The notes beneath the pieces are model-generated. The model did not search any database, was not told where the DNA came from, and worked only from the letters and a program-made list of their open reading frames with translations. The position numbers and the translations under genes are program-made. 64,000 bases of DNA from Leptonemataceae bacterium (GTDB lineage Bacteria > Spirochaetota > Leptospiria > Leptospirales > Leptonemataceae): contig OZ245742.1 of the NCBI GenBank assembly GCA_965227295.1, positions 32,001 to 96,000 of the forward strand. The letters run 5' to 3'. Below, piece by piece: positions 1-64,000 of the stretch (position 1 is its first letter; the number at the start of each line of letters is the position of its first letter).

Positions 1-68
1 TCGAATTCGGCTCGCAGTTAAATCAGGAACTTGTCGACGGCGGATTGGCGGTGCGGTACGATCTATAA
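1..68 (+). CDS. 3' end of a gene, probably thermonuclease (SNase-like) family
   Basis: Frame reads EFGSQLNQELVDGGLAVRYDL* (TAA 66-68), resembling the SNase C-terminal LNxELVxxGLA motif; truncated by window edge. Confidence 0.4.
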   Translation, partial: EFGSQLNQELVDGGLAVRYDL

Positions 69-93
69 TGTACTCTCAGATGATGTTTGTCCT

Positions 94-244
94 CGTGATC
101 GTCTTCCGTGATCGTCTTCCGTGATCGTCTTCCGTGATCGTCTTCCGTGATCGTCTTCCGTGATCGTCTTCCGTGATCGTCTTCCGTGATCGTCTTCCGT
201 GATCGTCTTCCGTGATCGTCTTCCGTGATCGTCTTCCGTGATCG
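94..244. repeat. Perfect tandem repeat, 13-bp unit CGTGATCGTCTTC x11 plus 8 nt
   Basis: Units start at 94,107,...,237 with no spacers. Confidence 0.97.
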
Positions 245-345
245 CGGGTTAGTCTCTCTTTATCTCAAGCTTGTACCGTTTCCTGATTCGGCCGTCCGTG
301 GTTCTCTTGCCGCTGATGATGTTCTTTGTCTCTCTTTCGTTCTTG

Positions 346-2329
346 GTCGCGGTAGAACGGCCGGTTGCCCGGCCGCCCCCGCACAGATCCCGGCGTGCGG
401 TATTCTCGCACCGGGCTCTTCGAAAGCACTCGCTTCCACATAAAGTCAATTCAGAGTAAGTCGCAACTGAGATACTGGTCGTTCCATGATGCGCGGTTTT
501 TCGATCCGGTAGTGCGCCATCAGATCCCTCAGCCCCTGCCAGTCCAGACTCCGGCGCTGACTGCGCCGATTGAGCCACTTGTACAGATTCATTTCCACCT
601 GATAGTAGAAGCTTCGTATACTCTTGTAGTTGCATTGGACGCCATAATAGTTATAGTATCCACGCAGCCGGGAGTTCAGAAGATTGAAGAACCTGCGCAT
701 GGGTAGATGCCGATTCGCTTTAATCCACTGCTTCACATTCTGGATCGACGCATGCAATCGCTTTGGAGCGGTGCGACGCGGAACCCACCAGAACCCCTTT
801 CGAGAACGAGCCCAGCGGTATTCAAAGCCTAGAAATACGAACGCCTCACGCCCGGTATTGAACTTCGCGCGGAAGCCCGGGCGCTCGAAACTTTTCACTC
901 CTGACTTTTCCGGCGCCAGTTCCAGACCAAACTTTCGCAAACGTTTTCCAAGCGTCGCATAGAATTTCAGCGCATCGTCTTTGGATTCAAAGGCGCAAAC
1001 AAAATCGTCCGCGTATCGACACATATAGGCCGGTCTCTTGCAGTGCTTCTTCACCACTTTCTCGAACCAGAGGTCCAGTACGTAATGAAGATAGACGTTC
1101 GCCAGAACCGGACTGATCACGCCGCCTTGAGGAGTCCCAGCGGTCGGGCGCGAGACCTGACCGTTTACCTCCAGCACGCCTGCTTTCAGCCACTTGCGAA
1201 TCAGACCGAGAAAGGCCCGATCATCGATTCGTTGCTCCAGCATTCGCATCAACCAATCATGGTCAATGTTGTCGAAGAAACCCTTGATGTCGGCTTCCAC
1301 AATCCAGCCGAGCTTCCCCGGACTCAAAGTTGAACTCAGAGTCTTCGAAGCCTCACGCGGACCGGTGTTCGGCCGATAACCATACGAACACGACAGGAAG
1401 TCTTGCTCATAGATCGCTTCAAGGATACGCGTCGCGCATGTTTGTACCAGTTTGTCTTCGAGGGCCGGCAATCCAAGCGGACGTTGTTTTCCGTCCGCTT
1501 TCGGGATAAAGACCCTGCGAATCAGTTTTGTTCGGTATCGTTTCTGTTTTAAGCGTTCCACCAGATCCCCGACATTTTCCGTAAGGTTCGCTTCGTAGTC
1601 GCGAAACGTTTCACGGTCCACGCCCGGAGCCGCCCGGCGATTCATTCCTGCGAACGAATCTTCGAGATTCATCTGGTTGAGCATCCCATACAGATTACGA
1701 AACAGATGTTTCTTACTCCTCCTCGCTTTATTTGCTATTGCCCGTAGTGAGGTTTGCATCAGTTGTTCCGATCCTGCCGTCCGGCTGATGTTGACTCTGC
1801 GAGCTGCGTACTTTCGTCAGCCCCTTCCCCGATCATCGCGCATCGCACGCGAAGACCGAACCCGTCGAAACTCCATTCGAGTTTCATTCGATTCTGTGGA
1901 CGGCTCTCCCGCCCTCTGAGTACTATGGGCTGATCCGACTCCCCGTTGATCATCATTCTTCCTTGTTCATTCGGTCAGAATTACCTTCGCTATCGTCGAA
2001 GGAACCAACGGGGTCTCCCGGGTTCCACGATGTTTCTCTGCATACATGCCGCGCTCAAGCGACCCCGACAGACCTCCAGAATCTCGCTAAAACGATTCCT
2101 TTGTGCTGGTTTCCATCTGACCAATGATGTCACCGTCTGCATCTATGGCATTTTACGAGGCTCAACAGCTTCCGGGAGTGTGGACTCCCCTACGGCCTGC
2201 ATGCTTCCCTGTGTACGCTTCGTGTGGCGGTTACCCGCTTCCACGCAACACTCGGTAGAAGTTGTTCGCTAAACTTTACTTCATATGGACTTTCACCTTA
2301 TCAGAAACATCGGGCTTTGCCCGGCGCAC
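346..2329 (-). mobile_element. Group II intron 1 (IEP without endonuclease domain)
   Basis: 5' GTGCG at 2329; domain V/VI (GAGCCCGGTGCG...CACGCCGGGATC...CTACCGCGAC) ending AC at 346; EBS1 UGGUCA loop (2118-2123) pairs with 5' exon UGGCCA. Confidence 0.92.
446..1759 (-). CDS. ltrA: Group II intron reverse transcriptase/maturase (RT+X, no HNH)
   Basis: APGVD, RPLGLP, SYGYRP, GTPQGG, YADD motifs; maturase X domain GYYNYY. Confidence 0.95.
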   Translation of the reverse strand: MQTSLRAIANKARRSKKHLFRNLYGMLNQMNLEDSFAGMNRRAAPGVDRETFRDYEANLTENVGDLVERLKQKRYRTKLIRRVFIPKADGKQRPLGLPALEDKLVQTCATRILEAIYEQDFLSCSYGYRPNTGPREASKTLSSTLSPGKLGWIVEADIKGFFDNIDHDWLMRMLEQRIDDRAFLGLIRKWLKAGVLEVNGQVSRPTAGTPQGGVISPVLANVYLHYVLDLWFEKVVKKHCKRPAYMCRYADDFVCAFESKDDALKFYATLGKRLRKFGLELAPEKSGVKSFERPGFRAKFNTGREAFVFLGFEYRWARSRKGFWWVPRRTAPKRLHASIQNVKQWIKANRHLPMRRFFNLLNSRLRGYYNYYGVQCNYKSIRSFYYQVEMNLYKWLNRRSQRRSLDWQGLRDLMAHYRIEKPRIMERPVSQLRLTLN

Positions 2330-2458
2330 TGGCCACACGCCCCACGCATTTGTGGCCACAAATCTCCACCGAGCCTTTTTGTGAATTTCTGCTGGACAGC
2401 TTCACTGTACGGCATCGACCCTCGTTTCATGTCCGCAGCCGCTCGAAATTCCGCGCAT

Positions 2459-3712
2459 ATCTCCGGTCTCGAATCCACACATAGCCGCCAGCCCGCGCGC
2501 GGCGGGCGCCGGTCCGCCGCGCGCGGGCTGGCGGCGACTGCTCCGCAACAATCGCAGCGGGGCGGCGAAATCGCGCGCGTTCTCGGGAGCCCCGCCCGTG
2601 AGACTCACGGCCGCGCCCAAACAACGCCCCCCAGGCGAGCGCCCGCTGCGAAAACAAGATTCAATGCGCGATTTCCACAGCTGAATCTGTTCCATTATAC
2701 GGCGCTCGCGCAGGATGTACTCGCGCGCACCTATCCGAGGTTCTGTTCGCACTGCGAAACGGAAATGCGCACGCCCGTGGCCGGGCGCGAGACCGCGGTG
2801 CGTTGCGCAACCTGTCATCACATGGGCTCGCGCACGGCGGGCACACCCTTGGACCACTTAAAGTTACCTCTTTGGACGTTTAGCTACGTCCTCGGCGAGG
2901 CCGTACAGACGTTCCCGCAGATGATCTCCGCGGCGCAGATTCAAAGACGGCTCGGGTGTTCGAAACAGGCTTCGCTCAATCTCAAACGGCGGTTGCAGTT
3001 GTTCCTCACGGACCTCGTGCCCGCCGTTCGCGAACTGGTGAAGCGCGACCTTGAAGATGCGTTTTCGGACCTGAAATTGCCTGAGAATCAGGACGTTTCG
3101 AAGTTCGTCGCGAACAAGCCCGTAGTCCACAGTGACACCCTCGCCTTATTCTCGGCAACGCAACGTTCGAACGGCGGTCGTGCGAGATGGAAGCACACCG
3201 GACAAACTGCGAGCATTTATCTCTCGGATAAGGTCGCGGAGCAACGCGGCAAGGTTCAGATCGGAACGCTCGCACATACCGTTGCGATTAAGAACGGACC
3301 GGTGTTACTCACGTCCGTTCGCGATCAAACGCAGAAGAGTCTGGAGCCGGCTTTTAACTTCCTACCCCGCAACACTGCGATAATGACAGACGAAGGCACG
3401 CCGTGGCTTTCGCGTTACTTCCCGAATCATCGCGCCGTGAATCACTCAGCGCGTGCGAAAGACAAACAGCGCAGCAAGTGGGCGCGGGATCGCTGGAGTC
3501 GCAACGGCGTGCACAACCAGGTCGCCGAAGGCAACCAGCGCATCGTTAAGATGTCTTTCCTGGCAGCTTACGGATACTTCGACCCGAAGCATTCGCAGTT
3601 GTATCTCAACGAATACTCCGCACTCAAGGCACTGAAGATCCACGGCCTCGATAGCCTGCTTTCTTTATCAAATGCGGCCGATGTGCGGAATGTAGACCAC
3701 AGATTGTTCTAG
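2459..3712 (+). mobile_element. IS1595-family (ISXO2-like) element, unit 1, type A leader; transposase start codon unclear
   Basis: CxxC..CxxC zinc ribbon, HTH (ISAAQIQRRLG), DDE motifs HSDT/MTDEG/VNHS/HNQVAEG/LYLNEY; imperfect TIRs ATCTCCGGTCTCGAATCCACAC ... GTGCGGAATGTAGACCACAGAT. Confidence 0.85.
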
Positions 3713-4975
3713 ATCTCCGGTCTCGAATCCGCACAGGCCCGCGAGCGCGCGCACCGAGGTTCTGTAACCTCGGCGCGCGCGCTCGCGGGGCGGGCCGTGT
3801 CAGACTCGCAGCGGTGCGGCGAAATCGCGCGCGTTCTCGGCGGCCCCGCCCGTGAGACTCACGGCCGCGCCCAAAAAACGCCCCCCGCTGGCCGCAAAAG
3901 AAAGGGACCGGCCAAGGACCTCCGGTCCTCGCGATTCCCGCATGTTAACGTTCCGTACTTAACGGAATTTACGCAGGACGTCCTTGCGCGGGCGTATCCG
4001 AAATTCTGTCCGCACTGCGAAACGCAAATGCAAACGCCCGTGGCCGGGCGCGAGACGGCCGTACGCTGCGGCGAGTGTCATTTCATGGGCTCGCGCACGG
4101 CGGGCACGCCTCTTGACCATTTCAAGTTGCCGCTGTGGACCTTCGGCTATCTTCTCGGCGAATCGGTCCAGTTGTTCCCGCTCATGATCTCCGCCGCACA
4201 GATTCGCCGGCGGCTCGGTGTATCTAAGAGCACATCGCTGTTACTTAAGCGGCGCCTGCAATTGTTCCTCACGGATCTGCTTCCGGCCGTCCGCGAGATG
4301 ATGCGCCGCGATCTGGAAACTTCCTGGAATTGCGAGAAATTGCCTGAAAATGGCGACGTTTCAGAAGTCGTTGCGAACAAGCCCGTGGTGCATTCGGACA
4401 CGCTCGCGTTGTTCTCTGCCACGCAACGAAGCAACGGTGGCCGCGCTCGTTGGAAGCACACGGGGCAGACTGCGAGCATCTATCTTTCGGACAAGGTCGC
4501 GGAAGAGCGTGGCAAGCTTCAAATCGGAACGCTTGCGCACACTGTTGCGCTAAAGAACGGGCCGGTGTTGTTTACGTCCGTGCGTGATCAGACGCAGAAG
4601 AGTTTGCAACAATCGTTCGACTTCGTTCCGAAGAACTCAGTGATCATGACGGATGATGGCACACCGTGGTTGTCGCGCTACTTTCGGAATCACCGTGCAA
4701 TCAACCACAGTGCGCGAGCGAAAGACGGCAAGCGGTGTAAGTGGGCGCGTGATCGGTGGTGCAAGGACGGCGTGCACAACCAGGTCGCCGAAGGAAACCA
4801 GCGCATCCTTAAGATGTCTTTTCTGGCAGCTTATGGTTACTTCACGCCGGAGTACTCGCAGTTGTATCTCAACGAATACGCCGGACTGAAAGCGCTCAAG
4901 GTTCACGGTCTCGATGAACTCATTTCACCCGCGAATCGGCCAGTTGTGGGGATTGTAGACCCCAGATTGTTCTAG
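3713..4975 (+). mobile_element. IS1595-family element, unit 2, type B leader; transposase ORF 3797..4975 (GTG start)
   Basis: Same motifs as unit 1 with diverged protein; TIR pair; abuts unit 1 through TGTTCTAG. Confidence 0.85.
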
Positions 4976-6228
4976 ATCTCCGGTCTACAATCCACACATA
5001 GCCGCCAGCCCGCGCGCGGCGGGCGCCGGTCCGCCGCGCGCGGGCTGGCGGCGACTGCTCCGCAACAATCGCAGGGGGGCGGCGAAATCGCGCGCGTTCT
5101 CGGCAGCCCCGCCCGTGAGACTCACGGCCGCGCCCAAAAAACGCCCCCCCGCCAGGACCCCGCTGCGAAAACTAAATTCAATGCGCGATTTCCTCAGCTA
5201 AACTTAGGCTACTATACCGGGCTCGCGCAGGATGTTCTGGCGCGGACGTATCCGAAGTTCTGCCCGCATTGCGAAACCGAGATGCGCACGCCGGTGGCCG
5301 GGCGCGAGACCGCGGTACGCTGCGAAACCTGTCACTACATGGGCTCGCGCACGGCGGGAACGCCGCTGGATCACTTAAAGTTACCTCTGTGGACATTTGC
5401 GTATATCCTCGGCGAGGCCGTGCAAACATTTCCGCAGATGATCTCGGCCGCGCAGATTAAGCGGCGGCTCGGTTGCTCGAAACAGGCGTCGTTGAACCTC
5501 AAGCGGCGGTTGCAGTTGTTCCTCACGGACCTGCTGCCGGCCGTGCGGGAACTCGTGAAGCACGAACTCGAAGATGCGTTTTCGGAACTGAAATTGCCTG
5601 AAAATCAGGACATTTCGAAGATCGTCGCGAATAAGCCCGTGGTGCACAGCGATACGCTCGCGTTGTTCTCCGCGACGCAGCGCAGTAACGGCGGTCGTGC
5701 AAGATGGAAGCACACGGGACAAACCGCATCGATCTATCTTTCGGACAAAGTCGCGGAGCAGCGGGGCAAGGTTCAGATCGGAACGCTTGCGCATACCGTC
5801 GCGCTTAAGAACGGGCCGGTGTTACTTACGTCCGTTCGCGACCAAACACAGAAAAGTCTAAGCCGTCTTTTAACTTCATGCCGCGCTACACTGCGATTAT
5901 GACGGACGAAGGCACGCCGTGGCTCTCGCGCTACTTTCCGAACCACCGCGCGGTAAATCACAGCGCGCGGGCGAAAGACAAACAACGCAGCAAGTGGGCG
6001 CGGGATCGCTGGTGTAAGAACGGCGTGCACAATCAGGTCGCCGAAGGAAATCAGCGGATCGTTAAGATGAGTTTTCTCGCAGCTTACGGCTACTTTGACC
6101 CGAGGCACTCGCAGTTGTATCTCAACGAATACTCGACGCTCAAAGCACTGAAGATTCACGGCCTTGATTCTTTAGTTTCTTTAGCAAATGCGTCTGGTGT
6201 GCGGAATGTAGACCACAGATTGTACTAG
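4976..6228 (+). mobile_element. IS1595-family element, unit 3, type A leader; transposase frameshifted near 5860
   Basis: ORFs 5282..5902 and 5878..6228 are the two halves; AGTCTAAGCCG versus AGTCTGGAGCCG in unit 1 is a 1-nt deletion. Confidence 0.85.
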
Positions 6229-6290
6229 CAGGCTGCTGAAAAAGTCGAAATTTCCTGGCGATTTCGCGGTGCCTGTTCAAATTCTGTCGC

Positions 6291-7379
6291 ATGCGCGGCG
6301 AAGAGGAAAAGCAACCGAGTATCTGGAGTCACGTTTCGATGGAGGACCGGATTCCGGCAAACCATCCGTTGCGTGACATTCGCAAGCTGACGGATGCGGT
6401 CCTCGCGAAACTGAGCGATCGATTCGATGAAATGTATCCGGCCTTCGGTCGCCCATCGATTCCGCCAGAGTATTTGTTGCGCGCGCTTTTGCTGCAAGTG
6501 CTGTTCAGTGTACGCAGCGAACGTCAGTTGATGGAGCAAACGAACTACAATCTGCTCTATCGCTGGTTCATCGGGTTGAGCGCCGACGATCCCGTCTGGG
6601 ATGCGAGCGTCTTTTCAAAGAATCGTGATCGTCTGATGGAAGGCGGTATCGCCGACGAATTCTTTCGTGGCGTGCTGGAAGTGGCGGATGATCGCGGGCT
6701 GATCAGCGAAGAACATTTCACCGTGGATGCCACGTTGCTGGAGGCTGCGGCGAGCCTGAAGAGCTTCCAGAAAAAAGACGGTCGGCAATCCCCCTCGGAT
6801 GATGATCCGGGCAATCCGTTCGTGAGCTTTCACGGCGAAAAGCGCCGCAACGATACACATGAATCCACGACCGATCCAGATGCGAAGCTATTCCGCAAAG
6901 GCAACGGCAAAGAGGCCCGGCTGGTTTACATAGGGCATGTCCTTATGGAAAACCGTAACTGCCTCGCTGTGATGGCCGGCGTGACTCGCGCAACCGGAAC
7001 GGCGGAACGCGATGCGGCAGCCATCTTCATGAAGGAACTACGCCGAAGCAATCATCGGCCCCGCGTAACTCTGGGCGCCGACAAAGGCTACGATGCTAAA
7101 GCATTCGTAGAAGAACTTAAAGCGATCCGAATCGTGCCGCATATCGCGCAGAAGAGCCGGTCCAGTGCCGTCGATTATCGAACGGCCCGCAGCCCCGCCT
7201 ATGCCGTAAGTCAACGTCGACGCAAAGCCGTCGAAGAAATTTTCGGCTGGCTGAAGTCGGTCGGCCTGTGCAGGAAGATGCGCTTCCGCGGCCCGGATCG
7301 CGTTGGGTGGATCTTCCGCTTCGCTGTTGCCGTCTACAACTTGCTGCGAATCAGAAACCTGGAAGAGGGTACCGCATGA
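6291..7379 (+). CDS. IS5-family DDE transposase (DUF772 + DDE_Tnp_1)
   Basis: GRPSIPPE, RSERQL, VDATL, TDPDA, GADKGYD, VEEIFGWLK motifs. Confidence 0.93.
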   Translation: MRGEEEKQPSIWSHVSMEDRIPANHPLRDIRKLTDAVLAKLSDRFDEMYPAFGRPSIPPEYLLRALLLQVLFSVRSERQLMEQTNYNLLYRWFIGLSADDPVWDASVFSKNRDRLMEGGIADEFFRGVLEVADDRGLISEEHFTVDATLLEAAASLKSFQKKDGRQSPSDDDPGNPFVSFHGEKRRNDTHESTTDPDAKLFRKGNGKEARLVYIGHVLMENRNCLAVMAGVTRATGTAERDAAAIFMKELRRSNHRPRVTLGADKGYDAKAFVEELKAIRIVPHIAQKSRSSAVDYRTARSPAYAVSQRRRKAVEEIFGWLKSVGLCRKMRFRGPDRVGWIFRFAVAVYNLLRIRNLEEGTA

Positions 7380-7406
7380 TCGCAAATGCTAACTTGCGCA
7401 ATACAA

Positions 7407-7589
7407 GCGTTAGGGATGCGCAGGGGGCCGCGCAGCGGCAGTCCGGAGCGCGAAGCGCGGAGGACCGAAGCGAACGCAGAGCCCGGAGCAGCCCGGCGCC
7501 CGGCCGGCTTCAGAGGGGAAGGAGCGAACAGCGGCCCCGTCCAGCGGGGCCTTGTTGGCGCCGGCCGGGCGCAACGCCCAAATGAATTT
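7407..7589 (+). repeat. REP/MITE-like structured repeat, copy 1 (inside the IS5 element)
   Basis: GCGTTAGGGATGCG...CAGTCCGGAGCGCGAAGCGCG..GGACCG.AGCGAA...ACGCCCAAA.GAATT, shared with 10589-10726 and 63119-63240. Confidence 0.75.
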
Positions 7590-7631
7590 CACAGATTCCG
7601 CTTTCGAATGACTTTTTCAGCAGCCTGCTAG

Positions 7632-8062
7632 ATCTCCGGTCTCGAATCCGCACAGGCCCGCGAGCGCGCGCACCGAGGTTCTGTAACCTCGGCGCGCGCG
7701 CTCGCGGCAGGGGCCGTGTCAGACTCGCAGCGGGGCGGCGAAATCGCGCGCGTTCTCGGCGACCCCGCCCTTGAAAATCACGGCCGCGGCCCTCTTTCGC
7801 CCCCCTGCAACACACCCCCGGCCAAACTGCGATTCAATGCGCGATTTCCTCAGCTGAATTTGTTCTATTATAACGCGCTCGCGCAGGATGTTCTCGCGCG
7901 GGCGTATCCGAAGTTCTGTCCGCACTGTGAAACGGAGATGCGCACGCCGGTGGCCGGGCGCGAGACCGCGGTGCGGTGTGGTGAGTGTCACTTCATGGCG
8001 TCGCGCACGGCGGGCACGCCGCTGGATCACTTAAAGTTACCTCTGTGGACGTTTGCGTATGT
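7632..8062 (+). pseudogene. IS1595-family element, unit 4, type B leader, truncated after the zinc ribbon
   Basis: Leader nearly identical to unit 2; ORF from 7716 matches units 1-3 up to LWTFAYV, then similarity stops. Confidence 0.85.
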
Positions 8063-8065
8063 TGT

Positions 8066-10410
8066 GTCGAGTAGGGTCAGCCCGTCACCGGGCCAACCCC
8101 CTCTAAGAACCGTACGTGCGAGTTTCCCCGCATACGGCTCAAGCAGTTCCCGCCTTACGATTCGCATGAATCTGCTGATGGCAGAAGAGATGTACAAGTT
8201 GAAGATTCAGGATGTGGCGTTCACCACCCTGCGAGAGCGGAACCTTGTGATGGATGTGCAGCTTTTCGCCGTTCTCCAGATCCGCGGCACAGAGCGGGCA
8301 AAGACCTTTCTGAATCATTGCGAGGGTACGATGATAGGGACGATCCATTTCCTTCACGGCCTTCAGGCGACGTTTTTCCCAGTATGATCTCAAATCGGGA
8401 TCATCGGGCGAAGCGTCACCACGCACCATAATGTGCGGTCGTTTTTTCACCCACGAGAGTTTTCTCAGTAAACGGAGTTTCCCTCGCGATGGATCAACGG
8501 TCGCGAACACCCAATGGTCAGAGCGTTCCGGATGGTGTCTTCCCCAATAGCGGGCTTTGGTCCAGCGTTTTCCCTTGTTGGAGTGTCGTCGGCGAGCCCA
8601 ACGCCAGAGGCGATGCCAGCAGAAGTGATCGACGCGTGCGAACACCTTGCTTGACGCACAGTGACGATAGTAATTTGCCCAGCCAATGAGCACGGGATTC
8701 AAAGCGTCGATCAGGGCGAGTTGGGGCGCGCCCTGGTATTGCCTGACAAGATCGCGAACGCGATCTCGCAGGCGACGCTCGTTGTCCCGGGAGGGACGAA
8801 TGAGAAGTTTCCGACCTTCGCGTGGATTGCGAAACATGGGATTCTTCGTCATTCGTTTCGTTCCCGATGCTTCCACCTGTTGGAGATGGAAACCCAGGAA
8901 TTCGAAACCGTCGCTGGCGTGAACAATCCGGGTTTTAGATTCCGATAATCGCAACCCGCGCCTGGAAAGCCAGTTCCCGAGCAACGGCAGTAACGCTTCC
9001 GCTTCGCTACGTGATCGGCAGAAGACCAGAAAGTCATCGGCGTAACGCACGAAGCGGTTGTTCGGAACGAACTCCTGCATACCATCGAGGGCGATATTGG
9101 CGAGCAAAGGAGAGATAACTCCCCCCTGAGGAGTACCGGATTCAGAATCCGAGAACACTTCGTTCTCAACCACTCCCGCCTTGAGCCATTGTTTGATCAG
9201 CTCGTATGCGGGGAATCGGTGAAGTTTGCGAAGCAGGAATTCATGGGAGATGCGGTCAAAGGCGCTTTCAATGTCGGCGTCAATGACCCACGGTGTGCGC
9301 GATGCTCCGCAGACCTGACGGAAGATCGTTTCGATAGCATCGTGAGCACTCCGGCCCGGACGAAATCCGTAGGATCGAGACTCGAATCGAGCTTCCCATT
9401 GAGGTTCCAACGCGTTTTTGACCATGGCCTGCATGGCCCGGTCCTGAATCGTTGGAATTCCCAGGGGTCTTTGTTTGCCGTTCGCTTTCGGGATGTAGAT
9501 TCTTCGTACCGGGGACGCCTTCCAGGGCTCGTGCAGAGCCAGGAAGTCAACCAGCTTTCCCCTCGCGGCCGGTGTCTTCAGGACGAGACCATCGACACCC
9601 GGCGTGAACTTGCCACGATTCTTCTGCGTCACCTGCCGCACGGCAAGCAGCCGATTGGAAAAGCTCCGCAGCATCAGTTTCTGCAGGGAGCGTACTTTGC
9701 GCACGTTGCCCTGTCTTTCGGCTCTGAATATTCGTTGCCGCAGACGACGTACTTCTTTCATGGCCCTCTGCCAGTCGACAGAGTTCCAGTCCGTAGCGGA
9801 CGCGTAATTCTCATCGCACGATGGTACGATGCCAGTCTCCGCATTTTCCTGAGTCGTCATTGCAAGTGTATTCAGTGAACTACCCTGTCGAAGTGGGCAC
9901 CCTTTCGAGTTGATCAAAAGATCTATTCGGCCGGTTATGATTTCCCGTTGCCTTTCGGCTGCCGACGTTCGCTTATTCGACAATCCCATACCCGCTGAGG
10001 AGTCCGGCCTTGTTTACACTCAGCTTGCCGGACATCGGTCCGGACCCCAACGGGCTTACCACGTTCCGCAGGTTGAAGATACGACGGGACAGGCACCCAA
10101 TATACCCCGGCGGCTGAGGTGGCTGCACCCGTGTGGTAGTATCACGGGTTCTCCTGTGCCGCGTTTCCTGGCATTCACCTCTGATCCAGGCGGTTTTTTA
10201 CGAAGGCTTACTCGGGTTCACTTACGTTTGCCATACCGTCTTTTCCGGTTGCCGGATCCAATGGAGGTTCATCGCGTCCGTTGCAACATCCCGGCAGCTT
10301 CGCACAGTCCGTTACCGTTCTGCGCGTGCCGGGCGGAAATGGAGCCAGCCACAGGCTCATCAGGTCAGTGTTCCACCTCCTGAACTTCTTCCAGCGACTT
10401 CGTGTCGCAC
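8066..10410 (-). mobile_element. Group II intron 2 (IIB, chloroplast-like class, with HNH endonuclease)
   Basis: 5' GTGCGACACGAAGTCGCTGGAAGAAG at 10410; DV GAGCCGTATGCGGGGAAACTCGCACGTACGGTTC; ends CTACTCGAC at 8066; EBS1 10135-10140 and EBS2 ~10191-10198 match the 5' exon. Confidence 0.93.
8139..9860 (-). CDS. ltrA: Group II intron RT/maturase/HNH endonuclease
   Basis: N-terminal W..VDW..VRRLRQRIFRA, TPGVDG, GTPQGG, YADD, GWANYY, C-terminal CPLC..HH..NLQLVHLFCH; start at MTTQEN (alternative 9989). Confidence 0.95.
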   Translation of the reverse strand: MTTQENAETGIVPSCDENYASATDWNSVDWQRAMKEVRRLRQRIFRAERQGNVRKVRSLQKLMLRSFSNRLLAVRQVTQKNRGKFTPGVDGLVLKTPAARGKLVDFLALHEPWKASPVRRIYIPKANGKQRPLGIPTIQDRAMQAMVKNALEPQWEARFESRSYGFRPGRSAHDAIETIFRQVCGASRTPWVIDADIESAFDRISHEFLLRKLHRFPAYELIKQWLKAGVVENEVFSDSESGTPQGGVISPLLANIALDGMQEFVPNNRFVRYADDFLVFCRSRSEAEALLPLLGNWLSRRGLRLSESKTRIVHASDGFEFLGFHLQQVEASGTKRMTKNPMFRNPREGRKLLIRPSRDNERRLRDRVRDLVRQYQGAPQLALIDALNPVLIGWANYYRHCASSKVFARVDHFCWHRLWRWARRRHSNKGKRWTKARYWGRHHPERSDHWVFATVDPSRGKLRLLRKLSWVKKRPHIMVRGDASPDDPDLRSYWEKRRLKAVKEMDRPYHRTLAMIQKGLCPLCAADLENGEKLHIHHKVPLSQGGERHILNLQLVHLFCHQQIHANRKAGTA

Positions 10411-10588
10411 ACTCCCGAAAAACCGATCTCATGCAACCTCCCGCCATTCAAAACGATGATGCAGCCCTCGCACACGCGGAATGGCAACGACTTTCGCGGA
10501 GGGCGACGGCCGGGAACGTGTCGCAGGTCATAATTACGAGTCCCTCAATATCCTCTCCGGGTATCAACAGTAACTTCCCGAACAACCA

Positions 10589-10726
10589 GCGTTAGTGATG
10601 CGAAGGGTGGCGCGCAGCGCCAGTCCGGAGCGCGAAGCGCGTAGGACCGCAGCGAAGCGGAGCCCGCAGCAGCACGACGGCCCGCCGCCTCCACGGCGCG
10701 GCGGGCCGGAACGCCCAAAAGAATTC
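10589..10726 (+). repeat. REP/MITE-like structured repeat, copy 2
   Basis: High similarity to 7407-7589; terminal hairpin GGCCCGCCGC..GCGGCGGGCC. Confidence 0.75.
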
Positions 10727-10764
10727 CCAACTCCTGAGAGAATTCCTTAGGTTTACCCACGGGA

Positions 10765-11200
10765 GTGTTAGGAACGATGCTCGCGGCGATTGAGCAACAT
10801 GACGCGCATAAGCGGGATGCGAACTACAAGCTCGGTCGCGATTTGGTGAACAACTTCGGCACACCGTTCGGCGTGTTCGCCGATTACATTCCCGGCGTGG
10901 ATCGTTTTACCGATCTGATGGGCGATAAGGTCGGTCGCCTGTTCGCGCGCAATCCGATGATTCCGCAGTTGCTGATGCCGGTGGCGTATGGTTCGTATCA
11001 CGGCGGCACACGTGGGGCGGTGATGTCCGGTGTCGGGCTCGCGGCGACGGTGGCGAGTCGTTTTTTCAGCGCGGGCACAGTCGGCGTGAACGCCGGCTAT
11101 TCGTTTCAGGATGGTTACAGCGGCGGCGTGACGGTCGGCTTCGGTGAAGGTGATGTGAACTCAGACGTGGGCCTGAATTACAGTGAGGTCGAGGCGGGAC
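10765..11200 (+). pseudogene. Fragment resembling an internal Gly-rich segment of a large secreted/polymorphic-toxin-like spirochaete protein
   Basis: GVNAGYSFQDGYSGGVTVGFG...VGLNYSE; composition changes abruptly afterwards; family assignment from memory only. Confidence 0.3.
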
Positions 11201-11277
11201 CTGATGTCGGGGGCAGCTCACCGCCAGTACACAAAAAAAACAACTTCCACAGAACAGGTCACATCTCCCAATGGGAC

Positions 11278-11793
11278 ATGCACATCGTCCGCTCCATCTT
11301 GACATCCGGATGCCTGACCTTACTCTCCGCAGTCGCTCTTCTCACATCCTGCATATACCTGACCCAAAGCTACAACGCAAGCGGACTGGAAGAGGACATG
11401 GAGCGACTGCTTGTACACACGGCCGGGTTGTCACCGCGCGACTTTGACTGCAAAATGATCGGAGCGTCGCGCGCGGGACTGTGCTTATTTCCATTGAACA
11501 GCACTGAGTTCGATGATCTCGCAAACCGCTTTGCACTGATCGCTCCGCCGGCTATCGAAAATCGCTACTTTGAAACCTGGGTGAACGCCGGTCACCCGGA
11601 ACCCGGCACAACGCGCGCCACGACGGAGCGCGGCTGCCGCTATCAATCCGGATTCGAGAACGCGCGGGTCGTGTTTACGCCCGAACCGAGAAAAGGCCCC
11701 ATCCGCGAACACATCCACTTCGAGTACTTCCTGCTCTTCCGAAACGCGACCACCGGCCAGGCCTGCGCACAAACATCTTACTCCTACGGATGA
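11278..11793 (+). CDS. Hypothetical exported/lipoprotein
   Basis: ATG at 11278, signal peptide with LLTSC lipobox; C-terminal part of ORF 10765..11793. Confidence 0.55.
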   Translation: MHIVRSILTSGCLTLLSAVALLTSCIYLTQSYNASGLEEDMERLLVHTAGLSPRDFDCKMIGASRAGLCLFPLNSTEFDDLANRFALIAPPAIENRYFETWVNAGHPEPGTTRATTERGCRYQSGFENARVVFTPEPRKGPIREHIHFEYFLLFRNATTGQACAQTSYSYG

Positions 11794-11869
11794 GCCGGCG
11801 ACCAACAACGCAACGGCGCCTGCGGAGGATTGACGATTTCCGCCAGACTCATTACGTTACTGCATCACC

Positions 11870-12709
11870 ATGACCACGCCCCTCAAAGACACCACCACGC
11901 TCATCACCGGCATCACGGACGCCGGCTCCCTGGCCATGACCATCGCGAAGCAGGTCCTCGCCGAGGGCGGCAACATCATCTGCTCCGGCCTGGGACGCAC
12001 CGCGCATCATAGCGGGCTTTCCGACCGCGCCGCGGACTTTCTCGATACAACCTACGCCGCGTTCGAAGAAACGGTGCGGCAGGAACTCGGCGCCGACGTT
12101 CCGGCGTTCGCCCTGGACGTAACGCTGGACGGGAGCATCGAGGACTTCTGCAAAGCATTGCAGCAACGAAACATCACGCTCAACGGTTTGCTGCACAGCA
12201 TCGCCATGGATAAGACCATCAAAGCCGGCGTCGTCATCAAGTCCATCCTCGACGTAACGAAAGAAGAATTCTTCGGCGCCATGGACGTGTCCGCGTATTC
12301 CTTAGTTTCACTTACGCGAGGATTAGTGCACTCAAACATTTTGCAGAAGAATTCTTCGATCCTGGCGTTGAGTTACCTCGGCGCGGAAAAGGTCGCCTAT
12401 CATCCTTACAAAAACATCGGCGTGGCGAAGGCGGCGCTGGAACGCATCGTCGTGGAGCTGGCCCATGAACTCGGAATATCGCATCACATCAAAGTGAACG
12501 CCATTCGCTTTTCCCCGTACACGGGCAGCAAGGCGGGCAGCGCCATCCAGGGTCTCGCCGAGGCCGTAGAGTTTTGCGATCGCAACAGTCCGCTCGGAAA
12601 CGCGTTACCGGAGGACCTCGCCTACGAAGCCGCATATCTGTTGCGGCCCTACGGCCGCGTCACCGGAGAGATTCGCAACGTCGACGGCGGCTATCATATT
12701 CGCGGCTGA
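11870..12709 (+). CDS. fabI: Enoyl-ACP reductase (SDR)
   Basis: LITGI..SLA..IA, LLHSIA, SAYSL, YKNIGVAK (Yx6K), VDGG. Confidence 0.85.
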   Translation: MTTPLKDTTTLITGITDAGSLAMTIAKQVLAEGGNIICSGLGRTAHHSGLSDRAADFLDTTYAAFEETVRQELGADVPAFALDVTLDGSIEDFCKALQQRNITLNGLLHSIAMDKTIKAGVVIKSILDVTKEEFFGAMDVSAYSLVSLTRGLVHSNILQKNSSILALSYLGAEKVAYHPYKNIGVAKAALERIVVELAHELGISHHIKVNAIRFSPYTGSKAGSAIQGLAEAVEFCDRNSPLGNALPEDLAYEAAYLLRPYGRVTGEIRNVDGGYHIRG

Positions 12710-12729
12710 ACGCGCAACGCATCAAATGA

Positions 12730-13263
12730 CTACAGACCCTCCGCCGCACTGCCGCCACGAAGCCGCCCGGCCCCAATCCAGCCGAACTCTCGCTCATCGT
12801 TCACAAAACCGGCGAACTCAAACGCGTCCGTCGACAAACCCTCGCTCAACGTAAGTTTACCCCGCACGCCCGCCCCCATGCGATACAGCACAATCGAGGG
12901 CGAGTCCTGCCAGGTCAGCGTATAATGAAAGGCGTCCACGATCACGTCGTCCCGCAGTTTCAGCGCGAGCAAATGCCGCACCGGCCGCCGGCCTTCCGAG
13001 GTGTCTCCCGTCGTGTCCGCGTAGTAACGACGCACGGTAAAGTCCCCCGGCACCGTCTTGAGGTTGCCGACCGGGTAGCCCTTCGCGCCGTCGAAGGTCG
13101 GCACCGGCGGCGGCGCGCCGTCAATCTCGCGCAACCAATCGTAACCAAAATCGGCGCGCGGCTCTGCCTGCACGAGGCGATACACGAGACCGGCCGCCTC
13201 CGGCTGCGCACCGGGCGAACACAAAGCAAAACCGAACAGAATCAGAACAATACTACGTTTCAT
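12730..13263 (-). CDS. Hypothetical exported protein
   Basis: ORF with N-terminal signal peptide, fills the gap. Confidence 0.6.
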   Translation of the reverse strand: MKRSIVLILFGFALCSPGAQPEAAGLVYRLVQAEPRADFGYDWLREIDGAPPPVPTFDGAKGYPVGNLKTVPGDFTVRRYYADTTGDTSEGRRPVRHLLALKLRDDVIVDAFHYTLTWQDSPSIVLYRMGAGVRGKLTLSEGLSTDAFEFAGFVNDEREFGWIGAGRLRGGSAAEGL

Positions 13264-13434
13264 AAACCATGATCCTCGCCGCTACCTTGCCGACAACATC
13301 CTTTAAGAGCTTGCGCATCGCGTCGCGTCGCGAGACAGGATGATAGACGATGGCCTACAACCGCTGGTTCGTCGAGAAAAATAAATGAAGCCACAAAAAC
13401 TTGACCGGCGACACGTGCGCATACACAACAGTGT

Positions 13435-14448
13435 ATGCCCCGTCCCCCACGCATCGCCGTAATCATCGCCACCCTCCTGCTCATTAGCGCATCATCTTTC
13501 GCGCAAACTACCGATCTCGAAGCCGGCCTGCGCTATCGCACGTACGCCTCCGGCAGCGCGGACGAACCGTACCAGGAGTCCCCGCTCGGCGAAAACGTAC
13601 AGGAGTATGCGCCCCTCTTAGAACTATCCAACGCGCTCGTGCAGCAGGTCATTAACGGCGACTACGGAAAGATGTACGATCAACACTTCTCACCGCGCCT
13701 CAAAGAAGAAATGTCCCGCGAATGGTTGGTCGGCCGACTCAGCGAACTCACGGCCTTCGCCGGGCCGGCCCGGAAGTACAAACCGAAGCAATGGCGCTTC
13801 TCGTTGCGCAAACACCAGGGCCGCCGCATCCTGCTGAGCACGAAGATCGTCGAACACCAACGCACGAAAATCGTCTACCAGCTAACCGTATTTCCGAAAG
13901 ACTTAAAGCGCATCGTCGGCTTTCAGTTCACGCCGCTGGAAGGCGACACCCGGCCGCAACTGCGCGCCGCCTTTCATTCCCGGGACGTCGCCGCCCCGGG
14001 CATAGAACACGGCCAGTTTCCCCCGCCGGACGAGGAGACCGCGCAGGCATACGCGGGGCTTCTGAAACTCGCCAATACCATTCTCGAACTCCGCCGGAAA
14101 CAGGATCACGCCGCCGTCTACGAACGACACTTCTCAGCGCTCGCGAAACTCCTTGTCAGCCGCGGCGAGTACGAAGGCCAGGCCGCCCAGCTTACGAACC
14201 TGGCGGGGCCCATCCAACGCTTCGACCCCGCCGAATGGCACCTGGAAATCTTCGAATACCTGGGCCGGGAGGCCGCCATCCTCACGAAGACCGTGGAACA
14301 CGAACACGGCATCGTCCTCCATCGCTTCCACGTTTTCCCGGAAGATCCCACGAAGCTCGTCGGGATCCAGACGATTCCGCGCGAACTGCGGCCGCGGGCC
14401 CCGGAGTATTTCTTCGAAAAAGACGGTGAGATGGTTCCGGTAGATTAG
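13435..14448 (+). CDS. Hypothetical exported protein with two homologous ~120-aa domains
   Basis: Signal peptide; internal repeat LL(E/K)L(S/A)N..Y..HFS..AGP..W..TK.VEH..VFP.D....VG.Q. Confidence 0.7.
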   Translation: MPRPPRIAVIIATLLLISASSFAQTTDLEAGLRYRTYASGSADEPYQESPLGENVQEYAPLLELSNALVQQVINGDYGKMYDQHFSPRLKEEMSREWLVGRLSELTAFAGPARKYKPKQWRFSLRKHQGRRILLSTKIVEHQRTKIVYQLTVFPKDLKRIVGFQFTPLEGDTRPQLRAAFHSRDVAAPGIEHGQFPPPDEETAQAYAGLLKLANTILELRRKQDHAAVYERHFSALAKLLVSRGEYEGQAAQLTNLAGPIQRFDPAEWHLEIFEYLGREAAILTKTVEHEHGIVLHRFHVFPEDPTKLVGIQTIPRELRPRAPEYFFEKDGEMVPVD

Positions 14449-14469
14449 TAACACAACAGACTCGCTTCC

Positions 14470-15414
14470 ATGCCCGACTTCCAGCACAGCCTCACCGAAA
14501 TTTACGAACGCTACCGCGGCGAAACCGGCGGCCGCGTCGCCACGTACATTCCGCAACTCGCGGAGGTCGATCCGAACCTCTACGCCGTCAGCGCGGTAAC
14601 ATGCGATGGGCGCACCTTTAGCATCGGAGACAGCGACGCCCGTTTCACCATCCAGTCCACATCAAAGCCGTTCAGCTATGCCCTCGCCCTGGAACATTAC
14701 GGCGAAGAGTACGTCCTTGCCCGCGTCGGCGTAGAACCCACCGGCGAGGACTACCATTCCATCACGAAGCTGGACCAAATGCAACGGCCCATGAATCCCA
14801 TGGTGAACAGCGGCGCCCTCGCCGTATGCAGCCTGCTCACGGCCGCGGGTGTAAGTATCGACGACGTCATCGCCCGCTACAGTGCCGCCGCCGGCGAGAG
14901 CGTTCGCGTCGATCAGGCAACCTACGCATCCGAAATGGGCACCACCGACGGCAACCGCGCCATCGTCTACCTGCTGCGCAAGTTCAACGTTCTCGCCGCC
15001 GACCCACTGGATACCCTGGAGCTCTACGTTAAGATCTGTTCCCTGCAAACTACGGCGAAGGGCCTGGCAACCATGGGCGCGACCCTGGCGAACGGCGGGC
15101 GGAATCCGCGGACCGGTAGCACCGCCCTGCCGCCGGAGCACGTCCGCGACGTGCTCAGCGTAATGCTCACGTGCGGCATGTACAACTATGCCGGCCAGTG
15201 GGTTTACGACGTCGGCGTTCCGGCGAAGAGCGGCGTCTCGGGCGCGGTGCTGATGATCGTACCGTCGGTCATGGCCGTGTGCGTGTATTCGCCGCGCCTG
15301 GACGAACGCGGCACGTCCGTGCGCGGCATCGCAACGTGCAAAGACATCTCCGCGCGCCACCGTCTGCATCTGCTGCACCCGGCGTGCCCTAAAGATCCAG
15401 GCGCCGTCACTTAG
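14470..15414 (+). CDS. glsA: Glutaminase A
   Basis: VATYIPQLA, FTIQSTSK, NPMVNSGA, CGMY, PAKSGVSG. Confidence 0.95.
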   Translation: MPDFQHSLTEIYERYRGETGGRVATYIPQLAEVDPNLYAVSAVTCDGRTFSIGDSDARFTIQSTSKPFSYALALEHYGEEYVLARVGVEPTGEDYHSITKLDQMQRPMNPMVNSGALAVCSLLTAAGVSIDDVIARYSAAAGESVRVDQATYASEMGTTDGNRAIVYLLRKFNVLAADPLDTLELYVKICSLQTTAKGLATMGATLANGGRNPRTGSTALPPEHVRDVLSVMLTCGMYNYAGQWVYDVGVPAKSGVSGAVLMIVPSVMAVCVYSPRLDERGTSVRGIATCKDISARHRLHLLHPACPKDPGAVT

Positions 15415-15431
15415 GACACAGCCCCTCCGCG

Positions 15432-16128
15432 ACTTACTTCATGCTTCTCACGGCAATCGCAACGAACCGCAGCTCTTGAATTACCGGAAACGCTCGGACA
15501 GTTCGCGCACGCCCCGGATCGTAGTGTAAGTGGCGGTCAGTTTGCATTAAGACTTTTTTGGGTACGGCTGGTTCCAGCAGACGGGCGGAGGTCATGCCGG
15601 GGAACGTGGTAAGGCGCACCGGAACGGCGTCTTCGTCGTAAGAAACGTTCCGATCGCTGAGTCGCACAACCGGCGCCCGGGTCGACTCTCGCGTTCTTTG
15701 CAAAACGAATCACCACAACTCCCGCAAAGCCGTAGCCAAATCAATCCCTTCACCATTGCGCAACTTACCTTGTGTGTCTCACGGTAAACGCCGCGAGATA
15801 CAGCTCTTGAACTACCGGAAACGTTTGATTCGTTCGAACACGCCCCGAATCGTAGTGTAAGTGGCGGCCGATGTATACTAAGCCTTTTATGGTTACAACT
15901 GGTTCCAGCTAACGAGCGGAGGTCATGCCGGGGAGCATGGTAAGGCGGACCGGAACGGCGTCTTCGGCGTGGGGAACGTTACGATACCTGAGTCGCACAA
16001 CCAGCGTCCGGGTCGACTTCAGCGTGCTTTGCCAAACGAAAATCCACAACTCCCGCTCAGCCGTAGCCAAAAAAGTCCTTTTACCATTGCGTAACTTACC
16101 TTGTGTGTCTCACGGCAAACGCCGCGAG
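15432..16128 (+). repeat. 331-bp non-coding tandem repeat, locus 1 (two units plus ~35 nt)
   Basis: ACTTAC anchor at 15432, 15763, 16094; shared cores CTGGTTCCAGC, GGTAAGGCG.ACCGGAACGGCGTCTTC, CCACAACTCCCGC. Confidence 0.9.
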
Positions 16129-16174
16129 GACTTGCGGTTCATTTGCAAGCCCTCGAATCGTGCCGCCTGACGCA

Positions 16175-16663
16175 TCATTCAAAGCCGATCCAGGTTCCAC
16201 CGCAGTTCGCGGCGCAGCACGTCTGGCCCTCGGCGACCGTACTGAGGCCGTCGCACGAACTATCGCAGCGCGCGTAGCTCTCGTAGAAACGGAACTCGGA
16301 GTACAAAACGTGAAAAGGACCGGCTAACCGGGGAGGGTAGCCTTCGCGAGCACACCAGCCCACACCGGAAGTCACCCGCACCGTCGAGCAGGGCGCCGTT
16401 GAAATCGTCGTCTGAATCCAGCCGCGAGAAGACGGAGTCAGGTGATTCGGCGAAACACCGACCGGCGCAAAATAATCATAGCATTCATTATCGAAGAAAC
16501 CGGAGAGAAAGTACGTGGTACTCCCCACAAACACCCGGGGGCCGGCCAGGAAATTCAACTGCGTAATCAGAGCCAGCTCCACATCCCGCTCCCGATCCGA
16601 CATCCCACCGTTTGAGCAGGAAATCGTCAGCATTAAAGCAACCACCGCAATCTTGCACCGCAT
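16175..16663 (-). CDS. Cys-rich hypothetical lipoprotein
   Basis: MRCKIAVVALMLTISC lipobox; many Cys. Confidence 0.6.
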   Translation of the reverse strand: MRCKIAVVALMLTISCSNGGMSDRERDVELALITQLNFLAGPRVFVGSTTYFLSGFFDNECYDYFAPVGVSPNHLTPSSRGWIQTTISTAPCSTVRVTSGVGWCAREGYPPRLAGPFHVLYSEFRFYESYARCDSSCDGLSTVAEGQTCCAANCGGTWIGFE

Positions 16664-16831
16664 GATACACGTACCCGGGCTACGATCAGCCGGCCGCACA
16701 AAGCAGCAAGATCGCAGAGACAACCGCTCCGCCCATGAAAGGTCTCATCACACGCAATACACCCGGCAATGCGTTTCATCTCACACAATTTTTCGCTCGC
16801 GCGAACTGTGCCCGCCGCTATCATCGAGCCG

Positions 16832-18004
16832 ATGCCCGCCCCGCACCCGGCCCTCATCGCGTACGTCGCCCTGGTCTTCAGCGGCGCGGCCATCGCCTTG
16901 CTGCTCGCCGCGGGCCAGCTCTTAATCCGCAATCGCAATCCCGGCAACCGCCTGCTCTTCTACCTCTACGGCAGCATCGGCATCATCGAACTCCAGAGCG
17001 CGGTCTTCGCCGGCAGCCCGTACATACGCGAGGCCGCGCCCCATCTCATGCGCTACTCGTATCTGCTGCTGCTCTTACCGGGACCGCTCACGTTCGTATT
17101 TATTCGCGACATCCTGCTCATGCGCACGCTGCGCTACCCGCTCATCCACTTCGTCATCCCCGCCGTCTTTACCGCACTCATGCTGCCCTTCGGCGTCCTC
17201 GACGTGTTCAGCATGATGGGATTGCTCCAGTGCGCGGGCGCGTGCATCGCCATCAGCAACGCCTACATCACGGCAACGTACTATCTCGACCCGGTGGCGA
17301 ACCTCATCCTGCTCGCGTATCTCGGGCTCATCACCGTGCTCCTGCTGCGCAGCCACGCGGACTTTGTATCCGGCCGAAACACGGTCTATGCGGTCAGCAC
17401 GGTCCTTTTGTTATCCATCGGGGCGGTGCTCGCGAATCTCGCCGGCTTTCTCACCCGCGCGTTCATCGAGCCGGAGTCCCTGCTCTTCTCCGGCATCGGC
17501 TCAATCATGCTGACGCTCATCGTCTACCTGGTCCTGCTCTTCGCCCACGTCTTCCCGGAGCTGCTCTACGTCATGCGGCCCATGCAGGCCTACGACCGCG
17601 ACCGCGTCGCCTCCCCCGTGCGGGACCTGGACATCGAACGGCTCTACGGCGAACTCACACTATTAATGGAAGAAGAACGATTGTACCAGGACGAGGACCT
17701 CCAGCTCGGCCGCGTCGCGGATGCCCTGGAGGTACGCCCGAATCAGCTGACCTACTTTCTGAACCACGTCGTCGGCAAGAACTTCGCCGCCTACGTGAAC
17801 TCCTTTCGCGTCCGCGAGGCCCGGCGACTCCTCGTCGACGAGCCGGACCGGCCGGTCCTGAGCATCGGCTTTGCCGTGGGCTTCAACTCCAAGGCGGCCT
17901 TCTATCGGGCCTTTCAGCATCTCACCGGGCTCACCCCCGCCACCTACCGCCGCCGAAATCGGCACCGGGGTCAGAGGTCTCAAAAATCACATCCAGAAAA
18001 TTGA
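16832..18004 (+). CDS. AraC-family regulator with multi-TM sensor domain
   Basis: About 7 TM segments then LYQDEDL..NFAAYVNSFRV..VGFNSKAAFYRAF. Confidence 0.9.
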   Translation: MPAPHPALIAYVALVFSGAAIALLLAAGQLLIRNRNPGNRLLFYLYGSIGIIELQSAVFAGSPYIREAAPHLMRYSYLLLLLPGPLTFVFIRDILLMRTLRYPLIHFVIPAVFTALMLPFGVLDVFSMMGLLQCAGACIAISNAYITATYYLDPVANLILLAYLGLITVLLLRSHADFVSGRNTVYAVSTVLLLSIGAVLANLAGFLTRAFIEPESLLFSGIGSIMLTLIVYLVLLFAHVFPELLYVMRPMQAYDRDRVASPVRDLDIERLYGELTLLMEEERLYQDEDLQLGRVADALEVRPNQLTYFLNHVVGKNFAAYVNSFRVREARRLLVDEPDRPVLSIGFAVGFNSKAAFYRAFQHLTGLTPATYRRRNRHRGQRSQKSHPEN

Positions 18005-18090
18005 GACCGTCTCAAAATTCACGCGACATGCAATGAGGCGACCAGTATGATCAAACCGGCTACAATTCGCCAACAACTGGAGAAATCGCC

Positions 18091-19407
18091 ATGAACCTCA
18101 TCCTCTACGCCATTCCGTTTTTCCTCATCTCGATCCTCATCGAAATCGTCGTCGATCGTGTGAAAAAAGGCGGACGCTATCGTATCAACGACGCCGTGAA
18201 CAGCCTCAGCCTGGGCTCCATCTCGAGGACCATCGGCCTGTTCACCGCCCTTCTCCCGGCCTACTTCATGGGCCTGGCCGCGGAGAGCTTCGCCGTCATC
18301 GATCTCCCCGACCGGTACTTCGATCCCTCCACCCTGGCAGGCTTCGCCGGATTGTTCGCGGTCATCGTGGCCTACGACTTCACCTATTACTGGAAACATC
18401 GCTTCGGCCATGAGTTCGCGTTCTTCTGGGGCTCACACTCGGCGCATCATCAGAGCGAGGAGTACAATCTCACGACGGCCCTGCGCCAGACGTCCATGGG
18501 CTGGATTCTGCTGTGGCTCTTCAACCTGCCCATCATCCTCATGGGCGTCCCCATGGAGGCCTTCATCATCGCCGCCGCCATCAACCTCATCTACCAATTC
18601 TGGCCGCACACGCAGTACATCGATCGCATGCCGGAGTGGTTCGAGTACGTCTTCGTCACGCCCTCCAACCATCGTGTCCACCACGCACAGAACGACAAAT
18701 ACCTCGACAAGAACTACGGCGGCATCTTCATCCTCTGGGATCGCATGTTCGGCACATTCGTCGACGAGGACAAAAGCGAACCGCCGGTATTCGGCATCCG
18801 CAAGCCGCTGAAAAGCTGGAACCCCTTCTACGCGAACCTCCAGGTCTACCATCAAATGTTCCTGGATTCCTGGCGCACGCGCTCCTGGGCCGACAAGCTC
18901 CGCGTATGGTACGGCGCCACCGGCTGGCGCCCCGCCGACGTCGCCGAACAGTATCCCATTCAGTACACCGACGGCATCAACGTCACGAAGTACGATCCGC
19001 ACATCACCGGCCGGGCGTCGTACTACGCGCTCTTTCAGTTTATCCTGGGCATGCTGGCCACTGTGCCACTCATGCTATTCGCGAAGCAGTTTTCTCTGGC
19101 GGAGATCGCTCTGCTCTGCGTGCCGCAGTGGCTTACGCTCTACTCCGTGGGCATGCTCACCGAGGGCCGGAGCTACGCCGTAACATTCGAATGGTTTCGG
19201 TTAGCGCTCTTCGCCGCCGCGGCCACGGCGCTCGCCGTAACTCTGCCGGAAGGCACCGCGCTGATTGCAACGACGATCTCGGCATCGTATCTGTTGTTAT
19301 CGGCGCTGTGGTTGTCCCTCGTGCCGGCGCAGTTGCTGCTGCCCCAGGCGGCGAACGCCGTATCGCCCGCGGGCGGTACAAGCCCAACAAAAACCGCGGC
19401 GGCATAG
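18091..19407 (+). CDS. Sterol desaturase / alkylglycerol monooxygenase-like (fatty acid hydroxylase family)
   Basis: His boxes HRFGH, HSAHH, HRVHH; NYGGIFILWDRMFGTF. Confidence 0.9.
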   Translation: MNLILYAIPFFLISILIEIVVDRVKKGGRYRINDAVNSLSLGSISRTIGLFTALLPAYFMGLAAESFAVIDLPDRYFDPSTLAGFAGLFAVIVAYDFTYYWKHRFGHEFAFFWGSHSAHHQSEEYNLTTALRQTSMGWILLWLFNLPIILMGVPMEAFIIAAAINLIYQFWPHTQYIDRMPEWFEYVFVTPSNHRVHHAQNDKYLDKNYGGIFILWDRMFGTFVDEDKSEPPVFGIRKPLKSWNPFYANLQVYHQMFLDSWRTRSWADKLRVWYGATGWRPADVAEQYPIQYTDGINVTKYDPHITGRASYYALFQFILGMLATVPLMLFAKQFSLAEIALLCVPQWLTLYSVGMLTEGRSYAVTFEWFRLALFAAAATALAVTLPEGTALIATTISASYLLLSALWLSLVPAQLLLPQAANAVSPAGGTSPTKTAAA

Positions 19408-19412
19408 TCTAC

Positions 19413-19536
19413 TCCCCGAACCGTGGTCTAAGTGAAGGACGGCCGACGTTAAGAAGAATTTGGGTACAACTGGTTCCAGCTAACGAGCGGAGGTCAGGCA
19501 GGTGAATGTGGGACAGCGGACCGGAACGGCGTCTTC
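19413..19536 (+). repeat. 331-bp repeat family, partial copy (locus 2)
   Basis: ACAACTGGTTCCAGCTAACGAGCGGAGGTCA...GCGGACCGGAACGGCGTCTTC. Confidence 0.8.
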
Positions 19537-19562
19537 ACTTTCAAATACATCAAGCGACCCCG

Positions 19563-19598
19563 CACCCGCTCCGCCCCGCGAATAGGGCGGAGCGGGTG
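19563..19598. terminator. GC-rich hairpin between convergent genes
   Basis: CACCCGCTCCGCCC-N8-GGGCGGAGCGGGTG, 14-bp perfect stem; no U-tract. Confidence 0.5.
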
Positions 19599-19610
19599 AG
19601 ATTGCCCGGC

Positions 19611-20081
19611 TTACGCGGCCAGGTGGCTGCGCAGCATCCACGCGGTCTTCTCATGGACCTGGAGGCGCTGGACCAGGAGGTCCACGCTGGACTCGTCGCC
19701 GGACGCCTCCGCTTTCGGGAGCGCGGTACGGATCGTGCGCACCACGGCCTCGTGCCCCTCCACGAGTTTCTCGATCATCTCGGTCGCCGGCGGCACGCCG
19801 TCGTCCTCTCGAATGGTCGAAAGCTTCGCGTACTCACTGTACGTGGCCGGGGCAAATTCTCCCAGCGCCCGAATCCGCTCGGCGACTTCATCCGTGGCCT
19901 GCCAGAGTTCCGTGTACTGCTCCTGAAACAGGGCGTGCAGCGTCGAAAAAAACGGGCCGGTCACATTCCAGTGATAGCCGTGCGTCTTCAGATAGAGCAC
20001 GTAGGTATCCGCCAGGACCTTGCCGAGTTCCCCGGCTACTTCCAGGCGAGCGTCTTCTTTGATTCCAATATTTACTTTCAT
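19611..20081 (-). CDS. dps: Dps DNA-protection ferritin-like protein
   Basis: LYLKTHGYHWNVTGPFFSTLH, DEVAERIRALG, HEKTAWML; start trimmed to MKVNIG. Confidence 0.95.
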   Translation of the reverse strand: MKVNIGIKEDARLEVAGELGKVLADTYVLYLKTHGYHWNVTGPFFSTLHALFQEQYTELWQATDEVAERIRALGEFAPATYSEYAKLSTIREDDGVPPATEMIEKLVEGHEAVVRTIRTALPKAEASGDESSVDLLVQRLQVHEKTAWMLRSHLAA

Positions 20082-20279
20082 GATTGTACCCCTTCCGGCC
20101 GGGGCCGGTTTGTTAGATCGCCAGAGGCATACGAGAATCCCTCTAAATCTAGACGCAGTATAAAAAATAAACTGCCGGGAGGCCAGTCTTTTTTCGCGGC
20201 GCGGCATTCCCACCGAGGGCATTTTTTCGCTGGCGACCCCGCCAGGGATGCAGTAACCTTTCGGTAGTCGAGGGGCGCG

Positions 20280-20744
20280 TTGAATACATATCGAGACTAC
20301 AGCAAACAGGATCTCGCCAACTATCTGCGCAGTCATGGCCTGAGTGTAACGGCCAGCCGCGTGGAACTCGCCTATCGTATCTTACAGAACTACCATCACC
20401 TGACGTCCGAAGAGATAGCCAATCTCATCGCCGACGAGGACCTGCACGTCTCGCGGGCCACGGTCTACAACGCGCTCAACCTGTTCGTGGAGATCGGCCT
20501 GTTGTCCCGCATACGCACGGGGCGCAACTCCTTCATGTACGACGTGAACGTCGGCGATCACCATCACGCCGTGGACACCGAATCCGGCGAAATGATCGAC
20601 TTCGCCTTCGATGCGCGCACCGAGAAGCGCATTCGCGATCTGGTCTGCAAGGAACTCGGCGACGAACTCGGCTTCGAGATCGACGAACTCAGCCTGGTGG
20701 CCTACGGCCGCCGGGCCGGCAACTCCGCAAACCCGCCTGGTTGA
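20280..20744 (+). CDS. Fur-family regulator (PerR/Irr-like), divergent from dps
   Basis: GLSVTASR, HHLTSEE, SRATVYNALN, HHH motif. Confidence 0.88.
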   Translation: MNTYRDYSKQDLANYLRSHGLSVTASRVELAYRILQNYHHLTSEEIANLIADEDLHVSRATVYNALNLFVEIGLLSRIRTGRNSFMYDVNVGDHHHAVDTESGEMIDFAFDARTEKRIRDLVCKELGDELGFEIDELSLVAYGRRAGNSANPPG

Positions 20745-21470
20745 TCGCACACGCCCCGAATCGTGGTGTAAGTTGCGGCCAGTGTGCATTAAGGCCTTTA
20801 TAGTTACGGCTGGTTCCAGCTAACGAGCGGAGGCCATGCCGGGGAACGGGGTAAGGCGGACCGGAACGGCGTCTTCATCGTAAAAATCCAGCCGACGCCC
20901 GGGTCGAACGCAGCATGCCTGGCAAAACGAATCACCACAACTCCCGCTTCGCCGTAGCCAAATCAAACCCTTAACCATTGCGCAACTTACCTTATGTGTC
21001 TCACGGTAAACGCCGCGAGCCACAGCTCTTGAACTACCGGAAACATTTTATGCATTCGAGCACGTCCCGAATCGTGGTGTAAATTGCGGCCAGTTAGGAT
21101 TCACACTCTTATGGTCACGGCTGGTTCCAGCAGATGAACGGAGGTTATGCCGGGGAATGTGGTAAGGCGCACCGGCAGAATTCTCGCTTCAGCGAGAGTT
21201 CTGAACCGCCGGCTTTCCGCATCGGCGGAAAGCATAAGTCCCCGGCGTCTTCGTCGGAAGATACGCAACGATAGCTGAGTCACAAACCGACGTCCGGGTC
21301 GAGGCGGACAATCTTTGCCAGACGAATTTCCACAACTCCCGCAAAGCCGTAGCCAAAAAGTCCCCTTCACCATTGCGCAACTTACTTCATATTTCTCACG
21401 GCAACCGTTACGAACCGCGGCTCTTGAACTAACGGAAACGTTTGATTCGTTCGAGTACGCCCGAATCACG
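20745..21470 (+). repeat. 331-bp repeat family, locus 3 (about two units, one with a 67-nt insertion)
   Basis: ACTTAC anchors at 20985 and 21380; same cores as locus 1. Confidence 0.9.
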
Positions 21471-21475
21471 GCTCC

Positions 21476-22138
21476 TCAAACGCCGACGTCGGTGTCGCCG
21501 GTTTTCAGAAGAATGCTGAACAACTCAATGCCCTCTTCCAGCGGCGCGGTGGAGTGGCCGGTGCGCAACACATCGCTCATCTCCAGAACAATGATGCCGT
21601 AGATCCAGGCCCACATGGTCCGGGCCACCGCGCGATAGCGGCTGCGATGAAAACGAATGTCCCCGCGCTGAATGCCGCGGCGGATCGTATCCAGAAAAAC
21701 ACGGTAAGCCGTGGGCAACGTCGGAAAGGCCTGGCGATGCAGCGAGACGCTGCCGTTGAACATGAGCTTGTGCAACTCGCGGTTGCTCGTCGAAAACGAC
21801 CAGTAGGTATGGGCAATGTCTTTCAGCTGTTGGAAGACCTCGTCCGATTGCGCCCGGGCCTTCTTGAGCATGTCCGTAAGCTCCCGCTCCCCTTCCAGAA
21901 TCAAAATTCGAATGATGGCATCGATGCCCTCGAAGTAAGCGTAGGGGCTCGCGATGCTGCATTCCAGACGATCGGAGATGCGGCGCATGCTCAGTTGATC
22001 GAGGCCCTCTTCCTGAAGGACCGAACGCGCCGCCTGGATGATCTCTTCGCGGCTCAGGCTGCCGCGCTTGCGCCGGGGACGCTTTTTGGCGGAGCCGTCT
22101 TTGGCCTCAGCGGATTTTGTAGAACGCGGCTTCGACAT
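21476..22138 (-). CDS. TetR/AcrR-family regulator
   Basis: LSREEIIQAA..GLDQLSMRRIS..YAYF HTH. Confidence 0.9.
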   Translation of the reverse strand: MSKPRSTKSAEAKDGSAKKRPRRKRGSLSREEIIQAARSVLQEEGLDQLSMRRISDRLECSIASPYAYFEGIDAIIRILILEGERELTDMLKKARAQSDEVFQQLKDIAHTYWSFSTSNRELHKLMFNGSVSLHRQAFPTLPTAYRVFLDTIRRGIQRGDIRFHRSRYRAVARTMWAWIYGIIVLEMSDVLRTGHSTAPLEEGIELFSILLKTGDTDVGV

Positions 22139-22203
22139 CGATGAACGTAGAGTTCATCGGATGATCGAAGCCGCGCAAGAAAGTTTCGGACAATCTTCGA
22201 AGT

Positions 22204-23064
22204 TCAGCCCGCGCTGAGCGCCGCGCCGATCCCCGGGGTGGCGACTGTAGCGGCCGCGTGGGCCGGAACCAGCCCGTCGTCGGCGCCCTGTTCGGCAGTC
22301 TCGTCCTCGACGCGATGGACCGACGGGCGCACAATCTTAATGATGCCCACCAACTCGAGGAGACGCATCACCTGATACGCCGGGTCGATTTCGAACCAGC
22401 GCACGGCGAAGTTCGGCGAGGTGCCCCGGCCGTGATGGTTGTTCTGGAAGAGTTCGCCCATGGTCAGGATGTCCACCGGCAGCGTGTTCTTGCTGTGATC
22501 TTTCGTCTTCTTGAAGTTCACGTAGCCGTACATGTGCCCGCCCCAGTTGACGATGGCGCCGTGGATGGGTCCCATGAGCCAGTGGGCCGGCAGAAGCAGG
22601 TAAGGCCAGTAGACACCCTCGGGGACGAAAGCCAGGTAGAACAGGACGTAGAGCGCTCCCGTGCCGATGCGGAAGACCCAGGACTGGCCCAGGCGATCGA
22701 GGAAGTTCCAGCGCGGCGTGGCCGCATCGAATTCCTTCGGCGGCTGAACGCGGCCGTAAGCGTAGTCATCGTATTTGTGCTTCGTCTTGAGCATCATGTC
22801 GAAGAAGTTCTCGCTGTGATGCGGGGAATGCGGGTCATTCTCGGTGTCGCTGTAGGCGTGATGCATTCGGTGGAGCACGGCATAACCGTAGGGATTCAGG
22901 AACGAAGGCCCCTGCGCCACAATGGTGAAAATGTAGAAGAAGCGCTCCCAGAACGGGTGGCGGAATTCGAACATCTGATGCGCCGCGTAGCGGTGCAGAA
23001 AGAACGTCTGCGCGAAGATGCTGGTGAACCAGTGCGCAAAGAAGAAAATCAAGATCGCGGTCAT
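22204..23064 (-). CDS. Acyl-CoA (delta-9-type) desaturase
   Basis: HRYAAH, HRMHH..DPHSP, GELFQNNHH. Confidence 0.92.
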   Translation of the reverse strand: MTAILIFFFAHWFTSIFAQTFFLHRYAAHQMFEFRHPFWERFFYIFTIVAQGPSFLNPYGYAVLHRMHHAYSDTENDPHSPHHSENFFDMMLKTKHKYDDYAYGRVQPPKEFDAATPRWNFLDRLGQSWVFRIGTGALYVLFYLAFVPEGVYWPYLLLPAHWLMGPIHGAIVNWGGHMYGYVNFKKTKDHSKNTLPVDILTMGELFQNNHHGRGTSPNFAVRWFEIDPAYQVMRLLELVGIIKIVRPSVHRVEDETAEQGADDGLVPAHAAATVATPGIGAALSAG

Positions 23065-23086
23065 ATTGAACCTCCTGGGCCTTATC

Positions 23087-23135
23087 TATCTAAGCCCGTT
23101 AGATATAAAGCCATATTATCTAATTCAATTAGATA
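23087..23135. promoter_or_regulatory. Two palindromic operators TATCTAA-N5-TTAGATA upstream of the desaturase-tetR pair
   Basis: 23087-23105 and 23117-23135, identical arms, 30-bp spacing. Confidence 0.7.
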
Positions 23136-23245
23136 CCGCAAGCAGGATTTTGTTGCAACGCACCAAAAAATTTTTGGGTGTTTGCAGGAGGTGTCTTTGT
23201 CTTCGCGGCGGGCCGGAGCGCCCGCATGGACCTTAGCCTGGCATC

Positions 23246-24382
23246 CTAAAACTCTTCCGTCCCCGTCGGCTCGCGGTGCCGCTCGCCATTCTGCTCCAGC
23301 CGATACGCCGACACCCGTTCGTACGCCAGCTTCCGCACCCGATTGATGCCGCCGAGCGGCCGGTGTTCTTCCAGGGAGTTCCAGGGATTGAACGTGAGAT
23401 TCTCGCAGAACGCGTGCTGCGCCGGGGTGTCGAAGGCCTGGTCCGGAATCTCGATGCGCGCCACGACCGTGAACGGCGCCGCCGTCTCGTCCCAGCGGAC
23501 GGCCGGGTCTTCGATGGGCTGTGCGACAGGATCCATCTGGGGCTGGACCAGAAACTCAAAGCAGGCCCCGCCGCTCTGTAACTGCCGCACCATGGCCTGG
23601 CGCAGATAGTCGTCGGCGGGATTTTCCGGCACGGCGTCCGGGACGTGGGCCGGCAGGTGACCCTCGTCGTCCGTACACGGCCGCGCGGAGTACTTCACGG
23701 CAGCTTCACCGAGACGATACGGTGTGGTGCTCCAGTAGCGAATGGCCAGCATGTTCGGGATCTTTTTACCACGAATGGCGGCGACTTTCCGGAAGGCGCT
23801 CAATTTCCAGTTCCAGGGCGCGCCGCCGAAGAAGTACGAAAACGGCCGGCCGCCCAGAGCCGCTTTGAACAGGGCCAGGTACTCGCCCGGATCCCCAACG
23901 GGCATGACCGGATGATTGATGAGCAGGAAGTCCTGGGTGGACTGTTCCACAGGGCCGAGCTTGGGCCCGGGCACGCCCGTGAGCTTCACCGCCATGCCGC
24001 GAATGTCGCCTTCGATGTCGGGCTTACGCTTCACGGCCCCGTTGGAGTACCGCAGCCAGGCCGCGTAGCTCTTCGGCCCGGCAAAAACACCGTGACGGAA
24101 CTCGCCGGGAAGGTCGGGCAGCACGGTAAACGTCCCGCGCACGCAGCCGTGAGCGTAGGGATGCGCGTCGCGCTGCACGGTTTTCCCGGCATCGCGCTCG
24201 GCGATGTGGTCCACCATCAACTGCGCGGTCTCTTCGGTAATGCGTGCCTCGTCCGGGGCGGGATACTCCTGACCCAGGGCTGCGTCGTCCGGGATCTCGA
24301 CGTAGGGACCGTGCCCCACATACAGCACAAAGCCGATCAACACCAGCACAGCAATCAGTACATAAGCGATTATTTTCAGCAC
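23246..24382 (-). CDS. Catalase-like heme protein with N-terminal membrane anchor
   Basis: RDAHPYAHG, RYSNG, DIRGMAVK, QDFLL, FNPW..HRPLGGINRVRK..Y; GTG start at 24382. Confidence 0.85.
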   Translation of the reverse strand: MLKIIAYVLIAVLVLIGFVLYVGHGPYVEIPDDAALGQEYPAPDEARITEETAQLMVDHIAERDAGKTVQRDAHPYAHGCVRGTFTVLPDLPGEFRHGVFAGPKSYAAWLRYSNGAVKRKPDIEGDIRGMAVKLTGVPGPKLGPVEQSTQDFLLINHPVMPVGDPGEYLALFKAALGGRPFSYFFGGAPWNWKLSAFRKVAAIRGKKIPNMLAIRYWSTTPYRLGEAAVKYSARPCTDDEGHLPAHVPDAVPENPADDYLRQAMVRQLQSGGACFEFLVQPQMDPVAQPIEDPAVRWDETAAPFTVVARIEIPDQAFDTPAQHAFCENLTFNPWNSLEEHRPLGGINRVRKLAYERVSAYRLEQNGERHREPTGTEEF

Positions 24383-24455
24383 GTCAGATCCCCCCGGCGA
24401 CTTTCGAGGGAGAAAGCGGAAAGATGATTCGTCTACTATAAAACCAGGTCCTCCG

Positions 24456-24737
24456 ATGCTCCCGAAACTCGAAATCCGCCCGGCCCGCCTCTGCTTTCGC
24501 GCCCGGGATGAACACAGCACCACCGTGGTGGAATTCGGCGGACGCTTGATCGGCACCGACTATGAGTTAGACGCCTGCGTGAGCGAGGATTCGGCCGTGC
24601 GCCACGACCAGGTTCGCCTGCGCATCACGAATCTACACCGTCTGGACGACCATCACGTCCGCGTGGAGGTCCGTCGGGAGGGAGCGAACACCGGCGGCGA
24701 CTTCGCTGAACTCAACGTCATCGCCCCGGTGGCGTAA
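24456..24737 (+). CDS. Small hypothetical protein
   Basis: 93-aa ORF filling the intergenic gap. Confidence 0.45.
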   Translation: MLPKLEIRPARLCFRARDEHSTTVVEFGGRLIGTDYELDACVSEDSAVRHDQVRLRITNLHRLDDHHVRVEVRREGANTGGDFAELNVIAPVA

Positions 24738-24741
24738 GGCT

Positions 24742-25542
24742 TCAGGAATTGAGTCGGATCACCGCGCCCGCGTCCAACAACCGAAACGTAAACGATTCGG
24801 TGATGAACAAACGCACGGCCTCGGACGTATGCGATTCGTAGCCGATGCTGAAGTCCTGGCCCAGGCAAATCTGCAGATCCCCGCCGCGCGTGGAAATGAG
24901 ATAGGCCTCGTTTTGAATGGTCGGTGAGTAGATGACCGGACCGTCGATGAGCCGCTCCACGTGTTTGCGCAGCGGATAGCCGTTCGCGTGGGCCGCCAGG
25001 GTTCGCCAGGGTTTGGCACCGGCAATCAGAACATACGGGCCGGTTACGAGTTCGTCCTGAAAGCGCATGATGGCCGTGGAGATGGCTTCGAGCATTTCTT
25101 GATCGCTGGCGCCGAAGTTCACCGCGTCGTGGGCCCCCGCTTCGGCAATGCCCAGGACGCCGGCGTCTTTGTAGCCCTGAAAGATGATCCGGTCCTCGTA
25201 GTCCGCGGCCTTGCGTGCCGCCTCGGTGACCGGATCCAGGTTTACGTCGTCCGCGCCCCGCTCGATGTTGTCGAGTTCCCAGGTGTTCAACTCGAACGAT
25301 ACTCGAAACTCAATCAACGGCAGTACACGATAGATGCCGTGGCGCACCCCGTCTTCCCACTGCGTTCCGGGTACATCCAGACGGCCGGAACTTACGGCGG
25401 TGTACTGCCAGCCGTGCGGACCGTCGATGTCGGCAAAACGCCGGGCGGTCAGCCGGCTGCTCAGGGCCTGAGTGGCCTCATCATCAATGGCCCGCCACGC
25501 CGCGTCGGGGATGGGTGCTGCTTCGCGTTTTAATATGTCCAT
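24742..25542 (-). CDS. Family 1 encapsulin shell protein (linocin M18-like)
   Basis: MDILKREAAPI..W..ID.EA, ARRFADIDGP.G, GQDFSIGY, ESFTF. Confidence 0.95.
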   Translation of the reverse strand: MDILKREAAPIPDAAWRAIDDEATQALSSRLTARRFADIDGPHGWQYTAVSSGRLDVPGTQWEDGVRHGIYRVLPLIEFRVSFELNTWELDNIERGADDVNLDPVTEAARKAADYEDRIIFQGYKDAGVLGIAEAGAHDAVNFGASDQEMLEAISTAIMRFQDELVTGPYVLIAGAKPWRTLAAHANGYPLRKHVERLIDGPVIYSPTIQNEAYLISTRGGDLQICLGQDFSIGYESHTSEAVRLFITESFTFRLLDAGAVIRLNS

Positions 25543-25560
25543 AGTAATCTTGCTCCTTGA

Positions 25561-25929
25561 CTATTCGCTCGCCGGGCGTCCTTTGAGGCTGCCGATATCC
25601 AGCCCGCCGCCCTTCTCGGACGAACCATGACCGCCGGTGGCGCCTTCTTCCACTTCCGTGATGGGACCTTCGGTAAACAGATACGTGCGCAGTTCTTCGT
25701 CCCACTTCGGCATATTGCGGCGCAGCCATTCCAGAGACATACAGGCGTGTTCGATCTCTTCGTCGCGGTTGTGCGCGAGGATTTTTTTCAAATCGGGATC
25801 CGTGGTGAGATGCACGCGCTGGTGGTACCAGTCCACGGCTTCAATTTCTTCAATGAGACTCTTCATCGCACGATGAAAGTCCCGTACTTCGGCGCTGAGT
25901 TCTTCGGCCGGTTCGTGATAATCGGACAT
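25561..25929 (-). CDS. Encapsulin-associated ferritin-like protein with C-terminal targeting peptide
   Basis: EEIEAVDWY.QR, HNRDEEIEHA, EWLRR; cargo peptide GGLDIGSLKG. Confidence 0.93.
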   Translation of the reverse strand: MSDYHEPAEELSAEVRDFHRAMKSLIEEIEAVDWYHQRVHLTTDPDLKKILAHNRDEEIEHACMSLEWLRRNMPKWDEELRTYLFTEGPITEVEEGATGGHGSSEKGGGLDIGSLKGRPASE

Positions 25930-26055
25930 GCTTCCTCCGGTGTTTCGCTTCGTCTATCTTTCAAAAAATAGACATTGTATGGAATTGCCAAACGCTTTTG
26001 CAGTTTTTTCTGCGCAAGCTGAGGTCCGGGGATCGGTGAAAAAGAATTTGACCAG

Positions 26056-26799
26056 GTGCGGGATTCGAACACAATTCGGGATGTGAGCGCAACGGACGCA
26101 GTTCGGGAGGATGGCGGTGAGCGACGGCGGCGTCTTCGGCGGCCGGCGAGTCTTACCGTCTTCGGCGCCCTATTTCTCGGCCTGCCGCTGTTGAACTACG
26201 TGTCCATCGCCTATCGCCTGAGCATACCACTCACTCATGTTACGCTCATCTTCGCGAATCTGAACGCCCTGGAGATTATTCTGCTCCTCGGCGCCCTGCC
26301 GGTAGGAGCCGGTCTGCTCCTGGTGAAGAAATGGGGCTGGTGGTCCTTCCTGGCCTACTCGCTCATCCTCATCGCCTACAACGGCTTTGTGTTTCTTACG
26401 AAACCCTTCGGCGAAAACCTGGGCGCGCTGTTGCTTACCATCGTCGGTTGCGTCGCCATGGGCTGGTTCATGCGCCGGGATATTTCTGCCCCGTATTTGA
26501 AACTGTATCCTCGCGGCTGGCGCATGCAAAGACGCCGGCCCCTGGTTTTTGAGATCGAAGTGGACGGCATCGTCCGACGCACAAAGGACGCCGGGCAGCG
26601 CGGGGTTTACGTGGACTGGCCGCACTGTCGCCAGAACCCCGGCGACGCGGTAGACGTGGCTTTTCGCTTAAACAACAATCAATACAGGTTAACGGGAGGC
26701 GTGGTTCGCGTGGACGAAGACGGCGCCGGCATCGCCTTTCGGGACCTGGACGCATCTACCGCTCGCCGCCTGTCCCGGGATCTGCAAAACCAGGGATGA
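26056..26799 (+). CDS. Membrane protein with C-terminal PilZ domain
   Basis: 4 TM segments, RMQRRRP, GVVRVDEDGAGIAF; start uncertain. Confidence 0.75.
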   Translation: MRDSNTIRDVSATDAVREDGGERRRRLRRPASLTVFGALFLGLPLLNYVSIAYRLSIPLTHVTLIFANLNALEIILLLGALPVGAGLLLVKKWGWWSFLAYSLILIAYNGFVFLTKPFGENLGALLLTIVGCVAMGWFMRRDISAPYLKLYPRGWRMQRRRPLVFEIEVDGIVRRTKDAGQRGVYVDWPHCRQNPGDAVDVAFRLNNNQYRLTGGVVRVDEDGAGIAFRDLDASTARRLSRDLQNQG

Positions 26800-26833
26800 C
26801 ACTTCCGCATCGCGTCGATACACTGATCGCACT

Positions 26834-27043
26834 ATGAGCGACGACCGTGCCATCAGTTCTCCCTGTACCGGGGTGTGCAACATCCATGCACAAACACAGC
26901 TCTGTGAAGGTTGTCTGCGTACGTTGGATGAGATCGCGGGATGGTCCTCGTTCGATTCCAAAACACAGCTGCAGGTGTTGCGCACTCTCAAGGGCCGCCG
27001 CCTGGCAGGTGAAAGTGCAGCAACATACCGCGAAAAGGATTGA
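26834..27043 (+). CDS. DUF1289 small Cys-rich protein
   Basis: SPCTGVC..LCEGCLRTLDEIAGW. Confidence 0.88.
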   Translation: MSDDRAISSPCTGVCNIHAQTQLCEGCLRTLDEIAGWSSFDSKTQLQVLRTLKGRRLAGESAATYREKD

Positions 27044-27074
27044 CAAAATTCGCCCCCTTCCGGTAGTAACTCTG

Positions 27075-27170
27075 TTACGTCTCCAGGGAGGAAGCGGGTG
27101 AGATTCCCGCGCTGACGCGCAACTGTGAAGAGAGCGTACTTACGTTCTTGAAGCCAGATCTTCCCCGGCG
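27075..27170 (+). promoter_or_regulatory. Cobalamin (B12) riboswitch
   Basis: GGAAGCGGGTGAGATTCCCGCGCTGACGCGCAACTGTGA...AAGCCAGA core upstream of the cobT/S/C operon; TTGACA at 27040. Confidence 0.85.
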
Positions 27171-27371
27171 TATCGATCTCGCGTTACGATCGTTCGCAAC
27201 TCGCCGCACATTCGCAGCGAAGGGGCCCCGGAGATTACAGGACCGTCGTACGGGGCTGCCTGAGCGCTTTTCTTGTCATCCACTGCCGCAAACAGTGCAT
27301 ACGTCGATGACGAACTACGTGCCATCGCATCTTCCCGCGACGCGAATGACGACAACTAAACGGAGATGCAA

Positions 27372-27908
27372 ATGCACAAAACCAACGCAAGCGAATATCG
27401 AAAGATGCTCGCCACACTCTTCATTGCGACCACGCTCGCTTTTTCCCAGACCGCCTGCGCCCTGAACGAAGACACCGGCGACGCCGACGACGAGCGAATC
27501 GCGTTACTGGGATTGGCCGCTTATGCGGCCAACGTCCTCACCTTCGAACTCAACGGAACCTGGACCACGAACTTCGGTGCCGTGAATTCTTACACCAACA
27601 CCGCCTCGCAGTCGGTCAGCTCGTTCGGTACGACCACGGAAACCATCGTCGCCTTCGACAACGCTTCCAACGTCTACTACTCGCTGACGTCCCCGTCGGC
27701 GTCGTTCAACCCTAACACGTATTCAAAGAATGTTTACGTCGGGCCGTTTACCTCCGGTTCGGTGACGGAGTCGGCATTCTGCACTGTGGCCTTCGGGTTC
27801 AGCAGCCTGGCCGAAGCCCAGGCGGACACCACCACGGCCAATACCGCCACGCCGGGAGAGTCCGGCTCCTGCGGTTCGTTCACGTTTACGTTCATGGTGA
27901 AGCAGTAA
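27372..27908 (+). CDS. Ser/Thr-rich lipoprotein (LIC13354-like)
   Basis: Signal peptide + Cys; first gene after the riboswitch; family name from memory. Confidence 0.65.
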   Translation: MHKTNASEYRKMLATLFIATTLAFSQTACALNEDTGDADDERIALLGLAAYAANVLTFELNGTWTTNFGAVNSYTNTASQSVSSFGTTTETIVAFDNASNVYYSLTSPSASFNPNTYSKNVYVGPFTSGSVTESAFCTVAFGFSSLAEAQADTTTANTATPGESGSCGSFTFTFMVKQ

Positions 27909-27909
27909 G

Positions 27910-28800
27910 ATGATGCGGACGTATCCGAAACAGTTCCATCGCTGGACCATGATCGCACTGACCTGCGCCCTCACGGCCGGCCGCTGCTTTTCCACTGGCG
28001 GCGGTACGAGTATGGATGCGTCCGCGCTTCTACCCGTTCTGGCCCTGGGCCCGTTGGTCAGCGCAAACACGACGACCTCGACGTGCCCGGCGAATGCCGT
28101 GGCCCTGCCGGACAGCACCGCCATCGCGGACGCCGTCAACAGCGCCCCGGGGGCCGGGAGCGGGTCCTACTCCGACAGCAGTCTCGCCGTCAACGCGGTC
28201 TGCGGCGGCGGGAGCAGTAGCGGCTCCTTCGACGTCTTTCAGCTGGATGCCACCGAAAGCGGCTCCGTGATCATCCTGGAATGGTCCGGGCGTAAGGTAA
28301 ACAACGGCAGCGGCATCGACTTCGTGGTGTACGAGAATGCCTTCAACTACGGAGACGGCACGCGCTTCATGGAGCCCATTGTCGTCGACGTGCGCGACGA
28401 CATCAGCGGCAACTATTGCGGTTTTGCGGCGAACTATACGAACGGCGACGAAACCGTTTACAGCAACGATCCGTCGCTCTGGACGAACTTCGCCGGCATT
28501 ACGCCGGTACTGATCAATCAACGCAACACGCTGACCGAGGCACAGATCTTTGACACGTCGGTCGGGGGCGGCGACGGCTTCGACCTGGATAACCTGAACA
28601 ACACGGCGGAATTCGGCAACGGCTGCGACGCGACCGCCCGGGCCAACATACTCGCCAACGGTTTCACGCTCGTTCGTTTGCAATCCGCATCCAGCGTAAC
28701 CAACGCCGACTCCGGCAGCAACTTCCCGGTCGACTCCGGCGCCTTCGGCGGCGGCCCGGACATTGACGGAGTCATCGCGCGCAATATTACGGCGCGGTGA
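27910..28800 (+). CDS. Lipoprotein (LIC13355-like cell-surface protein)
   Basis: Signal + Cys; NGSGIDFVVYENAF, GGGDGFDL, GPDIDGV. Confidence 0.7.
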   Translation: MMRTYPKQFHRWTMIALTCALTAGRCFSTGGGTSMDASALLPVLALGPLVSANTTTSTCPANAVALPDSTAIADAVNSAPGAGSGSYSDSSLAVNAVCGGGSSSGSFDVFQLDATESGSVIILEWSGRKVNNGSGIDFVVYENAFNYGDGTRFMEPIVVDVRDDISGNYCGFAANYTNGDETVYSNDPSLWTNFAGITPVLINQRNTLTEAQIFDTSVGGGDGFDLDNLNNTAEFGNGCDATARANILANGFTLVRLQSASSVTNADSGSNFPVDSGAFGGGPDIDGVIARNITAR

Positions 28801-28810
28801 ACATCAGGTC

Positions 28811-29929
28811 ATGGAAAGTCCTCCGGCGAAGGATCCACGGCTCGCGTCGGAACTCCGACGCCGCATCGATCAAAAAACCAAGCCGCCCGGTTCTCTCGGC
28901 GCCCTGGAAGACCTGGCCCTACAACTGGGCCTGATCCAGGAAACACTCCGGCCGGAGATTCGGCAGCCCGCGGTAACGATCTTCGCCGGCGATCACGGCA
29001 TTGCGGCGGAAGGGGTGAGCCCGTATCCGCAAGAAGTCACCGCTCAAATGGTGGAGAACTTTCGGCGGGGCGGCGCCGCCATCAACGCCTTCGGACGCGC
29101 AAGCCAGGCTGCGGTCTTCATAATCGACACCGGCACGGCCGTAGAATTTGCGCCGGAGACTAAGTTACTCTTAAATGATTTTAGTCGCCTGCCACCGAAC
29201 GAGCGCGAAAGTGATCGACGCATCGTCGATGCAAGGGTTCGCGCCGGCAGCCGTAACGCCCTGCGCGAGAATGCGCTTCGCCCGGAAGAAGTCGACACGG
29301 CCTTTGCGCACGGTGCGCAGCTCATCGAAGCCCTGCACCGTGCCGGAACCAATACGATTCTCCCCGGCGAAATGGGCATCGGCAACACTTCCAGCGCGTC
29401 TCTGTTGCACGCTCTCTTGACGGCCGTGCCCGTGGCGGAGTGCGCCGGCCGCGGTACCGGCCTCGACGACGCCGGCCTCGCCCGGAAGATTGAAGTCCTG
29501 GCACGCGCGGAGGCACGCATCCGCGAAGAGCACAAAGCACCACCGGGAACCCGAATGCCCGCCCGCGCCGCCATAGAGGCCGTCGCCGGCTGCGAAATCG
29601 CCGTGATGATCGGCGCGATGCTTGCCGCCGCGGAACGGCGCATGATCATCGTCGTGGACGGTTACATCGCCGGGGCCGCGGCCCTCGCCGCCGTCCGACT
29701 GGAACCGCAGGTGCGCCCGTGCTGCGTTTTTTCCCATCGCTCCGCCGAACAGGGACACGCGCGGTTGCTGGATGAACTCCAGGCCCGGCCGCTGCTGGAC
29801 CTCGGTCTGCGCCTGGGCGAAGGCACCGGCGCCGCGCTGGCCCTGCCGCTTTTACGCGCGGCTACGGCCTTCTTGAATGAGATGGCTTCTTTCGAAGAAG
29901 CGGGGGTGAGCGAGCGCCCGTCACGCTAA
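28811..29929 (+). CDS. cobT: Nicotinate-nucleotide:DMB phosphoribosyltransferase
   Basis: TKPPGSLGALE, FAGDHG, GEMGIGNT, LRLGEGTGA. Confidence 0.95.
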   Translation: MESPPAKDPRLASELRRRIDQKTKPPGSLGALEDLALQLGLIQETLRPEIRQPAVTIFAGDHGIAAEGVSPYPQEVTAQMVENFRRGGAAINAFGRASQAAVFIIDTGTAVEFAPETKLLLNDFSRLPPNERESDRRIVDARVRAGSRNALRENALRPEEVDTAFAHGAQLIEALHRAGTNTILPGEMGIGNTSSASLLHALLTAVPVAECAGRGTGLDDAGLARKIEVLARAEARIREEHKAPPGTRMPARAAIEAVAGCEIAVMIGAMLAAAERRMIIVVDGYIAGAAALAAVRLEPQVRPCCVFSHRSAEQGHARLLDELQARPLLDLGLRLGEGTGAALALPLLRAATAFLNEMASFEEAGVSERPSR

Positions 29930-29940
29930 GTGAGTTTCAT

Positions 29941-30744
29941 ATGAAGTTATCCCTGCAACGCGAGCTGCATGTCCTGTACACGGCCGTTTCGTTTCTCACC
30001 CGCATCCCTGTTCCCGAGTTTCCGTTTCGCGACGAGTATCTTTCCGCCGCGGCACGTTACTCACCGCTCGTCGGGGCCCTGGTAGGCACGATCGGCGCCG
30101 GCGTGTATGCCGCCGCGACCTTGCTCTGGCCACCGGAAATTGCCGTCGCCCTGTGCCTTGCGACCACAGTATACGTCACCGGCGCTTTTCACGAAGACGG
30201 TTTCGCCGACTTCTGCGACGGCTTCGGCGGCGGCTGGACCAAAGAGCGCATTCTGGAAATCATGAAGGATTCGCGCACGGGCGCCTACGGGGTCGTCGGC
30301 GCCGCGCTCATGCTGCTCGTGCGCTGGGCCGGCCTGGTAACGCTTGCGCAACATCACGTGGTTGTTCTGGACCGGAATGTTTCGCTGGCGATCTGCGCGC
30401 TGGTCGGCGGGCATAGCATCAGCCGATTCTTTAGTGCGACCTACATCTACACTCACGAATACGTCCGGGAGAACGAGGACAGCCGGGCCAAACCCATGGC
30501 AAAATCCATGACGGGCCTTAGCTTTTTGTTCGCAGCAGTTACGACCAGTCCGGCGCTACTGCTGTTGCCGCTTCCGTATTATTTTGCCGCGGTACCGCTG
30601 CTGATCTTCTACGTCTGGTTCGGCCGTCTGCTGGTCCGGCGCATCGGCGGCTACACCGGCGACTGCCTCGGGGCCGCGCAGCAAATTTCGGAAGCGTTGT
30701 TTTATCTGAGCCTGGCGGCCGTGGCCCGGCACATTTCCGCATAG
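29941..30744 (+). CDS. cobS: Adenosylcobinamide-GDP ribazoletransferase
   Basis: FLTRIP, HEDGFADFCDG, IMKDSR.GAYG, GGYTGDCLGA. Confidence 0.95.
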   Translation: MKLSLQRELHVLYTAVSFLTRIPVPEFPFRDEYLSAAARYSPLVGALVGTIGAGVYAAATLLWPPEIAVALCLATTVYVTGAFHEDGFADFCDGFGGGWTKERILEIMKDSRTGAYGVVGAALMLLVRWAGLVTLAQHHVVVLDRNVSLAICALVGGHSISRFFSATYIYTHEYVRENEDSRAKPMAKSMTGLSFLFAAVTTSPALLLLPLPYYFAAVPLLIFYVWFGRLLVRRIGGYTGDCLGAAQQISEALFYLSLAAVARHISA

Positions 30745-30745
30745 C

Positions 30746-31369
30746 ATGTACGTCTATCTCATTCGCCATACGAGCACCGACACCCCGCGCGGCCTGTGCT
30801 ACGGCCGCACGGATGTCCCGCTCACCGCAAACTACACGGCGGAACGCGACGATGTATTACGACGCTTACGAGGCCTGCGCGCGGACCTGGATCGCCCGGA
30901 ACCACGGCGCATCTATGCCAGCCCGAGCACGCGCTGCCGACTTCTCGCAAAAGATTTATCGCAAGAATTTAGTACCGCCAAGCTAACAGAAGACCCACGC
31001 CTCATGGAACTGAACTTCGGTGCCTGGGAAAACCGTATGTGGGATGAGATCCAGACGAACGACGGTGAGCGACTGCGTGCCTGGGGCGATGATTTCGTGA
31101 ACACGCGCTGCCCGGGCGGCGAGTCCACGGCGGATCTACAGAGGCGTGCTACGGCGGCCTGGTCGGAAATAATCGCAACGAGCACGGGAAACACGGGCGA
31201 AGAATCGGATGCGATCCTTGTAGCTCATGGTGGATCGATTCGCGCGATCCTGGTAAACATCCTCGGCATGCGTCCGAAAGACGGCTTTGCGCTTGCAATC
31301 GAACGCGGTCGCATTGCGGCGATCCGCGCAGATGGCGCCGGAGTAAAACTTCTGCGCCTCAATGTGTAG
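30746..31369 (+). CDS. cobC: Alpha-ribazole phosphatase
   Basis: LIRH, CYGRTD, ELNFGAWE, PGGES, HGG; operon context. Confidence 0.9.
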   Translation: MYVYLIRHTSTDTPRGLCYGRTDVPLTANYTAERDDVLRRLRGLRADLDRPEPRRIYASPSTRCRLLAKDLSQEFSTAKLTEDPRLMELNFGAWENRMWDEIQTNDGERLRAWGDDFVNTRCPGGESTADLQRRATAAWSEIIATSTGNTGEESDAILVAHGGSIRAILVNILGMRPKDGFALAIERGRIAAIRADGAGVKLLRLNV

Positions 31370-31378
31370 TAGCGCCGT

Positions 31379-33085
31379 TCAGTGTTGATGGTCCACGAAC
31401 ACGATGCCCGCCGGCTCGAATCCGAGCCAGGACGAGCCGAGTTGATACCAGGTCACACCGTCCGTGGAATAGGCCCCGTATCGCCCACCGTCCTGGTGCA
31501 GAATAAAACGTCCACCGAAGAACTTCATTTTGCCGTAGTACGTCCGGTCCAGGTTATCATAGCCGGGATCGTTCCAGGTTTTGCCGCCGTCCGTGCTCAC
31601 GAAAGTCCGATCTCCCATGGACAGAACAAAACGACCGTGGCCGTATGCCACCGCGCCCGTCCAGGAACCTTGATGGATCAGGTCGGTCCAGGTCTGCCCG
31701 CCGTCCGTCGACCGCATTGTATAGGCACCACCGGCAGCTACGAAGACCCCGTCTCCGTAGGTTACGGAAGCGAAATCGGCGGCCGCCGGAGCACCGGCCG
31801 TTTGGTCATGAGTCCAGGTAATGCCGTCTTCACTGCGAACCCGACGGCCGTCGTCTCCTACGGCGACAAACACACCGCCGCCGTACGCAATGTCGTTCAG
31901 GTCGGGGCCGCCGCTGATCAGCGCGCTGTGATACGCGTTGCCGTCGAAAATGAGGCGTAGCCCGGCGTCACCGACGGCCACAAACTTATGTTCGCCGTAC
32001 GTTATCGACCGCGGATACCAGCCCAACGGCAGGGTCACAGGATCCGACCACAGGACGCCGTACTTTGAGCGCTGTCCGGAGATGTTGACGATTTTATCCT
32101 TGCCGAAGACCGCATCCCCTCTCACGGCCTGGCTCCCATAACGCGCCATGTTTTGACCGTAGGCCAACCTGGGGGCCCCCGGCACATAGGCGCCTGTTTC
32201 AACGGAACTCTCCGGCATGAAGAGCACGTATTCGTCCTCCGGGAAGGTGACAAACCAGGAATCCCCGGGGGCTATGAAGCGATTGCCGGCCTCGTCAACG
32301 ACGTGCATCTTCAGATACAGAGTCTTTCCGTAGGGGAGATTCTTCAGTTCAAAGAGATGGTCGCCCAGAGGCGTGGTCGGAGGGCCCACGAAAACGTACT
32401 CCGGCTCGATGCCCGGTCCGCCCAGAGTGTCGACGATGTCTTCTTTGACATAGAACTCGAAGATGAGGTCCTCATCGGCCGTGACATCATCGAAGTCCTG
32501 CCCGTTCATCCGGGCCACAAAAGTGTTCCTGGCACTCAGGCCGTCGACATTCAACTGCGCGACCGGTGGAGTGATGTCCGCGGCGCTATTGCCCGGCCGA
32601 ACCACCGTAATCGTCAACTGGATGGAACCCTGGAACGACACCAGCTCAAACGTAACTTCGTCAGCGGTTACGATGATGCGAATGACGAATGAGCCGATGA
32701 CCACGTCATTGTAAACGATTTCCGCACTGAGAGTGATTTCAGTTCCGGCAGGAAGATCGACTTCGTAGGCCCAGCGTCCGCTGCTATTCGTAACACTGCG
32801 GGTGAGTGAGGCGCCTTCGCTGCGCGACGCGTCACCGAACACCACCTCGGCGCCGTTGAGCGGCTCCCCCGAACCACTGTCGCGAAGCGTGCCGGAGACC
32901 ATGACAGCTTCCGAAGAACTCGTGAGATCGGAGGTGCCGGAGGAACTCAGACCGAGCAACGGGAGCAGCGCGGCGGCGGAACCGGCCTCGTCTCCGCCGG
33001 AGTCACTGAACGCCGCCAGGGAAAGACAACCCGGGAGAAGCGATGATACCAAAAAAAACTTAAATACCAGAAAAGGAATGCGCAT
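31379..33085 (-). CDS. Large lipoprotein with C-terminal beta-propeller (YG.G.FVAVG / S.DG.TW repeats)
   Basis: LLPGC lipobox; repeated BNR-like motifs. Confidence 0.7.
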   Translation of the reverse strand: MRIPFLVFKFFLVSSLLPGCLSLAAFSDSGGDEAGSAAALLPLLGLSSSGTSDLTSSSEAVMVSGTLRDSGSGEPLNGAEVVFGDASRSEGASLTRSVTNSSGRWAYEVDLPAGTEITLSAEIVYNDVVIGSFVIRIIVTADEVTFELVSFQGSIQLTITVVRPGNSAADITPPVAQLNVDGLSARNTFVARMNGQDFDDVTADEDLIFEFYVKEDIVDTLGGPGIEPEYVFVGPPTTPLGDHLFELKNLPYGKTLYLKMHVVDEAGNRFIAPGDSWFVTFPEDEYVLFMPESSVETGAYVPGAPRLAYGQNMARYGSQAVRGDAVFGKDKIVNISGQRSKYGVLWSDPVTLPLGWYPRSITYGEHKFVAVGDAGLRLIFDGNAYHSALISGGPDLNDIAYGGGVFVAVGDDGRRVRSEDGITWTHDQTAGAPAAADFASVTYGDGVFVAAGGAYTMRSTDGGQTWTDLIHQGSWTGAVAYGHGRFVLSMGDRTFVSTDGGKTWNDPGYDNLDRTYYGKMKFFGGRFILHQDGGRYGAYSTDGVTWYQLGSSWLGFEPAGIVFVDHQH

Positions 33086-33164
33086 CGAGGCCTCGTTTAG
33101 CGAACACAATTATAACACGGCTCACCACATCTTCGTGCACATTTTTCCAGGTCGGAGGATTTTC

Positions 33165-33647
33165 TCAGCCCGGTCCCAGGCGTTTGCGTTTGATGAACAT
33201 CTCAAGGCCGCCGTTGGCTTCGGCGCGGATCTTGTTTTGCACGGAGGGCAGCCAGCCCATCAGCTTGCCGGTGAGACCGAGAGCCATGCCGGCCCAGCGC
33301 CACAAACTGAAGCTGTCCGTATGTTTAACGATCTTACCGTCGCGAAACTCGAACCGCGCGTCGATGATGTTGTGAATGCGGTTGCCGGTTTTCGCGAAAT
33401 CGTAGCGGGGTTCCCAGTGCGCGGAGCCGGAGCTGTCGTCGGCTTTGACATTCGAGAACGCCAGCTCGAAGTTCTGCGCGCGCTCGCAGAGCATGCGCCA
33501 CATGGCCTTCGCCTTCCAGCCCTGGAGGTCCCGAAAAACGGGATCCGAGAACTCCACGTCGTCGTGGTAGCAGGATTGCATCGTCTCCCAGTCCTGTTTC
33601 TGGAAGGCGGAGTAAAACTTCGTGATCAACTCTTCGTTAGCATGCAT
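33165..33647 (-). CDS. NTF2/SnoaL-like protein
   Basis: LITKFYSAF..CYHDDVEFSDPVF..AMWRML..HTDSF. Confidence 0.88.
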   Translation of the reverse strand: MHANEELITKFYSAFQKQDWETMQSCYHDDVEFSDPVFRDLQGWKAKAMWRMLCERAQNFELAFSNVKADDSSGSAHWEPRYDFAKTGNRIHNIIDARFEFRDGKIVKHTDSFSLWRWAGMALGLTGKLMGWLPSVQNKIRAEANGGLEMFIKRKRLGPG

Positions 33648-33674
33648 GAACGGCCTCTCTGCTTTTATCTTTTG

Positions 33675-33807
33675 GCCACAGAGGCGCAGAGGACACAGAG
33701 TTTGCGAAAGGTTGGGGCATCAGACTATTCAAGTCACCAGGCTACGAACGCGTTCTTGCGCCGCTTCCCCATCAACCTCTTCTCTGTGTTCTCTGTGCCT
33801 CTGTGGC
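33675..33807. repeat. 26-bp inverted repeat pair built of CACAGAG units
   Basis: GCCACAGAGGCGCAGAGGACACAGAG (33675-33700) versus CTCTGTGTTCTCTGTGCCTCTGTGGC (33782-33807), 24/26. Confidence 0.8.
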
Positions 33808-33822
33808 AAAGGGAACTTCAGC

Positions 33823-34236
33823 TCAGTCACAGGCGACGACCAGGTCGCCGGCGACTTTGGTTTCGCCGTTGACCTGAGCTTCGAGAGAAACGGTCATCTC
33901 TTTCGCGTCGTCGTTTTTCTTTTTCACCTTGCCCTTGCAGACGATAACGTCGCCGGGGAACGTCATCCCCTTGAACTTTACGCCGAAGGATTTCATTTGT
34001 CCGGGATGCACCCAGTTTGTCGCCAGGCGACCGAGTTGGGCCATGACGTACATACCGTGGGCGATGGTGCTGTCGAGACCGGCCTCTTTCACGGCGAACT
34101 CGGGGTCCGTGTGAATCGGGTTGAAGTCCCCGGAAGCGCCGGCGTAGCGCACCAGGTCCATGTGTTTGAGCGGTCCGACCTGAAGTTCAGGGATCTCCGC
34201 GCCTTTTTCGTATTCGTCGTATTTAATGCGATTCAT
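33823..34236 (-). CDS. MaoC-like dehydratase
   Basis: YAGASGDFNPIH, IAHGM. Confidence 0.92.
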   Translation of the reverse strand: MNRIKYDEYEKGAEIPELQVGPLKHMDLVRYAGASGDFNPIHTDPEFAVKEAGLDSTIAHGMYVMAQLGRLATNWVHPGQMKSFGVKFKGMTFPGDVIVCKGKVKKKNDDAKEMTVSLEAQVNGETKVAGDLVVACD

Positions 34237-34260
34237 AAGATTCCTCCAGAAAATGTGGCT

Positions 34261-34704
34261 TCAGTCCGGTCGGATGACGATGGCCATTTCGGCTTCGATG
34301 CATACGTCGCCCTTTTCATCTTTGAACTCGGTCTTAAACGTGACCATGTTCATTTTACCGATTTTTACATCGATGACCTCGCCCGCGGCGTGAATCGTTA
34401 CCCCGGGGTAGACCGGCTTATGATAGTTGTACTCTTCTTTCATGTGCAACAGGCGCGTGGTATCGATACCCATGTTGCTCATGTCGTCCCAGATCTTCGG
34501 ATAACCCCAGAACTGGAAGGCCGTCTGAAACGTCGGCGGGATGGGGGTATCGTCGAAGCCGGCTGCTTTCGCGGCGGCGGGATCAGTGTAGATCGGATTC
34601 GTTTCGCCGATGGCTTTCAGAAATTCCTGTACTTTGCCGCGTTCCACCGCGAACGTGTACGGATCGAGTTTGGTTCCAACAATGTCTTTACTGAGTTCAG
34701 GCAT
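34261..34704 (-). CDS. MaoC dehydratase N-terminal-domain protein (partner subunit)
   Basis: [31 protein letters not shown]. Confidence 0.88.
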
Positions 34705-34774
34705 AGCGGAGGCAAATTAACGAGGCGGAAATTCCCGGTCAAGCAATTCAGACCGAGCGGTCAGAATCGTCTGC

Positions 34775-36559
34775 TCATAGCGCCAGCACGAACCCCAGCA
34801 TGTACCGCGCATAAAACCGGGTCGCCGGCTTCCGCAGCTCGCCCGTGAGCGCGTCCGGTTCGTTCTCGGACGGCCGAAACCAGGCCGCCGTGGCGCTCGC
34901 CTGCACGGCCAGGTCCACATCCACGAACGACAGCGGATAACGCAGCGCCGCGATGCCCTCGAAGCCGTCGCCGGTTAGAAAGTCCGCGTAGTTCGCAAAG
35001 ACGTCCACGGTGAGCGCGCGCCAGGGAACGGCGCTGAAACGCAGCGAGGCCATGGTCAGCCCCTGATTGTCGTAGACCGGCCGCGCCGGATCGCTGTTGT
35101 CCCGGGCCTCGTCGAAATCCGGCAATCGTTCCGCGGCCACGCCCGAGTCGGCGAAGATCTCGCCGGGCTGGTAGTTCCGGAGCGGCGGGCGCTCGTTGCC
35201 CGGCGCCGGACCGGTGAGCAAAATCGAAGCGGCCCCGCCCATCACGCCGGGCAGAGGTCGCAGTGCGCCGAAACCGCGAAGTTCGTTGTCGCTGTCGTCG
35301 CGGTCCCGGGTGGCATAGAGCCCGGCCAGGGCCAGCTCCGGTCCGCGGCGCACCGGCAGATCACGCACGCAATCCACCCGCGCCGGCTGGCTCGCAATGC
35401 AGCCCGGGCTGCTCTGTTCCCATCCCAGGTGATAGACCACCTCGCCGAAGGCCAGGGCCCCGCCGATCTCCCGGCGTGAGGAAGCGATCCGCGTGCCGGC
35501 GGTATCCACGGCGATTTCGCGCCCTCTATTATAGAAAAAACTCCCGCGCAAAGAGAACGGCGCGGCCTGGCCGAAGTCCTTTGCGAAGCGCAGTCCGTAG
35601 TAGTGCACGTCCAGGTCCGGCAGCGCCGCCTGCCCTGTAGGAACTGTTACCCGCGTCGGCGGAATGCCGGGAAGCTGGAGGTCGGGAACCGCCGCCCGGC
35701 CCGGGGAACGGTAGAAGCCGTAGAGCGCGCTGACGGAGTAAGATGAGCCGGTGAGTCCGATGCTTCCCGTATAAAATGCCGCCGGACTTCCCTCCGGCCG
35801 GCCGATGGCCCGCACTTCGCGCTCCATCTTCCAGCCGGCCAGCACCAGGCGCAGGGCAGTCGCCCCGTTCCCGGTCCACTGAAGCAGTCCACCAGGAGCC
35901 TCGCCCGCGAACAGCAGGCCCTCGGACTCCGTGCGCTGAAAGATGCGCCCACCGGCGACGAACAGGCCGCGGCGCAGTTGCTCCTCACGCTCGATGCTGC
36001 CGACCAACAGGGCTGCCCGATCCGCCCCGGGATGAAACCGCCCGGCCTCGTCCCCGGCGCCGGGATCCGCCGACTCGCCCGGGTTCCAGCGAAAGTACGC
36101 AAAGGTTTCGCCAGGCCGGCCCGGACCCGTCCAACGATCGCTTTCGCCATCGGGGCCGCCGTCGCCGTAATAATGGTAGTCATTCAGGGCGCGCATGGAG
36201 GCCCGCAGGCCAAGAACCAGGCCGGGCCGGTAGACGGCCAGATCCAGGCCGCGCTGCGATCGCTGGCGCGCCCGGTTCTGCTCCCGAAATTCCTCACGGT
36301 TCCCGCCCGCCTCCGAGCCCACGGCGTAGGCATCGCGATAGACCGGGTGCAGATACAGCCACTCGCCGAGTTCCGGATCGATCTCGCTCGCCAGGTTCAG
36401 CATGCCGGCCTGTTCCCAGCGGTCCCGGAACGGGCTGCTGGAAGATGCCCCGGCCTCCGGCTCCTGGGCTCCGACGGCGATGCTCACGCCCACAACGATC
36501 GTCGCAATGCATCCCCACCGAAAGAACACGGCACCACAAATCCGGAGCACGATGAGCAC
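34775..36559 (-). CDS. Hypothetical outer-membrane beta-barrel-like protein
   Basis: Signal peptide, amphipathic strands, C-terminal YMLGFVLAL. Confidence 0.55.
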   Translation of the reverse strand: MLIVLRICGAVFFRWGCIATIVVGVSIAVGAQEPEAGASSSSPFRDRWEQAGMLNLASEIDPELGEWLYLHPVYRDAYAVGSEAGGNREEFREQNRARQRSQRGLDLAVYRPGLVLGLRASMRALNDYHYYGDGGPDGESDRWTGPGRPGETFAYFRWNPGESADPGAGDEAGRFHPGADRAALLVGSIEREEQLRRGLFVAGGRIFQRTESEGLLFAGEAPGGLLQWTGNGATALRLVLAGWKMEREVRAIGRPEGSPAAFYTGSIGLTGSSYSVSALYGFYRSPGRAAVPDLQLPGIPPTRVTVPTGQAALPDLDVHYYGLRFAKDFGQAAPFSLRGSFFYNRGREIAVDTAGTRIASSRREIGGALAFGEVVYHLGWEQSSPGCIASQPARVDCVRDLPVRRGPELALAGLYATRDRDDSDNELRGFGALRPLPGVMGGAASILLTGPAPGNERPPLRNYQPGEIFADSGVAAERLPDFDEARDNSDPARPVYDNQGLTMASLRFSAVPWRALTVDVFANYADFLTGDGFEGIAALRYPLSFVDVDLAVQASATAAWFRPSENEPDALTGELRKPATRFYARYMLGFVLAL

Positions 36560-36703
36560 GCCAGCCTTTCCGCTCAGGATGCCTGACCCGCCGCAGGTTC
36601 AGTACAACCTTGCATGAAGTGCTTGACCGTATAGTGCGCCGCAAAAATATGACCCCATCATTAGTGCGGCGCACACATCACGAGCGCCGCCGAAGAGGAC
36701 GAC

Positions 36704-37384
36704 ATGCTCACAAAGCTGCAATCCATCGCCCGCAAAACGCTCATCGCCCTGGTCATCCTGGGCCCGGCAGTACTCGGCCTGAACGGCTCCGACCTGACCC
36801 CCGGCCGCCTGGCCGCCAACGATCAGTATCTGGCGGCCCGGAAAGAGGCCCGGCTGCGCATCGGTGCCTACGTCGCCTTCAAGAATCCGCACAAGAGCAA
36901 GGCCGAGCGTATGCAACTCGTCGAGGTCATCCTGGATCAGTCCGAACGCCTGCGCATTCCGGAGCACTTCTACATCGACGGACTGTCCGTGCATCCGGCG
37001 TACTTTCTCACGGCGCTGATCGGCGTGGAGTCCACGTTTTACCGGGACGCCGTTTCTCACGCCGACGCCCGGGGTTACATGCAGCTCATGCCGGCCACGG
37101 TCGCCTGGATGGATGTGAATCTTCTGAGCGAAGGGAACGTGACCGAACTGGATCGGCTCTTTGAGGCGCGGACGAACGTGGCGCGGGGCGTGAGCTATCT
37201 GAACTTTCTCATCAAAGAAATGGACGACATCCGCCTGGTTTGCCTTGCCTACAACGCCGGTCCCGGTAACGTGCGCCGGGGATACTGGGTCGAAGAGTAC
37301 TGGACGCGCGTCCATGCCAACTACCGGGAAATCCGCCGGGGCGAGTTTCTCTTCCGCGAGGTTCGCGGCACCGTGACCCTCTAA
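36704..37384 (+). CDS. Lytic transglycosylase (SLT domain)
   Basis: VES.F, ARGYMQLMP.T, AYNAGPG. Confidence 0.92.
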   Translation: MLTKLQSIARKTLIALVILGPAVLGLNGSDLTPGRLAANDQYLAARKEARLRIGAYVAFKNPHKSKAERMQLVEVILDQSERLRIPEHFYIDGLSVHPAYFLTALIGVESTFYRDAVSHADARGYMQLMPATVAWMDVNLLSEGNVTELDRLFEARTNVARGVSYLNFLIKEMDDIRLVCLAYNAGPGNVRRGYWVEEYWTRVHANYREIRRGEFLFREVRGTVTL

Positions 37385-37394
37385 CCATAGCACG

Positions 37395-39068
37395 ATGACC
37401 GACAGCCGCCGCGACGATGGTCCGCGCTCTCTGCGACGGAGACTTCCGACGTTGACCGGCGCGAGTTTCCGGTGTGCCGTCTTCGTGGTCCTCTGCGTTG
37501 CGCTGACGCCCTGCTCCCTCCTGACCTCCGGCGACAGGGACCCGGAAGATCTTTCCTGGCTCATGTGGACCGGTTACCACGCCGTCGTCGTCGCCTCCGC
37601 TTCCGAACTTCAGAACATGCGCCGGGACTTCGGTGTCGTCCCGGAAGAGATGGTCTTCGTCGACGTGGATCAGGATACCGGCGACGGCATCTATCGCCTG
37701 CCCGGTCGCTTTCGGGAAGACCTCCGCCTGGGCGAGTACCGGATCATGGAGTCCCCGCCGTTTCGCTTTATCGATCCGGACATCGTCCGCCGGCGAGAGT
37801 CGGACGATCCCGCGGTCTGGGCGTCCGGTTACAAGGACGAAGTCATCGCCGAAAAGATGTTACGGCGATTGGCCCGGGACTTTCCCGATTACACGAAGCT
37901 GTATGAGATCGGCAAAAGCCGCGAAGGGCGGACGATCTACGCGCTGAAGATCTCCGACAACCCCGGCATCGACGAGGACGAGCCGGCGCTCCTGTTCAAC
38001 GGGGCGCACCACGGCGGCGAGTTCCTGGCCGTGGACTACGTCTTAGATCTTGCTCAGTTCATCTTAAGCGGACGCGGGCAACACGCCGGAGACGGCTCCT
38101 GGCTCGACACGTTTTACGAAAAACAAAACGGAGTCGGCGTTACGCACTGGCGCCGGGCCCGGCAGCAGGAATGGATCAATCGCTTCGAGTTATGGTTCGT
38201 ACCCGTGGTGAATCCCGACGGCCTGCACATCGCCTGGAACCGCGCGTACTGGTCCGGGCGCAAGAACGCCCGGGACACGACGGCACCGCGCCGCAAGTGG
38301 AATCGCAAAGACGGCGTGGATCTCAATCGCAATTATCCGTTCTTCTGGAAGTCCGATCTCGAAGGGGCGAGCAGCGGCAAACCGTACAGCATCTTTTATC
38401 GCGGGCCGAAGCCCGGCAGCGAACCCGAGGTGCGGGCGATCATGGGCCTCGCCCAACGACAGCGTTTCGTTGCGGCGTTGTCGTACCACTGCTTCGCGAC
38501 AAAGGTCCTGGTTCCCTACACCATCGACGGGGCCGTGTCGCCGATTCCGAATCCGGCCTGGCGATTGGGTGAATCCCTGGCGGCGGCCGGGAAAAGTCAT
38601 CGCCCGGTGAAACGCTACACCGCCGAACGAAACCTGTATGCCGTCGACGGAACGGACCAGGACTGGTTGTTCCACACGTTCGGTACGATGGCGTTCATTG
38701 TAGAAGGGAGTTATCTTACACCGGACTTTGAACCAAAGGCCCGGCTTTCGATTCAGGGGATGCGCCCGTTGTCGGTGCGTATGCTGGAACTTTATGAGGA
38801 AGGCCCGATCATCGTCATCCACACGCGCGACGCCAGCGGCGGACCCATCCCGGCGCGGGTGGAAGTCCTGGAGACGGCCTACTACGAGGGCGAAATCTTC
38901 ACCAGCCATCCCACGAGCGGACGCTACGACTACTGGCTCGCCGGCGTAAACGATGGTCCGTTCACGGTGCGCGCGTCGAAAAATGGCTACTATCCGGCGG
39001 AGGCGCGGATTCGCTGCGGCTCCGGCCTGTGTCCGATCGTCCTCGAACTGGAGCCGGTTTCACATTGA
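37395..39068 (+). CDS. M14 zinc carboxypeptidase
   Basis: HHGGE, NPDG, GVDLNRNY, SEPEV, SYH. Confidence 0.9.
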   Translation: MTDSRRDDGPRSLRRRLPTLTGASFRCAVFVVLCVALTPCSLLTSGDRDPEDLSWLMWTGYHAVVVASASELQNMRRDFGVVPEEMVFVDVDQDTGDGIYRLPGRFREDLRLGEYRIMESPPFRFIDPDIVRRRESDDPAVWASGYKDEVIAEKMLRRLARDFPDYTKLYEIGKSREGRTIYALKISDNPGIDEDEPALLFNGAHHGGEFLAVDYVLDLAQFILSGRGQHAGDGSWLDTFYEKQNGVGVTHWRRARQQEWINRFELWFVPVVNPDGLHIAWNRAYWSGRKNARDTTAPRRKWNRKDGVDLNRNYPFFWKSDLEGASSGKPYSIFYRGPKPGSEPEVRAIMGLAQRQRFVAALSYHCFATKVLVPYTIDGAVSPIPNPAWRLGESLAAAGKSHRPVKRYTAERNLYAVDGTDQDWLFHTFGTMAFIVEGSYLTPDFEPKARLSIQGMRPLSVRMLELYEEGPIIVIHTRDASGGPIPARVEVLETAYYEGEIFTSHPTSGRYDYWLAGVNDGPFTVRASKNGYYPAEARIRCGSGLCPIVLELEPVSH

Positions 39069-39099
39069 CCGCCTCCGCTTGCCGTTCTTTGATGTCCCG

Positions 39100-39720
39100 G
39101 TGAAACGCCCCATCGTCCTGCAGGGAGATCTCAGCGAAGAAATCGCCGCTACATTCTCCGGAGCTTCCGAACTCGGTGTGGATTGTGAGATGATGGGACT
39201 CAACTCGTTTCGGGACCGCCTGTGCGTGGTGCAGGTGGGCGTCGAGCGTGGAGACATTGTCCTGGTGCAGGTAGACGAACAGAGCGGCGCGCCACGACTC
39301 AAAGCCCTATTCGAGAATCCGGACATCGTGAAAATCTTTCACTATGCACGCACGGACATCGTGTTTTTGAAGCATCGCCTGGGCATCGACGTAACCAACA
39401 TCTACTGTACGAAGATCGCCTCGCGCCTTGGGCGCACGTATACGGATCGCCACGGACTCAAAGAAGTCGCCCGGGAGCTGGCCGGGGAAATCATGGATAA
39501 GTCCTCGCAGTCCTCGGACTGGGGTCAGAGCGAACTCAGCGAAGATCAAGTCTACTACGCCGCCGACGATGTGCGCCATCTTTTCGAAATCAAACGTCAA
39601 CTCATGAAGATGCTGGAACGCGAAGGCCGCACGGACCTGGCGCAGCGCTGTTTCGACGCTCTCGCAATTCGCCGGGATCTCGACATCGCCGGCTTCGACT
39701 TCGACATCTTTGCACACTGA
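39100..39720 (+). CDS. rnd: Ribonuclease D-like 3'-5' exonuclease
   Basis: VDCE..GL, KIFHYAR.D, CTKIAS, SSDW, YAADDV, DIFAH. Confidence 0.88.
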   Translation: MKRPIVLQGDLSEEIAATFSGASELGVDCEMMGLNSFRDRLCVVQVGVERGDIVLVQVDEQSGAPRLKALFENPDIVKIFHYARTDIVFLKHRLGIDVTNIYCTKIASRLGRTYTDRHGLKEVARELAGEIMDKSSQSSDWGQSELSEDQVYYAADDVRHLFEIKRQLMKMLEREGRTDLAQRCFDALAIRRDLDIAGFDFDIFAH

Positions 39721-40321
39721 AGCCGCGACCGTGGCGGAAGATCTTGCACAACTACGCACAAGTATCGAGCGACGGATCGATCTTCCGGCCGAACAGTGGC
39801 CGCTCTTTGCCGAAATCCTTCAACCGCGTTCCCTCGCAGCCGGAGAATCCTTTGTACGATCCGGCGAACCGGCCACGGAGTTTGCCTTCGTTCTGTCCGG
39901 CGTGCTGCGCGAGTTTTATCTGACCGCCGACGGCACGGAGTACAACAAGAGCTTCTGCCTGGCCGGCGACTTCACCGGTTCGTACGCGGATCTGCTTTCC
40001 GGTAAGCCGTCCACCGCCGACATCGAAGCCATTACTCCCGCGCGACTCATGGTCGGCACGTACCGAAACTTTGTTGCGTTGTTCGATGTGCATCCGTGCT
40101 GGGAACGCCTCGGCCGGCTCACCGCGGAGCACTTGCTCATGATCAAGGCGCGGCGGGAGTACGAGTTTCTCGCGTTATCCGCAACACAACGCTACGAACT
40201 CTTACGCGAACGCTATCCGCATCTCGAAGATGCCGTGCCGCAGTATCACATCGCTTCGTACCTCGGCATCACGCCGGTGGCGCTCAGCCGCATCCGCGCG
40301 CGAAAAAAGCAGGGAAATTAA
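39710..40321 (+). CDS. Crp/Fnr-family regulator
   Basis: cNMP domain; IASYLGITPVALSRIR. Confidence 0.9.
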   Translation: MHTEAATVAEDLAQLRTSIERRIDLPAEQWPLFAEILQPRSLAAGESFVRSGEPATEFAFVLSGVLREFYLTADGTEYNKSFCLAGDFTGSYADLLSGKPSTADIEAITPARLMVGTYRNFVALFDVHPCWERLGRLTAEHLLMIKARREYEFLALSATQRYELLRERYPHLEDAVPQYHIASYLGITPVALSRIRARKKQGN

Positions 40322-40365
40322 CCCGGGTTAAGGAACATCACTCTGCTTGCTGATAGCCTGCGCCC

Positions 40366-41225
40366 ATGGAACGCAAGCATCTCGATCTGAACGGAACAAT
40401 CGCCACGTACCTCGAAGCGGGGAGCGGCCCCGTCCTCCTCTGTCTGCATGCCGTCGGACACGACGCCGACGACTACGGTGTACTACTGCGCTCGCCGCAA
40501 ATCACCGCGCGCTTTCGCGTGATCGCGCTGGACTTTCCCGGCCACGGCGGCTCCAGTCCGTCCGCAGCGAAAGATATCTCGGCCACGCGTTTTGCTCGCT
40601 TCACGACGGAATTTCTCCGGACCCTCGGCGTACAACGAGTGGCCATTACCGGTAACTCGATCGGTGGGGCGGTGGCGCTGCGACTCGCGAGCGGAAGCGA
40701 CGGCCCCACCGTTAACGCGCTCATTCTTGCAAATCCCGGCGGCCTGGATAACCGACGCCCGCCGGGTGATCTCGTCCTGCGCACGATGGCGGCGTTCTTC
40801 CGCGCCGGCGAACGCGGGGCGTTCTGGTTTCGCCCGCTCTTTCGCGCATACTACGGGCTCGTCCTGCGCCGATCCACTCCGGCCAGCAGGCAGCGGCGCG
40901 AGAGTCTGATGGCGACGGCGTACGCTCTCGCGCCGATGCTCGCCAGGGCCTGGGAGAGTTTCGCATTGCCGGAAGATGACTTACGCAACCGCATTCATAA
41001 TATTCGCTGCCCGGTAGTTTCACCTGGGCCATGCGGGACGTATTCATTCAGTTTCGCCGCAATCGCGATGCGTTGGAGCGCTTCGTGGATGTCCGCTTGA
41101 GTCGCTACAAGAATGCGGGTCACTGCCCGGCCCTCGAAACCCCGGAACGTTTCGCGAATGAAGTCGCGGAATTTCTTGCAGATTGCAGCCGGCGTAGTAT
41201 CGATAGCAGTGCTTACAGCGCCTGA
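40366..41225 (+). pseudogene. Alpha/beta hydrolase with an apparent frameshift at ~41018
   Basis: DFPGHG, GNSIGG; C-terminus (WAMRD..AGHCPALETPERF) continues in ORF 41031..41225 if one T is added to GTAGTTTCACC. Confidence 0.75.
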
Positions 41226-41625
41226 CATTCGAACGTCGATCTGCATAAGCGGTTTGCTGATGGCGATGACGGCATGTCTGGTTCCGGGATCTTCGCCGCA
41301 TCTCGGTGATGTCTGCACCTCGCGCGATCCCTGTCCCGACGGCCTGGTCTGCTATCGCAATGGTTGCTACGAAAACTGCGCAGCCCCGGACGAACCACCG
41401 CGGCCGGGTGGTTGGTGTCGTTTCCCCGCGAATGCCCAGAATCCGGGCAGGCCGGAGCGTTCGGTGCAGGCGTGCGGCGGTCTTCACGCGTGCCAGGAAC
41501 TATGCGAAGCCGTTGTCGAAGACTGCCGCGCATTACGGTTCACGGCGACGCCGCCGGCACGACAGTCGAACGCCCCGGCTGAATGTCGTACCCGTTACGA
41601 CGGCGCACTGGAATGTGACTGGTGA
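41209..41625 (+). CDS. Cys-rich putative lipoprotein
   Basis: MTAC lipobox-like motif, about 12 Cys; start uncertain. Confidence 0.45.
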   Translation: MLTAPDIRTSICISGLLMAMTACLVPGSSPHLGDVCTSRDPCPDGLVCYRNGCYENCAAPDEPPRPGGWCRFPANAQNPGRPERSVQACGGLHACQELCEAVVEDCRALRFTATPPARQSNAPAECRTRYDGALECDW

Positions 41626-41776
41626 ACAGCCGTTCGTCCGGTAAACGCTGCTTTCGCGCGGAAATATACCCGGCTTCACTTTATTTCCTTTACAGAATTT
41701 GTATTTCGCATGCCCTTTCTCGTGTCGCTTTTCTTCGTCTCATAGTTTCGTGAATACCGCCATACTCAGGACCGCC

Positions 41777-42739
41777 ATGATTCGCTCGCTCATCCCCGGT
41801 TTCCTTATCCTGTCAACTTTTGCCTGCACCTCGTATGAATTGAGGAGCCCGGATCAACGCAATCCCGTGGTCCTCGCGGTCAACGCCGATCCTGCAAAAT
41901 GTGAAGTCGTGCACACGGACGGCATGTACGCCCTGCTCTTCGGCGCGGTTCCGCTCACGAGCCTGGAGAAGTATCAGAGCTTTCCGCCGGCTGCGGACGG
42001 TTCGAGCCGAACCTACGTCGTCAGCAAAAAGGCGACGTGGGTGGACTTCCTGGTCAACATCTTCGGCGGCTGGGCCGTGACGCTGACCCGGAGCACCATC
42101 GAAGTCCAGGCCTGTAAGGAGCAGGTGGCGATTCAGAGTCAGGAAGCCCGGGAAGAAGAGCTGCGTAAGACGCTGGCGAAGTATGCCAATCGTTCGGGCG
42201 ATCCCATGGTGCTGACGACCAGCGGAGAAGCATTCCAGGGACGCATCGTGGAGTACGACGAGAGCGGCATCACCATCGAAACCGTGCAAGTCCGCAAGCT
42301 GGATCCGCCGAAGAAGATGGACGTCGTCTACATGAAAAGCGGCGAGACCATCCGCGGTCGCGTGACCAATCAGTCCACGGACGCCATCACGGTTCGCACG
42401 GAATCCGGTTCCACGAGACGCCTGCGTAAGTCTTCCATGGCGCGCCTTTCCCTCGACGTGCTCGTGGACGAAGAAGAAATCCCTACGAAGAAGACCATCG
42501 CCCGGAGCGATATTCGCAAGGTTATTCTGCTCAAGGACGCACCGCGCCCGACTCCGGAAGAATCGCAATCGAACGAAGAAAGCAAGCAGCCCGAATCGGA
42601 GAAGAGCGAAGAATCTTCCGGTGGCGAATCCTCGGAAAAAGCGCCCGTGAAAAAAGAATCCGAAGACACGAAAGCTCCGGAAGAAAGCAAAGACGCGGCG
42701 AAAGACTCCGAAGCCGAGAAGAAACCGGCGGACAACTAA
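41777..42739 (+). CDS. Lipoprotein with acidic low-complexity tail
   Basis: STFAC lipobox; E/K/S-rich C-terminus. Confidence 0.75.
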   Translation: MIRSLIPGFLILSTFACTSYELRSPDQRNPVVLAVNADPAKCEVVHTDGMYALLFGAVPLTSLEKYQSFPPAADGSSRTYVVSKKATWVDFLVNIFGGWAVTLTRSTIEVQACKEQVAIQSQEAREEELRKTLAKYANRSGDPMVLTTSGEAFQGRIVEYDESGITIETVQVRKLDPPKKMDVVYMKSGETIRGRVTNQSTDAITVRTESGSTRRLRKSSMARLSLDVLVDEEEIPTKKTIARSDIRKVILLKDAPRPTPEESQSNEESKQPESEKSEESSGGESSEKAPVKKESEDTKAPEESKDAAKDSEAEKKPADN

Positions 42740-42773
42740 AGACTCATTCAAAATTCAACCGGGCGACGATCTT

Positions 42774-45545
42774 TCAATATCCCTTCGCCTTAAGCAGCCC
42801 GTCCACCTGCAACGCGGCCCGGTTGTCCGGCTCAATGCGCAGGGCTTCCTGCACCAGTTCCCGCGCCCGGCCGGGGTCTCCTAGAATGCGATAGCTGTCG
42901 GAAAGATTGATGAGATTCGCCAGACGATGCGGCTGTAGTTCGCGGACCTTTTCACCGGCGTCCCGCGCCTGTTCAAAACGCCGTTCCTGTTTGTAACATA
43001 CGGACAGCAGAAACCAGAGGTTCACCACGGATGAGTCCAGCTCCAGGCAGGACTCGAGCCAGTACGCCGCATCCGCGTACTCCGCGCGATCGTAGTAGGC
43101 CTGGCCGAGCAATCGCAACGGTTCCACCGCACGGGGATCGGCGTCCGCGGCGGCTTTGAGTTTCGCGATGGCCGCGTCCACGTTTCCGGAGTCCAGTTCC
43201 AGGCGACCGGCGAGCAGCAGCTCCGCGGCGGAGCCGTTGCCCGCCGCGGGTGAGGCTTCCGATCGGCGAACTTCCTGAAATCCGATGCGCATCAACGACA
43301 GGTCGTCCGTGGCCGCACCGAAGCCGTGAATCTTACCGACGATGCCGTCCAGCGAGGCCCGCGATTCTTCGACGAAGATCAAAAACAAGCGCTCGTCCTC
43401 GTTGATGGTGCGTACGGATTCGCCCGGGGTTATGTCGATGTCCTCGCGACCGTCCGAGCCTAAAAAGAGCACGTCACCCGGTTCCAGTTGGTGTTCCTGA
43501 ATGCGAAACTCGAACTCACTGGGCGATCCGAGTTTCCGCAACAACAGCTCGTGCTCGATGAACTCCGCCTTGCCGTCGCGATAGCGAACGGTCCAGGGGT
43601 GCTCCGCGTTGACGTACAACAGGCGGCCGTCGGTTTCGTGCAGGAGGCCCATGGCCACGGACGCCATCATCATGCCGTCGAAAGTTAAGAAGACGCTGTG
43701 CAGTTCCCGCCAGGTTTCGCGCAGCCATTCGTGGGGGGACATGTCCAGGACGTTATCCTCTCCCGCGGAGCGCGCCATGATGTTGTTTACGGATGTGCCG
43801 AGGACGATGGCGCCGCCGGCCCCCTGCATGGACTTGCCCATGGCGTCGCCGTTTACGAAGAAAACCCAACGGTCCTGCTCGCCCTGAAAGCGCAGGTTCC
43901 CGGTGATGCAGATATCCCCGCCCAACTCGGAGTCACGCTCACGAAAGGCGAATTTCTTTTTTTGTTCAATGTAGAACTCCGTGGTGACGTTGTAGGATTT
44001 GTTCCAGTTCGTGGCCAGGGGTTTCGCGATCAACGCGGTCAGAAAGTAATCGCCGTCCTGCTGCACCTTGAGGGCCTGCACCTCTTCCATCTTTTCGTTG
44101 AGGTCCTTCGTGCGTTCCTTGACCTTTTCTTCGAGGGTGTCGGCGTACTCCTGCAATTTGACGCGCGAATCGAGAATACTCTTAACCATGCGGTTGAACG
44201 ATTCGGACAGATACCCGATCTCGTCCTGGACCATGACGGGAATCTTGACCATGAGATTGCCCTCGTTCACGGAACCGACGCCTTCCAGTAGATTATTCAA
44301 CGGACGCACCAGGCTCCGCGAAAAAAAGATGGGATACAGTACGAGAACGACGAACACCAGAACGCCGGTGAAGATTGCAATGTTTCGTCCGGTCTCGTTC
44401 ACAAAGCCGCGGTATTGAAGATAGGGATAGCCGATCTCGTAGATGCGGTCCTTCTCCAGGTCGCGGACATAGTAACTGAAGTAGATGGCCTCCTGACCGT
44501 CGGCGCCCTGAAAGCGACGCTGCTGCCGACCGTCCGGTCCCGCGGCCAGGGCTTCGGATATTTGCGCCTGCAGGCCGCTCAACACCGTACTGTCCACGGC
44601 CAACGCGTCGGTGTTATGAAGGATGAGCGCATCGTAGGTGGAATCCAGATTGCGGCCGGGGTACGAGAACACGTAGCGCGCGCCCACCGGCAACTCGTAG
44701 TTCACGAGAAACTCGCGCGAATTCTTTGAGTGGATCTGGTCGTAGTACTTTTCTTTCTGGAGATTCACCACGGTGGACAGGCCCTGAATGACGAGCAGCA
44801 TGGTGACGACGGAGATGCCGACGATCTTCGTCATGAACGAAGTGCGGTCCACGGTGTTGTTGATGAATACAATCGTAAACGTGAAGTAGCCGAGCAGCGT
44901 GAACAACACGAAGAATTGCTGAAAGGTTCCGTGCGTTACCAGCTCGCGCTGATGCAGGAGATTCACGATGCCCGGCCCCAGCGTCGCAAGCAACAACGCC
45001 ACGGCCATCTGGATCACGGCAGTGCGTTCTTCACCGCGCAGATAAACGGCACGGATGATTGCAAGCACCAGGAAGATGCCCACCTGAAAGAGAATGCCCC
45101 GGGCCACGGGACGACCGAGGTCGCTGGAGTAGTTGTAGAGATTGCCTTCGAAGACAAAGCGCGGCTCCTGCACGAGAGCTTCGTAGATGAACCAGACCGT
45201 GAGCCCGGTCGCGATCACGAGTCCCAGGGCCGTGAGCGCGTAGTAGAGATACTTGCGCGCCCAGGTCGCAGCAAAACGACGCGGAAAAGCGAAGGCGAAC
45301 TGAAATAAAAAGAACGAACCGAACAGCGCGCCGGGCACCGTGAGAAAACGATGATAGGCGCCGAAGGGATACGGTAGCGCCGCGCCCAGGAAAAACCCCA
45401 GATCCATGAAGAACGCGGCGACGAACATCCACGCCAGGCTGCGCGTGTACCACGCGCGACTGTTCAGCGAAAACAGGAAGATCGCCAGGATGGCGGTGAA
45501 GATTGTGCAGATGCCCGCGGCGATGGCCCACGCGTTGAAGAACAT
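42774..45545 (-). CDS. Membrane SpoIIE/PP2C phosphatase with HAMP and TPR domains
   Basis: 7TM, HAMP (DEIGYLSESFN.M), GGD, DAMGKSMQGA, SDG, DDLS, TPRs. Confidence 0.92.
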   Translation of the reverse strand: MFFNAWAIAAGICTIFTAILAIFLFSLNSRAWYTRSLAWMFVAAFFMDLGFFLGAALPYPFGAYHRFLTVPGALFGSFFLFQFAFAFPRRFAATWARKYLYYALTALGLVIATGLTVWFIYEALVQEPRFVFEGNLYNYSSDLGRPVARGILFQVGIFLVLAIIRAVYLRGEERTAVIQMAVALLLATLGPGIVNLLHQRELVTHGTFQQFFVLFTLLGYFTFTIVFINNTVDRTSFMTKIVGISVVTMLLVIQGLSTVVNLQKEKYYDQIHSKNSREFLVNYELPVGARYVFSYPGRNLDSTYDALILHNTDALAVDSTVLSGLQAQISEALAAGPDGRQQRRFQGADGQEAIYFSYYVRDLEKDRIYEIGYPYLQYRGFVNETGRNIAIFTGVLVFVVLVLYPIFFSRSLVRPLNNLLEGVGSVNEGNLMVKIPVMVQDEIGYLSESFNRMVKSILDSRVKLQEYADTLEEKVKERTKDLNEKMEEVQALKVQQDGDYFLTALIAKPLATNWNKSYNVTTEFYIEQKKKFAFRERDSELGGDICITGNLRFQGEQDRWVFFVNGDAMGKSMQGAGGAIVLGTSVNNIMARSAGEDNVLDMSPHEWLRETWRELHSVFLTFDGMMMASVAMGLLHETDGRLLYVNAEHPWTVRYRDGKAEFIEHELLLRKLGSPSEFEFRIQEHQLEPGDVLFLGSDGREDIDITPGESVRTINEDERLFLIFVEESRASLDGIVGKIHGFGAATDDLSLMRIGFQEVRRSEASPAAGNGSAAELLLAGRLELDSGNVDAAIAKLKAAADADPRAVEPLRLLGQAYYDRAEYADAAYWLESCLELDSSVVNLWFLLSVCYKQERRFEQARDAGEKVRELQPHRLANLINLSDSYRILGDPGRARELVQEALRIEPDNRAALQVDGLLKAKGY

Positions 45546-45570
45546 GGCCGACCCTGCATCGTACCGTACT

Positions 45571-46869
45571 TTAAGGCAACAACTTCTGGGCGCTCACGAG
45601 TTTTACGCACACGGCAACGACCTCCATGGCCGCCGTGATCTCCTCGACGGACGGCAGCGACGGAGCAATGCGAATGTTCCGATCTTCGGGATCCTTGCCG
45701 TACGGAAAGGTCGCCCCGGCCTTCGTGAGCTTGACGCCCGCCTCTCCGGCCAGGCGCACGACTTCGCTCGCACATCCAGGCATGGTATCGAGACTGATGA
45801 AATAACCACCCTCCGGTCGGGTCCACTCGGCGATATCGGCACCGGAGAGCTGCGTTTCGAAAATGTTCAACACTGTATCGAACTTCGGCTTCAGGATCAG
45901 AGCGTGTTTGTCCATGTGCGCCCGAAGCCCGTTCATATCGCCGAAGAAACGGATATGGCGCAGTTGATTGACTTTGTCCGGACCGATGGTCTGAATCGCG
46001 AGATGTTGTTTCGCGTCGGCGATGTTCGCTTCACTCGCGGCGAGGAAGGCGAGTCCGGCGCCGGCAAACGAAATCTTCGAAGTGGAGCCGATCATCCATA
46101 CGCGCTCGCCGTTGCCGGCATCCTTGCATGCATCGAGTAAGTTCTTGAGCGGTGCCGGCCCGTCGCCGAGATGGTGTTCCGCGTACGCGTTGTCCCAGAC
46201 GATGCGAAAGTCCGGCGCGGCGGTCTTCATGGATGCGAAGCGATCGACCGCCGCGTCCGAGTACACAATGCCCGTGGGATTGCTGTACTTCGGCACGCAC
46301 CAGATGCCCTTGATGTCCGCGTCCGCGCCGGCCAGGCGCTCCACCTCGTTCATGTCGGGGCCGTCGTCGTTTAACGGGACGGGAATCATTTCAATGCCGA
46401 AGTGCGCGCAGACCGCGAAGTGCCGGTCGTAACCGGGCACGGGACAGAGGAACTTCGGCTTGCCCTGAATCCACGGCTTCGACGTGCTCAAGTTTCCGTT
46501 CGCGTCACGCACCGGCACTCCGTGAGTGAGCGCACGCACCACGCAATCGTGCATGATCGTAAGACTCGCGTTCCCGCCGATGATGATCTCATCCGGCGAC
46601 ACGCCCATGTACTCCGCGAACAACGCCTTCGCCTCGGGGATGCCGTCCACCCCACCGTAGTTCCGCGCGTCCGTGCCGTTCGCGGTTTTATAATCGTCCG
46701 GTCCGGGCAACGTGAGCATGTCGTTGGCCAGATCGAGCTGTTCCGGCGACGGTTTGCCCCGGGTCATGTCCAGAGCGAGGCCCCGGGCCTTCATGGCGTC
46801 GTAACGCTGCTGCAATTCCGCCTGCAGTTGCTCCAGGTCGTTTTTTGTTAATGTCTTCCAGTCGTTCAT
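45571..46869 (-). CDS. Class I/II PLP-dependent aminotransferase
   Basis: LDMTRGKP, PGYDRHF, YSNPTG, WDNAY, STSKI. Confidence 0.92.
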   Translation of the reverse strand: MNDWKTLTKNDLEQLQAELQQRYDAMKARGLALDMTRGKPSPEQLDLANDMLTLPGPDDYKTANGTDARNYGGVDGIPEAKALFAEYMGVSPDEIIIGGNASLTIMHDCVVRALTHGVPVRDANGNLSTSKPWIQGKPKFLCPVPGYDRHFAVCAHFGIEMIPVPLNDDGPDMNEVERLAGADADIKGIWCVPKYSNPTGIVYSDAAVDRFASMKTAAPDFRIVWDNAYAEHHLGDGPAPLKNLLDACKDAGNGERVWMIGSTSKISFAGAGLAFLAASEANIADAKQHLAIQTIGPDKVNQLRHIRFFGDMNGLRAHMDKHALILKPKFDTVLNIFETQLSGADIAEWTRPEGGYFISLDTMPGCASEVVRLAGEAGVKLTKAGATFPYGKDPEDRNIRIAPSLPSVEEITAAMEVVAVCVKLVSAQKLLP

Positions 46870-46879
46870 TAAGGGTTCC

Positions 46880-48517
46880 TCAGGTTCGTGCACGACCCGA
46901 ATCAACTTGTGAATCTTGAATGTCTTGCTCTTCTCTCCCGCGAATCATTGCGGCGGCGCAAACAGCGCTCAAGAACGCCAGCACGGCCGAGATGTACATC
47001 GCCACCCGGTAACTTTCCAGGAACGCGGCGTGAATGGCACCACGTATCGCAGTGCGCCTGGATTCGTCGAGCGCGAAGTCGTCCGGAATTTCCGTGGCGG
47101 CCATGCGATCCTGTTCGTTCATCAGGTGTTCGTACACGTCCCGGGGGACGGACACGCCGTCCGCGGCCTCCAGCGCCCCCAGAGATTCCCGCAATTCCCC
47201 GGGATAGATCAAGAGCGCCACGGCGCCGAGAACGGCCACGGCCTTCAGCCCGGCAATCCTCGATACGGCATTGTTGATACCGGAGGCCGCCCCCGCATCG
47301 TCGTCGCTGACGGCGTTCATTACCGTGGTCGTCAGCGGAGCCACACTGACGGCCATGCCGACGCTCATGATCACCATGGCCGGGAACAACGTCGTCCAGT
47401 AATCCCCGGGACCGTCTCCGTCCGGCCCGATCAGCCCAAAGAGCAAACAGCCCACGGCGGCGATGAACGGCCCCACCACCAACGGTAACTTTGATCCGTA
47501 CGAACTTACCAGCGAGCCGGACCAGCGCGACAACAACACCATGATCACGGGGAACGGCGTAAAGGACAGACCGGCCTGGAAAGACGTATAACCCTGGACC
47601 TGAATCATCAGAAAGGGCAAAAAGAAAAACACGCCGCTCATGGAAAAGTACAGAAAGAGCGTCAGCAGATTCGCACCGCGAAAGTTGGTCGATCGAAACA
47701 GGTGCAGCGGCATCATCGGTGAGGCGATGCGGGACTCCACGAACAGAAACAACGCCAGCACCAGGGCCCCGCCGCCCAGCAGGAACCAGACGTCCCACCC
47801 GGCCTGGCGCGTTTCGGAGTAGAGGGTCAAACCCAGCACGAACGACCCCAGGCCCGCCACCGCCAGCAAGGCGCCGGGGAGATCGATGCGTCGCGCGCTT
47901 TTGCTGCGTGACTCCGGCATGCGCCACAACGTGATCACCAGCGTAACCATCGCCAGAGGAATATTAATAAAAAAGATCCAGCGCCACGAAACCGCCTCAA
48001 TGAGCCAGCCGCCCAGGGGCGGGCCCAGGGCCGTCGTAATGGCCGAGGCCCCGGCCCAGAGCCCGATGGCCTTGCCCCGTTCCCCCGGCGGATAGAACGT
48101 TGTAATGATGGAAAGACTGCCCGGCACGAGCAGTGCGCCGCCGACACCCTGCAGCGCGCGCGCGAAGATCAACGTCTCCACGTCCGGCGCGTATCCGCAC
48201 AACACGGACGCCGCCGCAAAGGCGACAACCCCCGTCGAAAAGATGAGGCGCCGTCCGAAGAGATCCCCGGCGGACCCGCCCGGTAGAATCAACGCCGCGA
48301 GGAAAAGCGTATAAGCGTTCACGACCCAGGTCATGGCGGTGACGCTCGCGGTAAAATGCTTCTGCATCGCCGGCAGAGCGACGTTCACCACCGTGCCGTC
48401 GATGAAGGCCATGCTCGACCCCAGGATCGTGGCCGCAAGAATCCAGGGACGGGCAGATTGCGGGCACGGCGCTTCCGGCGCTGTGGGAACGTCCGACACA
48501 GATTGATGGTCCATCAT
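46880..48517 (-). CDS. MFS transporter (DHA2/EmrB-like)
   Basis: FIDGTVVNVALP, GDLFGRR, SWRWIFFINIP. Confidence 0.92.
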   Translation of the reverse strand: MMDHQSVSDVPTAPEAPCPQSARPWILAATILGSSMAFIDGTVVNVALPAMQKHFTASVTAMTWVVNAYTLFLAALILPGGSAGDLFGRRLIFSTGVVAFAAASVLCGYAPDVETLIFARALQGVGGALLVPGSLSIITTFYPPGERGKAIGLWAGASAITTALGPPLGGWLIEAVSWRWIFFINIPLAMVTLVITLWRMPESRSKSARRIDLPGALLAVAGLGSFVLGLTLYSETRQAGWDVWFLLGGGALVLALFLFVESRIASPMMPLHLFRSTNFRGANLLTLFLYFSMSGVFFFLPFLMIQVQGYTSFQAGLSFTPFPVIMVLLSRWSGSLVSSYGSKLPLVVGPFIAAVGCLLFGLIGPDGDGPGDYWTTLFPAMVIMSVGMAVSVAPLTTTVMNAVSDDDAGAASGINNAVSRIAGLKAVAVLGAVALLIYPGELRESLGALEAADGVSVPRDVYEHLMNEQDRMAATEIPDDFALDESRRTAIRGAIHAAFLESYRVAMYISAVLAFLSAVCAAAMIRGREEQDIQDSQVDSGRART

Positions 48518-48619
48518 GTCATTTTGATGCTGCAAGATGAGTGATATTTCGCATAGGAAAAAAGAAACTTTGTGGGTGCAAAGCGCGGCGGACCGTGTTA
48601 ACTTGCCCTGAGACACGCG

Positions 48620-49327
48620 ATGAAAGTTTCTCATGGCACATCTTCCCGTGCAAACGACGGACAGTTGATTCTGCGCCGCGAGACAACGGCATTCGTTCTG
48701 GAACTTTCGTACCGCAACGGCGGGACCGGCGTGTATATCCTGCGACTCTCCGGCGAGTTCGATCTCTACGGCCAGCGCATGTTTTCCGAAATCATCGAAG
48801 ACGGCATCTCCGACGCCGTGCACGCCCTCATCGTGGTGGACCTGAGCGGCCTCCTGCACCTGGACAGCACGGCCCTGGGCGCGCTGGGCGGACTGCGTTC
48901 CCGGATTTTCGAGTTCGCCCTGGCCAGTGTCCCCGTGCCGGTCCGCAAGGTCTTCGAGCTCACCTCATTTCGCGGCGTACCGTTTCCGCACTTCGACAAC
49001 ACGGACGCGGCCGTGGAATATCTGCGCGAGTTCGCCGGGGATATTGAAGACGAGAACGCGTCCGTGGATACCCTGCAAACGGCGGCCACGAAATTCCGGC
49101 TGCGGCGTAACTTCATTGTCGCCCACGAACTCTACGATCGCCTGCTTGAGCTCAGCGACAGCGTCACCGCCGACCAACACGCAAAGTTCTGTTATTACGC
49201 GGCGTACTGCCTGTACCACCTGCGCGGGTTCCAGCGCGCCGCCGTGCTGGCAAATCGCGCCGTCGTCCTCGATCCGCGCTTAAAGTCTGCTCAGTCACTG
49301 TTAGCAGACATCCGCCGCGCATCATGA
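48620..49327 (+). CDS. STAS (anti-sigma antagonist) + TPR protein
   Basis: LSGEFD, VDLSGL.HLDSTALG, C-terminal TPR-like helices. Confidence 0.75.
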   Translation: MKVSHGTSSRANDGQLILRRETTAFVLELSYRNGGTGVYILRLSGEFDLYGQRMFSEIIEDGISDAVHALIVVDLSGLLHLDSTALGALGGLRSRIFEFALASVPVPVRKVFELTSFRGVPFPHFDNTDAAVEYLREFAGDIEDENASVDTLQTAATKFRLRRNFIVAHELYDRLLELSDSVTADQHAKFCYYAAYCLYHLRGFQRAAVLANRAVVLDPRLKSAQSLLADIRRAS

Positions 49328-49409
49328 GCGGCGCGCCCGGAGATCTCAGGTGCGCCGCTATCTCGACAAAAGCGAATAGACCTGCGCGCCCGGCGGGGCA
49401 CCGTGGCTC

Positions 49410-49727
49410 ATGCCTCACGCCATCGACACCGAAGCCGTACCCGCCGCGGAAGTCGCGGCGCTAAGAGAAGAACTGCGTAAGTTTATGGAAATCCACACGG
49501 GCACGCGCCTGGTCGAGAGCAACGCCGGTGCCCTGAAGATGCTCGTTCTGCACGCGAAAAACACGCTGAACAAGAAACCCAAAGACAAACTCATCAACTG
49601 GAAGCTTTCGGAAGTCCGCAAACGTCTGCTGGAAGATGAAAACGCGAAGATGAAACGCCGGGACTTCGTGATCTGCGAGTTCCTGGTGGAAGAACTGAAG
49701 AAGTACGTGGCCAGTCAACTGCGGTGA
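49410..49727 (+). CDS. Hypothetical protein
   Basis: 105-aa ORF with host-like codon usage. Confidence 0.6.
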   Translation: MPHAIDTEAVPAAEVAALREELRKFMEIHTGTRLVESNAGALKMLVLHAKNTLNKKPKDKLINWKLSEVRKRLLEDENAKMKRRDFVICEFLVEELKKYVASQLR

Positions 49728-50042
49728 GAGATCCGCTTCGCCCGAATGACTTCTTCCGCGGACCACAAAGAAAGTTTCCACTCGTTGAAAATCGCTTGAA
49801 TTCCCTCAATCACCGAGCCCAATTGGATTACCGGGAGGCGGAGCATGGCGAAGAAGTCCGATATTGTAAGCACCGTTCACAATGGCAAGTTCGTAGCATC
49901 AAAGCAGTTGCCAACTTCATCGTCCAAACAGGCTGCGGCATCCAACCCGTTTCTGCCGCAAAACCGCACCGGACAAACTCAACCGCCGTCCGTGTCCAGG
50001 TCCGGCGACGGTTCAAATGCAAAGAACAAATAGTGCGGATCC

Positions 50043-50735
50043 ATGGTTCTCGGGCCGGCGTTAACAAGTCTTCTCATCCTGCTGGTCTTTATAGCGCCGG
50101 GCTTCGTTGCAACCGGACGCCTGAGACAAAAGCTCTCCCTCAAAAAGGACACCACCTTTGAGCTTACTGCCCAATCCATCGTATTCAGTGTTTTCTGTCA
50201 CCTCCTGCTTTTTTGTCTATTGTGGGCGACGAGTTTGATTCCTTACCTGGAGCCGTTTTATCAATGGGCAACGACACAAAGGTTTCCCGGCTCGGATAGC
50301 TCCGTAACCTTTGCAGATGTATTTCGGGGCTCGTTCATAGTCATTGCATACACTGCCATATCAATCGTAATAGGTCTATTGTTAGGAGCGGCCTATCTAA
50401 AGCTGACATTGCGCCGTACAGACTTACCCGAATTGATGCCGGTATGGGTGAACGTTTTTAACCGTGACGATGCGCTACTCCGATGCAAAGTCCGAACGAA
50501 GTTCGGGGTAATTTATGTCGGAGAAGTCGCTACGGTAACGATGGACCGCGAATCTATCGACAACGGGCAGAGAGATATCACGATCGATAATGCCTAAATC
50601 CTCAAGAGAGATTTCTGGGGGAAGGAAGTAGCGGAACCGATCCACATATCCGATCCAACGAACGGCCTGGTCCTCTTGAATGCTCGCGACATAGATAGCA
50701 TCGAACTAATACACGAAGCACTGCCTGCCCAATAA
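50043..50735 (+). pseudogene. DUF6338-like membrane protein with an in-frame premature stop at 50595
   Basis: FIAPGF, VW.NVF, IYVG; reading continues after TAA as ILKRDF...GLVLLNARDIDSIELI to TAA 50735; visibly lower GC. Confidence 0.55.
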
Positions 50736-50753
50736 CTTCGGCGACAGCCTGTC

Positions 50754-51605
50754 TCAATCCACCGCATCCCGCAGACTGTACGTGTGACTCCGCAAATGCG
50801 CCATGAGTTCTCGGCGCGTCGCGAAGTTCTCGAGAGACGTGTGCTCAATCGCGTCGCCGATGCGAATGCTGATGTCCTTGCCGATCTTGTTGCGCACCTC
50901 GTGCAGCAGTAACGAGAGGCGCAGGGACTGGGAAATGTGGCTCGCGATCTGGAAGAGCCGCGAGTTCTGGCCCTGAAAGAACATGGGCACGACGCGACCG
51001 CGGGACTTGAGAATGAGCTTCGACGTAAACGGGTTCCAGTCCGGATCCTCCGCAGCGCCGAAGGGCGTCTTCGCCGTGGACACCGCACCGCCGGGGAAGA
51101 TGATGACGGCCTCTCCGCGTTCCAGGCACTGCAGCGCGCGCTTGCGGGTATTGAGGTTCACCTGAATGGCCTCCGGCGTGCCGTCGAACTCCACCGGCAG
51201 AAAGTACTGCTCCACCCCGGGGACGGCGCACAGTACGTTGTTCGTAAGGATCTTAAACTCCGGGCGCACCAGAGAGACCAGGTAACAGATGATGATGCCG
51301 TCCAGGACGCCGAAGGGGTGGTTCCCCACGACGACGAGCGGGCCGTCGGTGGGGATGGCCCGGAGCCGTTCCTCGTTGTACTTAAGGTTCAGCCGCAAGA
51401 CCTTAATGATTTGCTCCCATACGTTGAGATCGCTCGCCGGGTCCAGGCTCGCGTAGAGTTTGTCGATCTTCTTGCGTCCGGAGACGATCTCGATGAGCTC
51501 CATGAGGTTCTTTTTGAGCTTCGGCGTGTTCGGCGACGCGTAGCTCAGCCGCTCACGGTTGTTGTACTTCGCTTCGTCGATCGTTTCGTTGACTGCTTCG
51601 TTCAT
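50754..51605 (-). CDS. Lysophospholipid acyltransferase (PlsC family)
   Basis: NHPFGVLDG, IFPGG.VS, VVPMFF.GQNS. Confidence 0.9.
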   Translation of the reverse strand: MNEAVNETIDEAKYNNRERLSYASPNTPKLKKNLMELIEIVSGRKKIDKLYASLDPASDLNVWEQIIKVLRLNLKYNEERLRAIPTDGPLVVVGNHPFGVLDGIIICYLVSLVRPEFKILTNNVLCAVPGVEQYFLPVEFDGTPEAIQVNLNTRKRALQCLERGEAVIIFPGGAVSTAKTPFGAAEDPDWNPFTSKLILKSRGRVVPMFFQGQNSRLFQIASHISQSLRLSLLLHEVRNKIGKDISIRIGDAIEHTSLENFATRRELMAHLRSHTYSLRDAVD

Positions 51606-51776
51606 GGAACACTCCGGCCTGAGGCCACTCCGGGGTTGTACCCCGGACCGCCGTTCTGTCAAGCTCATCCGACTTTTACGTGAATGTTTTGGTTCACGGC
51701 TATGCAACGCGCGACGGGACGTCGCGGGCTGACAACGTGTCGAACAATCGACTATATTTAGGAAGATTCGCGCCCT

Positions 51777-52694
51777 TTACCAGGACCCGGAACTGCCGCC
51801 GCCGCCGAAGCTGCCGCCACCGCCGGAGAACCCGCCGCTGGAAAAGCCGCCCCCGGACGACCAGCCCGAGGAACTGCTGGAAAAACCACCGCCGCTACTA
51901 CTGGAAACCTTGATGTTCTTTTCGGCCCAGGCCCCGACCGGTGTCCGCGGCAGAATCAACTTGAGCACCGGAAACAGCAGCAGGTATCCGAGAAAAACGA
52001 ACGCGCCCGTGGGCCAGCCGAACACGACGAACGACCCGGCACCCCAGAAGGGAATCAGAAACAGGTAAAAGAACCAGGCGACGCCCTGGCGAATGATCAA
52101 CGCCGTAATCGTAAAGAGGCCGACGACGCTGAACCAGATGGAACCGAACATGAGGCGAAACATCAGCGGCGGGGCTGTGAATCCTTCGCTCGTCGTCTCC
52201 GTCTCCGACGGCGTATACGTGCCCTCGATGGTGCCCAGAATCGCTTCGACTCCCGCCGTAATGCCGCCGTCAAAGTCGCCGTCCTTAAAGTGCGGCACGA
52301 TCTCCCCGCGAATGATGCGGCTGGCCTGCACGTCGGTGAGATCCCCTTCCAGGCCGTAACCTACTTCGATGCGAAGTTTGCGTTCGTCCCTGGCGATCAA
52401 CAACAGCACGCCGTTGTCTTTGTCCTTCTGGCCGAGCTTCCAGGTTTCGGCCGTGCGCAGGGAAAATTGTTCGAGCACTTCGCCTTCGAGGGAGGGAATC
52501 GTGAGTACGACGACCTGATTCGAAGTGGCCTTTTCGTGGGCGGCCAGCTTTTCGCTGAGCGCGTCTTCGGTGGACGCGGAGAGGATCTGCGCTTCGTCCA
52601 CCACGTGCCCGCTGAGATACGGGACCTCCAGGGCGAACACTGCCGCGGGCAGCACCAGCAGCAGGCAGGCGATGAATGATCTGGTCATGGCCAA
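51777..52694 (-). CDS. TPM-domain (YgcG-like) protein
   Basis: VVDEA, DNGVLLL, RIEVGYGLEG, GGGGSFGGGGSSGSW. Confidence 0.93.
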   Translation of the reverse strand: MAMTRSFIACLLLVLPAAVFALEVPYLSGHVVDEAQILSASTEDALSEKLAAHEKATSNQVVVLTIPSLEGEVLEQFSLRTAETWKLGQKDKDNGVLLLIARDERKLRIEVGYGLEGDLTDVQASRIIRGEIVPHFKDGDFDGGITAGVEAILGTIEGTYTPSETETTSEGFTAPPLMFRLMFGSIWFSVVGLFTITALIIRQGVAWFFYLFLIPFWGAGSFVVFGWPTGAFVFLGYLLLFPVLKLILPRTPVGAWAEKNIKVSSSSGGGFSSSSSGWSSGGGFSSGGFSGGGGSFGGGGSSGSW

Positions 52695-52782
52695 ATAATA
52701 CGACGGCCCGAAATCAACGCAATCGACTTTCCCTCGACTGAAGGTGCTTGACGAAAACAGCGCGGTCGGCTGAAATCAATTT

Positions 52783-53193
52783 ATGATTCAGTGGGAAAGT
52801 AAATACGAGTTGCAGATTCCGAAGATCGACATGCAGCACCGCGTACTGGTCATGCTGATCAATCGCCTGGAGAAGTTGCAGAACGAGCACAAGACCACGA
52901 CCCGGGACATCGACGAAATCCTGAAGCACCTCAGCCAGTACATCGACACGCACTTCAAGTTTGAGGAAGATCTGCTGCAACAGTACGACTATCCCGACTT
53001 CGCCGCTCATAAGCGCCAGCACGAGGCCTTCGTCGCGAAGGTTCAGGAGTTTCGCTCAAAGTACGAGGCCGGCGAGGACATCGGCGCGCGCGTGCTTACG
53101 TTTCTCACGGACTGGCTGCTGCATCACATCAACGAGAGCGACCGGGACTACGCCGAGCAGTGGCAGGCGTCCGGCGTGGCGGCGAAGATCTAA
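52783..53193 (+). CDS. Bacteriohemerythrin
   Basis: IDMQH, HFKFEE, HKRQH, WLLHHI..D. Confidence 0.93.
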   Translation: MIQWESKYELQIPKIDMQHRVLVMLINRLEKLQNEHKTTTRDIDEILKHLSQYIDTHFKFEEDLLQQYDYPDFAAHKRQHEAFVAKVQEFRSKYEAGEDIGARVLTFLTDWLLHHINESDRDYAEQWQASGVAAKI

Positions 53194-53208
53194 GGTTCCG
53201 TTGCTTGC

Positions 53209-54609
53209 TCAATTCCGTCCGGGAATATAGTCCCGCGTAATCTTCGCCGCCACCCCCGCGAGCAGCAACAGGCCGACCAGGTTCGGCAGGGCCATGAGTC
53301 CGTTGAATACGTCCGAGACCAGCCACACCGTATCGATCTTCGCCACGGCTCCCACAAACACGAGCACAATGAATATTAAGCGAAACGGAATCGAGACCGC
53401 CGTGCCGCCCAGGTAGACCGCCGCACGTTCGCCGTAATAGCTCCAGCCCAGGATCGTGGAGTACGCAAAAAACGCGAGGGCAATCGCCACGAGTTTGCCG
53501 CCGGCCCCGCCGAAGGTCCAGGCGTCCAGGCCCTCGGTGAACGCGAAGACGGTCATGTCCGCACCTTTCAGGCCGCTCATCCATCCGCCGGTGACGATTA
53601 AGATCAAACCGGTGATCGTGCACACGACGAGCGTATCGATGAAGGTCTGCGTCATGGATACCAGGGCCTGGCTCACGGGGTGTTTGGTCTGCGCCGCCGC
53701 GGCGGCAATGGGCGAGGAACCAAGGCCGCTCTCGTTCGAAAAGATGCCGCGGGAAACACCCATGCGAATCGCATCTTTCACGAGCGCGCCCGCGAAACCA
53801 CCGGCCGCCGCCGTCGGAGAGAACGCGGACTCGAAGATCAACGCGAAGGCGCCGGGCAGCGCGGCGGCGTTGGCCGCGAGAATCACCAGACCCGCCGCCA
53901 TGTAGGCCAGGATCATGAACGGCACGACGAACTGCGTCACCTTCGCAATGGAACGGATGCCGCCTAAGATCACCAGACCGGACATTAAGAACAGAATAAA
54001 GCCCGTTAAGAATTGCGGCACATCGAACGCGGAATGTAACGCCTCGGCCACCGAGTTCGATTGCGTCATGTTGCCGATGCCGAACGAGGCCACCGTGGCG
54101 AAGATCGCGAAGGCCACGGCGAGAATTTTACCGACGGCCGGCATTCCAAGGCCGCCGAGGCCGCGACTGAGATAGTACATGGGCCCGCCGGCCATACGCC
54201 CCTGTTCGTCCGTGGTGCGATACTCCACGGCGAGGACCGCCTCGGCGTACTTCGTCGCCATGCCCACGAGGCCGGTGATCCACATCCAGAACAGCGCCCC
54301 CGGTCCGCCGGAAAAGATTGCCAGCGCCACACCGACGATGTTGCCGGTGCCCACCGTCGCCGAGAGCGCGGTCATCAGCGCCTGGAAGTGCGTGATGTCG
54401 CCGGGTTCGTCGCCGGGCTCTTTGCGTTTTACGAGGGCGAGCCAGAGGGCCGGTCCCAGTTGTGTAAACTGAATGAACCGCAGGCGAATCGTTAAGTAAA
54501 GACCGGTGCCGACTAAGAGGATGATCAGCGGCAGGCCCCAGACCCAGCCGCTCGCCACGTTCAGGAAGGCGTTGAGTTGATCGAGAAAGGTCGGTTCGGC
54601 GATGGGCAT
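53209..54609 (-). CDS. Alanine/glycine:cation symporter (AGCS)
   Basis: [38 protein letters not shown]. Confidence 0.95.
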
Positions 54610-54719
54610 GATGCGAAGATGCAACGCGCATCGTGGGCGTCAGCAAGAAAAGCGGCGGGAACCGATCTTCTCAAGGCGTTTTTCCGGTGTCCGAAGAACT
54701 GTCGCGCCCGGTGTTCGCG

Positions 54720-54930
54720 ACGAAGACGCCGTTCCGGTCCGCCTTACCCCGCTCCCCTGCACGACAACCGCACGTTAGCTGGAACCAGTTGTGACCACTA
54801 AAGTGCTAATCTAAACTGACAATAACTTACGCAGAGTTTTTTTTTGCTACGGCTCTTCGGAGTTGTGGATTTTCGTTTTGCAAAGAACGCTCGCTTCGAC
54901 CCGGACGCCGGTTGTGCGACTCAGCTATCG
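54720..54930 (-). repeat. 331-bp repeat family, locus 4 (reverse strand, spans a unit junction with a deletion)
   Basis: Minus strand reads CTGAGTCGCACAACCGG...CCACAACTCC..GCCGTAGC then ACAACTGGTTCCAGCTAAC...GGTAAGGCGGACCGGAACGGCGTCTTC. Confidence 0.85.
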
Positions 54931-54939
54931 CTCGCGTCG

Positions 54940-55908
54940 TCACTCCAACGTCAACTGTTGCTCCTCGCGATTCACCAGCGCGTACCGCTTGTTCGTAACG
55001 TCGAACTCCACCTTTTCGCCGATGTCGAGCAACAGAATGCGATCCGCCAGGCCGCTCTTTGCGATGGCGTCGTCGATCATCTCGCGCTCGGCGCCGCCGC
55101 GGCGATAGAACGTGCTGTGGTGGATCGGGATCATCCACTTCGCGCGCACGTCGCGGAAGACGTCGACGGCCTCGTACGGATCGACGTGGACGATCTTACC
55201 GATGCTGCGACCCAGGCCGCCCTTGTTGCCGCTCGGTCCTACCGGAATGAGCGCGATGTCCACGTCGAAGCGTTCGCCGATCTCTTTAAACAACGTATCG
55301 TTGTAACCGGTGTCCCCGGCGAAAAAGACCGTGACCCCGCCGTACTCCACGACGTAGCCGTGATAGGGTTCGCCGTCCCAGAGATTGTCCACGATGAGCC
55401 GGCCGCCGAAGTGCTGGGCCGGCACCGCGGTCACCTTCGCGCCGTCGGCGTCGGTGTAAGACTTCCAGTTCTCAACGCCGTGAACCTGATCGAAGATACC
55501 GCCGGGAATGTACGGCACGCCGCCCTCCGGCGTTAACAGTTGTTTACTGCCACTTAGCATGCGCAACGACGGCCGATCGAGGTGATCGTAGTGCGTATGC
55601 GAGATCATGACCCAGTCCGCCGTCGGGATCTTATTCACGTCGATGCCCACGTCGACGTAACGCCGGACCACGCCGCCCAGGTACTCGGTGAAACAGGGGT
55701 CCGTGAGGAACCACTTGTCTTTGATCTTGAACAGCACCGTCGCGTGGCCCACCCAGTAGAGTTCCACGTCTTCCAGCTGCACGGCCCCGGCGTTGGGATC
55801 GGGCTGGTAGGCGGCCGGATCGAGGGTGCGGAAGGCCTGACAGTGCAGCGCAAAAACTGCAAGCAGTGCGGCGGCGGTGAAGAGTAAGATGGGACGGCGA
55901 TGTTTCAT
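54940..55908 (-). CDS. MBL-fold metallohydrolase (NAPE-PLD-like), exported
   Basis: WVGHAT, ISHTHYDHLD, PAQH, FAGDTGY, PIHH. Confidence 0.9.
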   Translation of the reverse strand: MKHRRPILLFTAAALLAVFALHCQAFRTLDPAAYQPDPNAGAVQLEDVELYWVGHATVLFKIKDKWFLTDPCFTEYLGGVVRRYVDVGIDVNKIPTADWVMISHTHYDHLDRPSLRMLSGSKQLLTPEGGVPYIPGGIFDQVHGVENWKSYTDADGAKVTAVPAQHFGGRLIVDNLWDGEPYHGYVVEYGGVTVFFAGDTGYNDTLFKEIGERFDVDIALIPVGPSGNKGGLGRSIGKIVHVDPYEAVDVFRDVRAKWMIPIHHSTFYRRGGAEREMIDDAIAKSGLADRILLLDIGEKVEFDVTNKRYALVNREEQQLTLE

Positions 55909-56197
55909 GGTGGGGAGAAGTAAGGGAGCGCGGGCGCGAAGGGCAACCAAAAATGGACCGGTGGTCCGAAATTCCGTGTAAATTTGTGTTAACGGACCCC
56001 GGGCAAAATGATTATAATTCGGAACCTGGCTTATCCTCGACCAAAGCCTTGCCGTCAACACCCGCGAGCCCTGGTGATGATCGGAATAATGACAGGCCTC
56101 ATGCTCTGTGCATACGTCATGATGCAGCATCAAGTCCGACATTCTCGATACTGAAAATTCGCTTGTCGCGCTCACTCCGACCGGAAGTCTTCATAAC

Positions 56198-56421
56198 ATG
56201 AACACCGGCCGGCGGCCGCCGTTTTACGTTCGGCTGATTCTGCTGATCTATGCTCTGGTATTCTTGCTGCACGGTCTAATTTGGTTCAGCGCCTACGCCG
56301 ACTTCGCCGATTCACCGCTGTTGCAATCCCCATCCTGTTCCGACAATTACCGGGGCTCTTCGCAATCGGGTACGTCGCGTTCAGCATTGCGCTGTTGCTC
56401 ATACTCTGGCGGAGCCGCTAA
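56198..56421 (+). pseudogene. Small two-TM protein, apparently frameshifted near 56305
   Basis: First TM in ORF 56198; second hydrophobic segment (LFAIGYVAFSIALLLILWRSR*) lies in another frame. Confidence 0.3.
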
Positions 56422-56559
56422 TGATGCTGCGTCAGGCTGATAGAAAGCACGCCGCTTCCGCGGATCACTCGCCATTAAGCACCGCACTATCATCGTAGTG
56501 CCGACGCCGTTTTCTGACCTATCGGTAAAAAAATAGTTTCAGTACCAGACGCGATCTGA

Positions 56560-58602
<2,043 letters not shown>

Positions 58603-58655
58603 GTCTTCTCTCGCGCCAATGCGAAAGCGTTGAACCTTGCGCTGCAAGGTTACGC

Positions 58656-59369
58656 TCACTGCTCTACGCAGATCACCTTGGCGTTGTTGGCACAACCTGA
58701 GGTTCCGATGCTCAGGAGATTCGTGTTCGTTTGATCGTGCAGGCCGGTGGTACCGGTCGTGGCCGTGGAGCCCCAGTTCGAACAATCGTTGGTGCTGCTG
58801 GTCCAGTTCGTATTGAGTCCGGTCCAGGTGGAATTCGTGCCGACGGTTACAGTCTCTACCTCGGCGGTCAGCGGAAACGAAAAGACTCCGTTGGCGGTGG
58901 TCGTCCCGATGACCGTCGTTCCGTCCGACCGTCGATATTCTTTGTTCGGCTTCAGAACCCAATCCGTATGTTCTCCGGTGCCGCCGCCGCAATTGGCCGT
59001 CGTGCAGGCGATGCGATTCGTACCGTCCGCCACCATGGCTTTGTAGGTTCCACCGCCGGAAGGCTTCGCGGCATCGGAGGCACAGTTGGCGTCGAGCCCG
59101 CTGATGCCCGCGTTCGTTGTCGCATTGCCGGAGGTACGAAACATCATGCAGGCCCCTGTTCCCGCACAGGTGGTGTCGGTAGTGCTGCCGTCTCCGCTAT
59201 CGGAGCCGCCGTTGGAGGAACCGCTCGCGGCCAGAGTCGTCGCCTGCAGGGCAAGCGCGGCACCGGTAACCAGAGCGGTCTGATCGGTGTCGTCGGTATC
59301 GCAACGGAACAAAACAACGCAAACGGCGACGCAGAGAAGCCGGGGAAGGAATTCGGGAATTCGAGTCAT
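58656..59369 (-). CDS. DUF1554 (Len/endostatin-like) lipoprotein
   Basis: LFRC lipobox; DANC..YKAM..NRIAC.TANC..DWVLKPN.EY.R, ICVEQ. Confidence 0.85.
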   Translation of the reverse strand: MTRIPEFLPRLLCVAVCVVLFRCDTDDTDQTALVTGAALALQATTLAASGSSNGGSDSGDGSTTDTTCAGTGACMMFRTSGNATTNAGISGLDANCASDAAKPSGGGTYKAMVADGTNRIACTTANCGGGTGEHTDWVLKPNKEYRRSDGTTVIGTTTANGVFSFPLTAEVETVTVGTNSTWTGLNTNWTSSTNDCSNWGSTATTGTTGLHDQTNTNLLSIGTSGCANNAKVICVEQ

Positions 59370-59587
59370 ATAGTTAATTTTATTTATTAATAGCGGTGAC
59401 CGTCAAGATAAAATGAAGCTCCTTCAGTTCGTTGCAGTGTACCGGATTTGCGCCGCGCATGGCCGGCAGCGATATACGGCCGCGGGGTACGGTTACGGAT
59501 GACAACTTTTACGAAGCGCATCAAAATTTCGGGGCCCTCCCCGCGCGGCGCGGACGACAGTCGCTTCCGCATCGCGTATGATGCAGC

Positions 59588-60436
59588 ATGTTCCGGGCGG
59601 GCCGACTTCAAATACTACCGATGGCCTGCATCGTCCTCGCCGCCGCTCTGTTCCCGGCCTGCGGCCCCGGAGCGATCTTCAGCTATCCGATCGACGCGCG
59701 CATCCATGCCCTCGACGAGACCACCGGCTGCATCCGCGGCGTGAGCACGCATATGGACCCGGCCCTGCCGGAATGGATCCGCACTAACTTTACCTGCGTA
59801 ACAGCTACGGTTGCGGGCGATCATATCATCTTCCACACGCTCAATCTGCCCAACACAGAAAGCTACTACTATGGACCGCGCTCCCCGCTCTACGCCGACA
59901 TGCCCGCGGATCATGTCGCGAATCCGGGACGCATTGTGGCGCAGGATCTGCGTTTCGCGATTCCCGCCGCGCCGGCGCGCGAAGATGGGCAAGCGCGGGC
60001 GACCCAGGGTGGCCCGATCGGCCTTACGGTAAACGGCGTGGCCATCTTCAACAATGCGGCCCGGGCCGGGGCCTCCCTGAGCCGCGAGGCCGGCACCTTT
60101 GACGCATACAACGGCCATCCCCAGGAATGGGGCGTGTATCATCATCATACCGAACCGCTGAATCTTTCCAACGACGATGCGAACCTCGTCGGCATTGCTC
60201 TCGACGGCTTTCCGATCTACGGCCGGCGTTGTGATAACGGAACTGCAATTCGCGAAGATGACTTCGTTCCGGACGCCACGGGCACTCACGTCCTGGACGA
60301 CAATCACGGCCACATCGCAGCAACCCGGGACTTTCCGGACGGCATCTATCATTATCACGCCGCGCTGGATGATACGGCATCCATCGTAACACTGCTGGGT
60401 TCTTACTTCTACGGACACCCTGGCCATGCTCATTGA
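59588..60436 (+). CDS. YHYH-domain protein, paralog 1
   Basis: IGLTVNGVAIFN, GHP..GVYHHH, GIALDGFPIYG, YHYH. Confidence 0.88.
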   Translation: MFRAGRLQILPMACIVLAAALFPACGPGAIFSYPIDARIHALDETTGCIRGVSTHMDPALPEWIRTNFTCVTATVAGDHIIFHTLNLPNTESYYYGPRSPLYADMPADHVANPGRIVAQDLRFAIPAAPAREDGQARATQGGPIGLTVNGVAIFNNAARAGASLSREAGTFDAYNGHPQEWGVYHHHTEPLNLSNDDANLVGIALDGFPIYGRRCDNGTAIREDDFVPDATGTHVLDDNHGHIAATRDFPDGIYHYHAALDDTASIVTLLGSYFYGHPGHAH

Positions 60437-60605
60437 ATTCTTACATTGTTCGATGGCAGGTCCAGGGGAAAACGGCTTGATGGATGCACTATATATGAAA
60501 TAAACACGCCTACGCCGCGCGGCGTGGACGACAGCATCCAGTAATCTGATGTATGCTCGCGTCACATTCCTCAGACAGCATTCCTAGAAAACTCAGGAGC
60601 AAACT

Positions 60606-61502
60606 ATGTTTCTTTCCAGAAAACTTTCCGTACTCGCACTGTGCGTCGTTACGGCTTTCGGCACGAGCGCATGCAGCCTGTTCGGCGGTTCGGACGACGG
60701 TGACGATACCGATCTGCTCGCCCTGGGCAGCCTGGCCGCCCTCGTCGTCTCCAGCAGTTCTACCGTATACACGCTCGACTCATCGACGGGCTGCATCAGC
60801 GGTGTCACCATTTCCATGGACAGTTCGTTGCCGGACTGGATCAAAAACAACTTCACGTGCATGACCGGTACGGTCTCCGGCTCGAACGCCGTATTCAGCA
60901 CGCTTAACCTTCCGAACACGCGGAGCTACTATTACGGAACGTCTTCCCCGCTCTACGAAGCCCTGCCCGGCGGCAATACGCCGGCCGGTAACAACAGCAT
61001 CATCGCCCAGAGCATCAGGATGACCGTGCCCACTTCGCCTTCGCAGAACACCGGTACGCTGACAAGCACGAGCACCGGTGCCATCGGCCTCACCACGAAC
61101 GGTCTGGCCATCTTCAACAACGCCGCGGCACCGGGAGACACCCTCGCCAGCGAGGTGGCCACCTTCGATAACTTCAACGGTCACCCGCAGGAGCAGGGCA
61201 TCTACCATCACCACGCACAGCCGCTGAACCTCACGAACGAATCTTCGGAACTCATCGGCATTGCCCTCGACGGTTTCCCGGTCTACGGACGCAAGTGCGA
61301 CAACGGCACCAGCAGCACCGGCGACGATTTTACACCGGACAGCACCGGCACCAACGTCCTCGATTCCCTGCACGGCCACACATCGGCGACGATTCACTTC
61401 CCGGGCAGCCAGTATCACTACCATGCCGCGCAGGATTCCACGGCGACCATCGTCACGCTCATGGGCTCCTCGTACTACGGCAACACCGGCTCAATTCAGT
61501 AA
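60606..61502 (+). CDS. YHYH-domain lipoprotein, paralog 2
   Basis: TSAC lipobox; same motifs. Confidence 0.9.
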   Translation: MFLSRKLSVLALCVVTAFGTSACSLFGGSDDGDDTDLLALGSLAALVVSSSSTVYTLDSSTGCISGVTISMDSSLPDWIKNNFTCMTGTVSGSNAVFSTLNLPNTRSYYYGTSSPLYEALPGGNTPAGNNSIIAQSIRMTVPTSPSQNTGTLTSTSTGAIGLTTNGLAIFNNAAAPGDTLASEVATFDNFNGHPQEQGIYHHHAQPLNLTNESSELIGIALDGFPVYGRKCDNGTSSTGDDFTPDSTGTNVLDSLHGHTSATIHFPGSQYHYHAAQDSTATIVTLMGSSYYGNTGSIQ

Positions 61503-61566
61503 CAATCATGAAGCCCGGGGCGACAAACAGCCGAACCCCGGGTAATTCCATTTCAGGAGAAAAAAG

Positions 61567-62481
61567 ATGAGACTCTACAAACCAGCCGGCATGCTGATGC
61601 TGTGTGTCCTCACGGCCTTCAGCACGAGTGCGTGCAACATCTTCGGTGGCTCCGACGACGGCGACACCGACCTCCTCGCTCTGGGCGGCCTCGCGGCCCT
61701 CGTTGTTTCCTCCAGATCCACGGTATACACCCTGGACTCAACGACGGGTTGCATTACCGGCCAGTCTGTCTCGATGGACAGCAGTCTACCGGACTGGATC
61801 AAGAACAACTTTACCTGCGCCACGGGTACAGTCTCGGGTTCCAACTACGTGTTCACCTCGCTGAATCTTCCGAACACGAACAGCTTCTATTACACCACGG
61901 CCTCACCGCTGTATGAGGCTCTGCCGAGCGGCAACAATTCCGCCGGAACGAACGTGATTTCGGCCCAACCGTTTACGTACACAATTCCGGCATCACCGAC
62001 GCAGAATACCGGCACCTTAACGAGCACCCAGGCCGGGCAGGCTTCCATCGGCCTCACCCGCAACGGTCTGGCCATGTTCAACAATGCCGCGGCTCCGGGG
62101 GACACCCTCGCCTCGGAAGTGGCGACCTTCGATAACTTCAACGGCCACCCGCAATCCAGCGGCATCTACCATCACCACGCCCAACCGTTGAACATTACGA
62201 ACGAAGACTCCAGCCTCGTCGGCATTGCCCTCGACGGTTATCCGGTCTACGGACGCAAGTGCGATAACGGCACCAGCAGCACCGGTGACGACTTCACCCC
62301 GGACAGCACCGGCACGAACGTTCTCGATTCCCTGCACGGCCACACCTCGGCGACGGTCCACTTTCCCGGCGGCACCTATCACTACCATGCCGCGCAGGAT
62401 TCCACGGCGACCATCGTGACTTTGATGGGTTCGAGCTTTTACGGCATCACCGGTTCCACCAGCGGAGTCCAGATTCAATAA
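61567..62481 (+). CDS. YHYH-domain lipoprotein, paralog 3
   Basis: TSAC lipobox; close paralog of 60606..61502. Confidence 0.9.
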   Translation: MRLYKPAGMLMLCVLTAFSTSACNIFGGSDDGDTDLLALGGLAALVVSSRSTVYTLDSTTGCITGQSVSMDSSLPDWIKNNFTCATGTVSGSNYVFTSLNLPNTNSFYYTTASPLYEALPSGNNSAGTNVISAQPFTYTIPASPTQNTGTLTSTQAGQASIGLTRNGLAMFNNAAAPGDTLASEVATFDNFNGHPQSSGIYHHHAQPLNITNEDSSLVGIALDGYPVYGRKCDNGTSSTGDDFTPDSTGTNVLDSLHGHTSATVHFPGGTYHYHAAQDSTATIVTLMGSSFYGITGSTSGVQIQ

Positions 62482-62540
62482 GGTTCTTGCGAGATAGACA
62501 CGGCCGTCCCCGCGGGCGGCCGGCATCCGCCTCTATACTT

Positions 62541-63116
62541 ATGCCGGCTAAAATCTTACAGATTACGGTTAGCATCGTGCTCCTCACGCTCTGCCACTGC
62601 GGCTCCCGCACGGTCCTTGAGCACAACGACCCCGGTCTGCAAATTCGGAACGACGTCTACCATCACGACGGCACGCCGTTCACCGGAATCATTCGCAGCA
62701 TCGTGCCGGCCGTGGAGATGGTTCGCCTGGTTCCCTATCGCGACGGCCTTGTGCACGGCACGGTGAAGGCGTATCATTCCTCCGGGACGCTCATTGAAAA
62801 GGGCCGCTACGAAGACGGCAAACCCACGGGTGTCCATCGCAGTTGGTACAACGACGGCCAGAATCGCAGCTACGCCGTTTACGAAGACGGTCTGCTGGAA
62901 GGCGAGCGGTGGGTCTGGCACAAGAACGGCCGCGTGTTTCAGTTCCAAACATACGAAGCGGGCAAGATGCGCGCGCACAAGCAGTGGCGCGAAAACGGCC
63001 TCATCTACATGAACTACGTCTACTATACCGACGGCGCGATTGCCGGCCTGCCGGGAAGTAAGGTGTGTGAGCCGGTGAGCAAAGTGACAGAAGCAGAGAC
63101 GGAAAAGGACCTATAA
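62541..63116 (+). CDS. MORN-variant repeat (YwqK-like) lipoprotein
   Basis: Repeated Y..G..[HE]G....W...G motifs; LCHC lipobox. Confidence 0.8.
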   Translation: MPAKILQITVSIVLLTLCHCGSRTVLEHNDPGLQIRNDVYHHDGTPFTGIIRSIVPAVEMVRLVPYRDGLVHGTVKAYHSSGTLIEKGRYEDGKPTGVHRSWYNDGQNRSYAVYEDGLLEGERWVWHKNGRVFQFQTYEAGKMRAHKQWRENGLIYMNYVYYTDGAIAGLPGSKVCEPVSKVTEAETEKDL

Positions 63117-63118
63117 TA

Positions 63119-63240
63119 AATTCTTTTGGGGCGTGCCCCTCCGCGCTTCGCGCTCCGGGTCGGGCTGTTCCGCACTCCGCTTCGCTTCGGTCTCGCGAAG
63201 ACGCGAGACTGGCGGCTACGCCGCCATGCTCCGCATCCTA
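63119..63240 (-). repeat. REP/MITE-like structured repeat, copy 3, cut near its end by IS110
   Basis: Minus strand: TAGGATGCG...CAGTC...GACCGAAGCGAAGCGGAG...CAGCCCGACCCGGAGCGCGAAGCGCG...ACGCCCCAAAAGAATT. Confidence 0.7.
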
Positions 63241-63506
63241 TATGTCCCCGTGAGGCTGTCGGGACGGGGTTTTCCTGGCCATCGAACCGGCGGTGCCGTA
63301 GATGAGTATCGAAGGCTATAGACTCCGGGGAGAACCCACTCGTATCTGTGTGAACCTTAGCCGGGGAAACACTTGTGAGGGCTCTATGTTCCCCCGGAGC
63401 CTATCTCCAATCGATACCACTTATAGTGAGTTTGCCCTGCCTTGCAAGGGTTTCCTGAATATAGGAATCGTGGATGATTTGGAGTGATAGCCTCACCGGA
63501 GGTAGT
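63241..63506 (+). ncRNA. Putative IS110 left non-coding end / bridge RNA region
   Basis: About 265-nt non-coding, hairpin-rich segment between the repeat and the IS110 ATG; assigned from IS110 architecture. Confidence 0.5.
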
Positions 63507-64000
63507 ATGAATCAGACAGTAGCAGGCATCGATTGGAGCGCGCACTTCTTTGACGTGTGCGTATACAGCACGACGGACGGCGTTCTTTACGAAGGCCGAT
63601 TTAACATCGACGGCCCCGGTATCAATCGATTGCTCGGCGTTCTCAAGCGGCACGGACCTATCGAAGCCATCGGGATCGAGGACGGGCGGCAGCTCGTGGC
63701 GAATCGAATGATGCAGCACGGCTATGACGTGCGCACCGTGCATCCGTTTTCCCTGGCGCGCTTCAAAGAAGTCTACGAAACCACCCGCCGCAAAGATGAT
63801 CGCATGGACGCGATGTACATCGCCCGCATGCTCGCCGAGAAACCGCAGGCGTTTCGAAGTATTACGCAGAACAGCCCGGAATGCACGCGGCTGGAAGCGC
63901 TGAACCGTCAGAAGCGCCGCCTGGTCGAGGACCGCAGCCGTTTGCAGAATCGCCTGCGTGCCGTGCTGCGCGGCTATTTTCCCGCGTTTTCCGGCTGTTT
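63507..64000 (+). CDS. IS110-family DEDD recombinase/transposase (runs off the window)
   Basis: MNQTVAGIDWSAHFFDVCV..IGIEDG..KDDRMDA..LVEDRSRLQNRLR; GGAGG RBS; absent from ORF track because it has no stop in the window. Confidence 0.9.
   Translation, partial: MNQTVAGIDWSAHFFDVCVYSTTDGVLYEGRFNIDGPGINRLLGVLKRHGPIEAIGIEDGRQLVANRMMQHGYDVRTVHPFSLARFKEVYETTRRKDDRMDAMYIARMLAEKPQAFRSITQNSPECTRLEALNRQKRRLVEDRSRLQNRLRAVLRGYFPAFSGC

Follow-up and report, generated by a model that had tools for sequence, protein, structure and literature searches.

A 52-nt subterminal hairpin in the left ends of tandem IS1595-like units from a Leptonemataceae bacterium

The window (the whole stretch of DNA analyzed here, 64,000 nucleotides) contains a tandem series of IS1595-like units, each with a long hairpin just inside its left end. 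The features relevant to this hairpin are as follows:

94..244, plus strand: tandem array, 11.6 copies of the 13-nt unit CGTGATCGTCTTC, upstream of flank X
250..2458, plus strand: the two parts of the conserved left flank X, 250-344 and 2347-2458, on either side of a group II intron
345..2346, minus strand: group II intron in X, with a reverse transcriptase/maturase ORF at 446-1759; not part of the hairpin element
2459..3704, plus strand: unit 1, a 1246-bp IS1595-like element, with its left terminal repeat (IRL) at 2459-2481, transposase core from 2663, and right terminal repeat (IRR) at 3682-3704
2484..2535, no strand assigned: hairpin A, 22 perfect pairs
3705..3712, plus strand: 8-nt spacer TGTTCTAG, a target copy holding the TAG that closes the ORF of the upstream unit
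3713..4967, plus strand: unit 2, of 1255 bp; it contains hairpin B (3738-3789) and, 7 nt past the hairpin, a GTG (3797)
3738..3789, no strand assigned: hairpin B, 24-nt arms, one A.C mismatch
4968..4975, plus strand: copy of spacer TGTTCTAG separating unit 2 from unit 3; the unit 2 IRR and unit 3 IRL form inverted repeat I5 on either side of it
4976..6220, plus strand: unit 3, disrupted by a frameshift (ORFs 5282-5902 and 5878-6228); hairpin A occupies 5001-5052
6221..6228, plus strand: spacer TGTACTAG
6229..7627, plus strand: IS5-like element with a DUF772 + DDE_Tnp_1 transposase (6291-7379), inserted in the spacer
7632..8060, plus strand: unit 4, truncated by another group II intron, with hairpin B at 7657-7708

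The ends of the intron in X are defined by three other copies in the genome, and X itself is uninterrupted at four other genome sites. The junction between X and the unit (..GCGCAT in X, ATCTCC in the unit) is kept across the order, and a relative from the same genus (L002) shows a 13-nt array at the corresponding position. Homing of a group II intron to the hairpin was considered and dropped, as the intron lies 112 nt upstream in X with its ends set by the other copies. The terminal repeats are 23 bp long (IRL ATCTCCGGTCTACAATCCACACA against the reverse complement of IRR, ATCTGTGGTCTACATTCCGCACA), and the IS5-like insertion is accompanied by a duplicated CTAG (6225-6228 and 7628-7631). The 8-mer TGTTCTAG also occurs at the left border of the island, after the stop codon of a host gene (genome position 5896415), the right border having been lost in this genome. 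Three modules have left and right units that are 100% identical (5896423 and 5924296, 5925550 and 8754, and 10008 and 34459). These directly oriented identical copies around cargo, together with the target duplications and empty sites of relatives, are the features of a pseudo-compound, cointegrate-like arrangement.

Units 1 and 2 match the Pfam profile DDE_Tnp_IS1595 (ISXO2-like) at 39 and 35 bits, respectively (cut-off 27), over profile positions 49-148 of 153 only, and score 22.1 and 20.3 bits against the NCBIfam model transpos_IS1595 (NF033547), below its cut-off of 75. The units are a divergent clade of IS1595, and the name IS1595, as used in the initial annotation, is acceptable in the form IS1595-like, considering the Pfam scores above cut-off, the 23-bp terminal repeats and the 8-nt target. 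The IS1595 catalytic motif comprises D, D and E (or N/H), with K/R seven residues further on; the candidate catalytic motifs here (VVHSDT, IMTDEGT and VAEGNQRIVK) were identified by eye only. The N-terminal zinc-ribbon domain, Zn_Tnp_IS1595, gave no Pfam match at E <= 0.01, and direct reading yields CSHC and CATC(HH) separated by 17 residues. In relatives, 8-bp target duplications flank the island (TTGTAGTT in G076 and TTGTAGAT in G066), and single-copy empty sites were present at 4 of the 10 loci inspected. An 8-bp target duplication is described as the rule for the IS1595 family (PMC12561309). Literature searches combining IS1595 with Leptospira or with stem-loop transposases returned nothing relevant by title or abstract.

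The transposase ORF spans the unit from one tip to the other; flank X provides its ATG, and the 8-bp target provides its stop. The hairpin had been assigned to the leaders of the array; this position is correct, but the implied non-coding nature of the leader is weakened, because no stop interrupts the transposase frame across the region and an in-frame ATG (2429-2431, at -234) is present in X, 10 codons before the left tip of the unit, such that the leader may not be non-coding. If the ATG in X is the true start, the hairpin falls within the coding path of the first unit. In B- and C-type units, a GTG lies 7 nt after the hairpin, beside a G-run. The window units are all in the same frame, with nothing but the spacer TAG between them (1254 = 418x3, 1263 = 421x3). 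Recoding of this in-frame TAG by the hairpin, in the manner of SECIS or PYLIS elements, was dropped as an explanation because the shared frame is found only in this genome: the units of the same-genus relative measure 1243, 1284 and 1245, and Leptospira-type units are out of frame.

Direct pairing and folding bear out the coordinates, size and offset originally reported for the two hairpins. Hairpin A (2484-2535) has 22 perfect pairs between arms at 2484-2505 and 2514-2535 around an 8-nt center, while hairpin B (3738-3789) pairs two 24-nt arms around a 4-nt loop, with a single A.C mismatch at stem position 16. Both are 52 nt long and start 25 nt after the left tips of their units (2459 and 3713), that is, 2 nt inside the 23-bp left terminal repeat, and both have stems of 22-24 bp that are nearly pure G+C. 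The calculated RNA folding energies are -63.0 kcal/mol for A (z -8.7, with 0 of 200 shuffles as good) and -51.5 kcal/mol for B (z -9.9), and the corresponding values with DNA parameters are -40.2 and -34.9 kcal/mol; minimum free energy folds of the whole GC-rich leaders are unstable and incomparable across copies. We likewise recovered the reported recurrences, with a copy of hairpin A in unit 3 (5001-5052) that is identical to that of unit 1, and a copy of hairpin B in unit 4 (7657-7708), but in the latter the outermost pair is broken and the unit starts at 7632 instead of 7630. The small palindrome CCGTGAG-A-CTCACGG described downstream of the hairpin is present at 2596-2610, intact in units 1-3, degenerate in unit 4, and with one mismatch in a type C copy elsewhere in the genome.

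The hairpin is specific to these units. All 11 main-type unit left ends of the genome carry a hairpin at +25 (4 of type A, 2 of type B and 5 of type C), bearing out its linkage to the transposase units. Across the whole 5.94-Mb genome there are only 15 distinct perfect hairpins with a stem of at least 16 and a loop of 3-10, 4 of which are copies of hairpin A, so that the initial annotation's alternative of a generic genome-wide palindrome does not apply. REP palindromes are GC-rich hairpins that lie after stop codons and can stabilize upstream messages; unlike these, the present hairpin is not dispersed, occurring solely inside the left ends of the units, and a REP-like palindrome was ruled out given that no dispersed copies unlinked to a transposase were found. 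A distant tandem unit pair in this genome has no long hairpin.

Between units, the hairpin is better conserved than the unit bodies, with 100% identity compared to 83-87% for units 1 and 3 (binomial tail 2e-4), 98% compared to 74% for units 2 and 4 (3e-6), and 92% compared to 71-77% for unit 2 and a type C copy (1e-3). The IRL and hairpin together form the best-conserved 77 nt of the units, and their haplotypes are mosaic among units: between unit 1 and the type C copy, the bodies are 87-91% identical but the hairpins just 62%. This conservation need not reflect selection, as short-patch gene conversion between the tandem units could account for it. What is established is that the hairpin exists, where it lies, that it is specific to these units, perfect and conserved between them, and how the units are built. 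Separately, a public DNA-run contig from another study spans 2459-2583, with differences outside the hairpin, and is not counted as evidence; assemblies of three DNA runs gave fragmented contigs across the repeats.

Alignment of A and B reproduces the five stem positions listed earlier (1, 6, 10, 18 and 20), at each of which both partners are swapped; counted as RNA pairs over 24 positions, the double-sided changes number 7. This provides a clean natural case of a long palindrome that stays perfect while its sequence is replaced. The changes had been read as compensatory, and hence as selection on structure. The changes themselves are real, but all double changes sit on one split, between A and B/C haplotype blocks with a single A row, and these blocks are decoupled from the phylogeny of the units. 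Furthermore, all five A/B swaps are transversions on both sides, and thus could not have passed through G.U intermediates. The mismatch types show no strand bias, as B's A.C pairs only on the minus strand and C's two G.T only on the plus strand. As strand tests, both counts of G.T against A.C are uninformative, whether among the window alleles (2 G.T and 1 A.C type, the A.C being in two rows) or among Leptospira-type stems (4 and 3, with 13 other mismatches, in per-leader, gapless alignments).

In the wider alignment called for by the initial annotation, the long hairpin is absent; it is restricted to the A/B/C units of this genome. At the homologous site, relatives of the same genus have a weak 7-bp stem (GCCGCGA-18 nt-TCGCGGC), which is mismatched in several copies, and other palindromic insertions occur near that site in two same-genus copies (L051 and L001:2267). 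A metagenome scan for closer relatives found one locus, with its left end missing. Since both the relatives and the distant pair lack the long hairpin, its function, if any, is dispensable for the family. Taken together, the case for RNA covariation of the hairpin is thin, and it looks like a DNA palindrome of one lineage rather than a widely conserved RNA.

All-transversion double changes on a single A versus B/C split are what is expected of quasi-palindromes, in which an imperfect inverted repeat is perfected in one step by copying of one arm from the other (PMC7202029). Template switching is, however, a mutational mechanism and not a function, and leaves conservation between copies unexplained. 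An extension of it, that the site just inside the left repeat is a hot spot at which GC-rich quasi-palindromes are perfected by template switching and then spread, without function, by conversion or recombination, would fit the two decoupled haplotype blocks, the transversion swaps, the lack of strand bias, the different palindromic insertions that other members of the genus have in this region, and the absence of the long hairpin from most of the family. We nevertheless consider such a neutral origin somewhat unlikely, as self-templating keeps arms complementary but does not keep copies alike, and the hairpins are 92-100% identical in units that have diverged by 13-29%. The palindrome also persists in 11 copies, including the old, decayed units 3 and 4. 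Long perfect palindromes are usually unstable in bacteria.

The same observations may also be viewed in terms of DNA recognition, with the palindrome bound as a duplex by a symmetric dimer (through the helix-turn-helix of the transposase or the C-terminal domain of its long form), or extruded as a cruciform or hairpin that would mark the left end for synapsis, for cleavage, or for resolving the cointegrate-like modules. The fixed offset, 2 nt from the left terminal repeat, and the shared conservation of IRL and hairpin agree with this, and symmetric changes in both half-sites, without strand bias, would be expected of a dimer-bound palindrome as well. However, the right end has no counterpart, 52 bp far exceeds the length of usual operators, which hairpin allele a unit has is independent of its adjoining transposase body, and relatives transpose without the hairpin, as seen from Leptospira-type target duplications and empty sites. 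A role of this kind appears unlikely.

Direct indications of an RNA function were sought in the window. An Rfam search of positions 1-12000 at E <= 1 gave 6 matches, all to parts of group II introns and none at the hairpins, and a simple terminator scan gave 6 terminator-like sites where 8.2 were expected, all of them away from the hairpins at 2484-2535, 3738-3789, 5001-5052 and 7657-7708. The stems are not followed by a T-run on either strand, and a simple promoter scan found nothing at the hairpins. The cis-regulatory or non-coding RNA put forward earlier thus finds no Rfam family, terminator tail or complementarity to target or flank in its favor.

We tentatively favor an explanation that combines a DNA-level origin with an effect on incoming transcription, which we regard as possible though still short of probable: the hairpin would be a DNA palindrome near the end of the unit whose arms stay matched because each can template the other, and it would insulate the unit from transcription and translation entering from the left. 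In this model, the hairpin is primarily a DNA-level feature, presumably an expanded form of the short GC-rich stem at the same site in same-genus relatives, and complementarity of its arms would be maintained by quasi-palindrome correction through template switching rather than by stepwise RNA covariation. The DNA-level origin is suggested by the all-transversion swaps on a single split, the 7-bp stem in relatives, and the mismatches without strand bias. A transcript entering from the left, whether from the host gene, from flank X with its promoter and ATG, or from the preceding unit, would then fold into a very stable stem-loop ~30 nt beyond the stop codon that the 8-nt target copy supplies to the upstream frame. 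This stem-loop could serve as a boundary element, capping the upstream message and hindering transcription and translation into the next transposase frame. We infer this action as RNA, and its effect, from the shared frame with the TAG in the spacer, the ATG in flank X, and the outside-reaching repeat of Leptospira-type units. Against the boundary model stand the absence of a T-run, the confinement of the long hairpin to one genome, and the mismatches in the stem of relatives.

The boundary logic parallels that of the left-end stem-loops of IS200, in which one stem-loop terminates impinging transcripts and a second occludes the ribosome-binding site (PMC3196728). As in IS200 of Salmonella, a stable stem-loop precedes the transposase core and lies close to the left end. 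Unlike IS200, which is an HUH/Y1 element without terminal repeats, the present units are of the DDE type, IS1595-like, and have 23-bp repeats, and their hairpin lies in an open frame, has no T tail, and is known from sequence alone. In IS10 and IS50, fold-back inhibition involves pairing with the extreme end of the element and occurs only in transcripts that start outside it. The Leptospira-type inverted repeat similarly takes in flanking DNA (up to 25 nt outside the unit), and as RNA could form only in transcripts from outside. In IS10/IS50, however, the pairing partner is the ribosome-binding region, whereas here there is no start codon at the 3' arm and the window hairpin is local rather than reaching from the end to the start site. 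On its own, the hairpin would add an IS1595-like case to the few insertion sequences with structure-forming left ends.

The setting is more unusual than the hairpin, with its tip-to-tip frame, insertion at a host stop codon and islands of modules. A close comparison is the IS1595-family pseudo-compound transposon ISApl4/Tn7560, which has terminal inverted repeats and 8-bp direct repeats, with copies in direct orientation around cargo and a circular intermediate (PMC12561309). The islands described here likewise have identical units in direct orientation at their borders, together with an 8-bp duplication. They differ in that ISApl4 is 712 bp long and prefers A/T-rich sites, with no hairpin in the consulted passages of its description, whereas the present units are 1246 bp, are site-specific for the 3' end of one host gene, have an ORF running tip to tip that depends on flank X for its ATG and on the target for its stop, and score below the NCBIfam IS1595 cut-off. 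Element islands occur in 91 of 156 Leptospirales genomes; they are 37-82 kb long, consist of directly repeated modules, and are inserted at the stop codon or 3' end of one host gene; those of Leptospira type are 37-76 kb long, with 8-bp target duplications and matching empty sites.

Leptospira-type units have a further property. About 110 nt inside the unit lies a segment that can pair with the host flank, with the 8-bp target and with nt 1-14 of the left repeat; its partner sequence comprises 7-25 nt of native host flank (8-bp target included) followed by 14 nt of the left end. This complementarity exceeds that of shuffles in 12 of 21 unique leaders. The segment is locus-specific and present even in units that do not adjoin the flank in question, and empty sites show that the host bases with which it pairs are native. 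An invertible switch was rejected, as 21 of 21 leaders align in one orientation. One clade carries an internal, inverse-orientation copy of the host sequence adjoining its insertion site, and the segment may have a guide-like role. Should the inverse copy direct targeting, it would represent a new route to programmable DDE transposition, and should it not, a striking growth of a palindrome across the boundary between transposon and host.

By extension, the window hairpin could be the scaffold of an element-encoded non-coding or guide RNA, similar to IS110 bridge RNAs or omega RNAs. The IS110 bridge RNA is likewise an internal sequence complementary to the target and the element end, a likeness shared by the Leptospira-type relatives only; it differs in serving a DEDD recombinase, as a two-loop non-coding RNA in a non-coding end, whereas here the transposase is of the DDE type, the region is open in its frame, and one contiguous segment, absent from the window units, matches left flank, target and left end. 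Complementarity to flank or target rises above shuffles in 0 of 23 unique leaders of the window genus, none above shuffles was found between element and right flank, the hairpin arms match only each other, and the Rfam search was negative. We hold such a non-coding or guide RNA to be improbable. A broader proposal is that, in this divergent IS1595-like family, the inverted repeats at the left end are parts of a nucleic-acid recognition system of the DDE transposase. The internal segment would be a guide or splint that directs each subfamily to its single insertion site, and the hairpin would be the scaffold or degenerate form in this lineage. This is doubtful, but would, if true, place RNA- or ssDNA-guided targeting outside IS110, IS200/IS605 and CRISPR-associated transposons.

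The RNAalifold consensus of the 21 Leptospira-type leaders, in whose alignment the 52-nt window hairpin has no counterpart, is weak, which also speaks against a guide RNA (8 pairs, -5.18 kcal/mol, covariation term -0.29). It contains 2 covarying pairs, and the covarying hairpin overlaps the conserved peptide motif FLR(N/K)VLG.

All four hairpins that the initial annotation described in units 1–4, the tandem IS1595-like elements at 2459–8060, are present in the sequence as stated, and types A and B are both 52 nt long and both start 25 nt after their left tips (2459 and 3713, respectively):

2484–2535 and 5001–5052: hairpin type A, 22 perfect pairs, 8-nt centre
3738–3789 and 7657–7708: hairpin type B, 24-nt arms, one A·C mismatch, 4-nt loop

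The outermost pair is additionally broken in the unit 4 copy of hairpin B (7657–7708). RNA folding gives −63.0 kcal/mol (z −8.7) for hairpin A and −51.5 kcal/mol (z −9.9) for hairpin B, with 0/200 shuffles folding equally well, while DNA parameters give −40.2 and −34.9 kcal/mol. The palindrome is not a generic one spread through the genome, because a scan of the entire 5.94-Mb sequence for perfect hairpins (stem of at least 16, loop 3–10) found only 15, four of which are hairpin A. Another seven such left ends are found at other places in the genome; their hairpins are of type A or of type C, the latter being type B with its mismatch repaired and two G·T pairs.

The units measure 1246 bp (unit 2, 1255 bp) and are bounded by terminal inverted repeats of 23 bp, of which the left one is ATCTCCGGTCTACAATCCACACA and its partner sits at the right end. 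The unit proteins score 39 and 35 bits against Pfam DDE_Tnp_IS1595 (cut-off 27), but the same protein falls far short of the NCBI IS1595 model (22 against a cut-off of 75), and these profile scores together place the units in a divergent IS1595-like clade. The head-to-tail joints are 8-nt spacers, TGTTCTAG two times and TGTACTAG one time. Unit 3 is frameshifted, unit 4 is truncated at about 8060 by a group II intron, and the array and its flank hold these insertions:

345–2346, opposite strand: group II intron lacking an endonuclease domain, splitting flank X (the conserved DNA left of the first unit, 250–344 and 2347–2458), 83 nt upstream of the ATG
6229–7627: IS5-like element, exactly within the third 8-nt spacer, with CTAG duplicated
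about 8066–10380, opposite strand: second group II intron with RT, maturase and HNH (ORF 8139–9989), the one that truncates unit 4

The intron in flank X has three other copies in the genome (98–99.95% identity), and is likely to cut unit 1 off from its promoter. Upstream of flank X, a 13-nt sequence is repeated perfectly 11.6 times (94–244), iteron-like in appearance, and a different iteron-like 13-nt array occupies the equivalent place in a same-genus relative (L002, about 2010–2160).

Alignment of types A and B shows that stem positions 1, 6, 10, 18 and 20 differ and that the partner bases have changed too, which had been taken as a sign of selection on structure. Among the four distinct alleles in this genome, 15 of the 24 stem pairs are invariant, seven change on both sides, one changes on one side (G·U) and one is unpaired in two rows; 96.9% of the cells are paired, a value reached by 0/500 shuffles. 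Every double change sits on the single A row, and the five A/B swaps are all G-C to C-G or C-G to A-T exchanges (in either direction), that is, transversions on both sides with no wobble intermediate. For these reasons the swap pattern, as read from the alleles, matches one-step arm-to-arm templating, as quasi-palindrome correction is described in an excerpt of PMC7202029, and not gradual RNA covariation. We found no strand preference among mismatch types. A neutral palindrome hot spot, in which the stem would serve no function, has to be weighed at this point, and we consider it unlikely, if the most serious of the alternatives to the role proposed below.

The hairpin block occurs in this genome as two haplotypes that are independent of unit phylogeny:

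Units 1 and 3: hairpin 100% identity, body 83–87%
Units 2 and 4: hairpin 98% identity, body 74%
Unit 2 and type C: hairpin 92% identity, body 71–77%
Unit 1 and type C: hairpin 62% identity, body 87–91%

The chance of so few hairpin differences in 52 nt at the body divergence is 2e-4, 3e-6 and 1e-3 for the first three pairs, respectively, which points to either selection on the hairpin block or short-patch conversion among units. The genus has two other genomes, and in them the position directly past the left repeat is taken by a short stem, GCCGCGA-18 nt-TCGCGGC. At the base, this stem and hairpins A, B and C are homologous; G·T pairs or mismatches occur in several of its copies, and additional small palindromic insertions lie nearby. 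More distant clades have different hairpins in different places, or none, and the long hairpin is therefore a lineage-specific expansion. The RNAalifold consensus of the Leptospira-type leaders (the segments between left tip and transposase core) is weak.

The family is present in 91/156 genomes of the order Leptospirales. Flank X, which precedes the first unit of an array and is conserved between this genome and Leptospira-type genomes, ends in ..G(C/T)GCAT at the border and holds an in-frame ATG 5–11 codons before the left tip (2429–2431 in the window). The transposase frame has no stop between the two tips of a unit and takes its ATG from flank X and a TAG stop from the 8-nt target. In the last unit of an array, as at L035:2815–4377, the frame continues past the right repeat, and a conserved extension, Y, of about 190 aa is added at the C-terminus, for an open frame of about 620 aa. 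Extension Y has no Pfam or NCBIfam match, and the long form aligns in one piece to a Leptospira interrogans record (residues 5–476 of 520). In the leader of Leptospira-type copies, the transposase frame is open for at least 180 nt in 20/22, compared to 6/22 and 1/22 for the other two frames; in the window's GC-rich genus it is open in 20/20, a count that does not discriminate, since the other frames are open in 17/20 and 9/20. A leader peptide motif, FLR(N/K)VLG (EIARVLG in the window), is conserved, and third codon positions are the most variable in its core (entropy 0.99 vs 0.71 and 0.69). Taken together, the open frame, the motif and the variable third positions suggest that the leader, in first units at any rate, may code for the N-terminus of the protein.

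We tentatively favor, at somewhat less than even confidence, the view that the hairpin is a DNA palindrome in subterminal position, that its product matters through the structure it forms, and that it acts as a boundary barrier to upstream transcripts. Each unit starts directly after a stop codon located in the target copy, with the next unit of this array lying even in the same frame, such that a stem of −50 to −63 kcal/mol some 30 nt downstream of the stop would cap the upstream message and hinder polymerase or ribosomes entering the next transposase frame. IS200 offers a published precedent for such a left-end role, its stem-loops terminating impinging transcripts and occluding the ribosome-binding site, according to an excerpt of PMC3196728. 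Start-site occlusion is conceivable in B and C units as well, as a GTG lies 7 nt past the stem beside a G-run; in the B-type units (3787–3799 and 7706–7718) this run extends into the final bases of the stem. In type A units no start codon follows the stem, and their leaders contain no ATG, GTG or TTG at all. No terminator T-tail was found at the hairpin. Recognition of the palindrome as a duplex or cruciform site is, in our estimation, improbable, and a guide or noncoding RNA still more so: the hairpin has no Rfam match, and complementarity of hairpin or leader to flank, target or left repeat was seen in 0/23 unique leaders of the window's genus. Literature searches on IS1595 with Leptospira, or with stem-loop and transposase, returned no description of such a hairpin, which could be a new example among IS-end structures, a known kind.

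A segment that could be new in kind occurs in the Leptospira-type relatives, where 12/21 unique leaders (L010, L013, L016, L017, L019, L022, L025, L041, L042, L045, L046 and L015:2519–2694) carry, about 110 nt inside the unit, the reverse complement of flank plus left repeat. It is complementary to 7–25 nt of flank, 8-bp target included, and then to left-repeat nucleotides 1–14, in stems of up to 40 bp with 1–2 mismatches; the remaining 9/21, mostly X-flanked first units, have a stem without flank bases. The match is locus-specific (own-locus scores 27–50, background mostly 8 to 16), co-varies with the site between orthologous, sequence-divergent sites (L013 and L025), and involves host bases that are native, per empty sites. 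The segment is also found in units away from the flank (such as right-border unit L043 and second unit L015:2721), where it fits the host site better than its own neighbours. There is no right-flank counterpart. One possible explanation is that the segment serves as a guide or splint that makes insertion site-specific. Another possible one is that templating extended a palindrome over the border and conversion then carried it from unit to unit.

Two Leptospira-type genomes have islands, 37 and 76 kb in size, with these elements at both borders (L042/L043 in G076; L010/L038 in G066). At the left border, a host gene end and TTGTAG(T/A)T precede the left repeat, and at the right border, the right repeat is followed by the same 8-mer and host DNA. 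The boundary units are directly oriented, with one copy pair of TTGTAGTT or TTGTAGAT per island. The site lies where a SpoIIE-type phosphatase gene ends, at its stop codon. Ten of 12 further related loci were inspected, giving four empty sites with a single 8-mer, three degenerate remnants and three unclear cases; uninterrupted sites in related genomes are L060, L061, L064 and L068. The 8-mer pair is a target duplication of 8 bp, such as an excerpt of PMC12561309 gives for elements of the IS1595 family. Within a module, the left unit is fused to Y without X, and the right unit has X. In the window's genome, the island begins at a host gene stop codon (..IYFVF*, final 8 nt TGTTCTAG), and in three successive modules left and right units are 100% identical to each other. 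The simplest reading, we infer, would be that a circular element with an intact X-unit-Y gene inserted repeatedly, in cointegrate-like fashion, at one 8-bp target, the tandem units then being module junctions and resolved modules, and the window containing the end of one such island, by now old and decayed. Past 10 kb the window holds ordinary chromosomal genes.

The paralogous site at 5.03 Mb is the end of an MBOAT-family gene, at whose stop codon sits a distant tandem unit pair (L036, genome 5032330–5034962, minus strand, about 67% aa identity) with spacer AGTTTTAG, the same 8 nt as its left border; the 52-nt hairpin is absent from this pair. Outside the window, at genome 5896415–5909425 and from 5925542 to the contig end, two stretches recur about the ends of the single contig, one of 13 kb (100% identity) and one of 8.4 kb (99.7%). 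Either modules were duplicated very recently, or the assembly was affected by the many repeats of the island. Beside the long-form gene lies an AAA_15 ATPase with an OLD/Gabija-like N-terminus (L035:5571–7001, genome about 13070–14500), which suggests defence genes among the module cargo.

Follow-up and report, generated by a model that had tools for sequence, protein, structure and literature searches.

The four transposase units that stand head to tail at positions 2459-8062 of the window (the whole stretch of 64,000 nucleotides analysed, from contig OZ245742.1 of a Leptonemataceae bacterium) form a real array produced by repeated site-specific insertion, and this array is neither domesticated nor an artefact. 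It is likely that each unit is a copy of an IS1595-like, site-specific insertion element and that the copies were stacked by repeated insertion at an 8-bp target in cointegrate-like islands. Below, G000 is the genome of the window, T is the 8-bp target-site duplication, and A2 and B1-B4 are names of units. The features of the array and its surroundings are as follows.

1-2458, plus strand: right end of cargo segment K_A (the upstream island), including module U
94-244, 245-345 and 2346-2458: module U, made of 13-bp tandem repeats (94-244) and then the two other segments; abuts the left end of unit 1
346-2345, minus strand: group II intron within module U, a separate mobile element; RT/maturase ORF at 446-1759
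2459-3704, plus strand: unit 1 (B1), short copy (S), frame intact, PF12762 at 39 bits
3705-3712, plus strand: T (TGTTCTAG), 8-bp target duplication, which supplies the stop codon of the unit 1 short frame
3713-4967, plus strand: unit 2 (B2), solo short copy with an intact 392-aa frame at 3797-4975
3713-3960, plus strand: leader of unit 2, with the left inverted repeat, a type-B perfect hairpin (3738-3789) and a conserved block
2459-2656, 4976-5173 and 7632-7829, plus strand: leaders equivalent to that of unit 2
4968-4975, plus strand: T (TGTTCTAG) after unit 2
4976-6220, plus strand: unit 3 (B3), solo short copy, frame split by a 1-nt deletion near 5860
6221-6228, plus strand: T' (TGTACTAG), which is T with one substitution
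6229-7627, plus strand: IS5-like element in the CTAG of T', with CTAG duplicated at 6225-6228 and 7628-7631
7632-8062, plus strand: unit 4 (B4), of which the 5' 431 nt are left; truncated by the 3' end of a group II intron
8063-10475, minus strand: second group II intron, RT/maturase/HNH ORF at 8139-9989; 5' end near 10475 read by eye

Three of the units are full length (1,245-1,255 bp) and the fourth is cut off, and the spacer between them is TGTTCTAG or TGTACTAG. The sequence TGTTCTAG occurs only eight times on the two strands of the 5.94-Mb genome, and since five of these eight sites directly precede the left end of a unit, the spacer is not a product of chance. An earlier note on this DNA had reported the four abutting units and their 8-bp junction, an alternating A-B-A-B order of leaders, a closer relationship between units 1 and 3 than of either to unit 2, and an IS1595-like transposase with terminal inverted repeats, and it had argued against a recent tandem duplication. 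These observations were reproduced. Leader hairpins of type A were found in units 1 and 3 (arms of 22 nt, 100% complementary) and of type B in units 2 and 4 (arms of 23-24 nt, 96% complementary). Units 1 and 3 are 86% identical, and unit 2, the most diverged, is 74-75% identical to these two and 74-76% identical to the other units of G000, array C aside. The units differ by 14-26%, with dS values of 0.71-1.20, and the array is not a recent tandem duplication. The predominance of synonymous change that had been noted was borne out by dN/dS values of 0.085 (units 1 and 3), 0.152 (units 1 and 2) and 0.164 (units 2 and 3), within an overall range across units of 0.07-0.24; low values are expected if every copy derives from a separately evolving active lineage. 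After its deletion, the frame of unit 3 persists as two pieces, 5282-5902 and 5878-6228. Over their first ~150 nt the leaders of different units agree at 90-100%, against 41-88% for the unit bodies, which indicates that units exchange sequence; gene conversion could also hold paired copies identical. An Rfam scan of the leader region of unit 2 returned no family matches.

The element is ~1.25 kb long with inverted ends of ~25 bp and the 8-bp duplication T. Where unit 2 meets unit 3, 8 nt separate two inverted arms of 23 nt (4945-4967 and 4976-4998) with 87% complementarity. The IS1595 family was reportedly defined by Siguier, Gagnevin and Chandler in 2009, and its Pfam domain PF12762 (ISXO2-like/IS1595 DDE domain) was matched by three of five unit pieces at 39, 35 and 28 bits (cut-off 27), the two others being N-terminal parts without the DDE region, and by the long form described below at 31.5 bits. 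Pfam scans of the unit pieces and the long form gave only PF12762 and no IS6-type domain. The NCBIfam IS1595 model NF033547 scored 20.8 bits for unit 2 against a cut-off of 75 and did not match the long form, which places the element on a distant branch of the family; a match to PHROG 1076 ('FmdB-like') was obtained at an E value of 2.3e-74. Across 16 family members, D201 is present in at least 90% and D286, E332 and K339 in 16 of 16, and unit 2 keeps all four; the catalytic D-D-E-K set is that of an active-type enzyme. Two CxxC pairs are nearly invariant in the same 16 members, C91 and C94 among them, and the CxxC..CxxC pattern is visible in the translations. The Pfam scan of the unit pieces did not report the IS1595 zinc-ribbon family, and a double zinc ribbon match in unit 4 was below threshold.

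The array as a whole extends ~82 kb further upstream, where it begins at the stop codon of an MBOAT gene (85 bits with Pfam MBOAT). This gene ends ..FIYFVF* with TGTTCTAG at G000 positions 5896415-5896422, and the left end of the array starts at 5896423. In the genus of the window, insertion is exactly after the MBOAT stop codon, with T on both sides after each insertion, so that T equals the last 8 bases of the gene and the gene stays whole. The earlier note had doubted that repeated target duplication could fully explain the array, because the left flank of unit 1 (..CCGCGCAT) does not resemble the spacer. The flank does differ from the spacer as described, but it is no failed duplication: a 23-kb cargo segment, bounded upstream by a unit identical to unit 1, has its conserved right end here, and the spacer that repeats between units is the end of the host gene itself. 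A second MBOAT gene in G000 (95 bits) bears array C, with AGTTTTAG as its T. Empty sites in that genome are the ends of five further MBOAT-like genes and three more TGTTCTAG occurrences. Among 12 MBOAT loci of the family, five are occupied (G000, G001, G002, G006 and G012, of which G006 and G012 were judged partly by eye) and seven are unoccupied. A wastewater contig from another study reads ..FIYFVF* TGTTTTAG and then the left end. In the genus to which the window belongs, the site is taken in all three genomes, and there is hence no empty site at close range.

Empty sites were found in Leptospira, where the target lies at the end of a SpoIIE-type phosphatase gene. This site is occupied in 7 of 13 loci; four more are empty, each having a single T followed by the same DNA downstream, and the remaining two are unclear. 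T follows the host sequence at these loci (TTGTAGTT, TTGTAGAT, ATGTAGAA, TTGTAGAG, TTGTAGAA or CTTTAGAA), and in G030 and G027 the host's own 8-bp T lies on both outer sides of the whole insert. For Leptospira, duplication of the target is thereby proven. Full closure by T is seen in Leptospira only: the right-hand outer T is not visible in G000, where unit 4 is cut, and in G001 the next 40 kb past the array held no further unit or T. The search of relatives that the earlier note had proposed yielded both empty sites (the four in Leptospira) and further arrays, in G001 and in Leptospira. That note had named as contrary evidence homologous elements that are solitary and never adjacent elsewhere; G001 has seven junctions of right end, T and left end.

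The window genome, a sister species and Leptospira share one grammar, host-gene stop-T-[L-K-S]-T-[L-K-S]-T-S-T-S. In L, the frame of the unit continues past the right end into a conserved extension of ~200 aa; two conserved small genes and then variable cargo, K, follow it, and S is the bare short unit after K. In G001 the order is MBOAT-T-[L0K0S1]-T-[L1K1S2]-T-[L2K2S3]-T-[L3K3S4]-T-S5-T-S6-T-S7-T-L4K4. The extension has 22 invariant residues in 15 sequences from both families, its helix-helix-strand-strand part was modelled with AF2 at block-mean pLDDT values mostly of 85-92, and it is a real domain with a predicted winged-helix-like fold. Between the two families, identity of the first small gene is 52-58%, and a Pfam search of the conserved genes after the transposase gave no family. 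K measures 15-27 kb in G000 and G001 and ~30-41 kb in Leptospira, and its accessory cargo includes metal efflux genes, a PT-HINT protein and, of defence type, an OLD-type ATPase with a UvrD helicase, NACHT, CHAT-TPR and SIR2 proteins. As many as 12 units are stacked at a single site, and arrays are present in many genomes of the order. The D and E islands of G000 are near-duplicates, and their break coincides with contig ends.

L is 100% identical to its own S in nine of ten pairs (4/4 in G001, 3/3 in G000 and 2/2 in G030; the exception, in G027, is 91.8%). The identical pairs show no mismatch over 1,218-1,246 bp, identity ends exactly at the element ends, and different pairs are 77-86% identical to one another. 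The stacked head-to-tail elements come from long-diverged lineages (dS 0.5-1.2), with a single T between each two. Unit 1 belongs to such a pair: it is 100% identical over 1,246 bp to the long copy A2 (G000 10008-11253) on the far side of the 23-kb cargo, and contig depth (~400 for unit 1, ~190 for units 2 and 3) fits two copies of its sequence. Taken together, the identity within pairs, the divergence between them and the empty sites in Leptospira place unit 1, as read from these comparisons, at the right-hand end of a cointegrate-like island, [A2-K_A-B1], as its second copy. The solo copies, units 2-4, are older and now in decay.

Such an arrangement would arise if a circle of one IS and K fused with the chromosome by replicative or IS-dimer-type transposition, giving T-IS-K-IS-T in the manner of IS26 or IS21. 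Later recombination between the two identical copies would delete K and leave a solo unit. Newcomers would most likely insert at the T that adjoins the host gene, and older copies would therefore be pushed distally. No circular molecule of K and IS was seen in the assembled contigs of the runs.

Other origins of the array were weighed against this one. IS30 targets its own ends and IS26 units insert beside another IS26, and a transposase that here inserted at the end of a resident copy, or at a junction of right end, T and left end, would let the array grow at any junction. Every internal T does sit between two element ends, the solo copies S5-S7 of G001 lie between islands and not at the distal end, and arrays also occur in more distant relatives, G024 (four units) and G021 (two), which may start away from a host gene. 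Against such growth, three lineages (those of two MBOAT genes and of the Leptospira phosphatase) have their first copy right at the stop codon of the host gene, which also supplies T; some first insertions stand alone, such as G030 at 740848; and in G000 it is the distal copies that are damaged. Because the host gene end with its T survives every insertion, a single mode of recognition accounts for all junctions, and targeting of the element's own ends is distinctly unlikely. Somewhat more weight, though still an unlikely place, is given to a composite transposon in which [L-K-S] moves whole between its outer ends, or to Campbell-type integration of a K+IS circle into a resident solo unit by homologous recombination, with gene conversion keeping L and S the same. 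A composite transposon would also yield T-[IS-K-IS]-T, the leaders record exchange among units, and the 91.8% pair of G027 is what old independent copies should look like. Conversion that erased all differences within pairs should, however, also homogenise neighbours, which are 77-86% identical and 8 bp apart; instead nine of ten pairs are free of mismatches, neighbouring pairs differ by 14-23%, and identity stops precisely at the element boundaries.

The earlier note had left a choice between an element that targets its own junction and a domesticated transposase array. Targeting stood, as repeated insertion at T; domestication did not, given presence and absence at the site, decay of copies and the active-type D-D-E-K residues. 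In the form of a local paralogue family, duplicated in tandem in situ and diverging under selection for a host function, domestication is very improbable: low dN/dS, conserved leaders and the spread of arrays through the order would suit it, but the same site is polymorphic for presence and can be empty, the copies have inverted ends and 8-bp duplications of host sequence, one is frameshifted and one truncated, and exact copies flank variable cargo. That dispersed copies were collapsed or chained in assembly is scarcely credible. Contig ends do fall within the island region, two islands are near-duplicates, and among 24 of 286 short assembled contig pieces none bridges unit-T-unit by 31 nt on both sides. 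The same grammar nevertheless recurs in G001 and in near-complete Leptospira genomes of at most three contigs, the depth ratio of ~2:1 between unit 1 and units 2 and 3 fits the assembly, and a 950-nt contig, one each in runs X2 and X3, spans unit 3 into the IS5-like element. The window units, at 14-26% difference, are not confusable with one another in assembly.

By analogy, the arrangement resembles IS26-type cointegrates and Tn7-type site choice, but with an IS1595-like enzyme. According to PMC5704250, IS1595-family elements with passenger genes have a circular form, inverted repeats of 25 bp and repeats of 8 bp. The likeness to MTnSag1 and tISCpe8 of that family, as far as they are treated there, lies in the ISXO2-like/IS1595 DDE domain after cysteine pairs, terminal inverted repeats of ~25 bp and the 8-bp duplication, and some members have cargo and a circular molecule (PMC5704250). 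Here, in contrast, the element takes one fixed position at a host-gene end and forms tandem stacks; the cargo is external to the inverted ends and enclosed by two identical copies, and the frame does not stop at the right end but continues into a conserved extension. In the IS6 family, as outlined in PMC7986276, a cointegrate, like a pseudo-compound transposon, has two directly repeated IS copies, and recombination resolves it to one copy flanked by the duplication; the order duplication-IS-cargo-IS-duplication with direct identical copies and 8-bp repeats is common to both systems, and the moving form of the IS26 translocatable unit is a circle of one IS and adjacent DNA. The corresponding structure was found here in the nine identical pairs, with outer T on both sides in G030 and G027 and on the left side only in G000. 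IS26 has no fixed chromosomal site, and its arrays share one IS between neighbouring cargo, whereas each island here has both copies and its own T. With only PF12762 and no IS6-type domain, membership of the IS6 family was rejected, and IS26 serves as a mechanistic analogue only.

Tn7 and Tn7-like elements, in the account of PMC11014353, likewise use fixed sites (attTn7 and others), set at a constant distance from the 3' end of a conserved gene that stays unbroken, and carry large islands rich in defence and resistance cargo; Tn7 uses TnsA/B/C and a target selector, and target immunity blocks a second insertion. The fixed position has its counterpart here in the same place being used at 5/12 MBOAT and 7/13 Leptospira loci, with T tracking the host. 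In contrast to Tn7, the conserved core consists of one DDE protein, which has a winged-helix-like tail, plus two small genes; these lack a Pfam family, and TnsA/TnsB/TnsC-type machinery was rejected on that ground. Immunity was rejected as well, none being apparent with up to 12 units at one site. IS21 and IS30 form (IS)2 dimers with abutted ends a few bases apart, which promote replicon fusions flanked by one IS on each side; these tandem dimers are unstable intermediates of identical copies with 2-3-bp spacers. Neighbours here are 74-86% identical and their spacer is the 8-bp target duplication. Abutted-end circles of the IS21 and IS30 families are mentioned in PMC7986276. An integron-like array, with cassettes moved by a separate recombinase at a fixed attachment site, was rejected on finding a transposase frame and inverted ends in every unit, as was a domesticated gene array of stable orthologous paralogues, copy number and presence varying among species.

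We tentatively propose that Leptospirales, including pathogenic Leptospira, may carry an undescribed class of integrative island driven by an IS1595-like DDE enzyme. A circle of one IS and cargo may fuse with the chromosome where a chosen host gene has its stop codon, the IS being duplicated on entry. The full-length enzyme with the winged-helix tail may be encoded only while the IS is joined to cargo, and solo copies would encode a truncated form, possibly a regulator. As the host-side target survives each event, islands would accumulate in order of arrival. If this is true, the array would be a dated record of invasions and one of the main routes by which cargo for defence, toxins and metal resistance enters Leptospirales.

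Several other features surround the array. Module U has 11.6 perfect copies of its 13-bp unit by TRF. Four more copies of its sequence in G000 stand ahead of a first unit, with 94-345 joined directly to 2330/2345-2469. Inverted copies of this cargo end and the first 217 nt of a unit lie within K and cross the left end, an observation that the proposed model leaves unexplained. The ends of the intron at 346-2345 were set at ~345/2346 by copies at three other places in the genome; it matches Rfam RF02005 at 2052-2293 (130.7 bits) and RF00029 at 346-420, and its protein has the Pfam domains RVT_1 and GIIM. Past the second intron, the rest of unit 4 was not found and the sequence differs. The IS5-like element has an inverted repeat of 22 nt that is 100% complementary and the Pfam domains DUF772 and DDE_Tnp_1. 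The second intron matches RF00029 at 8066-8142 (65.5 bits) and carries RVT_1, RVT_N, GIIM and HNH.

Reading the window from 1800 to 9000 bore out the head-to-tail array of four transposase units described in the earlier note. The units (alias B1-B4) and the elements around them are listed below, where K denotes cargo, U the conserved module at the right-hand end of the cargo, and A2 a unit upstream of the window.

Features of the array and its surroundings in the window
94-244: tandem repeat of the 13-bp sequence CGTGATCGTCTTC, 11.6 perfect copies, part of U
346-2345, minus strand: group II intron, left of unit 1, within U and away from the unit's end
2459-3704: unit 1 (B1), right-hand copy of the island [A2-K_A-B1]
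3713-4967: unit 2, full unit
4976-6220: unit 3, frame broken by a 1-nt deletion near 5860
6229-7627: IS5-like element (DUF772 and DDE_Tnp_1), inserted at the CTAG in the spacer that follows unit 3, CTAG duplicated
7632-8062: unit 4, 5' fragment only
8063 to about 10475, minus strand: group II intron, cutting unit 4

A full unit starts with ATCTCCGGTCT and ends with GTAGACC(A/C)CAGAT. The spacer between units is TGTTCTAG, that after unit 3 is TGTACTAG, and the unit ends form inverted repeats (for example 23 nt, 87% complementary, 8 nt apart). The Pfam ISXO2-like/IS1595 DDE domain was found in three of the five unit pieces scanned, the remaining two being N-terminal parts. Residues D286, E332 and K339 were invariant in an alignment of 16 family members, and D201 and two cysteine pairs nearly so. 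The curated NCBI IS1595 model gave 20.8 bits, below its 75-bit cut-off, and the element is therefore assigned to a distant branch; enzyme and ends together place it in or beside the IS1595 family. Some members of this family, MTnSag1 and tISCpe8 among them, carry passenger genes, have 25-bp inverted repeats and 8-bp duplications and occur in a circular form (PMC5704250). Units 1 and 3 are 86% identical, unit 2 is 74-75% identical to either, and dN/dS among the window units is 0.085-0.164 (dS 0.71-1.20). Judged from their sequences, they are old lineages rather than local duplicates.

The alternation of leader types (A-B-A-B) that had also been proposed was confirmed, the leaders carrying perfect hairpins that fall into two sequence types. 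Over their first ~150 nt the leaders match one another at 90-100%, against 41-88% for the bodies of the same units, a difference indicating either strong constraint on the leader or its exchange between units. The leaders had no Rfam match; a search of window 1-12000 at E values up to 0.1 returned six matches, all of them to group II intron families. A role of the hairpins as terminators was considered, but no run of T lies 3' of them and the perfect hairpins are absent from G001, a genome of the same genus.

The window's genome, G000, is a single 5.94-Mb contig (C1), of which the window is 32001-96000. DNA and protein searches of it located ten full units, the truncated unit 4 and two 217-nt leader fragments. 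With two exceptions, all these copies and fragments lie in one region across the contig's ends, from 5,896,423 to 40,062. An MBOAT gene, scoring 85 bits for Pfam MBOAT, marks the start of this region. Its frame ends in ..FIYFVF*, and its final 8 bases are TGTTCTAG, followed directly by the left end of a unit. Two further diverged units are borne by a second MBOAT gene, with AGTTTTAG as the 8-bp spacer or target duplication (T), present both at the end of that gene and between its two units. Since the 8 bases at the end of the MBOAT gene match the spacers, the spacer is a piece of host sequence that recurs at each junction. The genome contains TGTTCTAG eight times, five of them directly before a unit; the three other TGTTCTAG sites and five other MBOAT-like gene ends are unoccupied.

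Relatives of the long protein, described below, were found in 28 of the 41 genomes searched (G000 counted); a more distant tandem pair is present in G021. In the Leptospira genome G030 it is the gene of a SpoIIE-type phosphatase that has the element at its end, and a search for the 3' end of this host gene in 22 Leptospira genomes gave 13 good loci, of which seven were occupied at the identical position, four were empty and two were unclear. T was each occupied host's own sequence (TTGTAGTT, TTGTAGAT, ATGTAGAA, TTGTAGAG, TTGTAGAA or CTTTAGAA), and the empty sites carried one T followed by the DNA found past the last T in G030 and in a second Leptospira genome, G027. Within the window's own family, five of 12 MBOAT loci were occupied (G000, G001, G002, G006 and G012, with occupancy in G006 and G012 scored partly by eye) and seven were unoccupied; in G006 the transposase match adjoins the MBOAT gene on the same contig. 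All three genomes of the window's genus were occupied, leaving no empty site among them. A contig from a wastewater sequencing run of a different study also carried ..FIYFVF* and TGTTTTAG ahead of a left end. The occupied and empty loci together establish that the position is fixed relative to the host gene and that the 8 bases are supplied by the host's own sequence at that point. The IS1595-like element thus makes 8-bp duplications at one position, the end of a chosen gene. Both gene and target stay intact and the site is therefore reusable; elements from different lineages are stacked there.

Exact copies of the element bracket the cargo islands at these sites. Where a unit is the last one ahead of a long run of other genes, T is missing from its right end (..CAGAT is followed by ATAGCG..), and the frame of this long unit, L, continues for about 200 codons past the unit end to give a protein of 594 aa. 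Next come two small genes and then variable cargo (23-27 kb in G000), which terminates in U; U runs directly into the left end of the following, short unit, S, again without T. S was 100% identical over 1246 bp to the L across its cargo in all three G000 islands, the identical pairs of upstream and window units being D1=E1, E2=A1 and A2=B1. The left flank of unit 1, which the earlier note described as not matching the spacer, has an identity of its own: CCGCGCAT is the end of U and occurs at four other places in G000. U precedes the first unit of each array; its 13-bp repeats, with similar repeat arrays at four other places in G000, look like iterons, a putative function.

The same order was read over 100 kb of G001, as MBOAT(..FIYFVF*)-TGTTTTAG-[L0 K0 S1]-T-[L1 K1 S2]-T-[L2 K2 S3]-T-[L3 K3 S4]-T-S5-T-S6-T-S7-T-L4 K4. 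L and S were 100% identical in all four pairs and 77-83% identical between different pairs. The 40 kb to the right of this array yielded no further unit, T or U end. G030 has the order host-TTGTAGTT-[L K S]-TTGTAGTT-[L K S]-TTGTAGTT-host, with zero mismatches in 1218 bp within both pairs and 85% identity between the two. One island of G027 has TTGTAGAT on either side, and its L and S are 91.8% identical. Exact L/S pairs thus numbered nine of 10 over all genomes. The right outer T is visible in Leptospira only, and in neither G000 nor G001; the gene at window 11870-12709 lies on a different contig in G001 and is uninformative on the original downstream flank.

The extension of L was recovered as 15 sequences from both bacterial families with 22 invariant residues, and on this sequence evidence is a real domain. 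In its AlphaFold model (mean pLDDT 67.5) a helix-helix-strand-strand part is confidently predicted. Foldseek against the PDB gave nothing at E <= 0.001, and the weak neighbours (E >= 0.013) were mostly winged-helix DNA binders or regulators, a predicted likeness that serves as a lead only. The first small gene (G000 5898281-5898607; L060 8281-8607) encodes 109 aa, with 52-58% identity between the versions of the GC-rich genus and of Leptospira. Its nearest protein-atlas cluster is labeled 'HNH endonuclease domain protein' (0.96, 196/256 features), a cluster in which only 17% of members have Pfam HNH. This HNH-like signature is likewise a lead only, and the product may serve the transposase as a nuclease partner. 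The second small gene is 24-35% identical across the same comparison and had no counterpart in the protein atlas. NCBIfam gave no match for the long protein or either small gene.

Pfam scans covered 128 frames from seven G000 and G001 cargo segments and 39 Leptospira frames. Defense-type cargo comprised an OLD-type ATPase with a UvrD helicase, a 2102-aa NACHT protein, a CHAT-TPR protein and SIR2; a 2184-aa PT-HINT protein, metal-efflux and MerR genes, and regulators were also present. No conjugation, replication-initiator or phage-structural family was recognized in the scanned frames. Near U, the GC-rich genus repeatedly carries DprA-like, DUF6908 and staphylococcal-nuclease-like genes, none of which was seen in the Leptospira stretches scanned. 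Cargo cores are about as diverged as units; covariation of the two (r = 0.73, 11 non-independent pairs) was set aside as evidence, being too weak with pairs of this kind.

Inverted copies of U with the first 217 nt of a unit were observed within the G000 cargo at 19672-20458 and 5913542-5914330, both on the minus strand; the direct match is window 146-345 plus 2345-2675, at 99-100% identity. Together with the nuclease and DUF6908 genes, the inverted U copy forms ~2-kb inverted repeats around a 7.7-kb segment that encodes the 2184-aa PT-HINT protein. Inverted unit fragments also occur in K0, K2 and K3 of G001. The segment may be invertible or a relic of intramolecular transposition, and these inverted copies lie outside the main model.

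The moving unit would most likely be a circle of one IS and its cargo. In such a circle U would border the left end and the extension the right end, and the full-length enzyme would be encoded as a result. Fusion with the chromosome would duplicate the IS and yield T-IS-K-IS-T, a step that can be likened to replicon fusion by IS dimers or to the replicative cointegrate of the IS6 family, whose formation is treated in passages of PMC7986276. Recombination between the two IS copies would then remove the cargo and leave T-IS-T, and window units 2-4 and S5-S7 of G001 would be such solo copies. The frame of a solo copy has its stop within T, short of the extension. Stacking is most simply explained if new arrivals insert at the T on the host-gene side, since a single mode of recognition then suffices; this agrees with G000, where the damaged copies are distal. 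Insertion at any T beside an element end is the less probable alternative.

Two neighboring upstream islands of G000 are near-duplicates. Positions 5896415-5909425 and 5925542-5938550 are 100% identical over 13,011 bp, 5915634-5924063 and 1-8430 are 99.7% identical over 8.4 kb, and the islands differ by 6.2 kb exactly at the contig ends. They may be a true tandem copy or a circularization artifact of one island; such an artifact leaves the window's units untouched, as these differ from one another by 14-26%. Contig depth in three sequencing runs was ~400 for unit 1 versus ~190 for units 2 and 3, which fits two genomic copies of the unit 1 sequence. Among the assembled run contigs listed, none spans the stretch or bridges unit-T-unit by 31 nt on both sides, and the sole bridged junction is that of unit 3 into the IS5-like element.

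The site choice is Tn7-like and the island structure works like an IS26-type cointegrate, although the element belongs to neither the Tn7 nor the IS26 family. Tn7 has target immunity, as stated in the part of PMC11014353 consulted, whereas the IS1595-like enzyme here is without visible immunity. Searches of open-access main texts on IS1595/ISXO2 in Leptospira or on IS1595 cointegrates turned up no account of this arrangement; one Leptospira paper mentions a predicted island that contains an IS1595 transposase. When the long protein of Leptospira served as query, plasmid records gave one record, of the short form, and phage records also gave one; neither search found a free replicon bearing the element. 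The record KF114878.1 (L109), 47.4 kb and filed as a Leptospira phage, carries truncated transposase copies at 1-915 and 46398-47417 and lacks annotated structural genes. It resembles one such island, its contig broken or cut at the repeated element.

The arrangement is a variation on known kinds, and the finding is real and explained. What appeared as an array of transposases becomes a readable grammar covering ~82 kb of G000, by which comparable regions in the sister species and Leptospira can also be read. The grammar points to one chromosomal site per lineage as the entry point of defense systems, polymorphic-toxin genes and metal-efflux operons, and breaks of draft assemblies at these genes are explained. 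A single-protein DDE enzyme of the IS1595 kind with Tn7-like site choice and IS26-like islands is of mechanistic interest, and of possible interest for targeted insertion tools.

Other mobile elements have since altered the window. The IS5-like element has perfect inverted ends of 18 nt and is multicopy, occurring in other contexts on contigs of the sequencing runs. The two group II introns differ from each other, and that at 346-2345 has three more copies in G000 (98-100% identical). The second abuts truncated unit 4, and the DNA at its 5' flank is unrelated, which suggests a deletion or recombination between intron copies. A GC-rich stretch of ~130 nt, its likeness judged by eye, is present twice, at about 7386-7560 in the 3' part of the IS5-like element and at about 10590-10720 just past the second intron. 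No Pfam family was found in a 342-aa frame at 10765-11793. Window 10745-11189 aligns over 449 positions, with 82% identity, to G000 25453-25891, part of the PT-HINT protein gene in the upstream cargo, and may be an orphan toxin-tip module.
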